This document shows positions 1 through 64,000 of a DNA stretch of 64,000 nt, piece by piece. Made by a program: the position numbers and the translations under genes. The stretch comes from Macrostomum lignano (Eukaryota): assembly GCA_002269645.1 (NCBI GenBank), contig NIVC01000939.1:248001-312000 (forward strand), written 5' to 3'. Every line of letters starts with the position of its first letter. Within the stretch, counting starts at the first letter, position 1. The notes under the pieces were generated by a model, which had not been told where the DNA came from, did no database searches, and saw only the letters and a list, made by a program, of their open reading frames with translations.

Positions 1-469
1 ATCCAGTGCACATTGTTGCACCTCGTTTTTTGTAATTAAAAAATTGTTAATTTTACTCCGTCCGATGGCCCTGGATTGTCTGTCACCTGCTTGACCACCT
101 GTGACAGGGCCAGTCAGTTTTTTTCAATGTCTTTTTTTATGTATTCGAGCATTCCTTTGCGGTTCTCGAGTTTGTGACTACATAATCAATCACATGCCCT
201 GCTAGTTAAACCCTGATCCGTGCCTTTTGTTCTCTAAACAGTTTGTTAATTTTTTATTGCTCTCATTTTTCAGTTTGCAGTCGGCGTAACCCCCGTTTAG
301 CTGTGCTGCACCTCTCCTTTTTTGTACTGTCTGCAATTCAACTTGTATACACTATTATAAATGCATGACGTACTTTCCTTCACTAAATGTAGCTGTGATG
401 CCTTTCCGTAATGAAACTTAAATTAAAAATTCCACACCAGCCTTAGTGGCAGAGAGAAATCATGAACCC

Positions 470-960
470 TACCCCTATTACATACGGCCCAACAAAACCC
501 CTACACCCTAGTGTACACACGGCCCAACAAAACCCCTACACCCTAGTGTACACACGGCCCAACAAAACCCCTACCCCCTAGTGTACACACGGCCCAACAA
601 AACCCCTACCCCCCTAGTGTACACACGGCCCAACAAAACCCCTACACCCTAGTGTACACACGGCCCAACAAAACCCCTACCCCCCTAGTGTACACACGGC
701 CCAACAAAGCCCCTACCCCCTAGTGTACACACGGCCCAACAAAACCCCTACCCCCTAGTGTACACACGGCCCAACAAAACCCCTACCCCCTATTACATAC
801 GGCCCAACAAAACTCCTAAACCCCTACCCCCTAGTGTACACACGGCCCAACAAAACCCCTACCCCCTAGTGTACACACGGCCCAACAAAACCCCTACCCC
901 CTAGTGTACACACGGCCCAACAAAACCCCTACCCCCTAGTGTACACACGGCCCCACAAAA
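470..960. repeat. Minisatellite, ~35-bp unit (GTGTACACACGGCCCAACAAAACCCCTACCCCCTA), ~13 copies
   Basis: Unit recurs at 511, 546, 581 and onward; the minus strand is G-rich. Confidence 0.95.
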
Positions 961-1364
961 ACCTCATTGCAATGTACATGTAAAAAAGTTTCTAAGCGCA
1001 GTCACATCAAATGAGTTTCTTCGAAAGCAGCGTGCTTATATCTGAAAGATTATTCAATGCTGAAATGCTAACTGGTCCTTCTGCTTCACTATACTCACCC
1101 TTATTCAATAGCACTGTCCGCCACTCTGCCCTACAATTAAAATTCCAAGTGCACTTGCACTGCTGAACCGCTGACATTTCTGTAAGTTTTTAATTAGCTT
1201 AGCATTCTGTTAAATGCACCGTCTTAATTGTCTCCCCTCAATGCGTCAAGCTGGCTAAAACAAAAATAAATACGCTTTTCTCGTGTTTGATTTTATCCGA
1301 CTCTGACTTTCTGATTTCTGAACCATTTTGGGGTCCATTTTCTGCTAAGGCCTGTAGATCCTTA

Positions 1365-2065
1365 GGCTGGGCCACTACTCTCCCTGATCCTCAGTTTCTG
1401 GGCCAGCCTTCCAAATCCTCAGTTGCTGGGCCACCCTTCCAAATCCTCAGTTGCTGGGCCACCCTTCCAAATCCTCAGTTGCTGGGCCACCCTTCCAAAT
1501 CCTCAGTTGCTGGGCCACCCTTCCAAATCCTCAGTTGCTGGGCCACCCTTCCAAATCCTCAGTTGCTGGGCCAGCCTTCCAAATCCTCAGTTGCTGGGCC
1601 ACCCTTCCAAATCCTCAGTTGCTGGGCCACCCTTCCAAATCCTCAGTTGCTATGCCACTACTCTCCCTGATCCTCAGTTGCTGGGCCAGCCTTCCAAATC
1701 CTCAGTTGCTGGGCCACTACTCTCCCAGATCCTCAGCTGCTGGGCCACTACTCTCCCAGATCCTCAGTTGCTGGGCCACTACTCTCCCAGATCCTCAGTT
1801 GCTGGGCCACTACTCTCCCTGATCCTCAGTTGCTGGGCCAGCCTTCCAAATCCTCAGTTGCTGGGCCACTGCCTTCCCAGCTCCTCAGTTGCTGGGCCAC
1901 TACTCTCCCTGATCCTCAGTTGCTGGGCCACTGCTCTCCCAGATCCTCAGTTGCTGGGCCACTGCTCTCCCAGATCCTCAGTTGCTGGGCCACTGCTCTC
2001 CCAGATCCTCAGTTGCTGGGCCACTGCTCTCCCAGACCCTCAGTTGCTGGGTCACTGCCTTCCCA
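1365..2065. repeat. Minisatellite, 28/31-bp unit (CAGTTGCTGGGCCACCCTTCCAAATCCT and variants)
   Basis: Direct tandem units, with the variant type changing along the array. It is the source of ORFs 1287-2123. Confidence 0.95.
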
Positions 2066-2159
2066 GCTCCTCGGCTCTGTAAGCTCATACAAATGGTTCG
2101 AAAGACATCCTTCAGACCTCTGAAGGCAGCCGAAATGCCCGCCTTCCCCTCAACTGCAG

Positions 2160-2483
2160 ATTCCCAGTCAGCAGCAGCAGCAGCAGCCACTGCTGTCCCT
2201 GGCCCCGGCTGCCAGCGCCGCGACCTCTCCAGTCTCCGCCGTTGGCGTCGCGTCGCCGGTGACGTCATCGGATGCCTGCCTGTCCATCGTGCACTCGCTG
2301 ATGTGCCACCGGCAGGGCGGCCCGGATTCCGAGAGCTTCAGTCGGAAGGCGGTCGAGTCGCTGGTGAAGAAGCTCAAGGACAAGCGCGACGAGCTGGACG
2401 CGCTGATCCTGGCGGTGACCAGCAACGGCGCCCAGCCCGGCATCTGCGTCACCATCCCCAGGACTCTAGACGGCCGGCTGCAG

Positions 2484-2563
<80 letters not shown>

Positions 2564-2588
2564 GCCTGCCTGCCTGTCTGTCTGTCTG

Positions 2589-2622
<34 letters not shown>

Positions 2623-2633
2623 GCCTGCCTGCC

Positions 2634-2709
<76 letters not shown>

Positions 2710-2795
2710 GCCTGTCTGTCTGTCTGTCTGTCTGTCTGTCTGCCTGCCTGTCTGTCTGTCTGTCTGTCTGTCTGTTGTCTGTCTGTCTGTCTGCC

Positions 2796-2857
<62 letters not shown>

Positions 2858-5025
2858 TGTCTGTCTGTTGTCTGTCTGTCTGTCTGTCTGTCTGCCTACC
2901 TATCTGTCTGTCTGTCTGCCTGTCTGTCCGACTGTCTGTCCATCCCTCAATCGCCACCCCTCTCCCCCCAGGTGGCTGGCCGCAAAGGCTTTCCCCACGT
3001 GGTGTACGCGCGCATCTGGCGCTGGCCGGACCTGCACAAGAACGAGCTGCGGCACACCCGCCAGTGCCAGTTCGCCTTTGACCTGAAGCAGGACGCGGTC
3101 TGCGTGAACCCGCACCACTACGAGCGCATCGCCTGCACCGGCCTGGAGCTGTCGTCGCTCAGCCTGGACGAGGACTCCGGGCCCACGGACGATCACGGCG
3201 GCATCGAGGGAATTTCGCCGCCGCTGCCGCCGCTGTTGATGCCGCAGCAACAGTCGGCCGGGGCAGCCGCGGTGGCGAAGCAGACGGCGCTGCCGCCGAT
3301 ACCGCAGCAGCAGCTGTTGTTCTGGTGCAGCATCTCCTACTATGAGCAGACGGAGCGGGTATGACCATTGTTTACTTTAAATTGGGAATAGATCTGAAAG
3401 TAGAAAGCCCTCAACATTTCGGAACTACCCTCCCTCTTGTGTACACACCCCATGGGAAATCCCCTCCCCTTGTGTACACACACCCCATGGGAAATCCCCT
3501 CCCCTGTGTACACACACCCTATGGTAAATCCCTCCCTCTTGTGTACACACCCCATGGGAAATCCCTTCCCCCTTGTGTACACACACCCCATGGGAAATCC
3601 CTTCCCCCTTGTGTACACACACCCCATGGGAAATCCCCTCCCCCTTGCGTTCACACACCCCATGGGAAATCCCTCCCCCTTGTGTACACACACCCCATGG
3701 GGAATCCCTCCCCCTTGTGTACACACACCCCATGGGAAATCCCCACCCCCCTGTGTACACACACCCCATGGGAAATCCCCATCTTTACATAGCACGGAGA
3801 TTTCATCGAACGTTCTCAAATTGTCGGCGAATCACGCCCTTCAGATCGGCGACACATTCAAGGCGCCCTACCAGCAGGCCACGGTCACCATTGACGGCTA
3901 CACGGACCCGTCCTCCAGCCACCGGTTCTGCCTCGGCCAGCTCAGCAACGTGCACCGCAGCGACGTGGCCGAGCGCGCCCGGCTGCACATCGGCAAAGGC
4001 GTCCAACTGAGCCTGGTTGGCGACGGAGACGTCTGGCTGCGGGTCCTCTCCGACCACGCCGTGTTTGTCAGCACCGCCTTCCTGGACCGGGAGGCCGGGC
4101 GGGCGTCTGGCGATCTGGTGCACAAGATTTATCCTGGGACTTACATCAAGGTTGGCGCTGGTTGACCAATAAGAGTTGCGAACTAAATAAGTACATTTAC
4201 TCGTATTAAATTATTTAGTGCATTGGACTATGTGGTTTTTGTGCATGTGTACTGTATTGTATTAGTGCATGTGCACTGTATGGTATTGGTGCATGTGTAC
4301 TGTGTGGTATTGGTGCATCTGTACTGTGTGATATTAGTGCATGTGTACTGTGTGGTTTTGGTGCATGTGTACTATGTGATTTTGGTGCATGTGTACTGTG
4401 TGATATTAGTGCATGTCTACTGTGTGGTTTTGGTGCATGTGTACTGTGTGGTATTGGTGCATCTGTACTGTGTGATATTAGTGCATGTGTACTGTGTGGT
4501 TTTGGTGCATGTGTACTGTGATATTAGTGCATGTGTACTGTGTTGTTTTGGTGCATGTGTACTGTGATATTAGTGCATGTGTACTGTGTTGTTTTGGTGC
4601 ATGTGTACGGCTCTTCTACTATTAGTGCCAAAAAATAATTCAGCAAGTTGATGCTCGAACGCGCAGTTTACGCACGCCCACCTGTGGTCCCGACACCCCG
4701 TCAGGTTTTCGACATTCGCCAGTGCTACTCGGAGATGCGCACCCAGGCTCTCCAGGCCCACCGCGCCTCCCTGGCCACCGCCGCGGCAACCAGCACCTCT
4801 TCGTCCTTCACTTCGCTGCCGGCCGGGCCGCGTCTCCAGGGCGCCGCTGTTGACGAGCTTCGCCGGCGGCTGTGCCAGCTGCGTCTGAGCTTCGTGAAGG
4901 GCTGGGGGCCCGACTACCCGCGCAAGACTATCCGGGAGGCGCCCTGCTGGATTGAAGTGCAGCTGCACCTGCCGCTCAAGCTGCTGGATGACCTGCTGCA
5001 GAGTCTGCCCGTCAGCAACTCCTGA
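2160..5025 (+). CDS. SMAD4: Co-Smad SMAD4/Medea (MH1, short linker, MH2), ~445 aa; N-terminus/start unresolved
   Basis: Exons 2160-2483, 2972-3358, 3845-4150, 4705-5025, all GT-AG phase 0. MH1 [17 protein letters not shown]...RTLDGRLQ|[21 protein letters not shown]; NES-like GLELSSLSL; MH2 [22 protein letters not shown]...[16 protein letters not shown]; Smad4-type L3 loop GWGPDYPR. Confidence 0.96.
2484..2940. repeat. (TCTG)n microsatellite filling SMAD4 intron 1, starting at the GT donor
   Basis: CAG|GTCTGTCTGTCTG... runs to about 30 nt before the acceptor at 2971. Confidence 0.97.
3425..3780. repeat. ~36-bp minisatellite in SMAD4 intron 2
   Basis: CATGGG recurs at 3553, 3589 and 3625. Confidence 0.93.
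4225..4610. repeat. 24-bp minisatellite (GTGCATGTGTACTGTGTGGTATTG) in SMAD4 intron 3
   Basis: GTGCAT recurs at 4265, 4289 and onward. Confidence 0.93.
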
Positions 5026-5180
5026 TGGGTCAGCTGACTCTCACATTGTCAGGCTGGTGGGTCAGCTGACTCTCGCATTGTCAGGCTGGTGGGTCAGCTG
5101 ACTCTCGCATTGTCAGGCTGGTGGGTCAGCTGACTCTCACATTGTCAGGCTGGTGGGTCAGCTGACTCTCGCATTGTCAG
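5026..5180. repeat. 32-bp tandem repeat x5 starting immediately after the SMAD4 stop codon
   Basis: TGGGTCAGCTGACTCTCGCATTGTCAGGCTGG at 5026, 5058, 5090, 5122 and 5154. Confidence 0.93.
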
Positions 5181-6224
5181 GGCTGAAGCTTGCATCAAGC
5201 GAGTATTACGTCTTCATTCTCTCCTTATTGTACAGCTGTTTTTGTGTATATAAACGCCAGCTGTACTACTCAGTCAGTAGTTGCTTGTCATATGTGGTAG
5301 CAATTTTTAGCAACACAACTTGTACAGCCTGTCTGCAGTCAGTCAACTGTCATCTATGCCGCTTTTATCGACAAGATTTTTTTCATTTCTTAGCCGTTCT
5401 CAGGAGATGCTCTGTGTGCAATTTTTGTCCGCCTGTTGGTGTAGTTTGCTGACTCGTATATTAGTAAATATATAATTAGTACATATGATTAATGCATAAA
5501 ATGCTATATTTAACCGTCTGTGTCCTGTTCTTACTAAAAATAAATGTAAAGACTTCACTTTAGATTGTAGAACGATATAAGCTTGATACGAGGCAAGCCA
5601 CTGCGATTTTTATTGTAAGTATTGAGCACGATACGTTTAGTGGATAAGGCTTAGGGGTGGAGAACAAAAGTAGCCAGATTGAAGAACGTACATGAGTAAG
5701 AGAGTACATCAAGATATTGTAGAAAGGCGCACAGAGCGAAACAGGTAAAAACACCACCCCCAAACACTGAATAAAGTACAAGCTAACATCACTAACAAAA
5801 ATCAACCCAGCCAAGTCACCACAATAAATATTGCTGTTGATGACTGTGCAGGAGTCCACAGAGATCGAATTTAGTCATCTCATAAGAAATTTTACGCCTT
5901 GAACACTCAGTAGATGACGAGTCATTTATCTATTAAAGTACTTAATGCAGATAATTTGACAAGGTCATGACTGTCAGGTGATCGTTTTCCAGCCATCGCA
6001 ATATCAGGGTGTGCCAGCGAACAAATGGGCGATTTTAACAGGTGCGAGATTTCAGAATAATATTTTTGTGCTACTAGTTACAGTAGTGGTACATGTAAAT
6101 CTGGAAATATCGTGTGCGAGTGTCAGGCATTGCAACTGAATAATACATTCTCTTCTGAGCATTCGGAGTTTGTAAGCGTTGTTTCTTTGAATTGTATTGT
6201 GCAGTGTGGTGGCAATCCTGTCCG

Positions 6225-6450
6225 ACTGTCAGATCCCGGAATCTGCTCCCAGACTCAGATCCCGGATGCCGCTCCCAGACTGTCAGATCCCGAATCACCC
6301 TCCACTCCCAGACTCAGATCCCGCTCCCAGACTCAGATCCTGGATCCCGCTCCCAGACTGTCAGATCCCGGATGCCATTCCCAGACTGTCAGATCCCAAA
6401 TCGATCGCACTCCCAGACTGTCAGATCCCGAATTTCTTTCCGATCCCGGA
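6225..6450. repeat. Degenerate minisatellite (CCCAGACTGTCAGATCCCG-type) at the 3' end of the minus-strand ENaC gene
   Basis: Repeated CCCAGACT(GT)CAGATCCC units. Confidence 0.85.
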
Positions 6451-9400
6451 TCTCCCACCTACCAGGCCATTTCTGCTCTCCCCGCTGTCCCCACCCGCGG
6501 GGTGCACGCGCACCGGCTTCAGCGAGCCGGAGACACTCGGCACTTCGAGCGCCTCCTCCGCGGCTCGGTCGGGCGCCGGTGCGCCAGCCGCCCTGCCGGC
6601 GCGGCCGGCCAGCCTGTAGGAGACGAAGCGGCACATGAGGTGCAGCAGCTGCAGCAGCTCCACGAAGGTCATGGCGCTCCAGCCCAGGTACAGGCCGAGC
6701 AGGCCTCCGATCTCGCTCATGACGTTGCTCAGCGCGTACTTGTGCGTCTCGATGATTGACTGCACCGTGTTTGAGTCCGCGCGCACCTGCAGCTTCACGA
6801 AGTTCGAGGTGATGATGCTGCTGAGCTTGTTCAGCAGGCTGAGCTGCGTGGAGTTCATGTCCATCTGGACGCTGTCGAACACCGAATGGTTGAACGGCTT
6901 CATCAGCGCGGCCGCCCCGGAGGTGGTGTTGGCAGCTGGGGCCTCCTGCAGCAGCGCGTCAACCTGCTGAATGTAGCGCAAGCCGTACATCGGCCGGCCG
7001 TACTCGGCCTCCAGCTCCGCCAGCCTGGAGTTGATCATCATCTTCACCATGGACTGAATGTTGCTCTGCAGGGGCCACTTGGTCCCGGTCACCTGGATGG
7101 AGTAGGCCCGCTGCTTGCACTGGCTGCGGCAGCCGCTGGTGTCCGCCCGCTGCGCCACGAACTTCTTTAGCGCGAGGTAGCAGGCGCTGCTGGCCAGGAA
7201 GTTCGGCTGCCGCACGTCCCGGCAGTTGGGCAGGGCGGCGCGCTTGCGGTCGATCTGGGGAGTCAGGTAAGAAATTCAGCTGCCACACCCATCTCCCACA
7301 CCCATCTCCCACACCCATCTCCCACACCCATCTCCCACACCCATCTCCCCACACCCATCTCCCCACACCCATCTCCCACACCCATCTCCCACACCCATCT
7401 CCCACACCCATCTCCCACACCCATCTCCCACACCCATCTCCCCACACCCATCTCCCACACCCATCTCCCACACCCATCTCCCACACCCATCTCTACACAC
7501 CCATCTCCCACACCCATCTCCCACACCCATCTCCACACACCCATCTCCCACACCCATCTCTACACACCCATCTCCCACACCCATCTCCCACACCCATCTC
7601 CCACACCCATCTCCCACACCCATCTCCCACACCCATCTCCCACACCCAGATCCCACACCCATATCCCCAAACCCATCTCATACACCCATCTCCCACACCC
7701 ATATCCCCACACCCATCTCCCACACCCATATCCCCACACCCATCTCCCACACCCATCTCCCACACCCATCTCCCACACCCATCTCCCACACCCATATCCC
7801 ACACCCATATCCCCACACCCATCTCCACACACCTCTTATCTCCCCACACCCATCTCTACACACCCATCTCCCACACCCATCTCCCACACCCATCTCCCCA
7901 CACCCATCTCCCACACCCATCTCCCACACCCATCTCCCACACCCATCTCCCACACCCATCTCCCACACCCATCTCCCACACCTATCTCCCACACCCATCT
8001 CCACACACCTCTTATCTCCCCAAATCCATCTCCCCACACCCATCACCCCACCCATCTTCCCCACATCCATCACCCCACACTCACCGGCATGTTGGGGTCG
8101 CGGCAGCCGCACTGGGCCTGCAGGTAGTCGGCAGCCGCAGAGAGCTCGCAGTCCTGCTTGAGGCCGGTGAAGTTGTACCAGGCCAGGCTGTAGCTCTGGT
8201 TGGCGAGCTGGCGGTACATCTGGTAGCTGACGGTCTCCGTGGCCTCCAAGCAAGGATCCTCGACCTTGTTGATGGCCTTCCGGTGCTGCTCGGTGAAGCC
8301 GATCACACTGCTCTGGCCCGTGCTGGCCATGACCCGGAACACCGGGTGAGCATAGTACTCTGCGGGGCAGGGAGTATACTACTACATGTACTACTACTAC
8401 TACTACTACTCTTACTACTACTACTACTACTACACTACTACTACTACTACTACTACTACTATTGTGACATTATAACACTATCGTGAAACTATTGTGACAC
8501 TATTGTGAAACATTGTGAAATTATTGTGAAACTACTGTGAAATTATTGTGAAATTATTGTGAAACTATTGTGAAATTATTGTGAAACTATTGTGAAACAT
8601 TGTGAAATTATTGTGAAACTACTGTGAAACTATTGTGAAATTATTGTGAAACTATTGTGAAACTATTGTGAAATTATTGTGAAACTATTGTGAAATTATT
8701 GTGAAATTATTGTGAAACTAGCTCGACAAATGGCAGCAGCTCAACTTATACACCCTGGGAGTCGAGCGCCCACTGGGACAAAGGGGTACTCACCAGGAGA
8801 CAGGGGGCACCTAGAAGACAGGGGGCACCTAGGAGACAGGGGGCGCTCACCTAGGAGACAGGGGGCTCACCTAGGAGACAGGGGGCACCTAGGAGACAGG
8901 GGGCACCTAGAAGACAGGGGGCACCTAGGAGACAGGGGGCGCTCACCTAGGAGACAGGGGGCTCACCTAGGAGACAGGGGGCACCTAGGAGACAGGGGGC
9001 GCTCACCTAGGAGACAGGGAGCTCACCTAGGAGACAGGGGGCGCTCACCTAGGAGACAGGGAGCTCACCTAGGAGACAGGGGGCGCTCACCTAGGAGACA
9101 GGGCGCTCACCTAGGAGACAGGGGGCGCTCACCTAGGAGACAGGGGGCTCACCTAGGAGACAGGGCGCTCACCTAGGAGACAGGGGGCGCTCACCTAGGA
9201 GACAGGGCGCTCACCTAGGAGACAGGGGGCGCTCACCTAGGAGACAGGGGGCGCTCACCTAGGAGACAGGGGGCTCACCTAGGAGACAGGGGGCGCTCAC
9301 CTAGGAGACAGGGGGCTCACCTAGGAGACAGGGGGCGCTCACCTAGGAGACAGGGGGCGCTCACCTAGGAGACAGGGGGCTCACCTAGGAGACAGGGGGC

Positions 9401-10337
9401 GCTCACCTAGGAGACAGGGGGCTCACCTAGGAGACAGGGGCACCGAGGAGACAGTAGGGGGGCACATTCAAGTATTGGCACTCCCTGGGGTTGCGGCCCC
9501 TTCAATTGAAATTCGTTCCTACGAATTCCTACAGAGCCTCAGAGCCTCCCCTCGTTGAACGTCTGGCCTGTCACTTTCACTGGGGAGCCAACTTCATGCA
9601 GCTTCAAGAGCTGATGAAGCGCTCTAAAAGCGTCTCCCTCTCTCACCCGGGTGCTTGACGAACAGCACGGCCCCGGAGGAGCGGTCGTACTCCAGCTCGC
9701 CGTTCATGGTGATGGCGGACAGCGGGAAGGCGCCCTCGCTGGCGAAGTACTGTGACAGGTCAGTGGAGCCGATCAGACTCTCGCTGAACAGGATGAAGGT
9801 GACTTCAGTGAAGGTGCGGTTGGGCAGGAACCGGTAGCAGTTCAGGTAGTCCGGGTGATCCACCGGCTCGTAGAACTCGCGGCTGCTGCAATTTCCTCCG
9901 TCGTTGAACTGACAGCTGAACACCAGGGTCTCCGGCCAGATGCCCAGGTACTGCTTGAACTTGTCCCGGCCTACCGTGTGCACCGCGGCCTCAATGTCGA
10001 TTAAGCTGGCCGAGCCGGGCTGCACCGCGTTGTACTGCGCGATGTACTGCACCAGGTGCTGCATGAATGGAGTCATGCCCAGAGCGGCGCTGGTGAAGCT
10101 GATGGGGACATTGTTGCACAGCACCAGCTCCGGAAACGTGACGCTGTCGGAGTTCTTTATGGTTACCACAGTGGGATTGGCCAGGTATTCGTTAACACTG
10201 ATTGTCACCTGGTAGGAGGTGACGGCCAGCAGCGAGGCGCACATCAGCAGCGCCAGGCCCTGCAGGAAGCTCGGCTTGTCGGCGAAGGGCAGGGGAAACG
10301 CGGCGGGGCCAGTCGCTGACTTCTCGGTCGGTTCCAT
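6421..10337 (-). CDS. DEG/ENaC (amiloride-sensitive channel family) subunit A, ~590-630 aa
   Basis: Exons 10337-9647 (phase 1), 8359-8085 (phase 0), 7254-6463. It then either reads on to the stop at 6421 or splices to a terminal exon 6217-6074. TM1 followed by FPELVLCNN; Cys-rich thumb ([21 protein letters not shown]); TKWP; TM2 [20 protein letters not shown]. Confidence 0.9.
7280..8075. repeat. 13-14-bp minisatellite (CACACCCATCTCC) filling ENaC-A intron 2; G-rich on the coding strand
   Basis: About 55 direct units between the donor at 8084 and the acceptor at 7255. Confidence 0.95.
8375..8720. repeat. (TAC)n tract followed by a ~12-bp ATTGTGAAA(CT/TT) minisatellite in ENaC-A intron 1
   Basis: Both arrays are directly visible. 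Confidence 0.9.
8791..9450 (-). repeat. 18-22-bp minisatellite in ENaC-A intron 1; the coding-strand unit reads CCCCCTGTCTCCTAG|GTGAG
   Basis: Plus-strand unit CTCACCTAGGAGACAGGGGG(CG), about 30 copies. Confidence 0.95.
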
Positions 10338-10481
10338 TTCTGCTGACAAGATGAGGCTGAGAAGATGAGGCTTGGCTACTGCAGTGTCAGGTGCAGATGA
10401 TCTGCAAACTCGCGACACGCAGAGCTTTAATACCCCGTCTCAACCGCCGCCAAACTTTGCAATTTGCTGGTTTTTGCACCC

Positions 10482-10496
10482 GTTACCATTGGCAAC
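10482..10496. promoter_or_regulatory. RFX X-box-like motif GTTACCATTGGCAAC, 145 bp upstream of the ENaC-A ATG
   Basis: Matches the GTNRCC(N0-3)RGYAAC consensus. Confidence 0.6.
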
Positions 10497-11086
10497 GGGT
10501 GACTGATTTGCCAAAGTTTGCAGCAGTTTATTTGCCTTATTAGACTGTAGGTAGCAAAAGTTTCATGGACACAATCGGTGAAGCTGTCCGGAAAAGGCCG
10601 GAATTGCATTGTTCCCGGGGTGCATTGTCCGGCTGGTGGGAGCGCTGGCAGCACCCAGGTGCTTCAGTGTGCCCGTGTGAGCTTAATAATAATTAGCTCG
10701 CCGTACTAATTACCCTAATTAATCTGCGCCGGCTCGCGTGTTTGGCCATGCCTCAGTGACCACTTGAGCACCTGTCCTCAGACAGGCAGCTTGATTCTCC
10801 TAGCTGGCCTAGCACAACATCAGGGAGCAGGCAATGTCACCTGAACTGTTTATTCCAGTATCTGCTACAAACACATCCAGATGCTGCATATACTACTGCT
10901 GCACAAGCTTCGCTGGAACTTCATCCAGCTTGCCAATCGTGCGAAGAGATGGCAATTTAGAATGCGACCTGAAATACTTTGGGAACTTGGGAACACACGA
11001 GTGACTGCACTGAGAGCGCAGTTTTACTGCCCAACTGCCAATGCAGCTGAGTGCGTCAATTTATTAACAATTGCACTGAACTGCAC

Positions 11087-11100
11087 GTTGCCATGGAGAC
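11087..11100. promoter_or_regulatory. RFX X-box-like motif GTTGCCATGGAGAC
   Basis: 14-bp near-palindromic X-box form lying between the two ENaC genes. Confidence 0.6.
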
Positions 11101-11361
11101 GCTGCTGTCAAGCCGGAGGGCTTTGAGTTCACAATAAAGCGCTTCCAACCCCCGCAGCGGCGCACTTCCGGGGCAGTGAGGTGACGGATTGGGCCGGCGC
11201 GCGCTTAGCCTCAATTAGTGCGATAAGGGCGGCACGGATCCACCTTGGCGTCAGGCATCCGTTGCACTTTACCAATCTGGAAAGTTTTGCTAGCAGTAGG
11301 TTGAGACAAAGTATTTCTATCCTTAATTTCGCGCAACCAATCGGTTGTAGCTAATGGCGGA

Positions 11362-11375
11362 ATTACCATGGCAAC
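11362..11375. promoter_or_regulatory. RFX X-box-like motif ATTACCATGGCAAC, 100 bp upstream of the ENaC-B ATG
   Basis: One mismatch to the 14-bp X-box with a perfect GGCAAC half-site. Confidence 0.55.
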
Positions 11376-11474
11376 CGCACACTAACAATTGAGAACTCCA
11401 GTAGATTAGAGATCTCCCTAGCCGTCAGAGGTGCAGTCCGTCAGTTTGGTTATTTTCATTCACGGCTTGAAGCA

Positions 11475-13295
11475 ATGCAGGCAGTGCAGGACCGAGTCGT
11501 TGCGATGCCATCAACTACAATGACTGAGACCCCCAGCACCGGAGCGCTGCTGACGCAGGTCCTGGCCGCGGCTGCCAGCGAGACCACAGCCCACGGGCTC
11601 AGCAGGCTGGCGGGCCAGAGGCCGCTCTACATCAAGCTCTGCTGGCTGCTGGCCTTCCTGACCCTGCTCGCTGTGTTCACCTTTAGCATGCACGGCTTCA
11701 CAAGCAAGCTCGTCAGAGGCGAGGTCAGCACTTCCTACGAGGCCGAGGCTGTGGACTTCCAGTTTCCCGACGTGTACTTCTGCAACAATGTCCAGGTGTC
11801 GGGCACCTACTCCGTCACGCTCGTCAGTGAGGTCGTCACCGACATCAACGCCAGGATGACCGCCTCGCTCGCCGCCTTCGACTCGGCGCTGCAACGGCTG
11901 CTCAACTCGTCGCTCGCGAACGCCACCGAGTCTCAAATCGAGCAGATGAAGCTGTACAGACTGAAGTCCGCCATCCAGTCAATGCCGTATAGCTTGCTGG
12001 TGGACCATCTCGCTCACAAGGAGCAGCAGACGGTGCTGAAGAACGACAGCAAGTCGGGCGTCTCCCTCAGACCCTTCTACCACCCGAATCACCTCAAGTG
12101 TCTCAAGGTCGAGCTGACCGAGCAGAGACTCGCTGAGCTGAGCAAGGTCAACTCGGAGATCAGCTTCCAGTTCATTCTGGATCCGCACTTTACCGACTTT
12201 GATGACGCATTGAATATCAGCGTGTATTCACAAGTAATGAGCGTGACGGTCCCGCTGTACAACAAAATACAAATATTCGTGTACGACTGGGACCTGGACT
12301 CGCCCTACGAGATCGACAGGCCGATGGGAATGAGGCTGTACCTGGCTCCTCGAGGCGAGTACCCGAGCAGGTTCGTGACCAACTTCCTGCTCGCTCCCGG
12401 CAGGTCCTACAGCATCGGGCTCAGCATGCAGAGCATCAAGAAGGAGCCCGAGGCGTACGGCGGACGCTGCCTGACGGAGGCTCCCGACGTGCAGTTCGTC
12501 AATCCGTACGACGGCTCGGCGTACGCGTTCGGCTACAGCAACAGCTTCTGCTACTTCTCAGAGTTCGCTCGGCAGCTGTCTGTGAACGGCGGCTGCAGTC
12601 CGTACGTGAACCCGCTGCCGTGGCAGTTCAGGCACCTGCGCTTCTGTCTGAATGCGAGCGGCCTGAACGAGTCTCAGATCGAGTCGAACCTCCTGCAGGC
12701 GTTCACGGCTGACACGGCCGCGCTGAGCGACTTCCAGCAGCTGTGCCAGAGCAGGCAGCTGTGCGTGTCACGGAAGTACGAGACCAGCACCTCCAGCGCG
12801 AACTGGCCCAACGAGAACGGGCAGATCCGGCTTGTCACGGGCATCATGAAGCCCATCTTGGGTGGCTTTCCCTATGTATCGAGACCCGCTTGGAGTGCAA
12901 TATATTCCAATATAATTTACCGCCTTATAATAGAAGGGCCTGACATCTCTGCCGCAGAAGCTCTGGCCAACAAGTTCTTCTCCCGCTCGGGCCTGGAGGT
13001 GACGCTGCGCAGCCAGGAGACGCGCAGCTCGCAGATCCGGCTGTCGCCCGGCTACTCTCTGCAGACGTTCATCGCCGACATTGGCGGCACTGCGGGCATC
13101 TACCTCGGCTGCAGCCTGCTGAGCCTGTGCGAGCTCGTCGAGCTGCTGTACAACCTGATCACCAAGACCGGGGGGCAGCGAAGCTCCAGCAACATCGTCC
13201 GCGTGAGGCCCGCGCCACCGATGGGCAGCAGCTCGGGCACGCCGGACTGTAGCGAGGTGGAGCTGGGCGACAAGACGGCCGAAAAGGCAGCTTGA
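11475..13295 (+). CDS. DEG/ENaC subunit B, intronless, 606 aa
   Basis: Single ORF with pre-TM1 TTAHG, TM1 with W, FPDVYFCNN, Cys-rich thumb, ANWP, and TM2 ADIGGTAGIYLGCSLLSLCE. Confidence 0.93.
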   Translation: MQAVQDRVVAMPSTTMTETPSTGALLTQVLAAAASETTAHGLSRLAGQRPLYIKLCWLLAFLTLLAVFTFSMHGFTSKLVRGEVSTSYEAEAVDFQFPDVYFCNNVQVSGTYSVTLVSEVVTDINARMTASLAAFDSALQRLLNSSLANATESQIEQMKLYRLKSAIQSMPYSLLVDHLAHKEQQTVLKNDSKSGVSLRPFYHPNHLKCLKVELTEQRLAELSKVNSEISFQFILDPHFTDFDDALNISVYSQVMSVTVPLYNKIQIFVYDWDLDSPYEIDRPMGMRLYLAPRGEYPSRFVTNFLLAPGRSYSIGLSMQSIKKEPEAYGGRCLTEAPDVQFVNPYDGSAYAFGYSNSFCYFSEFARQLSVNGGCSPYVNPLPWQFRHLRFCLNASGLNESQIESNLLQAFTADTAALSDFQQLCQSRQLCVSRKYETSTSSANWPNENGQIRLVTGIMKPILGGFPYVSRPAWSAIYSNIIYRLIIEGPDISAAEALANKFFSRSGLEVTLRSQETRSSQIRLSPGYSLQTFIADIGGTAGIYLGCSLLSLCELVELLYNLITKTGGQRSSSNIVRVRPAPPMGSSSGTPDCSEVELGDKTAEKAA

Positions 13296-14554
13296 GGAAT
13301 TCTCGGATTTGACAACCCGATCTCCAACTGTTTACGATATTGTTCCGCGAGTATTGACTCTCCTGACGTTTATTTCATCTTTTAGAGCTCTCATCGGTCT
13401 CTTGTTTGCGAATATTTTATGCAGTTTAAGTTATCACTTTATTAAATATTTCTTGTTTCGAATAGCTCCTCTCTTTCCGTTGTCTATTCTTCTTTGAGCT
13501 TGGATGAGTTTTCATCAGCTTCTGTCGGTGTCTTTAAAGCTGCTGTAGCTGGGGCGAGCCGCCTGGAAGCTTCAGTGCCTGAGCCTGATCCCTTCGGTTC
13601 GTGCCGCGCAATCTGCTGAGCGAGCGAGTAGTGCTGAGCCATCTGGTGCGGGCGGGCAGCCATCTGCTCCGTTTTCCCTCTCCTTGCGATTTGGCTCTTC
13701 GTTTGCCCCTTGGGGTAAGGGACAGGCGCAGACTCTGTCCAACTGTTTGTGAATCGCATGTGAAAGTGCGAAAACTTCACCTCTCATTAGGCGACTGGGT
13801 CACTTAGGACTAGACTCGCTTGGCAGTGGATCTCTTACCTTCTTGGTACAATGTACATCAGCGCAGAGTGCCAAGCTCTGGTGCGGACGTCTGCAGACTG
13901 TTTTTCTCTTAGGGCTCTCTTTGCCAGGGCAGTAGACGTTGTTGCGTGAGTGCTTCTCTGTGTCCAGCGAGGCGTCCCTTATTTGGATCCTGTAGGCCTC
14001 ACAGAGGAAGGCATGGATGTTGCTCAGCAAATTCATTCCCCTTTGCCTGACCGAAGAGATGAATGAGGCTGAGTGGATGGGGAGCTTCAGCTACTGAGAG
14101 TAGCCAGCGTGGCAACCTACGAGTAATTCTCGGCGGGTGGAAGAGGCATGGACTTCGGTGCCAGTGTGGACTGTGAGTGGACATCCCTCTAAAATAGCGC
14201 AGCCTACAGTGAAAGGCGTGCCCTTCACGTGAAGGGTCCTGTGCCCTTGCGCGTCCTGTACGTGACTTGATGTAAGCCGCTGGCGTCTGAGGAATTCACG
14301 TCTGAGGAATTGGGAGAACTCACATCTGGTATCTGACTCCTCATCCTCTGTTGCCGCATGAGACGGCTTTTCAGAGCACATTAATTCGGTTTCTGACTGG
14401 TTCAACACCCGTCAACACTCAAGCGAAATAGCTTGAGGAGTCTAGCAGGGCGCCTGGCTGCAGGTCCGTCGCTGCTCCGTGGCTGGCTCAGTGGCTTCGA
14501 CCTCAGTCTTAACCCAGCATGTTACTAACCTCAGTAGTGTGTTCCGCAAAGGTT

Positions 14555-15180
14555 ACAACGCGTCTCTGGGGAGATTAGTGTGCGTCTCAGGGGAGATTAG
14601 TGTGCATCTCAGGGGAGATTAGTGTGCATCTCAGGAGAGATTAGCGCGCATCTCAGGGGAGATTGCGTCTCAGGGGAGATTAATGTGCATCTCAGGGAGA
14701 TTAGTGTGCATCTCAGGGAGATTAGTGTGCATCTCAGGGGAGATTAGTGTGCATCTCAGGAGAGATTAGCGCGCATGTCAGGGGAGATTAGTGTGCATCT
14801 CAGGAGAGATTAGCGCGCATGTCAGGGGAGATTAGTGTGCATCTCAGGAGAGATTAGCGCGCATGTCAGGGGAGATTAGTGTGCATCTCAGGAAGATTTT
14901 TGTGCATCTCAGGGGAGATTAGTGTGCATCTCAGGGAGATTAGTGTGCATCTCAGGGAGATTAGTGCGCGTCTCTGGGGAGATTGGTGTGTATCTCAGGG
15001 AGATTAGTGCGCGTCTCTGGGGAGATTGGTGTGTATCTCAGGGAGATTAGTGCGCGTCTCTGGGGAGATTGGTGTGTATCTCAGGGAGATTAGTGTGCAT
15101 CTCAGGAGATTAGTGTGCATCTCAGGGAGATTAGTGTGCATCTCAGGGAGATTAGTGCGCGTCTCTGGGGAGATTGGTGT
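14555..15180. repeat. 21-22-bp minisatellite (GGAGATTAGTGTGCATCTCAG)
   Basis: About 28 direct units. Confidence 0.95.
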
Positions 15181-15728
15181 GCGTCCAGCTCTCTTTTGCC
15201 GGCGTCAGGGCGCCGAGAACCTGCATTGGAAATCTCATTACCAGATTATGCGAGAATAGAAACTAAGAAACCCCATCCCGCAGACGGATCTGCAGAGCCA
15301 GGACACACGTGAAGAGGTTGTTGTCCCTGAATAGAGACAAGATGCGTGGGACTGCATAATCGAGCAGACTGTGGGAGACAATGGATGCTGGGAATTCAGT
15401 TTTAAGGGGGACTTGATGCTAAGCTAGGATTCCTCATTTCTTGATGAGGCTTGAGCTCTTCCTGATCCACATGCAATACAAATGCCTTTGAATGACTAAA
15501 GTTAACCTAAACTTAAGCTACGAGTAAAACAAGGACTTGAAATTTTCATAGAAACACTTCAACCCAGTCTCGCCGTCGAGATCGATTGCTTGGGCGCGAC
15601 AGGAAGGAGTTTCGCTCCGCATCGGTGAGCAGCCGCCAGCCTCCCGGCCAGCGCCAACCCCAAAGCCTTCTTCCCACTTCATAACCCGTGCCTGAAGCCT
15701 CTCACTTGCTGCAGGTTTCTCACCCAGC

Positions 15729-17983
15729 ATGCTGCCAGGCCCTGTCGCAGTGCTGCTCCTCGCCTGCTGCAGCCTCGCAGCCGGTCAGGAAATTTTTCGA
15801 TCGAGGATTCTGTGCAGCACCGACTGCTTCAACATCAGCGTGACGAGCCAGGCAGCGGCCTACTCTGCCAGCGTCTGCCACGGCCTCGGAATGCAGCAGC
15901 TCGGTCAGGACAGCCTTGAGCTGTTCGTTCGGCACCTGCCGCAGCTAACAAGGTTGGAGTGTCAATATTTGAACGTGAAAATTTACGCCCACGCGATGAA
16001 GGATTAGAATTACTTTTGCTTCATAGTAATCTTAAGCTGAATTCCGCGTTTCAAATGAATTTGTTCGGGCACTCCTAGACACCCCTCGTAGTTCTGTTTG
16101 GCCCCGAGCGCACAGGTTGAGCCAGAGAGGCCAAGTTGGGGCAGTGCGAGCCAGGGGAATCTGATACTAAAATCTCCCAATTTTTTTAACCCCAGCCAGG
16201 CCGGACCCCAATGATTTGCTTACTTACATCCGGCTTTTCTCTCTAAATCCCTTCGGTGCAATTCTGACATTTCCTTTGTTTATATCGGAGTTTTTTGTGT
16301 CGCGACCGACTTTGACCAGACCGTCTGCGTTGTAAAATATTTTACTTGGCGGTCAGCTGCATGGGCTTCTGGCCGCAAGCCGATGGGCGCTTTACTGCCG
16401 CTTGGAAGCGCGACCAGAGGGGACGTGCGGTCTGCTAGTTGTTTAAGTACCATCTACCGGTACTTGCAGGGCAGTGCACCTCAAAGCTATTCGGGATTTA
16501 GTTAAAGGCCCAGCGTTACTAAAAATGCATTAGCTGATTTATCAGGTCGAAACTTTGTAGAATGCATGACATCGAATTGGGTTTTATCCAAGTCTCCAGC
16601 GTAGTTCTCCAACTTCAAAACTGATAAACTTGTGCAGCTACCTCAGACCTTATAGTTTTGGAGGTGTCAAAGGTATCGGAGCCGTACAAGTGGCTGCGAT
16701 CGCATCGAAGTCTTCCCCACTTGTCACTCTACGCGCCTTGAACCCCCGCAGCGGCCTCAGCCAATCCCTGTACTGGACCGGCGCCACAATGGCGCCGCGG
16801 GCGTCGCCGGCGGATCGCGTGTTCGTGTGGCGCAACCAGACCAGCCAGCTCTACGTCTCCCCGGCCGCCGTGCTGACCGGGTCCAAGGCCTTCAGCGATC
16901 CGGACATCATCCCGACAGTGGCTGTGATAGCCAAGAACACGAAAAACAGCAGAGACTGGCAAGTGAAGAAAGTGACCAAAGGCGAGGGGCTGCCCATCTG
17001 CATGTGCACCTGCCCGAATCCTGCAGCTGCCTGCTGCAGCCAGATGTCGGCGTACTTCTGCAGCAGCGCGAGCGGAACAAATTTCTGCTTCCGCGTGATA
17101 GTCGACACTGCGAGGCCGTACCTGGAGGTCGCGTCCTGGTGTGGCAGGATAGCAGGAGAGATCCCGCTGGACCTGAGCGAGGACGGATCGGTCGAAGCCT
17201 TCAGCAAGTAGGAGCTCTTTAGTTTTAAGCAGCTTGGCATGTCCCTTTGTCCCTTTTAGATAATTGCACCGATTCACATTCGATTCCAACTGGAATTTGC
17301 AGCGTGTTCGACTCGCTCATCGATCCGTGCCATCCTTGCGTGCTTGCCTATGAGGAGTCGCCCTATCGCTTCAACGGCGGCCACGGCGCCAAGCTGCAGA
17401 TCAAGAATATGAGCCTGGTGGACGGCTACCTGCAGAAAAAAGTCTCCGAGTCCAAATGGGGCATCGTTGTGGTCCGAGACTCGGCTACGCTCGCCTTCTC
17501 CGGCCTGCAGGAGGTGGACACCTCGGCTAGTAGTGCTCAATTTGTCTGCGCCATTCCGGCTGAGCCAGAAACGACAACAACGCCCCCTGTCACTGTAGAG
17601 TCTAAAGCAGCCACCTTAACAACTTCAATGCCCTCAACAACAGTAACTTTGACGACACCAGCTGCAACATCTACAACACCTTCAGCAACACCTTCAGCAA
17701 CACCTACAACACCTTCAACAAGATCTTTAACAACATCAACAACTGCACAATCGACAGACAGGATGACAGCATCCACGGAAGAGTCCGAAACTACCCCAGG
17801 TGCGCAGCCGGCTCGGCTCCAGCTACTCAAAAGTCCCAGGAAGAATTGATCGCTAAGAATATTCAAACTTACGAGAGTTCCAAACAGAAAGCCATTGTAT
17901 ATCTCCTACCAGCTCTGTTTATGGTCCTAGCACTGCTTGTGATTTACTACTTCGGAAATCTGGCATTCACCCAGGGTGTCTGA
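15729..17983 (+). CDS. Secreted/surface protein: signal peptide, two C-type-lectin-like domains, Thr/Ser/Pro mucin stalk and a probable C-terminal TM helix
   Basis: Exons 15729-15952, 16752-17207, and 17303-17849 (or 17303-17799 plus a TM exon ending 17983); introns 1-2 are phase 2. Signal MLPGPVAVLLLACCSLAAG; CTLD-like YWTGA...FVWRNQTS...PICMC and CFRV...YLEVASWC...FVC; AIVYLLPALFMVLALLVIYYFG in a second frame. Confidence 0.65.
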
Positions 17984-19165
17984 GTCGCATTGCATGAAAA
18001 GTCCCAGAGGAACAATGACTCTTTCTGGAGCTTCTTAACAGTATATGAAAATCTTTGAGATCTTTGAAATCTTAGTGTATGAAAAACTTTCTTGAAGCTC
18101 AGTAGATTTTCTGAAACAATTGTACCAGCTTTGAAGATCTGTCAATTCACTCAGCCATCTGGCTGGCGGTTTGAAATGCAGTTTGTCAAGCTGCCTGTTC
18201 ATTGTCTGCCTGTCTGTCTCAATGCCATTCAACACACAAAACCGTTCATTTGGCTATATAAGCGTATACTGACGGCTCAAGACTATTCATTTGGCAGCCA
18301 CTACTACGCTGGATCGATATTCAGTCCAGACAAGGGCAGGGCCGATCCCCACCAGTCTAAAATGCTTGCGGTGCCGAACCAACCAACCAGACTTTTCGCT
18401 TGCGGCAGCAGCTTCCTGGTTAAGTCACCCTGCCAAACAGTGCAGAGGTGGCGATCCCAGAGAGCTTATGCAAGTTTTATTTTTTAATCCTGCAGTCCCG
18501 CAGAAAGAAATGAAATTTTAACACAGAAATTGGACAAAAACAGCGATGATTAGCATGGCTGAGGCTGCGAATTGTGCAGCCAATCGATGCGCGAAAGCGG
18601 TTTTATTTTGTGGCATTTCCGACACTCCAACACAGCGCGCAGGAAGGTGCTTATTAAAAAATTGTTTTTTGTTTAGAAGCCGGCTGCGGTCGATGCGCTG
18701 ACATTTCCCTCAGGTCCGGGGCAGTAAATTTTGCGCAGAAACTGGCTGTTAAATCGGGATTACACCGGAATCAACCTTCATAAGTCGGACAGAACCAACA
18801 CGACTGAACTAGAAGAACCATCCTATGATTGATGCAGGGACCTAAGCAAGTTTTCAAATCAGTCCTATAATAGATGAGACCTAAGAGTAAGCAGGATGAA
18901 GCATTTCAAAGCGCGAACTCGAAAGGGATTAAAGCTCTTTGAAAAAATTCGAATGGGGTACAAGATGAAGCTGGAAACTCGTGGTAGGGTGCGAGCTCTG
19001 GTCTAATAGAAAATTAGGCGCTTTGTAACTCTTTGTACCAATATAAATATAAGACATTCAATCCTGGCCTGTTGTACGGACAGCTTAAGATAAGGCGCTT
19101 GCAGTTACACGCAGAATAAAAAAGCCAATGGCGAAAGTAAAAAGTTTGTTAATATGCTGGACAGT

Positions 19166-22100
19166 CTAGAAAACATTGGACTTCTTTCTTGGCTGCAGCA
19201 GCACCGCTGCCATCTGCTCCAGAAGCTCCCGTTGCTGTCGCAGCTCCTCGCCCTGATCGTCCAGCCAGTTTGCTGCGGCCTCCTGGCGCCGAATCACCTC
19301 GGCCAGCTGCTGCTGCATAGCCGCGCCCTCCTGGCTGAAGTCCTCCGGTTCCAGACCGACACCGTCTAGCTTAGGTCGCAGCTTGCGCAGCGTCACGGAC
19401 TGGTAGAACAGGTAGAACAGATATACAAAGTTGCGCTGGTTCTGCACCAGCACTTCGATCAAGGAGCGGCGACCGCTGCGGCGGCGGCAGCAGGAGAGAC
19501 GAGACAGAAGCCACATCAGAAAGTTGCGGGTCTCCAGCAGAATATTTAGCGGGGCTGGCAGGGCGGAGCGCTTGAAGAACTCCTGGTTGAGGTCGTATCG
19601 CTCAAACAGCCACAAAGACTTTGACTCGGAGTCCACCATGTCGATGGTTTTGCTAAACATGGCCACGATGACGTTCAGAAGAAGAACCTGCACAATGACG
19701 ATGTAGGCCACCATCAGTACGTACGGCACCAGCACGTTTCCGGGCGACTCCACGCACTTCTCCACTGAGTCCTCGGCCTCACCGCTTGTCTCATTTCTCT
19801 TGCACACGTTCTGCATATCGTCGAGGCCGTATTCGCCTGCATGGAAGGCAAAATGCAGTTTAACTTAATATAACACCAACTACCATTCAATTACAAACGC
19901 AAAATTTATCTGCATTTTTTTCTAAGGTTACAAGAAACGTCCCAAAGCCAATAATGAATGACTTAACTGACATGTAGACAAACTGTAACAAAAATCCTGG
20001 TACCTAGTTCAGTATACCTTGCATGTGCATGTAGATGCGTCATCGAAATTGATTCTGGTTGGCCCCCTAAACTCACCGACGATCGTGTAGAAGGTTCGAT
20101 GAAACATTTCGATGAGGATATCGTAGGCGGGCAGCTGGATAGCCTTCCCGTTGCTGCCGATGTATTGACCGTTCGGCCAGAGCAGGGCATGGAATGCGAT
20201 GCCAAAGCCCAGCATGATGACGAAAAGGATGTATAAAAAGGGAATGAAGTCTTTCTTGATCATCAGCGACAGCATCTTCAGTTTGACGCCCACCGACTCC
20301 AGCACAATCGAGATGAACAATATGCGGATCCAGAAGATCAGGGTGGTAACGACGATTAAGATGTAGCACATGTCCTGCGCAGCCTTGCCGTGGCCAATGA
20401 CGTACGTGGACAGGCGAGATGCGGGGCTGAACTGCCTGGTGACGAAAGCCAGGAAGCCACATGATATGGCTACCAGGTCGATGGCGTTCCACCCGTCTGA
20501 TATGTAGACTAGCAGCGTCTCCTCCTCGCAAGCTGCAATCATCTCTCGCAACTCTTCAACGAAGATTCCAAGCAGGGCAAAGTAGCAGAAAATCTCCGTG
20601 CTACTGGCGGTGCCTTGGAAGTCGTGCAGGATCATGTAGGACAGCAGGCTCACAAAGACAAAGTAAAATATGGCGTGCAGGCGGAACTTCACACAGGGAG
20701 TGTTGTAGAACAGCAGCATCTCCTTCATGTAGTCCACGGCACGCACCAGCAGGCCATTGTGGCGGTGTGGCCTGTGGGCTTCATCCTCTTCGGTTGCCAG
20801 CTTGTTCTTTTTGCCAGAAACTGGCAGCAGTTGCACGAGCTCCTGTGCCTTCTCTGGAGCTTCCGTGTCGTTCTGTAAAATAGCAGCATTGCAGACAGTC
20901 TCAACTGGGTCATTGAGAACCGTCTCGAGGAAGCTGCGCGTGCCGGGGCGCCGATAGCGTTTGATGAGGCGCGGCAGAAGCAGCATGAACGGAGGCAAGA
21001 AGCCAGACACAATGACCAGCTCGCGCGTGAGGACGCTGCTAAAATCGAAGAAGTCGCCGTACCAATTTTTGTCCGTAGCCAACTCCACGATGTCCAGCTT
21101 GATGAATTCGCTTGCGCAGCCTCGGGCCGAGAGATCCAGGATGTTATAGCCGGCATAGTTCGGCAATGGTAGGCTGACGTAGCTAATGGTAAGACTGTTG
21201 TTTGGCGAGTTGTCCACTTCCTTGACCTCTTTAATGACCTGGATGGCCATGCCCTCGCAGATTTCCGCGACTCGACCGGCTTTGTCGACGAAGACGTCCT
21301 CGATGTCACGCCGACGGCTGAGTGAACGCAGTACGGTCGTGGCGAGCAGAGCTAGCGGTACCAGATCGAACTCCTCTTGGCGAAGCAGAGTGGGCACGAG
21401 TCTCAGGCGCCCAGTAAGGATGGCCCACATTACGAGCGACTGTAGAGGGTCTCGCATTGGTCGCTTATGGCAGCTACTGTCCGGGTTGTCGCTACAGCTG
21501 TCTTGCATGTCAAACATGAGGGGACGCTTGCTGAAGGACCAATAGGATGTAATTCTAGCCAGAAACTTGTTCATCTTGACAAAGTCGATTTTCACACCGC
21601 TCTCGTCGGTGCAGTTACGACGCAGCAGCTCGCGCACTCCAGCCTTCATTTTGCGCAGCGCCTTGGCATAGAGATGGTCGATGCTTAACTCGATGTGGCG
21701 AGACAGAGATGACCAGAGGCTGCGATTTGCTACAAGGCGCTGCAAAAGTGGCTCATTCTGTGGGAACAGTACCAGCTGCACCACCTTCCAGGCGGCGCGA
21801 CAAAGTATTCCTGAGCTCTCCAGATCCGCGCGAAGCCCAGCATTGAAAGCCTCCTGCAGCTCGCGAATCAAACGGTCGGCATCCACTTTTCTCTTGGTGA
21901 TGACGGACTCCAGCATCTCCAGTTGCATGCACCGATCCGCTTCTCTGATCTGCACGGCCAACTTTGAGCTGCAGAGACCGTCAATGTGCAGCAAGTGGTC
22001 CAGGTAAGCGCCACCTTCGCGGGAGCTGACAATCTGAGCCATGTTCTCGGCGTTGACAAAGTGACGCAGGTCGCGGATGATCTGCCGGCCGAGGCAATCA

Positions 22101-22744
22101 ATGCCGGAAGTGTCGCCAGTCTCAGTCAGAAGGTCGATAGCTGTTTTTCCGTTGGCATCCATCACATTGAAGTCGGCCCCGTGCCGCAGCAGCAGCGCCA
22201 GCAGTTCCGGATTCTCGCACAGGGCGGCAATGTGGAGCGGCGTGTTGCCACTTGCATTTTGCTGGTTGACGAACTCCGGGCCAGCCTTCACAACAAGTCG
22301 CGCCGCGTGACAGTCCTCAGCAAAGCAGGCCACGTGGAGCGCCATATCACCGTAGGCATCCTCGAAGCTGCAGTCGGCATCGTGGCTCAGAAGCTCACGA
22401 ACTATTTCCAGCTGCTTGGCTGCCACCGCCAGGTGCAGAGGCGTCTCCTTGGCCTGGTTGGTGGCGTTAACGTCGGCGCCGCGGTCCAGCAGCAGGCGCA
22501 GACAAGCAAGTTTATCGCTACGCGCGCACACGTGCAGCACCGAGTCCCCGTTGCGCGCCCGAGCTCCGATTTCAGCCCCAGCGTCCAGGAGCCGGCCCAG
22601 CGCGTCCAGAGAGCCTTCGGCGGCAGCAGCGTGAATCAGGCGACGACCGTTGGTGGCGTCGGCCAGGCCGTTTGGCGTTACTCCCGGTGATGCCATGAAG
22701 TCCGCCAGGGTGACCGTCGGCTCGTTCACTGCAAGACGGTCCAT
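19166..22744 (-). CDS. TRP cation channel with TRPM-type body and N-terminal ankyrin repeats, ~1112 aa
   Basis: Exons 22744-20077 and 19836-19166 (phase-1 GT-AG intron). Five full ANK repeats (e.g. ETPLHLAV, NTPLHIAA); MHR4-like PLQSLVMWAIL...EGMAIQVI...YNILDLS...NWYG; S1-S6; pore GEYGLDD; LLLNVIVAMFS; TRP helix WLFERY...LPAPL; C-terminal coiled coil. Confidence 0.92.
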
Positions 22745-23689
22745 GGCTGCGCTTTATCTCTGCGTGTCAGCCTGTGCTGCGGCTAAATCAGTTTTAATTT
22801 ATAAACTAATTGCAGGTCTTCGAGTGTCTCTTCTGCTATTAGACTTCAGGCACTGGCTATCGGGCGTTTCCACCAGCGAACCCTCCAACTTGCCTGCCAG
22901 TGGCCAGCCAGATCAGCCCGGGTTTCCTCCAAGTCCCGGGGATTGGCGGCCTTGCGTATGGCTGCCTGCACTCCGCAATACTCCCTCTGTCCGGGAGCAG
23001 GCCAGCAGGCAAGGCACTGCCTGCAGAGGGAATCTGGAGGGGAAGGCAGCGACCAGTCGGGCCAGGGCTGAACGCGAAATCGATAGTGCAAAGACAAGGG
23101 GGCGCTGCGGAGCTGCCTGGCCAGGGAGCGCTAGTATTAAAACTGTCCGTGAATGATGGAGCACGCAAGAGGCTGGTCCTGGGAATCCCGGGACCCCGCC
23201 GCACTCCCAGTCCCATCCATTCCCCCCAGGTGGGATGAAGGTGAAAAAACTTCGAGCTTCAAATTGGCCTGAGGGCAAGAAGTGCAGACGATACAGCAGA
23301 CAGCAAAAATCCTGTGCGCAAAAGGTTAGAAGACACTTTATATTGCCCGACAGTTTATTAGTCCAAACTGCCTACTGACAGTAGATGACATAGTGTGTTA
23401 TATAAGCTCCAGCGTCTCCGAAAATTATTAAAATTTCATAACAAGTGCAGTGTAATTAATGGGCCTACCACTTTTGACCATGGACTACTCAAGTAGAAGG
23501 ACGGCCGGTACTGCGTTTCTTGTAACATTTTAGGAGGCAGGTTTTTTCCGAAAAATACACTACGGAGATGGGAAGTTTTTTGCACAAAAATTGTTAATGC
23601 TTTTGATAGGAAGCAGACCCAATGTTCATCTTTTGATATGTTGTGCCTCTCTTATAGCTCTATTGACATTTGTAAAGCTTTTCGTTTAG

Positions 23690-23950
23690 AAAATTATGAT
23701 TCTATGTTAATTTTGTATTCTAAGTACATTCCCTGTACCTAAAAATCATGAAAATGCATGGCACAGCTCGACTCTTGGCTTTATGAATCTATTTTATCAT
23801 CTCTGGTACACATGCTTTTACACAGCTGACAATGATAAAATGGATTCATAAAACAAATGAGCTGAGCCGTGGCATTTCAATGGTTTTTAGACACAGGACA
23901 GGTAAAATTAATTGTACGTAGGATAATAAAAAACAGAATCAACATTTTCC
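23690..23950. mobile_element. Degenerate foldback/MITE-like inverted repeat
   Basis: Arm 23732-23800 matches the reverse complement of 23832-23897, with weaker similarity extending outward. Confidence 0.6.
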
Positions 23951-26477
23951 CAGAATGTACATGCAGTTTCCCGTCCCGTCCCAATTGCTTTTGACTACCA
24001 GACTTTGACTTGCCAACCCTAATCCTATAGGCCCTAACTGTAACCCTAAACTAAACCCCAACCTAAATTCCAATGGAAAGGCTATGCCCCTTCCACGATC
24101 AGACTAAGCTGACGCCCTCTTTTCCGGCGACTGCTTTGAGTTCTGAAAATTCTGTAAATATTTTTAGACGCTTAAAAACTACGTCACACTATCCAACCTT
24201 CCTACTGTCAGTAGGAAATCTTGGCTATTAAACTGTCAGACAAAAATTATGTTCATAACTCTATTGACCAACACACGTGACACTGCAAAAGTGCAAAAAC
24301 ACTGGAGCCGCGGGGGTGTGCAGCTCCATACAATCGGCTCCCTGCAGACGTGCACTTTTGCGAGTTGCAATCTCGCGAGCTGCAGCCCCCCCCCAAAGAA
24401 AACTTGAAATTTCAACGGCCCCGCAATCGAAAAAATCGCACTTACAGTAATAAGGAGGGTATGGTTATGCACAAAACTTAGGCTATAAGGCTATAAGCTC
24501 ATTATAGCAAGGGGTGAAGCCAGGATGGGGCAAGGGTGGCAAGTGCCCCTCCCCGAAAAGACTGGCAACCTTTTTTTCACCCTTTTACTGCCGGCGCCCC
24601 TTGGTGCTGGTGCTCCTAGTGCTGGCGCCCCTGGTGCTGGAGCCCCTTACTATCGGCCCGAACTGGCGCCCCCTCCCAATAGAAAATTTTAGCAACGCCG
24701 CTGGCTCATAGGGCATGTATAATGTTTTTTGTAATATTTAGCATTTAAGCATCGTGGCTGCAAGTAAAAAAACGCTAGCCCTACTACTTATTTATGCAAT
24801 ATGTGCGGGGGCAGGCTGGCACTCCGGGCCAAGGCCGGCCTCAAGTTCACTCTCTGGGTCACATGCCTGCCCAGCTGTACACTGTGTGGGTGGCCTGGTA
24901 CGAGAGGCAGCTGTACACTCCGCCCCGCCTGTGCACGCGGTACAGTGAATCGCCTGCAGAAAGCTGGGGAAACAGAAATTTGTAGAGTGGAGACGAGACA
25001 GCAGTGAGCAGTCCCTGCGAGCACCGCGGGCGATAGACAGACAGGCCTTGCATAAACACTGAGCAGTCAGCAGACAGAATTTGCTTCTAAGAAATGTTTT
25101 ATCTTGGCAAACCCGATGGCAAGCCAATGTGTAGCCATATGTTAAATAAAGCAATGACTAATTGCATATGCATGTTGCATTTCCTTGCGAACAGCACAGA
25201 CTTGAGTCAGCGCACTGAGTTATCCTTCCTGCTGCAGCAAATGACACTCGTAGCATTATGCTTCTGCGACCCATTATTATTTCCCAGACTCCCAAGAATG
25301 TGAAGCAAACTTCTTTCTGCACGCAAGCTCTGCTAGATTGGTTGGATCGAGACGTTGCAAAAGTTACACAAGTCGAGATTTCCATGCGCCTGATGCGCCG
25401 CGTACAAAATGCTGGGTGGGGGGGACAGGGGGGCAGAACTGTGTTGTACTTTTAGTTTCAGCCCAAGAAAACAACTGTGAACCCAGGGAGGGGTATGAAT
25501 GAGGCCACAGGGTTTTATTCCAGCGGATAGCTTCCCGCTGTTTATAGCAAAACTGTTGGGTCGAGTGTGGGGTGGGGTAGGGCTGTTTACGCCAGTCCAG
25601 GGGCCGCCTGAGTCAGAGCCTGTACAGGGGACAGGGACGCTGCTGTTGCTAAAAATAGCGCAGCGAAAAACAAGCCTCCAAAGCCTTGGGTTAAAAGTAC
25701 AACCGAGCAATGTTTTGAGATGGAGAGGAAAAGTGAGCGTTGCAGTGTCTTTGCTGTGCCACAGGTGATGATTACTGATTACTTCATAATCATATTGAAG
25801 ATTACTCCGTAATCTTAGCCATCGATCAAGAGCTGCTTGGCGTATCTTCAGCAGCCCGATTAAGAATTAAAGATTTACTCATTGCCCTGGTCACGAGTTT
25901 CTGGCCGCTTCATTCAGTCTGCCCGACCCGCCTGCGCAAAGCGAACCAACGAAGATTGCAGATCAGATAAGAAGGCAATGGCATCGCATTTGTCATTTCG
26001 TGTACTTTTCAATGTGAGCTCGAGAATTCAACAGTTTAAGTTGCTTGTAACTGTCATTATCGAGCTGAGCTTCAGTAAAATACAAAATGCTCAGTAGTCA
26101 GTTCAAGTATATGGCAGCATGGCTTGCGACTGCAATAAAAAAACATGTTTTGATTTTGACCCTCGGCAGCGCAAGCGAGCCTCAACTTCTCAAGAACCTA
26201 AAAATATTTTTGCTGTTTATTATGCGACGATGCAGGGACGGGCTGGGTTACCATTCTCTCCTGTGAGTCACTGTGAGCTCTGCTGCTCACTCCGTTTTTA
26301 ATAATGTATTCACATTGTTTACAAACACCCAAGCCTGCTGCAGATACAGAGAGATGCATTAGTTGATTCCAGTAAGGTTTGTTTGTCTTCCATCCAGATT
26401 GCTTAGGCTGTATTCGAACTTAGATGGCTCACTGACCTCCAGATGACGGGGGGGGGGGCGGAAGCGTCAAACTAAAG

Positions 26478-27330
26478 AACAGGGGCAGGACTCAGGAGCC
26501 GCCTAAAGAACAGGGGCAGGACTCAGGAGCCGCCTGAAGAACAGGGGCAGGACTCAGGAGCCGCCTGAAGAACAGATGCAGGTCTCAGGAGCCGCCTGAA
26601 GAACAGATGCAGGTCTCAGGAGCCACCTGAAGAACAGATGCAGGTCTCAGGAGCCACCTGAAGAACAGGGACAGGACTCAGGAGCCGCCTGAAGAACAGG
26701 GGCAGGACTCAGGAGCCGCCTGAAGAACAGATGCAGGTCTCAGGAGCCGCCTGAAGAACAGATGCAGGTCTCAGGAGCCGCCTGAAGAACAGGGGCAGGA
26801 CTCAGGAGCCGCCTGAAGAACAGATGCGGGTCTCAGGAGCCACCTGAAGAACAGGGGCAGGACTCAGGAGCCGCCTGAAGAACAGGGGCAGGACTCAGGA
26901 GCCGCCTGAAGAACAGGGGCAGGACTCAGGAGCCGCCTGAAGAACAGGGGCAGGACTCAGGAGCCGCCTGAAGAACAGGGACAGGACTCAGGAGCCGCCT
27001 GAAGAACAGGGGCAGGACTCAGGAGTCGCCTGAAGAACAGGGGCAGGACTCAGGAGCCGCCTGAAGAACAGGGGCAGGACTCAGGAGCCGCCTGAAGAAC
27101 AGATGCAGGTCTCAGGAGCCGCCTGAAGAACAGGGGCAAGACTCAGGAGCCGCCTGAAGAACAGGGGCAGGACTCAGGAGCCGCCTGAAGAACAGGGGCA
27201 GGACTCAGGAGCCGCCTGAAGAACAGGGGCAAGACTCAGGAGCCGCCTGAAGAACAGATGCAGGTCTCAGGAGCCGCCTGAAGAACAGGGGCAGGACTCA
27301 GGAGCCGCCTGAAGAACAGGGGCAGGAGCA
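26478..27330. repeat. 31-bp minisatellite (GAAGAACAGGGGCAGGACTCAGGAGCCGCCT), ~27 copies, two interspersed variants
   Basis: Direct tandem units; the variant has CAGATGCAGGTCTC in place of CAGGGGCAGGACTC. Confidence 0.95.
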
Positions 27331-28977
27331 GAACAGGTTACCTTAAAGAACATGCAAGGGACAGCGGTGCCAGCCGCGAGCTAAAAATAACAGGGCCCAT
27401 CTAAAAAACGGGACAGTGGCCACCTGATGAACAGGGAGAGCATGGAAACAGGGGAAATCATAAAATTAAAACTAGTTACTATGCTTAAGCAGACTGAACT
27501 CCTCACCAAATGCTAGCTAGAACTCACTAAAAGCCCTTGAATGGCCAGATTTAACAGATCTGTATGACCCGAAGCCCCTATCAGGTCGCACCCTGATACG
27601 GACCGGCCGGGCTGTCAAAGCATGTTTGCTCGATACAGAATAAAAAAGTGTGACACCCAAACCGTGAGTGATAACAGGTGTTTATGCAAGACAGCTATTT
27701 ATAGCCGCAGCAGGTGGCAGGTGGATAAACAAAAGAAAGCAATGGAAAAACAAGCGGTTGAATTTAGAGCGCAAATGAAAAGCTGTGGCAGCCAGGGGGC
27801 CATTGCTTTGTTATTTATCTTGAATAGCCAAAGCAGTCTTCATAAATATCTAAATAGAAGTTGATAAATATTAATTGTTGTGCATTTGTGCAGAAATCTA
27901 CACGCCTCAAAAGCGTCGAAAAGAAACAAAATAGAGCAGAATTATCAACTAGAGTTAAACACGGGGTCAGACGGGGCCAGAATGTGGGGATTACAATGGA
28001 GCTGGATGAAATAAACACGGTGAGGTGACAGCAGGCGGCATGTCAGATTGGGCGCCCCCCTCCCGGTAATCACAAGCCAGCAGCAGTTTAACCAATCCAC
28101 CAGTTTGCCTTGGCAACGGGGGCAGTCAGTCCTGGATACGGGTGCAAATAGTCAGCTGAAAAAATCTAAGCAAAACAGAACTTCCCGATGAGGTCAGTGA
28201 GAACAATGACTTGCAGGCGAGTTTTACAGGTGAAATTGAAAAGACTTCATTAATTAGCAGTGAGCTGGTAACGAAATTTTTAAAACGCAACCGCCGCAAG
28301 ATAAACAAAAATGACGCCGCAGAGAAGCCGGTAAACAAAACAGCTTGGAAAGGGGCGGGACAATTGGTGAATGCCTATCTGCTTGCTCAATGCTAGCTCT
28401 CTAAGGCGCAACAGTGTGATCTCTCAAGTTCTCAAAGCAATTATCTTCTTGGAGTTGCAGAAATTTTGTTGTAAAGAAAAAACATCTACGACAATCACAT
28501 CTTCTAATAAACTTCCTCTACGGCCAAGCAATTGGGGAGCATCGAAAATAAAGTATGATTTCTGAGGAAAAAACTGGGGAAAGCGGCGACTCCGGGAGCT
28601 CTGTGGAAAACTCTGCAAAAGACAAAAAACACCAGGACTCAAAAATGGCCTATGCTTGATGACGCCAATGGCTCAATGATCAATAATGTACAGCGGAGAC
28701 GGCGGTATAGGAGGCTGGGGTAGCCGGAAAAATACAAATTTCGGAGCAGATGAAGAATGAAGACGAAGTTATTGTTTATAAAAAACAGGTGCAGGTTAAG
28801 GTGGCGGGTTGAAGGTCATGATGATTTTGGTTACTGCAGAGACGGGCCAGATGACACAAGCAGTACAGGGCTTCATAGTTGCAACAGCCCAACCTAACCT
28901 ACTAACGGACTAATCAAGTCAGGTCAGAACCGTAATAACTAAAAAATCCCACTCGACAACCACTGACCGAGCCGGCA

Positions 28978-31530
28978 TCACATCCAGCCATTGACTCCGC
29001 CGTCTGCGGGCAGCACGGGGTCCTCGCTATGGGACTTGGACTTGGGCAGCAGGTCCAGGCCGTCCAGGTCCAGGCCGAATAGGAACTGGCGCTGCTCGGA
29101 CTGCGGCTGCTGTTTCTGCTGCTGCTGCTGCCGGTGGTGCTGCGCCACCGAGTGCGCGTCCACTGAGTAGCGCCGGTCGGCCATCAGCTGCATCGGCGGC
29201 GGCGGCACCGAGGTTGGCGGAAGGCCGCCAAAGAGAACGCCGTCCCACACGGCTGGAGGCGGACCGCCCTCTTGCCAGAGCCGCTTCAACTCGGCCAGCG
29301 ACTGCGCATCGGCGGAGGCGGCAGCGGCGGCGCCTTCATCAGCGGTCTGTCGGGAGAGCGCGGCTGCTATGGTGACGCTGGCCGGCGCGGAGCCGCGGCG
29401 CTGCGTGTCCTCGGCCTGTCTGCGCGCATGGAACTCGTGAACCAGCCGAGCGGCCTCTGGCGACGGCTCCAACTCGGGGTCCAGCCACAGGCCCTGGCAG
29501 CGCAGGCTGACATACTCGCAGATGAGCTGCTTGGCGAAGCGAACCCGCTCTCTGGTGCCGCAGATTGTGAAATGCATCTGCGGCGACGGCAGGCCCGGGA
29601 TCGATTCCTGCTTGCGCGGCGTGGCGATGTGCGTGTCAGACAGCTGCTGCACCCAGCGGATGGTCTGGCCAGAGGCGCCAACGATTAGGCCGACCTTGTC
29701 CTGCTCCACATACAGCCGGTCCTCGGTGCGGTTGGGCTCGATGCGGCTCAGGCGCTCCTGCTGCACCTTGCTGAAGTGCTCGCTCATCTGCAGGATGATG
29801 CGCTTGGCCTGCAGTAGTGCGGGAGGGACACGTCGGAGTAGGTCAGCATGAAGGGTGGCAAAGCAACAGCTAATGGCTACTAAGCAATTCACTGCAACAT
29901 ACCTCGCCAAGTTTCTCAGGCATTCCAGTGATCTCAAACACTGGCAACTCGTCACGAGCTGGCGTCTTCACCCACACCTTGAGCTGCTCACGCAGGTGCC
30001 TGATTCTCTGGCCTAGAAGTGGAAAATAGAATAGGATAGGATGAAAATGTAATTGACGAATGTTACATATCAATTCTAATGATATAAAACATTTTATTTC
30101 TATAAACAAAGTAAAATGATCCATTGGAATTTAGATTTTTAAGTATGACTAAAGCTATCTTAGCAATAGACAGGGGTATAAGGAGGGGGGATAGGGGGAA
30201 TGTATCCTCCCTGAAGAGCCTGACCAAAACTTTTTTGCTGCCCTTTGTTGCTATACATGCTACCATGTGACTATGTCATAGCACTTTTACCTTGGTGTAC
30301 CCCCTCCTCATAGAAAATTCACCTTGGTGTATCCTCCCATAGGAAATTCTTGGCTATACTCCTAGCAATAGATTATTATTTATCTAGACAATGCAAGTAA
30401 ACAATAATTTAAGTAAAATTAGACACATTTGCTTTAAAACTTATCAAACAAAAAGGTAGCATCAATTTAAGTTCTTGCAAATTTTTTTGCAATATATAAA
30501 TGGTTTTAAATAAGATATATTGGCATCTGGAAGTCTACTTATTTTTAAATATTTAGTATAACATAATAAACTTTTCCTAGGCCTAGTTAAAAAATCTATT
30601 TAATTGTCTTTGTGAAACAGATATTTTAAATTTTATCAAATCAATATTTCTAATAATATAATATTGATTTGATTTAAATATGGCTAAATCACAAATTTGA
30701 ATATTTTGAAATTTAAATTTTATAATTAGATTATCAATATCATAGATAGACCCTTATACATTTTTATAAATTATAAGATCTATAAAATTTCAAAATAGAA
30801 AGTACTTACCATTCTTGCCAACAATCTCAGCAACATGATCTGATGAGGGCACTTGGATTCTTTCCGTCATAGTTAGTTTTGGTTCTTTATTCTCTCCAAT
30901 AGCAGAAGGGCTAATTGTAGCTGCCATTCTTTTTAAGAAATCTGATTGCCCTTCTTCATCTTGCAATCCAATTTTCATTTGCTCATCAAATCGTCTTGCT
31001 AGCTCAGACATGGCGCATTGGTCCTTACTCTGTTGAGTTGGCTGAACTTTCTGGTCTAGGATAGAAGCAGATTGAATATAGTCAGCATTTCTTCCAGTGG
31101 CAGAAAACGAGAGTTCATTATCTAAGCGATTAGACAACAGTGAACGCGGCTTCTGCTTTTGATCAAATGCTTCGCCAGTCTTGAAAGTGGGACTGCCATT
31201 AGGCAGCGAGCCCAATAACCACTGGCACTGATCTTTCCCAATGCCTGATCCATTGGTGTTGTAGCACGACTTGAGCTCAGAAATCAACGCAGCTTGATCG
31301 GATCCACTTCCACTATTTGAGCGACGTGAAACCGACAATACGGAAGTTAAAGCGTCAGAATTTGACTCCGTCTTGGGCAAATCTGTTGTTTGCAATGCAC
31401 TAAAAAAGTCGTCTGCCAACGAATATCTGCAATTCGACGACACAGGTGTGTTTGGTGAAAACGATGATAGACAACCATTGACAGAACCAGATGGGAACTT
31501 GAATGTGCTCTCAAGCACGGACTCAGACAT
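28978..31530 (-). CDS. MEX3: MEX-3 family RNA-binding protein (two KH domains, no RING), ~553 aa
   Basis: Exons 31530-30810 (phase 1), 30012-29903 (phase 0), 29808-28978. KH1 TERIQVPSSDHVAEIVGKNG|QRIRHLR...KTPARDELPVFEITG; AKRIILQMSEHF; KH2 VGLIVGASGQTIRWVQQLSDTHIATP. Confidence 0.92.
30171..30364. mobile_element. 194-bp hAT-type MITE in MEX3 intron 1
   Basis: 8-bp direct repeat GCAATAGA at 30163-30170 and 30365-30372. Termini are CAGGGGTATA and TATACTCCTA (8/10 inverted match). Confidence 0.75.
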
Positions 31531-32890
31531 AACTGTCAGTTGAAAGAAATGAAAAGCACTAGCATTAAAGGCAAAGCCTTTAAGATATGAATGACTTACG
31601 GAAACGCAAATCGCAAGACACGCATGTCTAGCGCGTGCAAAATGAATGCGTTATATTGAACAAAATATTCTTAGATAAACTGTTTTAACAAAATTTAAGT
31701 AAATTAGACTTTTTATAACGTAATAGCAAAAACCTTTTTCGCTCCAAAAAGCTTTTTAATTTTATCCTTACAATATTTTTATTTTCTTTTAAATAAATTA
31801 AACTATTCTCAGAACAAAATGAACTGAATATTTTGTTAGAAACAGTTCCTCACAGTTTCATAGAAACATAGAAACAGTTTCAGTTTCACCTACCTACGCC
31901 TTACCTAAACCTACTTTAGACTCGAGAACTACTCCAAGTTGTTCAATGTTATTCAATAAATGATGCAAATGTTTACGAGTAACATTCAAATCGCACTTTA
32001 CCTAACTTTACCTAAATCGCACTTCACTTTACCTAAAACCTAATTATAAGTTTTAGGTGATTTTATTTTGATATTTTTAAATGTGAGCTGAAATAAATAG
32101 GCTATGAATATAAATACTGATCTGTTATTTTAACCTTTGATTTAATTCACATTTTACCTGCCTTTTTAGTGCTATTGTGCACTAGTGCTTTAGCTATGCA
32201 TTTGTCAATGGCAGTGCCTATTCGTCTGGTATCAGATGAATAATGTAACTATTAGTATTATTCATATGGTACACCAGATAAAAAACAGTGAAGTTATTCG
32301 TCCGGCACAGTAAAGTATAATAAAAACTTGTTAAATTCAGGGAATACCCATAAAAGTAGTATATAGTTCACTTTTAGGCTAGAAGCAGAAAATATTTGTT
32401 ATGATTAGATAGCACTGTTTCTCATGCTATGTGGTATTAACCAGATAAATAGGGAAACATGGCTATTATCAAGTAACCAGACATATAACCATATTGCTTT
32501 TTGTCTGGTTATTGGACAAATAACAACTGCCTTAGATTTATTCTTCATTTAGAATTTTTGAGTTTGTTATTTTCAAGCTGCTATCTAAAGTGGCTATCTA
32601 ATTTGACTTTATTTTAATATCATAAATGAAACCATCCATATGCCTTTTTGAATAATCTCAGTAAAAAATATATTTTTATCTAATTTATAATTATAGTTTT
32701 ATAAATTTATAATATTAAAAGGATAAAGGCAAAATACCAATTTGTTATCTTATGCTACAGTGCATGCATTTTAAAACATAAGCAATGTTGTTTAACTATA
32801 TTTGTAACGAATTTATTATCAAATGAAAAATGCCTACATAGAAAAGTCAGTTATAGACTGTTGCTCAGAGTCATTTGTTGATTTTTTCAG

Positions 32891-34402
32891 GCTCAGCCTC
32901 AATTACTGATTCGCTGTGCTCTGCGTTTGGCTGCAGCAGCAGCTCCAGTTTCTCTTGCAATGTTGATGCACCAGAGTGCATTACCACGCATTGCCCCTGT
33001 TGCTATGGCAACCATGCACCGCCGCTTTGGCATCTCGGCCGCCCTGCTGAAGGCCAAGAAGAAGACCCAGCAACAGAAGCACGCAGCTTCTGCTCCCGCC
33101 GCTGCTGCCACCGAGATTGTCAGCAACCCGGAGCTGCTGGAGCGGCTGGAGCTGGACAAGCTGACGGCCAGAGGGCAGGCCGAGCTGGCCAGCTTCAAGG
33201 AGCTGCTGTTCCGCAACCTGCGGCTGCAGATCACCGCGGATGTCCTGCACGACATTGAGGTGGGTTGTTGAAATTTCGTTTCTTAAAAAATATTTTCAAG
33301 GCTGGCTTCGCGCGAAAAATATTGCATGGGAATATCCCTGTTCTTCACACAGCCTGAAGCTAATTTTGTCAGGAAATCAATCCCTGTTCTTCACACAGCC
33401 TGAAGCCAATTTTGTCAGGAAATCAATCCCTGTTCTTCACACAGCCTGAAGCCAATTTTGTCAGGAAATCAATCCCTGTTCTTCACACAGCCTGAGGCCA
33501 ATTTTGTCAGGAAATCAATCCCTGTTCTTCACACAGCCTGAGGCCAATTTTATCAAGAAATCAATCCCTGTTCTTCACACAGCCTGAAGCCAATTTTGTC
33601 AGGAAATCAATCCCTGTTCTTCACACAGCCTGAAGCCAAATTTGTCAGGAAATCAATCCCTGTTCTTCACACAGCCTAAAGCCAATTTTGTCAGGAAATT
33701 AGCTGCAATTTTAAATTTGAATTTGCGTCCCCGCACTGAACCCGCGCGAGTCCCCCCCCTGCTTCCTGTAAATAAACAGGATTTGAAAATGAAAACTGCG
33801 GCTCCAATATTCTAAAGCGTATTTTTGCATAAAGTCAGTCTTCAAAGATTTTTTAAGAAGCGAGAGTTCTTGTCACTATTCAATCCGTCTTGCTACATCT
33901 CCGATAGAGGCTGAGGCTGTTAATCCGCCAACCCGATCGCCCCTCCCAGGTGAGCACCGGCAGCGGCCGGGTGCCTCTCGGCAGTCTGGCTGACGTCTAT
34001 CAGAAGTCCTCGGATACATTAGTCCTTGACCTGACAGCCAACCGGTCCGCAGTGCCGGCCGTCAGACAGGCCCTGGCGTTGAAGGGCTTCAACGGCCGGG
34101 AGCAGGCGGCCGACGCCGACTGCCTGACTGTGAGCCTCCCGCGCGTCACTGGCGAGCACCGGCGCCGTCTGGCAGCCAACGGGCGCGAGCTGCTGCACCG
34201 CGCCAAGCTCGCCACTAAGCGGCTGCACGACAGCGCCACCAAGCGGCTGAAGGAGGCGGAACGGGCCGGGCACTACTCCAAAGATGACCTGCGCGCCTGC
34301 CAGCAGCTGCTGGTGGCTGAAATCAAGCGGGCCAACGCGCAGCTGGACTCCGCCTGGGCTGCCAAGGAGAAGGAGCTGCTGGGCACCGGCACCAGCGACT
34401 GA
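32891..34402 (+). CDS. MRRF: Mitochondrial ribosome recycling factor
   Basis: Exons 32891 (first ATG 32960)-33259 and 33950-34402, phase 0. Basic, non-acidic presequence; RRF motifs VPLGSLADVYQKSSDTLVLDL, SLPRVTGEHRRRL, YSKDDLRACQQLL. Confidence 0.85.
33335..33700. repeat. 46-bp minisatellite (~8 copies) in the MRRF intron
   Basis: AATCAATCCC at 33375, 33421, 33467 and onward. Confidence 0.95.
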
Positions 34403-34439
34403 AGTTAAATGCCTTGTGACCAGCTCGGCCCGTTCACTG

Positions 34440-34895
34440 CCTGCTTCCCGGCTGGTGGCTTCCCGGCTGCTGGCTTCCCGACTGGTGGCTTCCCGGCTGG
34501 TGGCTTCCCGGCTGGTGGCTTCCCGGCTGGTGGCTTCCCGGCTGGTGGCTTCCCGGCTGATGGTTTCCCGACTGGGTTTCTCTTCCCGAGTAGTACCTTC
34601 TTGACTGGTCTCTTCCCAATGACTGGTCTCTTCCCAATGACTGGTCTCTTCCCAATCACTGGTCTCTTCCCAATGACTGGTCTCTTCCCAATCACTGGTC
34701 TCTTCCCAATCACTGGTCTCTTCCCAATGACTGGTAGCTTCCCAATGACTGGTCTCTTCCCAATGACTGGTAGCTTCCCAATGACTGGTCTCTTCCCAAT
34801 CACTGGTCTCTTCCCAATCACTGGTCTCTTCCCAATCACTGGTCTCTTCCCAATCACTGGTCTCTTCCCAGTCACTGGTCTCTTCCCAATGACTG
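34440..34895. repeat. Compound minisatellite (15-bp CTTCCCGGCTGGTGG, then 18-bp CTTCCCAATGACTGGTCT) just 3' of the MRRF stop
   Basis: Two related arrays sharing a CTTCCC..CTGGT core. Confidence 0.93.
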
Positions 34896-35554
34896 GTCGC
34901 TTACCTATTGAGGAGCTCCGTATTTGCCTAGTTGCTTGTCAGTCAATTATGTGCTTAACAAAATTCTTGCATGTAGTTACGTGTCTATCTTATCTTTTTC
35001 ACTCATCTGCTTGTTACAGTAGAAATAAAAGAATAACTTTGCATAACCGCTCTGGAGGCTGTTAGTAGTATGCTTCTGTTCGCGGTGCATTTTTAGGACA
35101 AAATTCATTGCGAAATGCTTACTGTTAATAGCTGAGTCTCTTGAGTAAAAAATTAATCGTTAATTGATTGCGCCAAGGCTTCGAAAGAATTTTGTTTGAA
35201 TTTTAGCAAACTTTGCAGTTAGCAAAAATCAATCTGGAGATTTCACGGACAGCACATCGCTATTTATATTTGAACAGAGCGGAATAGGCGAAGTCTGGAA
35301 CAGAGCAAATGTGGGTACAGTAATGTGCAAAATGCATGAGCTCCTTTGCTTAGAGATGAGTAGATAACTAAACAGATTAAACATTCAACCGTGCGGGCAG
35401 TTACCTGTACTTCGAGTATAACAAATGATAAAATGGTTTAATTACATGCACAAAGCGCTTGGCCAAAAACTATTCCGGGAATCCGGGTCAGTTTCAATCA
35501 AACTCGAATTTCATGTCGCTGTTCTCGCTAAGCTCATTAGCTACTGACTGCATA

Positions 35555-37080
35555 CTACTGTTCAACAGCATTGGCAGTAGTATGCAGCAGTTTCTGTTTG
35601 CTTTGCCGACGCTGCCGGTGCCCGATCGCCGAATCCGCGGCGCCGTAGTAGGCCTCGGCCACGTGATCTCGCAGGCTGTCCAGAGCGCGAGCCGCCTCGG
35701 CTGGTCGCCAGACGGGCTCGGCGACTCCCTGGCCGCAGCCGCCGCTGGCCGAGCCGCAGCGCCGGGTGTACAACTTCAGCCAGATCTGCCCCGTGTTCGT
35801 GGCGTCGTTCTTGTAGATCCAGAAAACCGCGTGGCCGGTGGCCTTCGAGCTGTTGCCGCAGGTCTGCAACGATTTACGAGCGTAAATTTAATTTGCTGTG
35901 TATACTACTCTTCAATTATTAGTAGTAGCTAATACATTGTGTGCGTAAATTCCCTATTTTGTCAGAGCTATGCTGAGAAATCTACTTGGAGAATTTTAAT
36001 TGCGCAATGGCACGCAATATTGGAAGCTGTGGTGCTGAAAATTCGCCAAAATGCAGAACCACCCTCCACCCCCTTCGGTCATCATGCGCAACCTCCCTGA
36101 TTTACACCGGCCGTGCGACTTACTTTTTGACCAAAAATGCAACAATTGTCTATAGGAGGAATTAACGTAATTTTTGGTAAACGGCAAGAGTAACTATAAT
36201 AACTGTATTACTAAGCCTAAATGCCTTGATATCTAATTAGTATTTTTCGGGTCGGCATTTTTGCGACTTACCTTGGCTAGACCTCTCGCCAATCGGCCGG
36301 GTCGTGTATGCCCTTGGGTCTTTACGCTGGAGAATCCCCCCCCCCTCAACAAATTTCTGGTGGGCCGGACTGACTCGCAAAAGGCACTCTATAACGTTAT
36401 GCCCGCTAGAAAGTGGGCGATTGAATGCGGTAAGATCTGAGCAAGTTGATCAGCTCGGGTTGTCAACTCACCCTGCAGACGAACTGCACATCAGCCGATT
36501 GGTCCTGCCTGTAGCGCCACACGTTCCTGGCCACGCCGCTGTTGTGCAGGTCCGGCGGCTCCGACACGATCTGCAGGTGCCAGGAGCCGCTGGAGAAGCT
36601 GCTGAATGCTGTCAGGAATTTGTCTCGCCAGGCTGCCAAATCTAACTGCGGCTGCTGCGGCATGACTGCCGGTGTGGCTGGGTAGGCTGCCTGCTGGAAC
36701 TGTGGCGGGTGCTGCAGCACCGGCGAGTATTGCAGCTGGTACTGCGGCGGGTACTGCAGTGGCGAGTACTGCGGTGGCGAGTACTGCAGCTGGTAGTGCT
36801 GGGGCTGGTAGGGGCTCGGCTGCTGGTAGATGGCGGGCGGTGCGCTGCTGGCGCTGCCAGGCGGAGAGCTGCCAGGATAAGAGCCCGAGGCGTCGCTGTC
36901 GTAGCCTCTGTCAAATCGGCCGGACGAATTCGGCGATATCATCACCGGGGTGAACTGCAGGAAGCCTGCTGGGGCTCGGCTGGACTCAAATGCTGCAGTT
37001 GATGGCGCCATCTGCTGACAGTTAACGAATAGCTGTTGTTGTGGCGGTAGGTGCGCTAGCATTTTGGCTGTATTGTGCAT
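35555..37080 (-). CDS. RTP-like (zf-3CxxC) protein with a P/Q/Y/S low-complexity N-terminus, ~305 aa
   Basis: Exons 37080-36472 and 35863-35555 (phase 0). WRDKF...WHL...WRY...FVCR|TCG...GQIWLKLYTRRC...C...EPVW...ARALDSL...AYY follows the receptor-transporting-protein zinc-domain pattern (recognised by eye). Confidence 0.6.
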
Positions 37081-38713
37081 TGGAATTGAAACAGCTTTGA
37101 ATGCGAAGTCAGATTATAAATTCTTGCTTGGACCTGCTTTAGATCGCGGCGTCTCCCACCTTCTCGTATTTATACGGGCTAGCAACTTGGAACGAAAGGA
37201 GGGGGAATCCATGGTATTTCCAACGGCCGCCTGCCCCTTGCAAGCAACGTATTACCGACGCAATGGGAGATCCATGACTCACAGCTAAAAATAGATCAGT
37301 CCGGCGCGGCCTCAACACGCTGAAAAGCCTTCCCCCCGAGGAACGCGTGTTCTAAAAATAGCTCGGCTAAACAGAATGAGGCCAAATGTACATTTATCAT
37401 CATTTATCTGTCTAACCGCCGACGCGAATGCCACGCTGGCGGGGCCCAGTTAGTCAGCCATGAATGAATGTGACGAAATAGTAATACGTGGCCCAACGAG
37501 TGAAATGCAACTGCATGCAGAGCTCACTGGCGCAATTTGAACTTTGCTTGATAAACGGCAATCAAATTCCAAATTCCAAACTCCACACGGTGCAGCAGCC
37601 AAAAGTTTGTCTAATCTAATATTCAATTTAATGTCATTATTCAGCTAGTTACGTGCCAAATGTGCCATTGTAAAAAATAGTTCCGTATTTTGTCCACATG
37701 TGACAGACAGACAGAGTGTCGTCATTTCCTTGTTTTCCACAGGCAGTGCCGCAAATAGAAACGCAGAAAAAGCTTATTTTGCTTTGACATCAAGTGAAAG
37801 TTCCGCGTGTTTCGTAAATTCCGAGTAATTTAACTTGCCTACAGCTGATTAGGAGTTTTTGGAACGGAGCCAAGTTTAGGCTTTTAGCCAAGGGAATAGT
37901 TTAGCATCGCAAAGCGTTTTGTTTTCAAAATTGTCGATGAATTTTTTTTTTGGGGGGGGGGGCTTCGTAGGACCGAAATTTCACAACACCGAAAATTCTG
38001 CACGGTCCACCAATTGTTGTATTAAATTTTCTACGATGTGAACTTTCAGTTTTATGAAGTTTCGATCCTGTAAAGTTTCGGTCTAATGAAATTTCGGTCT
38101 TATGAAGGGCCTTGCATTACTGAGTGATCTACGATGTGAAATTTCGGTCTTGTGACAGCGACCCAGTCTTGGTAGCATTATAAGAGTATTCCAATATACC
38201 TTAGTATATGTACCAATTACCAGCTGCCAACAATTTTAAATTGAGCCAGTTTATGTCAGTCAATCGGTCTAAATAGATTTCAGCAGATTAATTGAGGTCT
38301 GGAAGTAATTTGTCAAATTTCCTGACTATTTCTAAAGCAATATTATTTATTGTCGACCAAAAAACGCATGAAGCAGATGTGCTCCGCTCTACTAAGAGTA
38401 GGGCAAATCGGTTTTGACTAACTAAGTGCAGTTGTAAAATTGGAGATGTTGCTTCTCAATTACTCGCCACATGCAGCTGAATGTCAATGGGGAAATGTGC
38501 CGCAGCAGCAATATTTTAACAAATTATAAGTTATTTTTTTAATCGTCTCGTTTCTATAGGAACTAATTTTTTTGAGTTGCGAAAGGTTAAACTGTTTCAA
38601 TTATGTCTTCAACACTACGACAAGATCGGTGCTGCGATATAAAAGCATTAAATGTAAATGCGTACTAAAGATAGAATGTGCCTAAGTACATGCATGCCGT
38701 CAGTACAGTCAGT

Positions 38714-38851
38714 TCATTTTGTGTTTTGTTCGGTCGTCCAGACTCCAAACCGCCAGCCCAGACCGCAGACGTACGGACAGGCGTCTGTCAGTAGCAGTAG
38801 CGGCGGCAACAGGAGGACCGACACGACTGACAGGAGGAGAGCTGCATGCAT
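38714..38851 (-). CDS. Candidate 45-aa secreted peptide precursor (below the ORF-track cutoff)
   Basis: MHAALLLSVVSVLLLPPLLLLTDA-CPYVCGLGWRFGVWTTEQNTK*; an acceptor-like CACTTCCGCCTCGATCAG lies 8 nt before the ATG. Confidence 0.4.
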   Translation of the reverse strand: MHAALLLSVVSVLLLPPLLLLTDACPYVCGLGWRFGVWTTEQNTK

Positions 38852-38914
38852 GACTCCGTCTGATCGAGGCGGAAGTGCACGATTTTTTTGAGGGCTTTAC
38901 AGGGTTCGCTGAGT

Positions 38915-39860
38915 CACTGGGTGCTCTTTATTGGCTCACTGGGTGCTCTTTATTGGCTCACTGGGTGCTCTTTATTGGCTCACTGGGTGCTCTTTATTGG
39001 CTCACTGGGTGCTCTTTATTGGCTCACTGGGTGCTCTTTATTGGCTCACTGGGTGCTCTTTATTGGCTCACTGGGTGCTCTTTATTGGCTCACTGGGTGC
39101 TCTTTATTGGCTCACTGGGTGCTCTTTATTGGCTCACTGGGTGCTCTTTATTGGCTCACTGGGTGCTCTTTATTGGCTCACTGGGTGCTCTTTATTGGCT
39201 CACTGGGTGCTCTTTATTGGCTCACTGGGTGTTCTTTATTGGCTCACTGGGTGTTCCCTATTGGGTCACTGGGTGTTCCCTATTGGCTCACTGGGTGTTC
39301 CCTATTGGGTCACTGGGTGTTCCCTATTGGGTCACTGGGTGTTCCCTATTGGGTCACTGGGTGTTCCCTATTGGCTCACTGGGTGTTCCCTATTGGGTCA
39401 CTGGGTGTTCCTTATTGGGTCACTGGGTTCCTTATTGGGTCACTGGGTGTTCCCTATTGGGTCACTGGGTATTTCTTATTGGGTCACTGGGGTGTTCCCT
39501 ATTGGGTCACTGGGTGTTCCCTATTGGGTCACTGGGTGTTCCCTATTGGGTCACTGCGTGTTCCTTATTGGGTCACTGGGTGTTCCCTATTGGGTCACTG
39601 CGTGTTCCTTATTGGGTCACTGCGTGTTCCTTATTGGGTCACTGGGTGTTCCCTATTGGGTCACTGGGTATTTCTTATTGGGTCACTGGGTGTTCCTTAT
39701 TGGGTCACTGGGTGTTCCCTATTGGGTCACTGGGTATTTCTTATTGGGTCACTGGGTGTTCCTTATTGGGTCAATGGGTGTTCCTTATTGGGTCACTGCG
39801 TGTTCCTTATTGGGTCACTGGGTGTTCCTTATTGAGTCACTGGGTGTTCCTTATTGGGTC
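38915..39860. repeat. 22-bp minisatellite (CTCACTGGGTGCTCTTTATTGG grading to GTCACTGGGTGTTCCCTATTGG)
   Basis: About 43 units: a homogeneous left block and a variable right block. Confidence 0.96.
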
Positions 39861-40499
39861 ATTCTTAGAAAAGCTTTCATACTCAGCAATTTGCCTGTCA
39901 GGCAAAGAATTTTGTTCTGTATTGTGAAAACTAAATCAATTCCAAGTTCTATTTTTTCGGAAAATGTCCTGATTTAATACTTTTATGAGCACATTTGTGC
40001 GGCAATATCCTCGGGTAAGCTGCAAGTAGTGCGTTGCGCTTAGAGAGCGCGTGAATGCTAAATTTATTTTCAGGCAAAGCAAAAATGCGAGCAGCCGACT
40101 GTGAGGCGGGGCTGATGGCTCATGGAATTTGGGCAGGCGTGCGTGTCGGTGAACATCAAAGACTCCGCATCTGCAGAGGGCTGAAGTCACTCGCGTGCGG
40201 CAATTCCAATATTCGTTTAGGGGCCTAGAAAGAGATCACGTGACCTCCGCTAGAAAAACAATCAATCGCTAATCAAAGCAGAGGCTAAAAGCTGCTATTT
40301 ACTGCTAAAAAGTTGAGGCGATTTGGTTGAGAACTCACAACCTGCTGGGCCCGTCAGCTCTGCATGGCCTCCACGTGCCCGTCGCAAAATCAAGGCGACC
40401 CTGCAGCGAGCAGGCCAGCCATTCCCCTGACCCTGAACAGGCGCTCACACAGGGTGTACAGCGACCATGACTTTCTCATACATGTAGTTGGTCAACCGT

Positions 40500-41070
40500 A
40501 TACACACACTGTGCACTGTACACACACTGTGCACTGTACACACACTGTGCACTGTACACACACTGTACACTGTACACATACTGTGCACTGTACACACACT
40601 GTACACTGTACACACACTGTGCACTGTACACACACTGTACACTGTACACACACTGTGCACTGTACACACACTGTGCGCTGTACACACACTGTACACTGTA
40701 CACTGTACACACACTGTGCGTTGTACACACACTGTGCACTGTACACACACTGTACACTGTACACATACTGTGCACTGTATGTACACACACTGTGCACTGT
40801 ACACATACTGTGCACTGTACAAACACTGTGCACTGTACACACACTGTGCACTGTACACACACTGTGCACTGTACAGATACTGTGCACTGTACACACACTG
40901 TGCACTGTACACATACTGTGCACTGTACACATACTGTGCACTGTACACACACTGTGCACTGTACACATACTGTGCACTGTACAAACACTGTGCACTGTAC
41001 ACACACTGTGCACTGTACACACACTGTGCACTGTACACATACTGTGCACTGTACACATACTGTGCACTGA
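40500..41070. repeat. 18-bp minisatellite (CACTGTGCACTGTACACA)
   Basis: Direct units containing the GTGCAC and TGTACA palindromes. Confidence 0.95.
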
Positions 41071-41435
41071 GCACACCAAACCAGCGGGCCGCGCACCCGG
41101 AATCGAACCTTAATTGGGTAAATTCGATAGCTTAAGAATCGGCCCTTGATTTTGGTTCCGCAGGGATACAATTTGTCCTGTTTGCTTTCATCTCAGAAAG
41201 GTGCACAAAGTTGATGATAAAAAAGAAGAAACGATTCGGACCGTGCGCATTTGGAAACATCAGCATGCATGCCTGTTAATTTATACGGTTGGGAAAGTAG
41301 CGAAAATGGATAACGCTGTGGTGCATGGGCTGTAGGTGTGAAATATTCATTGTGGCTGGGCTGGCCTGACTCTCGGAATTCCCGGCAGTCAGGGAATCCA
41401 CTCAAGTCTATAAATAGAAACGGAGCTTGGGATTT

Positions 41436-44400
41436 TCAGCTGCCCGCATTCTGCGGCCGCCTCCGCCGGCGTCGCCGCCTCCGCAGCAGCCGGGCGATGG
41501 CGTGCCGGAAGTCCTGATTGAAGACGGTGTACAGCACCGGGTTCAGCGCGCTGTTCGCGTAGCCCAGCCAGATGGCCAAGAACTGGACAGCCTCCAGCAC
41601 CGCAGACGGCGGCTGGTCGCCGCCCGACGAGTCGTTGCTGGTGACGCCGCGGACCAGGTACATCAGTGTGAAGGGCATCCAGCAGACGATAAACACCACG
41701 ACGATGGCCAGCATGCGCTGGGTAGCCCGCTGCTCCCGGAGGTCCGCTCGGCGAGGTCCCCGACGGTTAAGCGATAGCGGCTCGGCTGCCGTGGCGGCCT
41801 CGTGCGCCTCCTCCTCCAGCTGTGGCGCCACCGCCGCCGCCGCCGCCGCCGTGGGGTTCTCCAGAACGCAGGGCTCGTCGCCGGCCTCCGCGGCAGCTTC
41901 GCCATCGTCGTCGGCGACTGCTTCCTCGGTGGCGCTGCGTTTGTCGGCGATGGTTGGCGCCGGCAGCACCGTGGCCAGGTCGAGCTCGCGGTCGAACCAG
42001 ACGCCGCTGGGCTGGTTCAGCTGCCGGTGCTGCTGCAGTCGGCGCTTGCGCAGGCAGCGAGCCCGCCGGCGCAGCAGGTGGAAGATCCGGGCGTACAGCA
42101 CAACTAGGATGAGCAGCGGCAGGATGAAGCTGCCAGTTGCCGAGTAGATCACGTAGTTCGTCTCCTTAAACAGGTCGCAGGTGACGCGGCCGTCCCAGCT
42201 GGAGTTGGCGGCTCGCACCGGCACCAGAGAGCGGCCGAGCTTGGCCGCCGGGTCTACGAACTCGCGGCCGTCCCAGCCGATGAGTGGCGGCAGGCAGATG
42301 AGGCAGCTCAGCAGCCACACCAGAACCGAGTAGGCGACCGCCCGGCAGCGGTGCTGCTTCTCGCGGTACCACAGCGGGCAGACGGTGGCTGTAAACCGGT
42401 CGAAGGCGATGGCCACGAGGCTCCACACGGAGGCGGTGCAGTAGAGCACATCCAGGCTGAGCCACAGGTTGCACAGCACCGGGCCGAACTGCCAGTGGCC
42501 TGCGGTGAGGAATGCGGAATGACGTCACTTTCGGTGAGGAATGCGGAATGACGTCATCACTTTCGGTGAGGAATGCGGAATGACGTCACTTTCGGTGAGG
42601 AATGCGGAATGACGTCATCACTTTCGATGAGGAATGCGGAATGACGTCACCACTTTCGGTGAGGAATGCGGAGTGACGTCACTTTGGGTCAGGAATGCGG
42701 AATGACGCCACTGGGTGAGAAGTGCATAGCGTCGAGAAATACAAAGCAATTCACATTGACGTCCATTGACGGTTAGGAATTTTTGTGCCATGACTGCTGC
42801 CGAAGCATACATAGTGACATCACTACAGGTGAACTCCATCTCGCTCCTTTCCCTTTCGTTTATTCAACACCGTAGAGTTTCAGCTTAACAGTTGCAGTCC
42901 CGTGAATATGGCTGGCTGCCTCAGCTTGTGAAAATCTTCTTATTATCTCTTTGCACTTTTATGGGACTATTCTTTGAGTAAACCACTTTGAGTAAAGCCG
43001 CTCATTTGCATTCCAGTTTCTAGTAAGACAAAACTCAATATTATTTGCGACGCGTTTCGGCTAAAACTAGCCATCTTCAGGCACTATCGAACAGAATTTA
43101 GCCGAAACGCGTCGCAAATAATATTGAGTTTTGTCTTACTATTATCTGTTAAGAGTGCTTCTCTACCGCAATTCCAGTTTCTGGTTGGATTCTGCCATAG
43201 TTTGTGTTTTATCCCGTTTTATCCCCAATCTGCATTTCCGAAAAGTTGTGAAAGTGCGACGCTTTGGGTCTGCGCCTGCCCTCCTTAGATGCATATGCGA
43301 TCCCCACCCGGACACTGTCCTACCGGCATTGATTTCCACCCGGACACTGTCCCACCGGCACTGATCCCCACCCGGACACTGTCCCACCGGCACTGATCCC
43401 CACCCGGACACTGTCCCACCGGCACTGATCCCCACCCGGACACTGTCCCACAGGCACTGATCCCCACCCGGACACTGTCCCACAGGCACTGATCCCCACC
43501 CGGACACTGTCCCACCGGCACTGATCCCCACCCGGACACTGTCCCACCGGCACTGATCCCCACCCGGACACTGTCCCACAGGCACTGATCCCCACCCGGA
43601 CACTGTCCCACAGGCACTGATCCCCACCCGGACACTGTCCCACCGGCACTGATCCCCACCCGGACACTGTCCCACAGGCACTGATCCCCACCCGGACACA
43701 ATCATCCCCGCACAGAAAGGCGGCCCTCCAGGCCTTGGAGCGGCCGGACAGGAGCTGAGAAGCCCGCAGCAGCCTCTCCCGCCGCACAGGGCAGGTCAGC
43801 GGGCCGCCCCAGCTGAGCAGTCTCAGACCGCAATTGACTGTGACAGTTTTATTGCCCCACCCACCGCCTCGTCTGGCCAGCCGCATCTCCGCGGCTCCTC
43901 GCGGCTACGAATTTCAAGTCTTTCCGCATCTTCCCAGCATCCCACCGGCCTCATCCCCGGTTGAGGATTCGCACAGCTCTGGGGAGGACTTTAATCGCAA
44001 GAGCTGCTGCAGAAATGATTGATGACCGCCGGGTCAGATCAAGCTGAGCTCGAGAGTTCTGAGAATTTGCATTTTATTTAAAGATGAAAAATGAGCGAGA
44101 TCAAAAGTTTTCAAATTTCGCAGCAAGCAGTGCTGGAAGTGCTATTTTTGTCTCACGGCAGAATTATTTCTTGTTTGAGAGAAAATGTGACACGTAATTC
44201 GTATTGAAATCATCCGACTAAATAATAACCGAACATTCCCGAACGCTAAAATTACCCAAATCAAATAATTCCCCAAGCCAAAAATTCCTCTTCGAATGCT
44301 ATCCCCTTCGAATGCTGTCCCTTCGAATACTATCCCTTCGAATGCTATCCCCTTCGAATGCTGTCCCTTCGAATACTATCCCTTCGAATGCTATCCCCTT

Positions 44401-46375
44401 CGAATGCTATCCCCTTCGAATGCTATCCCTTCGAATGCTATCCCCTTCGAATGCTATCCCCTTCGAATGCTGTCCCTTCGAAGGCTATCCCTTCGAATGC
44501 TGTCCCCTTCGAATGCTGTTCCCTTAAGTGCCGTCTGACATCCCGGCCAGGAATCCCAGCCACTCGGCCCCGGCCCAATTTGCATAAGTCCGTTGGGCAG
44601 CTCCCGTGGGAGCCGGGAGGTGAGGGCGGCAGCTGGGGGGGGGCAATCAGGGGGGTCAGCGCGGGTCGGAGGGCCGCCAGCCGTGGGGAACACAAAATCT
44701 GCGCCCACCCGGCCAGCCCGGACACTTCCCCGGCCACTTCTTTAACTCGGCCTTCTGTGGACAAAATATCCCGAGCATTGGCGCGACCGCTTCCAACCAA
44801 TTTGGGCCGCCTATTTCTGTCCAGCCCTCTGAGCCTCTGAGCAACTTCGAATTTGAGCAGCTCTGCTTTTGGGACATGTTTTACCGAAGTGGCGCTTCCG
44901 GTTCTCGGAGGGCTCCGCCATCTCGGCTGAGCAAACTCACAGCAAGGATTAGCGGCGCTGGGATCAGACTGGGGATGAGCGAAATGGCCTCACAAACTTT
45001 TATTGCTCATCATCTACTCAGCTGCAGACTGGCAGCTGCGGACTCAGCTGATCGCTGCTCACGCCTGATCCAGACTTTGATGGGGCTCCTCAGGATCACT
45101 GAGTCCCCACCTCATCTCTGCTCAGCTTTCTTTCTGTCTGGCTCACCCTCCTCTCCATCTACTCTCTGCCTGTCTCACCCTCCTCTCCATCTACTCTCTG
45201 CCTGTCTCACCCTCCTCTCCATCTACTCTCTGCCTGTCTCACCCTCCTCTCCATCTACTCTCTGCCTGTCTCACCCTCCTCTCCATCTACTCTCTGCCTG
45301 TCTCACCCTCCTCTCCATCTACTCTCTGCCTGTCTCACCCTCCTCTCCATCTACTCTCTGCCTGTCTCATCCATCCCGCGATCTACTCTCCGCTTGTCTC
45401 ATATCTCTGTTCTAATCTTCTCATCGTCTCCTTCACCTACCCTCTCCCTGTCTCACCCACTACTCCATCCACGCACACAATCCAGTCAAACCGATTGCCG
45501 CAGGCGGTGTTTGCTCAGGCGGCTGCTCAGTTCCAGGAGCACTTCTTTGAGTGGGCGGAAATACGACTCAGGGAATGTTCATGGTGTAAGGAACGAGATT
45601 CAAAGACGGCGCTGGGTCTTAGAGACATCGAAATCTTTTCTAGTACAGTGCTACATTTGAATAACTTGTCAAAGTACGACAGCTGGGTGTGGAATTCACG
45701 ATGGCCCTGAACACTCACTCACTCACTCACTCACTCACTCACTCACTCACTCACTCACTCACTCACACACTCACTCACTCACTCACTCACTCACTCACTC
45801 ACTCACTCACACACTCACTCACTCACTCACTCACTCACACACTCACTCACTCACTCACTCACTCACTCACTCACTCACTCACTCACTCACTCACTCACTC
45901 ACTCACTCACTCACTCACTCACTCACTCACTCACTCACTCACTCACTCACTCACTCACACACTCACACACTCACTCACTCACTCACTCACTCACTCACTC
46001 ACTCACACACTCACTCACTCACTCACTCACTCACTCACTCACTCACTCACTCACTCACTCACTCACTCACTCACTCACTCACTCACTCACTCACTCACTC
46101 ACTCACTCACTCCCTCACTCACTCACTCACTCACCCATCACGGCATTCACAGAGGACAATGGCAGCACAGTGAGCGCCAGCAGGAAGTCGCTGATCGCCA
46201 GGTTGCCAATCAGCAGGTTGGGGGCGCTGCGCAGCTGCCGGTAGCTCAGCAGCGCCAGCAGCACGAGGCCGTTGCCAAGCAGAGTCCAGAGAGTCAGGCA
46301 GCTCAGCAGAGCGGACAGCAGCAGCTTGAGGGCCAGCGGCCAGGAGTCGTTGGGCACCGCAGAGTCCTCGGTCAT
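41436..46375 (-). CDS. Class A aminergic GPCR (tyramine/octopamine/alpha2-adrenergic-like), ~434 aa
   Basis: Exons 46375-46135 and 42499-41436 (phase 1). GN in TM1; NLAISD; WQFGPVLC; TM3 Asp in LDVLYCTASVW; DRF; YVIYSATGSF; CWMPF; WLGYANSALNPVLY. Confidence 0.93.
42503..42705. repeat. Tandem copies (~30-36 bp) of the GPCR exon-2 acceptor region
   Basis: The coding-strand unit GTGACGTCATTCCGCATTCCTCACCGAAAG repeats, and the last copy ends in CCTCACCGCAG (the true acceptor). Confidence 0.85.
43021..43141. mobile_element. Perfect 45-bp inverted repeat with 31-nt spacer; probable Penelope-like pLTR remnant
   Basis: 43021-43065 is the exact reverse complement of 43097-43141. Confidence 0.75.
43044..43085 (-). 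ncRNA. Minimal type I hammerhead ribozyme motif
   Basis: Minus strand: UGC CUGAAGA U GGCUA-GUUU-UAGCC GAAA CGCGUC GCA; palindromic stem III (ACGCGU); stem I is only 3 bp. Confidence 0.6.
43300..43700. repeat. 32-bp minisatellite (CTGATCCCCACCCGGACACTGTCCCACCGGCA)
   Basis: Units at 43361, 43393 and onward. Confidence 0.95.
44295..44522. repeat. 15-16-bp minisatellite (CCTTCGAATGCTATCC)
   Basis: Direct units. Confidence 0.92.
45125..45400. repeat. 32-bp pyrimidine-rich minisatellite (TCACCCTCCTCTCCATCTACTCTCTGCCTGTC)
   Basis: Direct units. Confidence 0.92.
45712..46134 (-). repeat. (GTGA)n microsatellite starting at the GPCR intron donor
   Basis: ATGG|GTGAGTGAGTGAGT..., about 105 units. Confidence 0.96.
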
Positions 46376-46864
46376 CCTGCTGTGCTGGACTTTGGGCTCC
46401 GTCTCCGCAAGCAGATCGCCCGGCCACTGGTGCGGCCTGCTGCCCTTTTCAACGCTTCTAGAAGTCCGGTAGAGAGTTGTTGCTGCGGGGCGTTGCTGAG
46501 TGACGGACGCGCCCGAATACTAATAGCCGGCCTGTCTTGCCTGGCCGCCCGCAGCTCCGCTTCCTCCGACACTGAATGGATTGCGGTTTCTACTAGGGTG
46601 CGGCAACTACACAAATTGCAAAAGCTGTGCAGCAACTGTGAGCGAAGCAGGAAATACCGAAGGAGGAGGGCGCGCGTCCATCTTCGTTCTGGCCGGGTCC
46701 GGCTTGAGAGCCTCCGGCGGAGAGCCGCCTGAAATTTGGCGGCAGGCGGGGTGGCCGCCCGAATTCCGGAGCCCCCATTGGGCGGAGCAGCAACTGGGGT
46801 GGCGCCTCTCACCGCCTCTGCACTGCTTTTCTGCCGGTGTGTCTGCATTTCTGTCCATAACAGC

Positions 46865-47066
46865 ATGCCTTCCTGTGTCATTGCGTCTGTGTCTGTCGTC
46901 TCTCTGCCTGTCTGTCTGCCTTCCTGTGTGTCATTGCGTCTGTGTCTGTCGTCTCTCTGCCTGTCTGTCTGCCTTCCTGTGTGTCATTGCGTCTGTGTCT
47001 GTCTGTCTGTCTGTCTGCCTGTCTGTCTGCCTTCCTGTGTGTCATTGCGTCTGTGTCTGTCGTCTC

Positions 47067-47162
<96 letters not shown>
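46865..47162. repeat. Compound TCTG-rich repeat upstream of the GPCR
   Basis: Longer CTTCCTGTGTGTCATTGCGTCTGTG units grading into (TCTG)n. Confidence 0.9.
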
Positions 47163-47163
<1 letters not shown>

Positions 47164-47737
47164 AATGCTGCAGGGCGCTAGACAAAATTTTATCTCATCA
47201 TTTGCTTCATTTTGCAAGAAATCAAAATCCCGCGGATTTCTCGGTTAAAAAATTTTAATTAACAATAAAAACTGCTCACTTTTTATACTCAGAGTCACTG
47301 AAATTGAAAAAAAACACGATCCTAAGCTCCAATTAGGGAATCCAAAAAATCTCTGTAAGCTTAAAAGGAAAAACTTTAAACTGAGGCGCGGAAGCCCGCA
47401 GCTCTCGGGCGCTTCGGATCGGCTGGTCATCCTCAGATTAGCGAATTCCAGCTGCTCCTTAAATCCAGCAGGCCACATCACAGGTGAGTGCAGCGGTTCT
47501 TGCGAGCTGCACTGATTTTATCGCTATTTTTTTAACTGTCTACTCTTAGTAGGAGTAATAGGGAGCAATCGGTTTTTATTTGCTGTCTCGTGCAACTGTT
47601 TACAATTCTCTGAAATATATTTATTCCATCGCTAAATTCAATCTGCGTCCGGTTATAATGTGCAAAAAGCAAGCGGAGAGTGCAAAGTGCTGATGTAAAA
47701 TTCAGAGTGCAGTGGAGCTGGTATGCAGAACAGGTAC

Positions 47738-48100
<363 letters not shown>

Positions 48101-48104
48101 GGTG

Positions 48105-54310
<6,206 letters not shown>

Positions 54311-55279
54311 GGCTGCTCGCTCCGTGAGTCCCGACTTCCCCGCCCTGGACTCAGCTTTGAGCTGGAGATGCTTCAGCTCGTGACTTGAGCACAGGTTTGA
54401 GCTCACTGGTCAGACTGAATTGGCTGCTGGCTGAGCCCAATGAGAACTCGCCGCCGGGTCCCAGCGAGTTGTCTCACGCAAGCTCTCCAGTTCTTTCGAG
54501 AATCCGGCGCAAGGCTACAATAATTTTGCGGTAACAAGAAAGACAAAATCGGCCTCAGCGAGTGGCGCAAAGTTGTCTAAGGAAGGATTCGGAGATGTCA
54601 GCAGCTTCAGGCAGTCCATTTCCTGTCCTCTCCATCTGCAGCCGGATCTTTGTTAATTGCGCTTGCATCTCCTTCATAGCCGCAAGAGCCTCTGGATAAG
54701 TTCGGCATGCAATTAGCTTGAAATTGTAACAATGCTCGTCTGCAAGGCATTTTGAGCATGCCTTGCAAATGATTGGGCTAATTATGATGGGGAGTTGCTG
54801 CGCCGGTACACTGTAGAATAATAAGTTGCTGATTACAGGAAAACTCTGCATTTCCAGTTCAATTCTGCATAATTACGAGCTACAGGTATCTGATAACTGC
54901 ACAAGACTGCGTCTGACTGTAAGAGAAAATTAGAGCTTAATTTTCCTCTGCTGCTGGGTTGCATTTTGTACATTTGCATGTACAGCAGTTGTATGTAGTC
55001 ACGGGCCTAGCAAGGCTCCAGTTGCATGAAAAAATGGAAAAAAATTAAAATGAAAAATGACTGGAAAGGGCAGAGCCACTCAGCGGTCCATGACCGAGGG
55101 CCAACCCGCAGGAGGTCCTGGTAGTGCTGGCACGAAATACTCGCACCTTCAAATCGAGCGCGTGCATTTCTTGTCCACTTTGCACTTGGCCTGCTCCGTG
55201 GGCCTCAGTGTAAAGTGTTTTAACCTCACCCTCCCCCTGCGCCCTCCTCTTCTCCAAGCCTTGGCGCTGCCATGTCAAC

Positions 55280-56880
55280 ACCATGGAAAGCGCACGCGCA
55301 CTAACAGCCAGACAGCTCAGAGCAGAGCTGACCAAGCGCGGTCTACCAAAACAGGTTGCAGACAGCAGCTCTACGAACGGCTATGTGCCACCACTTGCAG
55401 TCTGAAGCTCCTGCAGCCGACTCTGACAGTTCCGGCGCGACTCTTGATGCAGGAATCATCGACGACCAGTCAACAGGTGGGCACGGGGGGAAGAAGGGCG
55501 GCTGGCGACCTGGTTGCTCTACGGAACCAGGTCGAAGAGCGCAGGTGCGCATGTGTCGATTGCGGTCAGTCGGCCAGCAAGCGCAGCCGGGCCGACCTGA
55601 TCCGAGACTTTGTCAATCCAAACGCCAATCAGTCAAGCGATAGCCTGACCGCCTGCTTGGAGAACGGCAACTTGGTGTTCAAGAAGCAGCCGCCAAACCT
55701 AAGCAAGATTTCCACCGGCCAATGGATCTCTGGCAATGCTCAAATCCTACAGCGCCTGATCTGGGGCTACCTGCTGTACTCCCAGAAGATCGGCGAAATC
55801 CTGGATGCCAACTACAGCCCAAACGTTGTGTGGGATGTTGACGAAAACTACAGGAAGCTGATGGCCGAGTCGGACCTGCATCAGTGGGGGTGCGAACCCC
55901 CGAAGCTGTACCATCGACACCTGAACGCTCCACGCAATCTGAAGGTCACTTTGAACCAACCCGGTATCTCACAGTCGCAGACGCCAGTTTGCCTGAGTTT
56001 CAACTCACCAGCCGGCTGTCAACGGCCAGCTGCAGGTACCGGCACGTCTGCCTGAGCTTCAACTCACCAGCCGGCTGTCAACGGCCAGCTGCAGGTACCG
56101 GCACGTCTGCCTGAGCTTCAACTCACCAGCCGGCTGTCAACGGCCAGCTGCAGGTACCGGCACGTCTGCCTGAGCTTCAACTCACCAGCCGGCTGTCAAC
56201 GGCCAGCTGCAGGTACCGGCACGTCTGCCTGAGCTTCAACTCACCAGCCGGCTGTCAACGGCCAGCTGCAGGTACCGGCACGTCTGCAAGCTGCCCAGCT
56301 GAGGCAAGCCGCATCGGGTGCTGTCTTCCGACATGAGCCTGGCTTCCTGGAATATTCTGCTCCACGTCGGCCCAGACAAGAGATTCCTCCGAAACGGCCT
56401 TCAAAACGGCTTTGGCGTCATCAACAAGCCTCCGCCTGCCTTCACGCATTCTGCCAACTACAGTTCCGCTACTGACCATGCCGAGCAGGTTGACAAGCAA
56501 CTCTCAGAAGAGCTCCGCTAGCGGACGCGTCATGGTGAATGCTATCGACGCGATCCCCAAGTCTGACAGCAGCGTTCGGATCATTCACGATCTCTCCAGT
56601 CCTTCCGGCTCTTCGGTCAACGACAGCTATGAGCAGGAGCGGAGTTTGAGATTCTCCTCCATGCAGGATCTGCTGCGTCACATCCGGCCCGGCTCGCTTT
56701 TCGGCAAGGTCGATCTGAAGCGGGCCTTCTGTCGGCATCCACCCGGACGATCAGACGCTGACGGGCCTTGGCTGGCGTTTCGCAGCGGACACCGAATCCT
56801 CGGTGCTCATCGACTCGGTGCTCATACTCATCTCAGCCGCCATTCATCGCCACATGCTTAGGCAAGCTATCCGCCACGCC
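55280..56880 (+). mobile_element. Decayed Ngaro/DIRS-like tyrosine-recombinase retrotransposon fragment (gag with SAP and CCCH finger; 5' part of RT)
   Basis: SAP-like QLRAELTKRGL/KTGCRQQLYERL; finger CLSFNSPAGCQRPxCRYRHVC; RT-like IPKSDSSVRIIHDLSSPSGSSVND, KVDLKRAF, HPDDQTLTGLGW. Frameshifts and a stop at 56519-56521. No YR or terminal repeats seen. Confidence 0.72.
55987..56290 (+). repeat. 59-bp tandem repeat x5 of the zinc-finger coding segment
   Basis: Units at 55987, 56046, 56105, 56164 and 56223, with a partial copy at 56282. Confidence 0.95.
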
Positions 56881-57054
56881 TCCGCCACGGTCGCGGGCAC
56901 CGCCACGGTCGCGGGCACCGCCACGGTCGCGGGCACCGCCACGGTCGCGGGCACCGCCACAGCCAGCGTCGGGCGGCAGCGGCGCCGCTGCACTGACGAC
57001 GACGCCGCTGCCAAAGACAAATGCCAGCCAGCTAAGCTGAGCAAAAAGGCAGTT

Positions 57055-57260
57055 TGGAGGCCTGGCGACCTCGTATTCGCATATTGGCAATGTGGGAAAT
57101 TGTGGTGGCCTGCAATGGTGTACCTGCCACAAAACGGAAAAACTGCAACGAGCAACACCCGAGTGCACGAACTCCAGCTTTTCGCCATGCTCTGAACATG
57201 ATGATGAAAGCATCCAAAATGACCAACAAACAGCGCCTGCAGCGTTTTTTAAAGATGTGA
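57055..57260 (+). pseudogene. PWWP-domain fragment (frameshifted/internally deleted)
   Basis: WRPGDLVFAYWQCGKLWWPAMV, then in another frame a helix FRHALNMMMKASKMTNKQRLQRF. Confidence 0.65.
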
Positions 57261-57724
57261 AGAACAAATGACTAAAGACTAACTGATCATCGCTTGTTGC
57301 GTTTTTTGCATACATTTACTTTGTCATACTTTAATGATTCGGCTACTCTATAAAAAGCATTTGCTCGTATTGGGGCACTATTTACACCCCAAATTACATT
57401 TTTGCATGTACTCGTATCAATTTTAATTGCAATTAATTTCTCTATTCCTTTTTTCTACTATTTTTGTATTTTCTATGCATTTAGCGAAATCTGTCTACAA
57501 ATTAATGTCTGTAATATATAATGTAATATATAATGTCTACTTAAATGTATCTTGAAGCAATGTCCATATCCATAGCTAACTACCGTACTATTTTTCAATG
57601 CATAGTTGCTCGTAATAATGACGGATCTGCTACTATTGACAATCATTAAGCAGCAGTTTTAATTAATGTATATGCTTAATTTTATCATTGTGTAGTACTT
57701 TGCATTCCGAATCGTGTATATATA

Positions 57725-58216
<492 letters not shown>

Positions 58217-59390
58217 GACATCCAGGTTCGCCTCCGTCTGCCCCGGATCAGCAGCCACGACAGTCCAGCTCATCATCAGTCAGCGGATCGACTGCAACGC
58301 CACCAACGCCGTCTATGCCGTGTTCTGCCGCCGGTGCGACCACACGGTCTACGTAGGCGAGACCGCCAACAGCATCCGCGGCCGCATGCTGGCGCACATA
58401 GGCGACATCCGGCACGCCCGTGACACTCCGGTGGCCCGCCATTTCACCAGTGATGGCCACAGTCTGGCGGACTTCGCCTTCACCGGCATCTGGTCTCGTG
58501 ACGGCACGGGACCCAGAGCGAACGAGCGGCGGCAGCGCCACGAAGACTCGAACCCCGCACGGCGTCAACGAGCTTGCCGGCACGCTGCACAACCCGGCCA
58601 TCCCGCTGATCCTGCCCCATTGTGCGAGGTCGGACGCCCTGGTGGCCGCGGTGAAGGACCGCGTGGCCCGGTGCTGCGAGGCCCCGGTGCTGCCCGCCTA
58701 CACCAAAGGGCGGAACCTCCGGCAGCTGCTCTGTCCCAGTCGACTGGAGTCCACCACTGATTGAATTTTTAAATTTTTTTTCCTTTTGATTTTTTACTTC
58801 ACTTTCCCTACTACTTACCTTTGTCAGACCGTGCCGGTACCTACCAAGCCTTTTATTGCTCCTTTCTTAGAATTTTTTTATTCTCATCGCTAGCCCAAGC
58901 GCAGCTTTTGTATATTCTCAGCATTTATTCTGCATCAACATTTCTATCGTTTCTTGACGCCCTGCACTTTTTTATTACACTTTTTACTTTTGCTCTTTTG
59001 CTTATCGTACAATTGCTCTTTTTAGTTTTTGAGGGCCTGGTCACTTTTTTTATTTATTGAGGTCCATTTTGTAAAGTGCTTTGAGTCACTCTTTCCCCTT
59101 TTTAGACACCGGTGCAGTTGCACCACTCCATTATTTATTTCGTGTGTAGGATCGCTGCAGCCCACGTGCGGTTCACTTTATTTGTGCACTGTTTTTTATT
59201 TTGCATTTTCAACTCTAATAGTGTTTTATCGACTCACACCAAGTGTACATACCGTACGCTCTCTATCTACCTGTCTACTCTCTCTCCCCTCTAACCCGCC
59301 TATTTAATAACTTTTACAACACCACTTGTCGCTACTTTTCACTTGCCCTGACGAAGAATTAACCTAATTCGAAATATCGGCAACTTAAAT
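58217..59390 (+). mobile_element. Penelope-like element fragment: GIY-YIG endonuclease plus AT-rich 3' region ending in a hammerhead motif
   Basis: CNATNAVYAVFCRRCDHTVYVGETANSIRGRMLAHIGDIRHARDTPVARHFTSDGH; after a frameshift TRTPHGVNE...PAYTKGRNLRQLL. Confidence 0.8.
59343..59383 (+). ncRNA. Minimal type I hammerhead ribozyme (PLE type)
   Basis: UUGCC CUGACGA A GAAUU-AACCU-AAUUC GAAA UAUC GGCAA: stem I 5 bp, stem II 5 bp, palindromic AUAU stem III, predicted cleavage after C59378. Confidence 0.75.
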
Positions 59391-59452
59391 CAACTTGACT
59401 TGTTTGTCCTTTTTACATGTACCGCGTCCGTGCCTGAGATTGGAGGCGCCCT

Positions 59453-60318
<866 letters not shown>

Positions 60319-62324
60319 ACTAGGAAAATGAGAACAAGTTGGGAAGTACAGAGCGCAATATTACCTACTCCAAGTAGGTTGAGTAGTGTTGTGAGCCCCG
60401 TCCTCCGGAGCAACGCCTACAGCTTTAACCTGTCGGGAAGCTGCGACCCCCAGGTCCCCAGTCAGAGCTCCCGTCCCGCGCCCTAGGGAGAAGCAGAAAA
60501 AGGACAGTAACTCGCGAACACGAACTTACACACCGTAGCCGATGCAGTTCGCCGTGCACTTTTTATGGTAGATCGACGAGTCGTTAATAGCCAACGGAGG
60601 CGGACCAACGCGCGCAAGGGAGGAGTCTGCCCTCCAGACAGCGACTATATATTTTTCATTGGTCCTACGCGTACATGAATATAACTTAAGAACAAATGTA
60701 CGGTACAGCAGGGGAGGTGGGGCGGGGTGGCGTGATCGGCGTACGCATTGATTATTGATTGGAGGGGTGGGGCAGACTGGAGGGTTGGGGCGGGGCAGGA
60801 GGGCGAGAAAGGGCACGATTGCACAACAGTAGCCTTGAAACGCTTGGCGAGACTCGCGACTCAATGGGCAAACGAATGCGCCCACCTAAAATGCCGCACT
60901 GTACACTTAACAAAGACCAAATCCGCAGCAAAAGATTCTGGCTGGTCCAGCATCTCCAGAGTGGACGTTGGGAAAACGGCAGGAACATGCGTGCATCGAA
61001 AAACGTAAGAAATGCCAGTTCCATTATCTACTGGCAAATCACAGCACAGTCTGTTTATAAAGAATCCTGTCTGCAAACGGATAAACGGCTACGAGCGTAT
61101 AATGCGCACCAGTAAAGAAATTATGTATAAAATTCAAATACCACTTAATTTAATGTCCTTTATATTCGAGTGTTTAAATTGTTCTCTTGCCTACCGAGGC
61201 TGAGGACAAAATAAACTGTATTAAATGAGTATCTTCTGGCTCGAATAGCCGTTTGGTAACTACACAGCTCATCTGCACTAGCTATTAGCTGAATACTTTT
61301 CAGATTCAGATATAGGAAGCGAACCTCAGCCCGCAATGGGCTCTGCTGTTGGGGCAGATTCTCTCATTGTCTTTCATTATGCATGAGACACGCGTGCACA
61401 GCACAGTAAGGGAGCGCAAAGGGGAGGCTTAGCGGCATACAGTCTGCCCCAGCTGCTGCGCACAGGCCATTGGGACTCTCTATCTCTCTCGGCAGAACAA
61501 TAGATGCAAAGGAATTGTTCTTCCTGCGTTACCATGGCTTCCTTAATAAAACTGGGTCCAGATCCCTCATCCCCCATCCCTAATCCCTCATCCCCCATCC
61601 CTAATCCCCTCATCCCTCATCCCTCATCCCTCATTCTCGCCCGCTGCATGCAGGCCAGGGACTCCTAAAAATAGCATCACTGGACGGGAAGCTCCCCACA
61701 CGCATTTACCTTAGTGTGGCAACCCGTTCCAGCTATTGTGTGAGTAAAAAGGGGCATTTTATCTCTCAGAGAGCTGTTACGAGTCTTTAACACCAACAGC
61801 ATACAAAAGCGATTCTATTTTGGAGCAACATTGCTGCTACTAGCATGATTATTTAGACTTCATAATGAGAATATAAGGCAATAATAGAGAAAAATATTGA
61901 TTTAGAGCCAGGCTCTGAGCAAAGTTGTTTAAGAACAATTGCAATTACATTACATTGGCACCGATTCAGTCCTACTTGCGATGTACAATAGATCTCGTCG
62001 TTGACCAGGGTCACGACCTTCTCCATCTGTCACAGCTGTGGTGCTAGCTCTAGAAGTCCCTGATGCAGGCTTGGCCGCAGAGAGTTACAGGCAGCAGCAC
62101 TGAGGCCATCTGTCTCTACGCCAGTGCCACTGTCGACAGAGGGCCCCCGACAATGAAGCTTGCCTGTCCTTTCAGTCCCAATTCAAGCGCTGAAATTTAC
62201 ACTGCAGGGATAGGAGTTTAGGTAGTTCAAACCTATTTGAGGGAGCCAGCAGGACCTGCGTTATGATCGATCTCATGAGGCAAACAAAAGTTACGGGAAG
62301 AGTTGCTCAAAGGTGAAGGCTCAT

Positions 62325-62595
62325 GGTTGACATTGCTGAGATATCAAGGCTCATGGTTGACATTGCTGAGATATCAAGGCTCATGGTTGACATTGCTGAG
62401 ATATCAAGGCTCATGGTTGACATTGCTGAGATATCAAGGCTCATGGTTGACATTGCTGAGATATCAAGGCTCATGGTTGACATTGCTGAGATATCAAGGC
62501 TCATGGTTGACATTGCTGAGATATCAAGGCTCATGGTTGACATTGCTGAGATATCAAGGCTCATGGTTGACATTGCTGAGATATCAAGGCTCATG
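62325..62595. repeat. 30-bp minisatellite x9 (AAGGCTCATGGTTGACATTGCTGAGATATC)
   Basis: Exact 30-nt period with identical copies. Confidence 0.96.
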
Positions 62596-64000
62596 GGGGG
62601 TTGCCCAGATGCTTTGAGCAAAACCTCATAGAGAATCTGATATCTCAGGCTAAATCGCTGGCTCTCAGGGCGGATGCTTTCTGCTTTAAAAATCATTTCC
62701 CCGAAGAAGTTATCAATGGTAACTGCGTCAGGTCATTACATACAGTTGGTTTATGAAAAAAAATTTTTTCTGTTTTGTTGCCTCGCCAACGAGGGCGGGC
62801 AAAGATTGCTAGAAAGTTGCGAAAAAATCCTTTCCAAGATATATTTTCGGGGCCAATCAAGCTGTGTGGATGAAAACATGTAAGGCAAAGAAGGAGACAA
62901 TAAATTTTACAATTATTGGCAAACTGAGAAGAGGCAAGGCTGGAGTTCGTAAATTTTAACACAAGTGACAAGCAAATATTAATTATCGAAAACTAAAAAT
63001 AAACAAGACAAAAAAGAGAACAGGTGTTCAGAGGATCAGTTAAAACACACGTCGTACTGCCGCACACCATCGATAACAGACGGAATTCACTGCACGCTGT
63101 AGTAACCAAAGTTTAAATGTTTCATTAATTACGCTTTCATCTGTGTTAAAAGTTTTCCCCACAGCAATTAAAAGAACTTTCATTTGAAGAAATTTTTCAA
63201 TAATATCAAAATTCATGTGAGGAAAATCATAAAAAAGCAAAGGTGCGCCTTAATTGGTCTTAATTGACTGGCAGCAGAATTAAGGCTTCATACGTTTGAG
63301 CGTGTGCTCGAGCTCAGCGCATTTTTTGCTTGTAAAGCGACTCAGAAAAGAGGGGGGGTTTCACGAGCACTTGGGTAGCAACCAGTGTAGGTGCAGGTGC
63401 GAACGCCATTGGGAAATTTCCGGACAAGTTGATTCGTCGGATAAGCGCCTGGAAACAGCTGCCGAGTGCAACAGCCAGCAAAAGTTCCTTTCCGGGATAT
63501 ATTTGCAGGGCCAAGCTGTGTGGATGAAAAGATAGAAAGGAAAGGAAGGAGACAATAAATTTTACAGTTACAGTTTCTCGTATTGGCAAACTGAGAAGAG
63601 GCTGGAGTTCAAAAGCCAGTAACTATCTTATATGTTATAGTGCGCCTTAAATGAAATACAAGAACTACAAGATATACGACGTGATCTCAGCAATCGGGGC
63701 AGGCAGTACTGGGGGGCAACGCCTGGCAACTGTCTTCTTCGGGACCACCAACTACGAGCGTACAAGCTGCATGCAAGTTCTGTGTCCTCAATTTGCTGGT
63801 TTTACAGGCAATTCTCAATCCGAGATGCATTGTTTAGTTCATCACATGAAGCGATTTATTCTAAAGAGATGGTGCATTCAAATTTGTTAAAAGTACAATG
63901 AAAATTACAGTGCGGAGCATTGCTTATTTTGTACGAGAATTCTGCTAGTTCAAAACACAACTCTCGCTGTTAAAAAGTGCCCATTTGACTAGATTATAAC

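What the first reader, a model, noticed from the sequence alone, without database searches (positions are those of the whole stretch)
10337..11475. Head-to-head DEG/ENaC pair sharing a 1.1-kb region with three RFX X-boxes
Seen: two divergent DEG/ENaC paralogues have ATGs 1137 bp apart. X-box-like motifs occur at 10482, 11087 and 11362; the outer two lie 145 and 100 bp from the respective ATGs. Known: RFX/DAF-19 activates ciliary and sensory-neuron genes via X-boxes typically close to the start, and DEG/ENaCs often form heterotrimers. Inference: a bidirectional RFX-driven promoter co-expresses two subunits of one channel in ciliated sensory cells.
Basis: partly seen in the sequence, partly recalled or inferred. 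Interest (0 to 1): 0.72.

Follow-up and report, generated by a model that had tools for sequence, protein, structure and literature searches.

The report
X-box cluster between two flatworm sodium-channel genes
Two unannotated, very different DEG/ENaC ion-channel genes of the flatworm Macrostomum lignano sit head to head, and the 1.1 kb between them holds three well-formed RFX binding sites, which makes them good but untested candidates for genes switched on in ciliated cells.

Summary
A 606-aa intronless DEG/ENaC gene (11475-13295, +) and a 599-aa three-exon DEG/ENaC gene (10337-6421, -) have ATGs separated by 1137 bp. X-box motifs lie at 10482-10496, 11087-11100 and 11362-11375. The outer two are 145 and 100 bp from their ATGs.

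The cluster is not chance. Published X-box definitions give about 0.9 sites per 64 kb in dinucleotide shuffles, and no shuffle out of 300 put three within 1137 bp.

The window is Macrostomum lignano: a neighbouring TRP-like gene is 98% identical to Mlig004154g2. A second genomic copy of the locus keeps all three X-boxes. The leftmost one lies in an indel-rich stretch, and its only change is A to G at the R position of the consensus.

- The two proteins are deeply divergent members of different subfamilies, not recent paralogues.
- Each gene has its own proximal X-box, so back-to-back promoters fit better than one shared core.
- M. lignano has a multiciliated epidermis, so sensory cells are not the only candidates.
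- Co-expression, RFX dependence and heteromer formation could not be tested.
- Neither gene is annotated, the + gene evolves fast (dN/dS about 0.55), and its second copy carries a frameshift.

This is a plausible new member of a well-known kind of promoter.

The parts
11475..13295 (+). DEG/ENaC gene A: intronless CDS, 606 aa. It has the pre-TM1 HG motif (TAHGLSRL) and a GCS selectivity-filter motif in TM2.
   Evidence: ORF. Pfam ASC 8e-36 over profile positions 3-455. PDB hits to FaNaC, ENaC and ASIC. Closest relatives are M. lignano proteins at 27-34% identity. Motifs seen.
9647..10337 (-). DEG/ENaC gene B, exon 1: ATG at 10337, very short N-terminus, TG in place of HG, then TM1 and the start of the extracellular domain.
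   Evidence: ORF and GT donor at 9646. Pfam ASC 8e-10. 98% identical in the second copy, dN/dS 0.17.
8085..8359 (-). DEG/ENaC gene B, exon 2.
   Evidence: AG acceptor and GT donor; joins in frame. Weak ASC match to profile positions 249-321.
6421..7254 (-). DEG/ENaC gene B, exon 3: end of the extracellular domain, TM2 with a GWS motif, C-terminus and stop.
   Evidence: AG acceptor; in frame. ASC 1e-13 to profile positions 354-454. TM2 alignment.
10338..11474 (.). 1137-bp spacer between the two ATGs. It presumably holds both promoters.
   Evidence: Read directly. It is not repeated anywhere else in about 190 kb of sequence held, most of it M. lignano. No Rfam family or tRNA.
10482..10496 (.). 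X-box 1, GTTACCATTGGCAAC: 15 bp with a 3-nt spacer, 145 bp from the ATG of gene B. Its centre is also a CCAAT box on the - strand.
   Evidence: The second copy has GTTGCCATTGGCAAC, a consensus-preserving A>G change, inside a stretch with 10% substitutions and 21% gap columns.
11087..11100 (.). X-box 2, GTTGCCATGGAGAC (GTCTCCATGGCAAC on the - strand): 375 bp upstream of the ATG of gene A and 750 bp from that of gene B.
   Evidence: Perfect match to GTHNYYATRRNAAC. Identical in the second copy.
11362..11375 (.). X-box 3, ATTACCATGGCAAC: 100 bp upstream of the ATG of gene A. A good CCAAT box (AACCAATCGG, CCAAT at 11337-11341) lies 20 bp upstream of it.
   Evidence: One mismatch to GTTRCCATGGYAAC. 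Fits RTNRCC N1-3 RGYAAC. Identical in the second copy. CCAAT positions.
10827..11474 (.). Indel-free block upstream of gene A that holds X-boxes 2 and 3.
   Evidence: 3.7% substitutions and 2 gap columns in 648, against 4-6% substitutions and 5-10% gap columns in neighbouring non-coding DNA, and 10% plus 21% in the left half of the spacer.
10686..10722 (.). Cluster of three TAATTA (homeodomain-type) cores. Only the middle one is kept in the second copy.
   Evidence: CTAATTA occurs 3 times in the spacer. Alignment.

Best explanation
In Macrostomum lignano, two deeply divergent and so far unannotated DEG/ENaC channel genes lie head to head. The 1137-bp spacer carries three RFX-type X-boxes. Each gene has one in the classical promoter-proximal position, 100 and 145 bp before its ATG. 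A third lies between them, on the side of gene A.

The most likely mechanism is that dimers of a flatworm RFX1/2/3-type factor bind these palindromes and activate two back-to-back promoters. Both channel genes would then be transcribed in RFX-positive, ciliated cells. In this animal those could be the multiciliated epidermis, ciliated sensory receptors or other ciliated epithelia.

Shown here: the genes, the motifs, their non-random clustering, their positions, and their retention in a second genomic copy.

Inferred: RFX binding, activation rather than repression, the cell type, and co-expression. That the two products assemble into one channel is speculation.
For: - Both genes are DEG/ENaC with intact reading frames and a GxS filter motif.
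- The three X-boxes match published consensus definitions (definitions quoted in bioRxiv 10.1101/2022.11.11.515474, and PMC2375033).
- A cluster of 3 in 1137 bp occurred in 0 of 300 shuffles. Eight other loci (79.7 kb) hold one weak site.
- The outer sites fall in the 60-160 bp window upstream of the ATG that is typical of validated C. elegans X-boxes (PMC551537). All three lie within 500 bp of an ATG, as do all validated nematode sites, and 15-bp X-boxes are functional there (PMC3245922).
- All three sites are kept in contig NIVC01000290.1. The leftmost shows only an R-preserving change although its surroundings are riddled with indels. The chance of 14 or more of 15 identical columns is about 0.04 at the local 71% column identity.
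- RFX DNA-contact residues and the motif are conserved across animals. RFX motifs mark core promoters of multiciliated-cell genes (PMC5245798). The M. lignano epidermis is multiciliated (PMC7053086).
- Peripheral DEG/ENaC (ASIC) expression tracks ciliation in other bilaterians, and flatworms have lost ASICs proper (PMC9949801).
Against: - There are no expression, binding or perturbation data of any kind.
- Neither gene is in the public M. lignano protein sets, and no gene is called at the second copy.
- Gene A evolves almost as fast as non-coding DNA (4.7% substitutions, dN/dS 0.55). Its second copy has a 1-nt deletion in a CCC run.
- Six loci of M. lignano homologues of gene A, and two loci of relatives of gene B, have no X-box. 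The link is therefore not a family trait.
- X-box 1 doubles as a CCAAT box.
- The second copy is too close (4-6% neutral divergence) for conservation to say much about X-boxes 2 and 3.
- A perfect X-box also sits inside a coding exon of an unrelated mitochondrial RRF-like gene at 32999, so good motifs do occur without an obvious ciliary link.
- A match to the most degenerate X-box consensus alone is a poor predictor of RFX dependence in flies (PMC2375033).
Confidence: 0.5

Rival explanations
1. Only gene A is an RFX target. X-boxes 2 and 3 belong to its conserved 650-bp upstream block. The site 145 bp before gene B acts as a CCAAT/NF-Y box or is neutral, and gene B is regulated independently. 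On this reading there is no shared or coordinated control.
For: X-boxes 2 and 3 both lie in the indel-free block next to gene A, whereas the half of the spacer next to gene B is very poorly conserved. X-box 1 has the less common 3-nt spacer, and its centre reads GCCAATGG on the strand of gene B.
Against: Both half-sites of X-box 1 (GTTRCC and GGCAAC) are intact. The site fits the strictest published definitions on both strands. It is an island of identity in a divergent stretch, and its one change improves the palindrome. 15-bp X-boxes are functional in C. elegans (PMC3245922).
Confidence: 0.17
2. The motifs are bound by RFX, but not to drive ciliated-cell expression. They would act as repressor or tuning sites, or in a non-ciliary RFX programme.
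For: A distal X-box represses F25B4.2 in C. elegans. Human RFX1/3 repress MAP1A through two X-boxes, and yeast RFX is a repressor (PMC3245922). Several RFX family members have non-ciliary roles (PMC2375033).
Against: Promoter-proximal, near-palindromic sites at about -100 are the signature of activating ciliary X-boxes in nematodes and of multiciliated-cell core promoters.
Confidence: 0.13
3. The sites have no present function. They are chance or relic palindromes next to genes that are weakly expressed or decaying, and their retention between copies only reflects the youth of the duplication.
For: The genes are absent from public annotations. Gene A has dN/dS 0.55, and its second copy has a frameshift. 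Neutral divergence between the copies is only 4-6%. A perfect X-box occurs in an unrelated coding exon.
Against: Three consensus-grade sites in 1.1 kb never arose in 300 shuffles. Two sit at canonical distances from two different ATGs. Exon 1 of gene B is under clear purifying selection (dN/dS 0.17). The window's copy of gene A is intact, and the deletion in the other copy lies in a homopolymer run of a long-read assembly, so it could be an assembly error.
Confidence: 0.2

Closest known systems
DAF-19/RFX X-box promoters of C. elegans ciliary genes (che-2, osm-6, bbs genes, xbx genes)
   Same: Near-palindromic 14-15-bp motif of the same consensus, placed about 100 bp upstream of the ATG of a gene. 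Several sites per promoter occur there too (PMC551537; PMC3245922).
   Different: Here the flanking genes are DEG/ENaC channels in a flatworm, and two genes face away from one spacer. Nothing has been tested functionally. No paper in the searched library links an X-box to a DEG/ENaC gene.
Drosophila dRfx targets that encode ciliary ion channels (the TRPV gene CG4536/osm-9 in chordotonal neurons)
   Same: RFX sites upstream of an ion-channel gene that works in sensory cilia (PMC2375033).
   Different: The channel family differs (TRPV, not DEG/ENaC). In flies the sites were validated by conservation over 40-60 Myr and by expression in dRfx mutants.
Core promoters of vertebrate multiciliated-cell genes bound by Rfx2 with Foxj1
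   Same: The X-box is the dominant core-promoter motif, and a probable bidirectional promoter (Cep290) is described (PMC5245798). M. lignano has a multiciliated epidermis.
   Different: I did not test formally for Fox motifs in the spacer. The targets there are structural or motility genes, not channels.
Adjacent, co-regulated DEG/ENaC subunit genes (Drosophila ppk11/ppk16; human SCNN1B/SCNN1G neighbours). From my own knowledge, not checked here.
   Same: Genes for subunits of one DEG/ENaC channel can be neighbours and co-regulated.
   Different: Those pairs are tandem or co-transcribed, not head to head, and they are not known to be RFX-driven. Heteromer formation is unknown here.
MHC class II S-X-Y promoter module (RFX5 complex on the X box, NF-Y on the CCAAT Y box)
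   Same: An X-box next to a CCAAT box: 11337-11341 and 11362-11375, and again within X-box 1.
   Different: RFX5 and its partners are vertebrate-specific (PMC2375033). The order and spacing do not match. I rejected this as a model.

Membership tests
DEG/ENaC (Pfam ASC, PF00858) | Significant match to the family profile across the protein | tested here: met
   Gene A: 8e-36 over profile positions 3-455. Gene B: exons match profile positions 26-183, 249-321 and 354-454. PDB relatives are FaNaC, ENaC and ASIC.
DEG/ENaC (Pfam ASC, PF00858) | G/S-x-S selectivity-filter motif in TM2 and the conserved GG before it | tested here: met
   Gene A has DIGGTAGIYLGCSLL and gene B has [15 protein letters not shown].
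DEG/ENaC (Pfam ASC, PF00858) | Pre-TM1 His-Gly gating motif | tested here: inconclusive
   Gene A has TAHGL. Gene B has SATGP (Thr for His) after only 7 residues. Some relatives have NG. No upstream exon encoding HG was found in the spacer.
DEG/ENaC (Pfam ASC, PF00858) | Forms a trimeric Na+-permeable channel | not testable with these tools
   Needs expression and electrophysiology.
RFX-regulated X-box promoter | Match to the X-box consensus (GTNRCC N0-3 RGYAAC, GTHNYYATRRNAAC, or GYTRYY/RTNRCC N1-3 ...) | tested here: met
   All three sites fit at least one restricted published definition.
RFX-regulated X-box promoter | Position close to the start of the gene (within about 500 bp, typically about 100 bp, of the ATG or TSS) | tested here: met
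   The sites lie 145, 375 and 100 bp from the nearest ATG. The transcription start sites themselves are unknown.
RFX-regulated X-box promoter | Occurrence beyond chance | tested here: met
   0 of 300 shuffles gave 3 or more sites in 1137 bp. Low background in 79.7 kb of other loci.
RFX-regulated X-box promoter | Conservation of the site at the orthologous locus of a diverged species | tested here: inconclusive
   Only a second M. lignano copy (4-6% neutral divergence) could be read, and all three sites are kept there. Only X-box 1 sits in sequence divergent enough to be informative (p about 0.04). No sister-species genome was reachable.
RFX-regulated X-box promoter | RFX binding, and RFX-dependent expression in ciliated cells | not testable with these tools
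   Needs ChIP or EMSA, RNAi, reporters and in situ hybridisation.
Bidirectional promoter | Divergent transcription start sites less than 1 kb apart with a shared core or regulatory region | tested here: inconclusive
   The ATGs are 1137 bp apart. The start sites and any trans-splicing are unknown. Each gene has its own proximal X-box, and the two halves of the spacer evolve very differently.
Bidirectional promoter | Correlated expression of the two genes | not testable with these tools
   No expression data are available. Neither gene is annotated.

The most novel reading that the evidence does not exclude
The spacer is a true RFX-dependent bidirectional module. It co-expresses two anciently diverged DEG/ENaC subunits, one with the HG gating motif and one with TG and almost no N-terminus. 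The two would assemble into an obligate heteromeric channel on cilia of the flatworm epidermis or sensory receptors. That channel would take over the peripheral, cilia-associated role that ASICs play in other bilaterians and that flatworms lost.
Probability: 0.1. Interest if true: 0.6.

Novelty: new member of a known kind. Interest (0 to 1): 0.37.

Why it matters
If the sites work, they give a compact, sequence-defined handle on ciliated-cell gene expression: 1.1 kb and three mutable palindromes. M. lignano is a flatworm in which transgenesis and RNAi are established, so the idea is directly testable.

It would also add DEG/ENaC channels to the list of RFX targets. That fits the proposal that peripheral DEG/ENaC channels are tied to ciliated cells across bilaterians.

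The analysis also uncovers two intact-looking channel genes that are missing from the public annotation.

It would not change how RFX, X-boxes or DEG/ENaC channels are understood.

Tried and rejected
1. The search for homologous proteins with gene A alone, and with an alignment that included its M. lignano relatives, scored nothing. The word index was swamped. The full HMMER search was needed.
2. I tested whether the two promoter halves are an ancient inverted duplication. Several short inverted matches are collinear, but the best local alignment scores 50 against 38.7 +/- 6.6 in shuffles, and 21 of 300 shuffles reach it. I rejected this as not significant.
3. I looked for X-boxes upstream of homologues: six M. 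lignano loci (L001-L006) and two ENA/Logan loci (L007, L008). None was found, so there is no family-wide link. These are distant paralogues, not orthologues.
4. The syntenic contig NIVC01003136.1 (L009) turns into a run of 4337 N about 400 bp beyond gene A and could not be used. The other copy (L010) could.
Gene A is not on record.
6. I asked whether the 25-nt palindrome around X-box 1 (10477-10501) is a longer element. Its right extension is not kept in the second copy, so only the X-box core and its left flank look constrained.
7. I searched for an upstream HG-encoding exon of gene B in the spacer and found none.
8. I asked whether the spacer is a repeat or transposon. It has no other copy in about 190 kb of sequence held, most of it M. 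lignano.
9. Rfam and tRNA scans found nothing in the window.
10. The MHC-II S-X-Y analogy was rejected because RFX5 is vertebrate-specific.
11. Literature searches for X-box or RFX together with degenerin or ENaC found no paper that links them.


Full report
**What is in the sequence**

The + strand carries an uninterrupted ORF, 11475-13295 (606 aa). It matches the Pfam ASC (DEG/ENaC) profile end to end (E = 8e-36). It also hits solved FaNaC, ENaC and ASIC structures, including the pre-TM1 'AHGL' motif and TM2.

On the - strand an ATG at 10337 opens an exon that ends at a GT donor (exon 10337-9647). Two further exons, 8359-8085 and 7254-6421, have AG/GT borders and join in frame to a 599-aa protein. 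Every exon matches successive parts of the ASC profile. The introns are filled with tandem repeats.

**The motifs**

The three sites are at the stated coordinates:
- 10482-10496 GTTACCATTGGCAAC
- 11087-11100 GTTGCCATGGAGAC
- 11362-11375 ATTACCATGGCAAC

Each fits at least one restricted published X-box definition:
- GTNRCC N0-3 RGYAAC, as quoted in bioRxiv 10.1101/2022.11.11.515474
- GTHNYYATRRNAAC (recalled from memory as the Efimenko et al. definition, not checked in a paper here)
- GYTRYY N1-3 RRHRAC and RTNRCC N1-3 RGYAAC, from PMC2375033

The outer sites lie 145 and 100 bp from their ATGs. That is inside the 60-160 bp window used for C. elegans X-box genes (PMC551537).

**Is it more than chance?**

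I took the union of the published definitions and ran 300 dinucleotide-preserving shuffles of the window.
- Shuffles gave 0.93 sites per 64 kb on average.
- None had three sites within 1137 bp, and four had two.
- Leaving aside a minisatellite that repeats a weak 13-mer, the window holds only four other sites in about 60 kb. Eight other loci (79.7 kb, six of them M. lignano) hold one weak site.
- GTTRCCAT occurs three times in the spacer against 0.14 expected from the window's own density.

The cluster is real.

**Whose genome**

The best relatives of gene A among 1.84 billion representative proteins are Macrostomum lignano proteins, but at only 27-34% identity. The non-ankyrin part of a TRP-like channel encoded at 20009-22744 is 98% identical to M. 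lignano BOX15_Mlig004154g2. Two contigs of assembly GCA_002269645.1 are collinear with the window at 91-98% nucleotide identity.

So the window is M. lignano, from another assembly, allele or duplicate region. The species has a recent whole-genome duplication and a multiciliated epidermis, and transgenesis is established in it (PMC7053086).

**The two genes are not close paralogues**

phmmer gives only 31 bits between them, and tblastn does not connect them at E <= 1e-3. Gene A groups with one set of M. lignano proteins. Gene B groups with a different set of unnamed ENA/Logan proteins.

Both keep the GxS motif of TM2. Gene A has HG, while gene B has TG after only seven residues.

Neither gene is present in the public protein collections. 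No gene is called at the corresponding place of contig NIVC01000290.1.

**A second copy of the locus**

Contig NIVC01003136.1 becomes a run of N just beyond gene A. Contig NIVC01000290.1 (L010) covers window 9153-13821. All three X-boxes are present there.

X-boxes 2 and 3 are identical, but they lie in a block (10827-11474) that has 3.7% substitutions and almost no indels. Their identity therefore says little.

X-box 1 lies in the badly conserved half of the spacer (10% substitutions, 21% gap columns). It shows a single A>G change at the R position of GTTRCC, which makes the palindrome perfect. The longer 25-nt palindrome around it is not kept. At the local 71% column identity, 14 or more of 15 identical columns has a probability of about 0.04. 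That is modest support for constraint.

Comparison of the two copies:

| Region | Substitutions | dN/dS | Note |
|---|---|---|---|
| Gene B exon 1 | 2.0% | 0.17 | No gaps |
| Gene A CDS | 4.7% | 0.55 | 1-nt deletion in a CCC run in L010 |

The deletion in the L010 copy could be a long-read homopolymer error or a real frameshift.

**Other content of the spacer**

The spacer holds six CCAAT boxes against 2.9 expected. One is the centre of X-box 1, and a good one (AACCAATCGG) lies 20 bp upstream of X-box 3. It also holds four TAATTA homeodomain-type cores, of which only one is conserved.

Short collinear inverted matches between the two promoter-proximal regions do not add up to a significant alignment.

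The spacer is not a repeated element, and it contains no known RNA family.

**How it most likely works**

RFX DNA-binding residues and the motif are conserved across animals and beyond. X-boxes at about -100 drive ciliary genes in nematodes. They mark core promoters of multiciliated-cell genes in vertebrates, and they control at least one ciliary ion-channel gene in flies.

The economical reading has two parts:
- Two back-to-back X-box promoters, each with its own proximal site.
- A third site that may boost or tune expression of gene A, since distal X-boxes can even repress.

On this reading both channel genes are switched on in RFX-positive ciliated cells. In M. lignano that could be the epidermis as well as sensory receptors.

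Peripheral ASIC expression follows ciliation in other bilaterians, and flatworms have lost ASICs (PMC9949801). That gives the idea some biological appeal.

Everything beyond the sequence facts is inference. Heteromer formation has no support at all.

**What speaks against it**

- There is no evidence of expression.
- Gene A evolves fast and may be broken in the other copy.
- Distant homologues have no X-boxes.
- X-box 1 can also be read as a CCAAT box.
- A perfect X-box sits inside a coding exon of an unrelated mitochondrial RRF-like gene at 32999-33012.
- The fly work warns that a match to the most degenerate X-box consensus does not predict RFX dependence without conservation.

**Verdict**

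- Observation: confirmed.
- Interpretation: partly supported. RFX sites are likely. 'One bidirectional promoter', 'two subunits of one channel' and 'sensory' are unsupported.
- Kind: a new candidate member of a well-known class of promoters. It involves a channel family that the searched literature does not link to X-boxes.
- Interest: moderate. It is easily testable in a transgenic flatworm but not surprising.
- No step had to be referred.

Noticed in passing
window 1366-2072: A minisatellite (31-bp unit, about 24 copies) carries the weak X-box-like 13-mer GTGGCCCAGCAAC (1-nt spacer) in 17 of its units (16 as written, one as GTGACCCAGCAAC). It lies just upstream of, or inside, a SMAD4-like gene (MH1 at about 2340-2490, MH2 at about 3830-4160). 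It inflates naive X-box counts and is probably meaningless.
   Followed up: partly
window 32999-33012: A perfect palindromic X-box, GTTGCTATGGCAAC, lies about 40 bp downstream of the ATG (32961) inside the first coding exon of a mitochondrial ribosome-recycling-factor-like gene. It encodes VAMAT. The RRF domain is found in the next exon, 33950-34402. Either chance or an intragenic RFX site.
   Followed up: partly
window 19166-22744 (- strand): A TRP-like cation channel with N-terminal ankyrin repeats, a weak TRPM2-like domain match and an ion-transport domain. It is 98% identical to M. lignano Mlig004154g2. This match identified the species. No X-box lies upstream of it.
   Followed up: partly
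L010 (NIVC01000290.1), position corresponding to window 12082-12083: The second genomic copy of gene A lacks one C of a CCC run (CDS position 608), which shifts the frame. Neither DEG/ENaC gene is called on that contig. Either an assembly error or an incipient pseudogene after the whole-genome duplication.
   Followed up: partly
L009 (NIVC01003136.1) 18863-23199: This syntenic contig reads as 4337 N from about 400 bp beyond the stop of gene A to the end of the fetched locus. It is either a scaffold gap or a masked stretch, and it prevented a three-way comparison.
   Followed up: no
window 7283-8080, 8477-8720, 8789-9454: Both introns of gene B consist largely of tandem repeats, with units of 13, 11 and 20-22 bp and 20-60 copies each. 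(GTCT)n-type and similar microsatellites are very common all over the window (2484-2940, 46.9-48.1 kb, 53.1-53.4 kb, 57.7-58.2 kb).
   Followed up: no
window 10686-10722 and 11206-11211: A cluster of TAATTA homeodomain-type cores sits in the middle of the spacer. Only ACTAATTA (10709-10716) is kept in the second copy.
   Followed up: partly
window 41436-42479 (-), 49878-50480 (-), 28978-29955 (-): Other genes in the window are a rhodopsin-family GPCR (7tm_1, 5e-41), a bestrophin fragment and a KH-domain protein. ORFs at 55057-56055 and 57714-58760 have no Pfam match and lie among repeats, so they may derive from mobile elements.
   Followed up: no
window 62709-62723: Another 15-bp X-box-like site with a 3-nt spacer and a CAAT centre, GTTATCAATGGTAAC, lies in AT-rich sequence near the window end. 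No recognisable gene is next to it.
   Followed up: no

What the first reader, a model, noticed from the sequence alone, without database searches (positions are those of the whole stretch)
19166..22744. Ankyrin-TRPM chimeric channel: ANK repeats in place of MHR1/2
Seen: five complete ankyrin repeats plus a partial sixth (aa ~32-206) sit in the same 2668-nt exon as an MHR3/MHR4-like region (PLQSLVMWAIL, YNILDLS, NWYG). These are followed by TRPM-style S5-S6, pore GEYGLDD with two outer-pore Cys, TRP helix WLFERY/LPAPL, and a coiled coil. There is no MHR1/2 and no NUDT9H or kinase tail. Known: TRPM channels are defined by MHR1-4 and lack ankyrin repeats, which belong to TRPA/C/N/V. Inference: a domain-swapped TRP class, possibly a sensory channel with an ANK-based input module.
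Basis: partly seen in the sequence, partly recalled or inferred. Interest (0 to 1): 0.8.

Follow-up and report, generated by a model that had tools for sequence, protein, structure and literature searches.

The report
Macrostomum ankyrin-TRPM channel, TRPM_MCLZ family
This is an intact flatworm ion-channel gene in which ankyrin repeats replace the usual TRPM front domain, but the design is already known: it is that of TRPM_MCLZ, the parasite channel opened by the drug meclonazepam, and this gene is a free-living relative of it.

Summary
The minus strand at 19166-22744 carries a two-exon, 1112-aa gene. It encodes six ankyrin repeats, a helical MHR3/MHR4-like region, S1-S6 with a GEY pore, a TRP helix and a C-terminal coiled coil. 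It has no SLOG/MHR1-2, NUDT9H or kinase domain.

The channel part is TRPM-type by sequence, profile comparison and predicted fold.

The architecture is not a new class. It is that of flatworm TRPM_MCLZ (Smp_333650), described in 2023-2026 as a TRPM-like channel that lacks MHR1/2 and carries N-terminal ankyrin repeats. That channel has been cloned and shown to conduct cations.

In a neighbour-joining tree of the channel core, the window protein falls in one ankyrin-bearing, SLOG-free clade (91% bootstrap) with verified TRPM_MCLZ orthologues. It sits inside a Macrostomum lignano-specific expansion of at least 11 divergent paralogue groups (100% bootstrap). It is therefore a co-orthologue, not a 1:1 orthologue.

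Only about half of the published drug-pocket residues are conserved. The TRPM Ca2+ site and the GEY filter are kept. A second genomic copy shows dN/dS of 0.20.

Verdict: a new member of a known kind. What the papers I could search do not mention is the free-living expansion. Interest is modest.

The parts
19166..22744 (-). Whole coding region of the ankyrin-TRPM-like channel gene (1112 aa, 2 exons)
   Evidence: ORF and splice reconstruction. It is 98% identical to M. lignano BOX15_Mlig004154g2.
20077..22744 (-). Exon 1 (2668 nt; aa 1-889 plus 1 nt): ankyrin repeats, MHR3/4-like region, S1-S5 and the pore helix
   Evidence: Uninterrupted ORF. An in-frame stop lies 12 nt upstream of the ATG. The donor is G|GTGAGT.
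19837..20076 (-). Intron (240 nt, GT...AG, phase 1) in the pore loop, between V889 and G890
   Evidence: Paralogue P0002 has an intron at the same position. The intron is 96% identical in the second genomic copy.
19166..19836 (-). Exon 2: selectivity filter GEY, pore loop, S6, TRP helix, C-terminal helices and the stop codon
   Evidence: P0005 (95% identical) spans aa 817-1112 across the junction.
22061..22651 (-). Six ankyrin repeats (aa 32-228; the sixth is divergent)
   Evidence: Pfam Ank_2 E=3e-36. AF2 shows six helix pairs, with pLDDT 74-92 up to about aa 220 and about 70 in the last helix. Repeats 4-6 contain columns that are invariant across 28 family members.
21685..22060 (-). Helical region in the position of the first half of MHR3 (aa 229-352)
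   Evidence: Helical in both AF2 models; pLDDT is about 80-88 from aa 268, is lower over aa 229-258, and drops below 50 at aa 259-265. hhalign finds no significant sequence homology here. The assignment to MHR3 rests on position and on the length of the Foldseek alignments.
20978..21684 (-). Region homologous to the end of TRPM MHR3 plus MHR4 (aa 353-589)
   Evidence: hhalign of the family profile against 54 SLOG-bearing TRPMs: probability 99.7%, E=4e-25. phmmer to TRPM8 residues 548-692. Foldseek hits are all TRPM.
19655..20698 (-). Transmembrane domain S1-S6 (aa 683-950; this span includes the intron)
   Evidence: Ion_trans. The TM query's best 60 PDB sequence matches are all TRPM. AF2 helices at 683-708, 715-740, 751-771, 780-815, 824-855 and 920-950.
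19814..20128 (-). Pore helix and selectivity filter (aa 873-897, FYTIVGEYGLDD; this span includes the intron). Y886 corresponds to the pore residue Y1038 of Sm.TRPM_MCLZ
   Evidence: Alignments.
19571..19645 (-). TRP helix (aa 954-978, LWLFERYDLNQEF), followed by LPAPL
   Evidence: Alignment to the nvTRPM2 and TRPM5 TRP helices. AF2 helix at 954-978.
19199..19333 (-). C-terminal long helix, a putative coiled coil or 'pole' helix (aa 1058-1102)
   Evidence: AF2 helix with block-mean pLDDT of about 66-77 up to about aa 1100. The coiled-coil assignment is an inference.

Best explanation
The locus encodes an intact member of the flatworm 'TRPM-like' subfamily typified by TRPM_MCLZ. In this subfamily the SLOG/MHR1-2 nucleotide-binding domain of TRPM and TRPS is absent, and a stack of about six canonical ankyrin repeats sits in its place, in front of a retained MHR3/MHR4 region, a TRPM-type S1-S6 channel, a TRP helix and a C-terminal coiled coil.

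The window gene is one of at least 11 divergent paralogue groups in Macrostomum lignano. Together these are the sister group of the lineage that contains parasite TRPM_MCLZ, so the window gene is a co-orthologue.

Likely mechanism (inferred): a tetrameric, Ca2+-permeable, non-selective cation channel. It would be gated through the S1-S4/TRP-helix cavity and would use the TRPM transmembrane Ca2+ site as a co-factor site. It would not be controlled by ADP-ribose or other nucleotides, because it has neither SLOG nor NUDT9H. The ankyrin stack probably serves as an assembly or protein-interaction module.

What is shown here: the architecture, the homology, the clade membership and purifying selection. 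What is inferred: the conduction properties (from the tested schistosome relative), the Ca2+ dependence and the role of the ankyrin repeats. The natural stimulus is unknown.
For: Architecture.

TRPM-type core: PDB phmmer matches aa 432-1010 to TRPM3 at 2e-32. The best 60 PDB matches to the TM region alone are all TRPM. hhalign aligns aa 353-589 to MHR3-end/MHR4 at 99.7% probability. Foldseek with the aa 200-680 model returns only TRPM structures in the top 50. With the full-length model, 49 of the top 50 are TRPM.

Family: every full-length close relative in the 1.84-billion-protein search has ankyrin repeats and no SLOG. They come from M. lignano, Opisthorchis, Dicrocoelium and Schistocephalus.

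Identification of TRPM_MCLZ: P0195 has H827, H831, Y864, E868, R943, H946, Y1038 and Y1117 exactly as published. P0197 has Y940 and P0204 has F952 (PMC10788528, PMC12861061). The P0195 cluster also contains CAH8481013.1, the accession that paper used for S. bovis TRPM_MCLZ.

Neighbour-joining tree of the TM+TRP core (144 taxa, 308 columns, 300 bootstraps): ankyrin/no-SLOG clade 91%; Macrostomum expansion 100%; neodermatan TRPM_MCLZ 100%.

Function retained: dN/dS is 0.20 against a second genomic copy. E731, E734, N753, D756 and E975 match the nvTRPM2 positions E893, Q896, N918, D921 and E1110; that these form the Ca2+ site is from my knowledge of the nvTRPM2 structure. Sm.TRPM_MCLZ gives Ca2+ signals and inward currents in HEK293 cells (PMC10788528).
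Against: No transcript or expression data for this locus were available.

The tree is distance-based, unrooted, and contains no labelled TRPS or TRPC/N/A outgroup. The link of the ankyrin clade to particular flatworm SLOG-TRPMs has only 47% bootstrap support.

aa 207-352 has no significant sequence homology to MHR3. Foldseek TM-scores are low (0.30-0.42, rmsd about 9-20 Å), although all the hits are TRPM.

Three of the eight published pocket or pore positions differ (Y694, I727, F976). This includes the position of H831, which is reported as invariant in parasite orthologues. A fourth, F810, takes the cestode-type residue at the variable S4 position. Pharmacology therefore cannot be transferred.

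Confidence: 0.85

Rival explanations
1. A previously unknown, domain-swapped TRP class.
For: General reviews and phylogenies state that TRPM and TRPS lack ankyrin repeats and always carry MHR1-4 (PMC7306681; PMC13143021). Against that background the architecture looks new.
Against: The same architecture is described for TRPM_MCLZ in three papers. The window protein is in the same clade as verified TRPM_MCLZ orthologues.
Confidence: 0.03
2. A direct 1:1 orthologue of TRPM_MCLZ that shares its meclonazepam sensitivity.
For: It has the same architecture and clade. H690, E731, R807 and pore residue Y886 are conserved.
Against: The tree gives a many-to-one relation: a Macrostomum-only clade of 10-11 representative sequences (11 paralogue groups once the window gene's own group is counted) at 100% bootstrap, sister to the lineage holding TRPM_MCLZ. 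At the S4 position that sets sensitivity the protein has F810, the cestode-type residue; E. granulosus TRPM_MCLZ, which carries F there, did not respond to the drug (PMC12861061). Y694, I727 and F976 differ from pocket residues H831, Y864 and Y1117. The filter is GEY, whereas parasites have EVS.
Confidence: 0.05
3. The ankyrin clade is not nested within TRPM proper. It is a separate sister lineage, for example a derived flatworm TRPS or a deeper 'TRPM-like' branch.
For: PMC12861061 places TRPM_MCLZ 'next to' the other flatworm TRPMs and suggests the label 'TRPM-like'. Support for nesting among flatworm SLOG-TRPMs is only 47%. No TRPS reference was in my data set.
Against: The closest solved relatives are TRPM2-type, TRPM5, TRPM4 and TRPM3 channels. 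The nearest neighbours in the tree are flatworm SLOG-TRPMs. TRPS is defined by SLOG plus Nudix domains, and both are absent here.
Confidence: 0.1
4. A pseudogene or an assembly or annotation chimera.
For: The public copy P0001 is truncated to 985 aa by a frameshift.
Against: The window copy has an intact 1112-codon frame. Ankyrin repeats through S5 lie in one exon. dN/dS is 0.20, and sequence downstream of the 1-bp deletion in the other copy is still conserved in the correct frame. The architecture is shared by 11 paralogue groups in M. lignano and, according to PMC12861061, by 63 parasite orthologues.
Confidence: 0.03

Closest known systems
TRPM_MCLZ (Schistosoma mansoni Smp_333650 and its orthologues in trematodes, cestodes and monogeneans)
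   Same: N-terminal ankyrin repeats with no SLOG/MHR1-2. An MHR4-like region. A TRPM-type S1-S6 and TRP helix. A short C-terminus with no enzyme domain. Few exons (2 here, 3 there). The same clade in the TM tree (91% bootstrap). Residues H827, E868, R943 and Y1038 are conserved.
   Different: This is one of at least 11 Macrostomum paralogue groups, not a single-copy orthologue. It is shorter (1112 versus about 1380 aa), with a shorter, uninterrupted ankyrin block. Pocket residues H831, Y864 and Y1117 are Y, I and F here. The filter is GEY, whereas parasites have EVS. The organism is free-living. Drug sensitivity is untested and is predicted to be absent.
Canonical TRPM channels (TRPM2-type, TRPM3, TRPM4, TRPM5, TRPM8)
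   Same: The TM domain, pore helix, G-E filter motif and pore-loop Cys pair. The TRP helix and box. Transmembrane Ca2+-site residues. MHR4 and the end of MHR3. C-terminal helices.
   Different: No SLOG/MHR1-2, no cysteine-rich N-terminal domain, no NUDT9H and no kinase. Canonical ankyrin repeats occupy the position of the SLOG domain.
Flatworm ANK+SLOG TRPMs (M. lignano P0022; Clonorchis/Opisthorchis P0145)
   Same: Ankyrin repeats at the extreme N-terminus of a TRPM. They are among the nearest neighbours of the ankyrin-only clade in the tree.
   Different: They keep a full SLOG domain between the ankyrin repeats and MHR3/4, and are much longer (about 1700-1800 aa).
TRPN/NOMPC and TRPA1
   Same: An N-terminal ankyrin stack in front of a six-TM TRP channel. 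NOMPC is the top full-length Foldseek hit by E-value.
   Different: The NOMPC superposition is poor (TMq 0.26, rmsd 32 Å). Sequence similarity outside the ankyrin repeats covers only aa 930-1020, at E=2.5e-4. There is no MHR4 in TRPN or TRPA.

Membership tests
TRPM (sensu stricto) | N-terminal SLOG / MHR1-2 domain | tested here: not met
   No LSDAT/SLOG hit in Pfam. A jackhmmer SLOG profile finds 72 of 144 tree taxa but none in the ankyrin clade. No SLOG-coding DNA in the window.
TRPM (sensu stricto) | MHR3 and MHR4 regions | tested here: inconclusive
   MHR4 and the end of MHR3 are met: hhalign 99.7%, E=4e-25 over aa 353-589, and all Foldseek hits are TRPM. The first half of MHR3 (aa 207-352) has no significant sequence homology.
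TRPM (sensu stricto) | TRPM-type S1-S6, pore and TRP helix | tested here: met
   The best 60 PDB matches to the TM region are all TRPM, E 7e-28 to 1e-14.
TRPM (sensu stricto) | C-terminal coiled coil | tested here: inconclusive
   AF2 predicts a 45-residue helix at aa 1058-1102 with pLDDT of about 66-77. No oligomer model or coiled-coil scoring was run.
TRPM_MCLZ-like ('TRPM-like') flatworm subfamily | N-terminal ankyrin repeats in place of MHR1/2-SLOG | tested here: met
   The definition comes from PMC11731825 and PMC12861061.
TRPM_MCLZ-like ('TRPM-like') flatworm subfamily | Channel core in one clade with verified TRPM_MCLZ | tested here: met
   Neighbour-joining bootstrap 91% for the 27-taxon ankyrin clade. 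The references were verified by their published residue numbers and by accession CAH8481013.1.
TRPM_MCLZ-like ('TRPM-like') flatworm subfamily | 1:1 orthology with Smp_333650 | tested here: not met
   The Macrostomum genes form their own clade (100%), sister to the lineage that contains TRPM_MCLZ (88%).
TRPM_MCLZ-like ('TRPM-like') flatworm subfamily | Conserved meclonazepam-pocket residues (H827, H831, Y864, E868, R943, Y1117) and the S4 determinant 946 | tested here: inconclusive
   H690, E731 and R807 are conserved. Y694, I727 and F976 differ. The S4 determinant is F810, the cestode type.
TRPM_MCLZ-like ('TRPM-like') flatworm subfamily | Activation by (S)-meclonazepam; Ca2+-permeable cation current | not testable with these tools
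   This needs heterologous expression. It has been shown only for schistosome orthologues (PMC10788528).
TRPS (soromelastatin) | SLOG plus C-terminal Nudix domains; clade with ced-11 | tested here: not met
   There is no SLOG or Nudix domain. Clade membership could not be tested, because no labelled TRPS sequence was available.
TRPN / TRPA / TRPC | TM domain closest to that family | tested here: not met
   No non-TRPM channel appears among the best 60 PDB matches to the TM region. Outside the ankyrin repeats, NOMPC similarity covers only aa 930-1020, at E=2.5e-4.

The most novel reading that the evidence does not exclude
The TRPM_MCLZ-type architecture predates parasitism. In the free-living, early-branching flatworm Macrostomum it has radiated into at least 11 divergent paralogue groups. 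These keep the ancestral TRPM G-E-Y filter and the Ca2+ site, whereas parasites retain a single copy with a changed filter (EVS). The subfamily may have arisen from an ANK-SLOG-TRPM of the kind still present in flatworms (P0022, P0145) by loss of the SLOG domain. None of this is mentioned in the TRPM_MCLZ papers I could search. It would give a tractable free-living model for the natural function of an anthelmintic drug target.
Probability: 0.55. Interest if true: 0.45.

Novelty: new member of a known kind. Interest (0 to 1): 0.3.

Why it matters
TRPM_MCLZ is a validated anthelmintic target whose natural stimulus and physiological role are unknown, and it has been studied only in parasites. An expanded set of intact relatives in Macrostomum lignano shows three things. 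The ankyrin-for-SLOG design is old within flatworms. The parasite pore and drug pocket are derived states. And there is an experimentally tractable setting in which to ask what these channels sense (M. lignano is transgenic and amenable to RNAi, from my own knowledge).

It also corrects the textbook statement that TRPM-type channels never carry ankyrin repeats, although the parasite literature has already made that point.

Tried and rejected
1. The search for homologous proteins with the non-ankyrin part and with a 9-sequence family alignment returned only three Macrostomum proteins. The word index did not reach further. The exhaustive representative search and a third search seeded with the Dicrocoelium orthologue were needed.

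2. Supplementary sequence files of the two TRPM_MCLZ papers are not held. I therefore identified TRPM_MCLZ indirectly, through published residue numbers and an accession.

3. The first bootstrap run with Biopython neighbour-joining timed out. I replaced it with a numpy implementation.

4. I looked for a hidden MHR1/2 exon by tblastn with five TRPM N-terminal regions across the window and found none.

5. I tested aa 207-352 for MHR3 homology by profile-profile alignment. The local alignment stops at aa 353, and the forced global alignment has near-zero confidence there.

6. I considered NOMPC-like affinity, because NOMPC is the top full-length Foldseek hit. I rejected it: TMq is 0.26, rmsd is 32 Å, and the match is driven by the ankyrin repeats.

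7. The organisms behind four unnamed clade members (P0013, P0015, P0019, P0027) could not be determined.

8. No maximum-likelihood phylogeny program was available.
Full report
**1. What is in the sequence.**

The minus strand between 22744 and 19166 carries a two-exon gene.
- The ATG at 22744 is preceded by an in-frame TAA 12 nt upstream.
- Exon 1 runs to 20077 (2668 nt) and ends G|GTGAGT.
- A 240-nt intron ends ...CATGCAG at 19837.
- Exon 2 (19836-19166) restores the frame and produces FYTIVGEYGLDD.
- The product is 1112 aa.

Composition and neighbouring genes are those of an animal genome: DEG/ENaC channels, a rhodopsin-type GPCR, an MH1 protein and a KH protein. The protein is 98% identical to Macrostomum lignano BOX15_Mlig004154g2.

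**2. Domain anatomy.**

- Pfam gives strong ankyrin hits over aa 37-196 (Ank_2, E=3e-36). It gives Ion_trans over aa 691-960, and a near-threshold TRPM2-like domain over aa 421-520.
- A full-length AlphaFold2 model (28-sequence alignment, mean pLDDT 73.8) shows the following:
  - six ankyrin helix pairs at aa 30-224;
  - a helical region at aa 235-410;
  - a second helical block at aa 437-597;
  - a disordered charged linker at aa 612-662;
  - a pre-S1 helix, S1-S6 and a pore helix at 873-888;
  - a TRP helix at 954-978;
  - two further helices and a 45-residue terminal helix at 1058-1102.
- The protein has no SLOG, Nudix or kinase domain. tblastn with five TRPM N-terminal regions finds no SLOG-coding DNA anywhere in the window.

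**3. Which kind of TRP channel.**

- In the PDB sequence search, aa 432-1010 match TRPM3 (E=2e-32) and Nematostella TRPM2.
- With the TM region alone, the best 60 distinct PDB sequences are all TRPM (E 7e-28 to 1e-14).
- NOMPC, outside its ankyrin repeats, matches only aa 930-1020, at E=2.5e-4.
- aa 417-565 align to TRPM8 MHR4.
- A profile of the family aligned against a profile of 54 SLOG-bearing TRPMs gives 99.7% probability (E=4e-25) over aa 353-589. That span is the end of MHR3 plus MHR4.
- aa 207-352 show no significant sequence homology.
- An AF2 model of aa 200-680 (pLDDT 74.9) retrieves only TRPM structures in the Foldseek top 50. These align over 335-450 columns but with low TM-scores.
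- The full-length model gives NOMPC first (TMq 0.26, driven by the ankyrin repeats) and then 49 TRPM structures.
- The distance from the end of the N-terminal module to the MHR4 landmark P-x-x-L-x-x-W is about 200-220 aa here. In the canonical TRPM P0022 it is about 222 aa from the SLOG end. The ankyrin block therefore sits where the SLOG domain would be.

**4. Relatives.**

- The exhaustive search of 1.84 billion representative proteins with the non-ankyrin part gave 1171 hits.
- All close full-length hits have ankyrin repeats and no SLOG. The named ones are all flatworms: many M. lignano paralogues, plus Opisthorchis, Dicrocoelium and Schistocephalus.
- Eleven M. lignano clusters below 50% mutual identity belong here: the window gene/P0001, P0002, P0004, P0006, P0007, P0008, P0009, P0010, P0012, P0014 and P0021.

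**5. The architecture is already described.**

- Park et al. (PMC10788528) identified Smp_333650 as the meclonazepam-activated channel TRPM_MCLZ. They describe a long N-terminal domain with 'ankyrin-like' repeats, three exons, and Ca2+ signals and inward currents in HEK293 cells.
- Sprague et al. (PMC11731825) state that it lacks the MHR1/2 or SLOG domain and has ankyrin-type modules instead.
- Rohr et al. (PMC12861061) report it in all parasitic flatworms (63 orthologues). They suggest the label 'TRPM-like' because of the N-terminal ankyrin repeats.
- I verified which of my hits are TRPM_MCLZ in two ways.
  - Published residues: P0195 (Schistosoma cluster, 1380 aa) has H827, H831, Y864, E868, R943, H946, Y1038 and Y1117 exactly as published. 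S. turkestanicum P0197 has Y940. E. granulosus P0204 has F952.
  - Published accession: the P0195 cluster contains CAH8481013.1, the accession that paper used for S. bovis TRPM_MCLZ.

**6. Phylogeny.**

I built a neighbour-joining tree of the S1-TRP core with 144 taxa, 308 columns, Kimura distances and 300 bootstraps. Its main groupings are:
- window gene + P0002: 100%;
- the Macrostomum-only clade: 100%;
- neodermatan TRPM_MCLZ: 100%;
- TRPM_MCLZ plus four unnamed sequences, as sister group to the Macrostomum clade: 88%;
- the whole ankyrin/no-SLOG clade of 27: 91%.

The next neighbours are flatworm SLOG-bearing TRPMs, with weak support (47%). The window gene is thus a co-orthologue of TRPM_MCLZ within a lineage-specific expansion. 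The tree is distance-based, unrooted and lacks labelled TRPS and outgroups. The position of the clade relative to TRPM subclades and TRPS therefore remains open.

**7. Signs of function and likely mechanism.**

- Purifying selection: a second genomic copy (NIVC01003136.1, 97.9% identical) gives dS 0.044, dN 0.0087 and dN/dS 0.20. It carries one 1-bp deletion in exon 2, which explains the truncated public model. Sequence downstream of the deletion remains conserved in the true frame.
- Splice site: paralogue P0002 has an intron at the same pore-loop position.
- Ca2+ site: E731, E734, N753, D756 and E975 align with nvTRPM2 E893, Q896, N918, D921 and E1110. I know these as the transmembrane Ca2+ site of that structure.
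- Pore: the filter G-E-Y followed by L-D-D resembles divalent-permeable TRPMs. Y886 matches the pore residue Y1038 of Sm.TRPM_MCLZ. C898 and C917 lie in the pore loop.
- Drug pocket: H690, E731 and R807 are kept. Y694 (for H831), I727 (for Y864) and F976 (for Y1117) differ. The S4 determinant is F810, as in the meclonazepam-insensitive cestode channel (PMC12861061).
- My reading is a Ca2+-permeable, Ca2+-sensitised cation channel. It would be gated through the S1-S4/TRP cavity and would lack nucleotide control. I do not expect it to respond to meclonazepam, and its natural ligand is unknown. These points are inferences.

**8. Verdict.**

The gene is a new member of a known kind.

The TRPM_MCLZ papers I could search do not mention two things. 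One is the presence of this subfamily in a free-living flatworm and its large expansion there. The other is the contrast between the GEY filter in Macrostomum and EVS in parasites.

Flatworms also have TRPMs with ankyrin repeats in front of an intact SLOG domain (P0022, P0145). This suggests, but does not show, that the subfamily arose by loss of the SLOG domain.

Noticed in passing
window 9624-10418 (-) and 11475-13295 (+): Two DEG/ENaC (amiloride-sensitive sodium channel, PF00858) coding regions lie head-to-head about 1 kb apart. The + strand one is a 606-aa single ORF (E=8e-36). The - strand one covers only the N-terminal part (E=9e-10).
   Followed up: partly
window 41436-42479 (-): A single-ORF rhodopsin-family GPCR (7tm_1, E=5e-41), which starts at profile position 57 of the model.
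   Followed up: no
window 1982-3364 (+) and 28978-29955 (-): ORFs with an MH1 (SMAD-type) domain (E=1e-21) and a KH domain (E=4.5e-10). They are probably exons of larger genes.
   Followed up: no
window 8712-9176 (+): An ORF made of a tandem peptide repeat ([20 protein letters not shown]...), which implies a DNA minisatellite next to the DEG/ENaC genes.
   Followed up: no
window 17247-17849 (+): A Thr/Ser/Pro-rich, mucin-like 200-aa ORF about 1.3 kb beyond the 3' end of the channel gene, on the opposite strand.
   Followed up: no
window 30001-34000: An AT-rich stretch (GC 0.34-0.40) in a window that otherwise averages about 0.52 GC.
   Followed up: no
L001 (NIVC01003136.1:51883-61081), equivalent to window ~19629: A second M. 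lignano copy of the locus is collinear over more than 9 kb at 91-97% identity. It has a 1-bp deletion in exon 2 that truncates the public protein model to 985 aa. This is either an assembly indel or a very recent lesion.
   Followed up: partly
P0022 (M. lignano, 1781 aa) and P0145 (Clonorchis sinensis, 1708 aa): These flatworm TRPMs have ankyrin repeats (aa 98-203 and 63-176) in front of an intact SLOG domain. This third architecture, ANK-SLOG-MHR3/4-TM, is a possible precursor of the ankyrin-only subfamily.
   Followed up: partly
P0011 (Opisthorchis viverrini, 1906 aa): This gene model contains two Ion_trans domains. That fits the duplicated alternative exon 3a/3b reported for Opisthorchiid TRPM_MCLZ in PMC12861061; the model has evidently joined both exons.
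   Followed up: partly
P0036, P0037, P0087 (Glandiceps and Patiria TRPMs): An ankyrin profile built from the window protein also hits a 50-65-aa stretch just after the SLOG domain of deuterostome TRPMs. This agrees with the published view that MHR3 contains degenerate ankyrin repeats.
   Followed up: no
L002 (NIVC01000082.1), paralogue P0002: The 52%-identical paralogue has five exons, against two here. Introns outside the pore-loop position have therefore been gained or lost within the Macrostomum expansion.
   Followed up: partly
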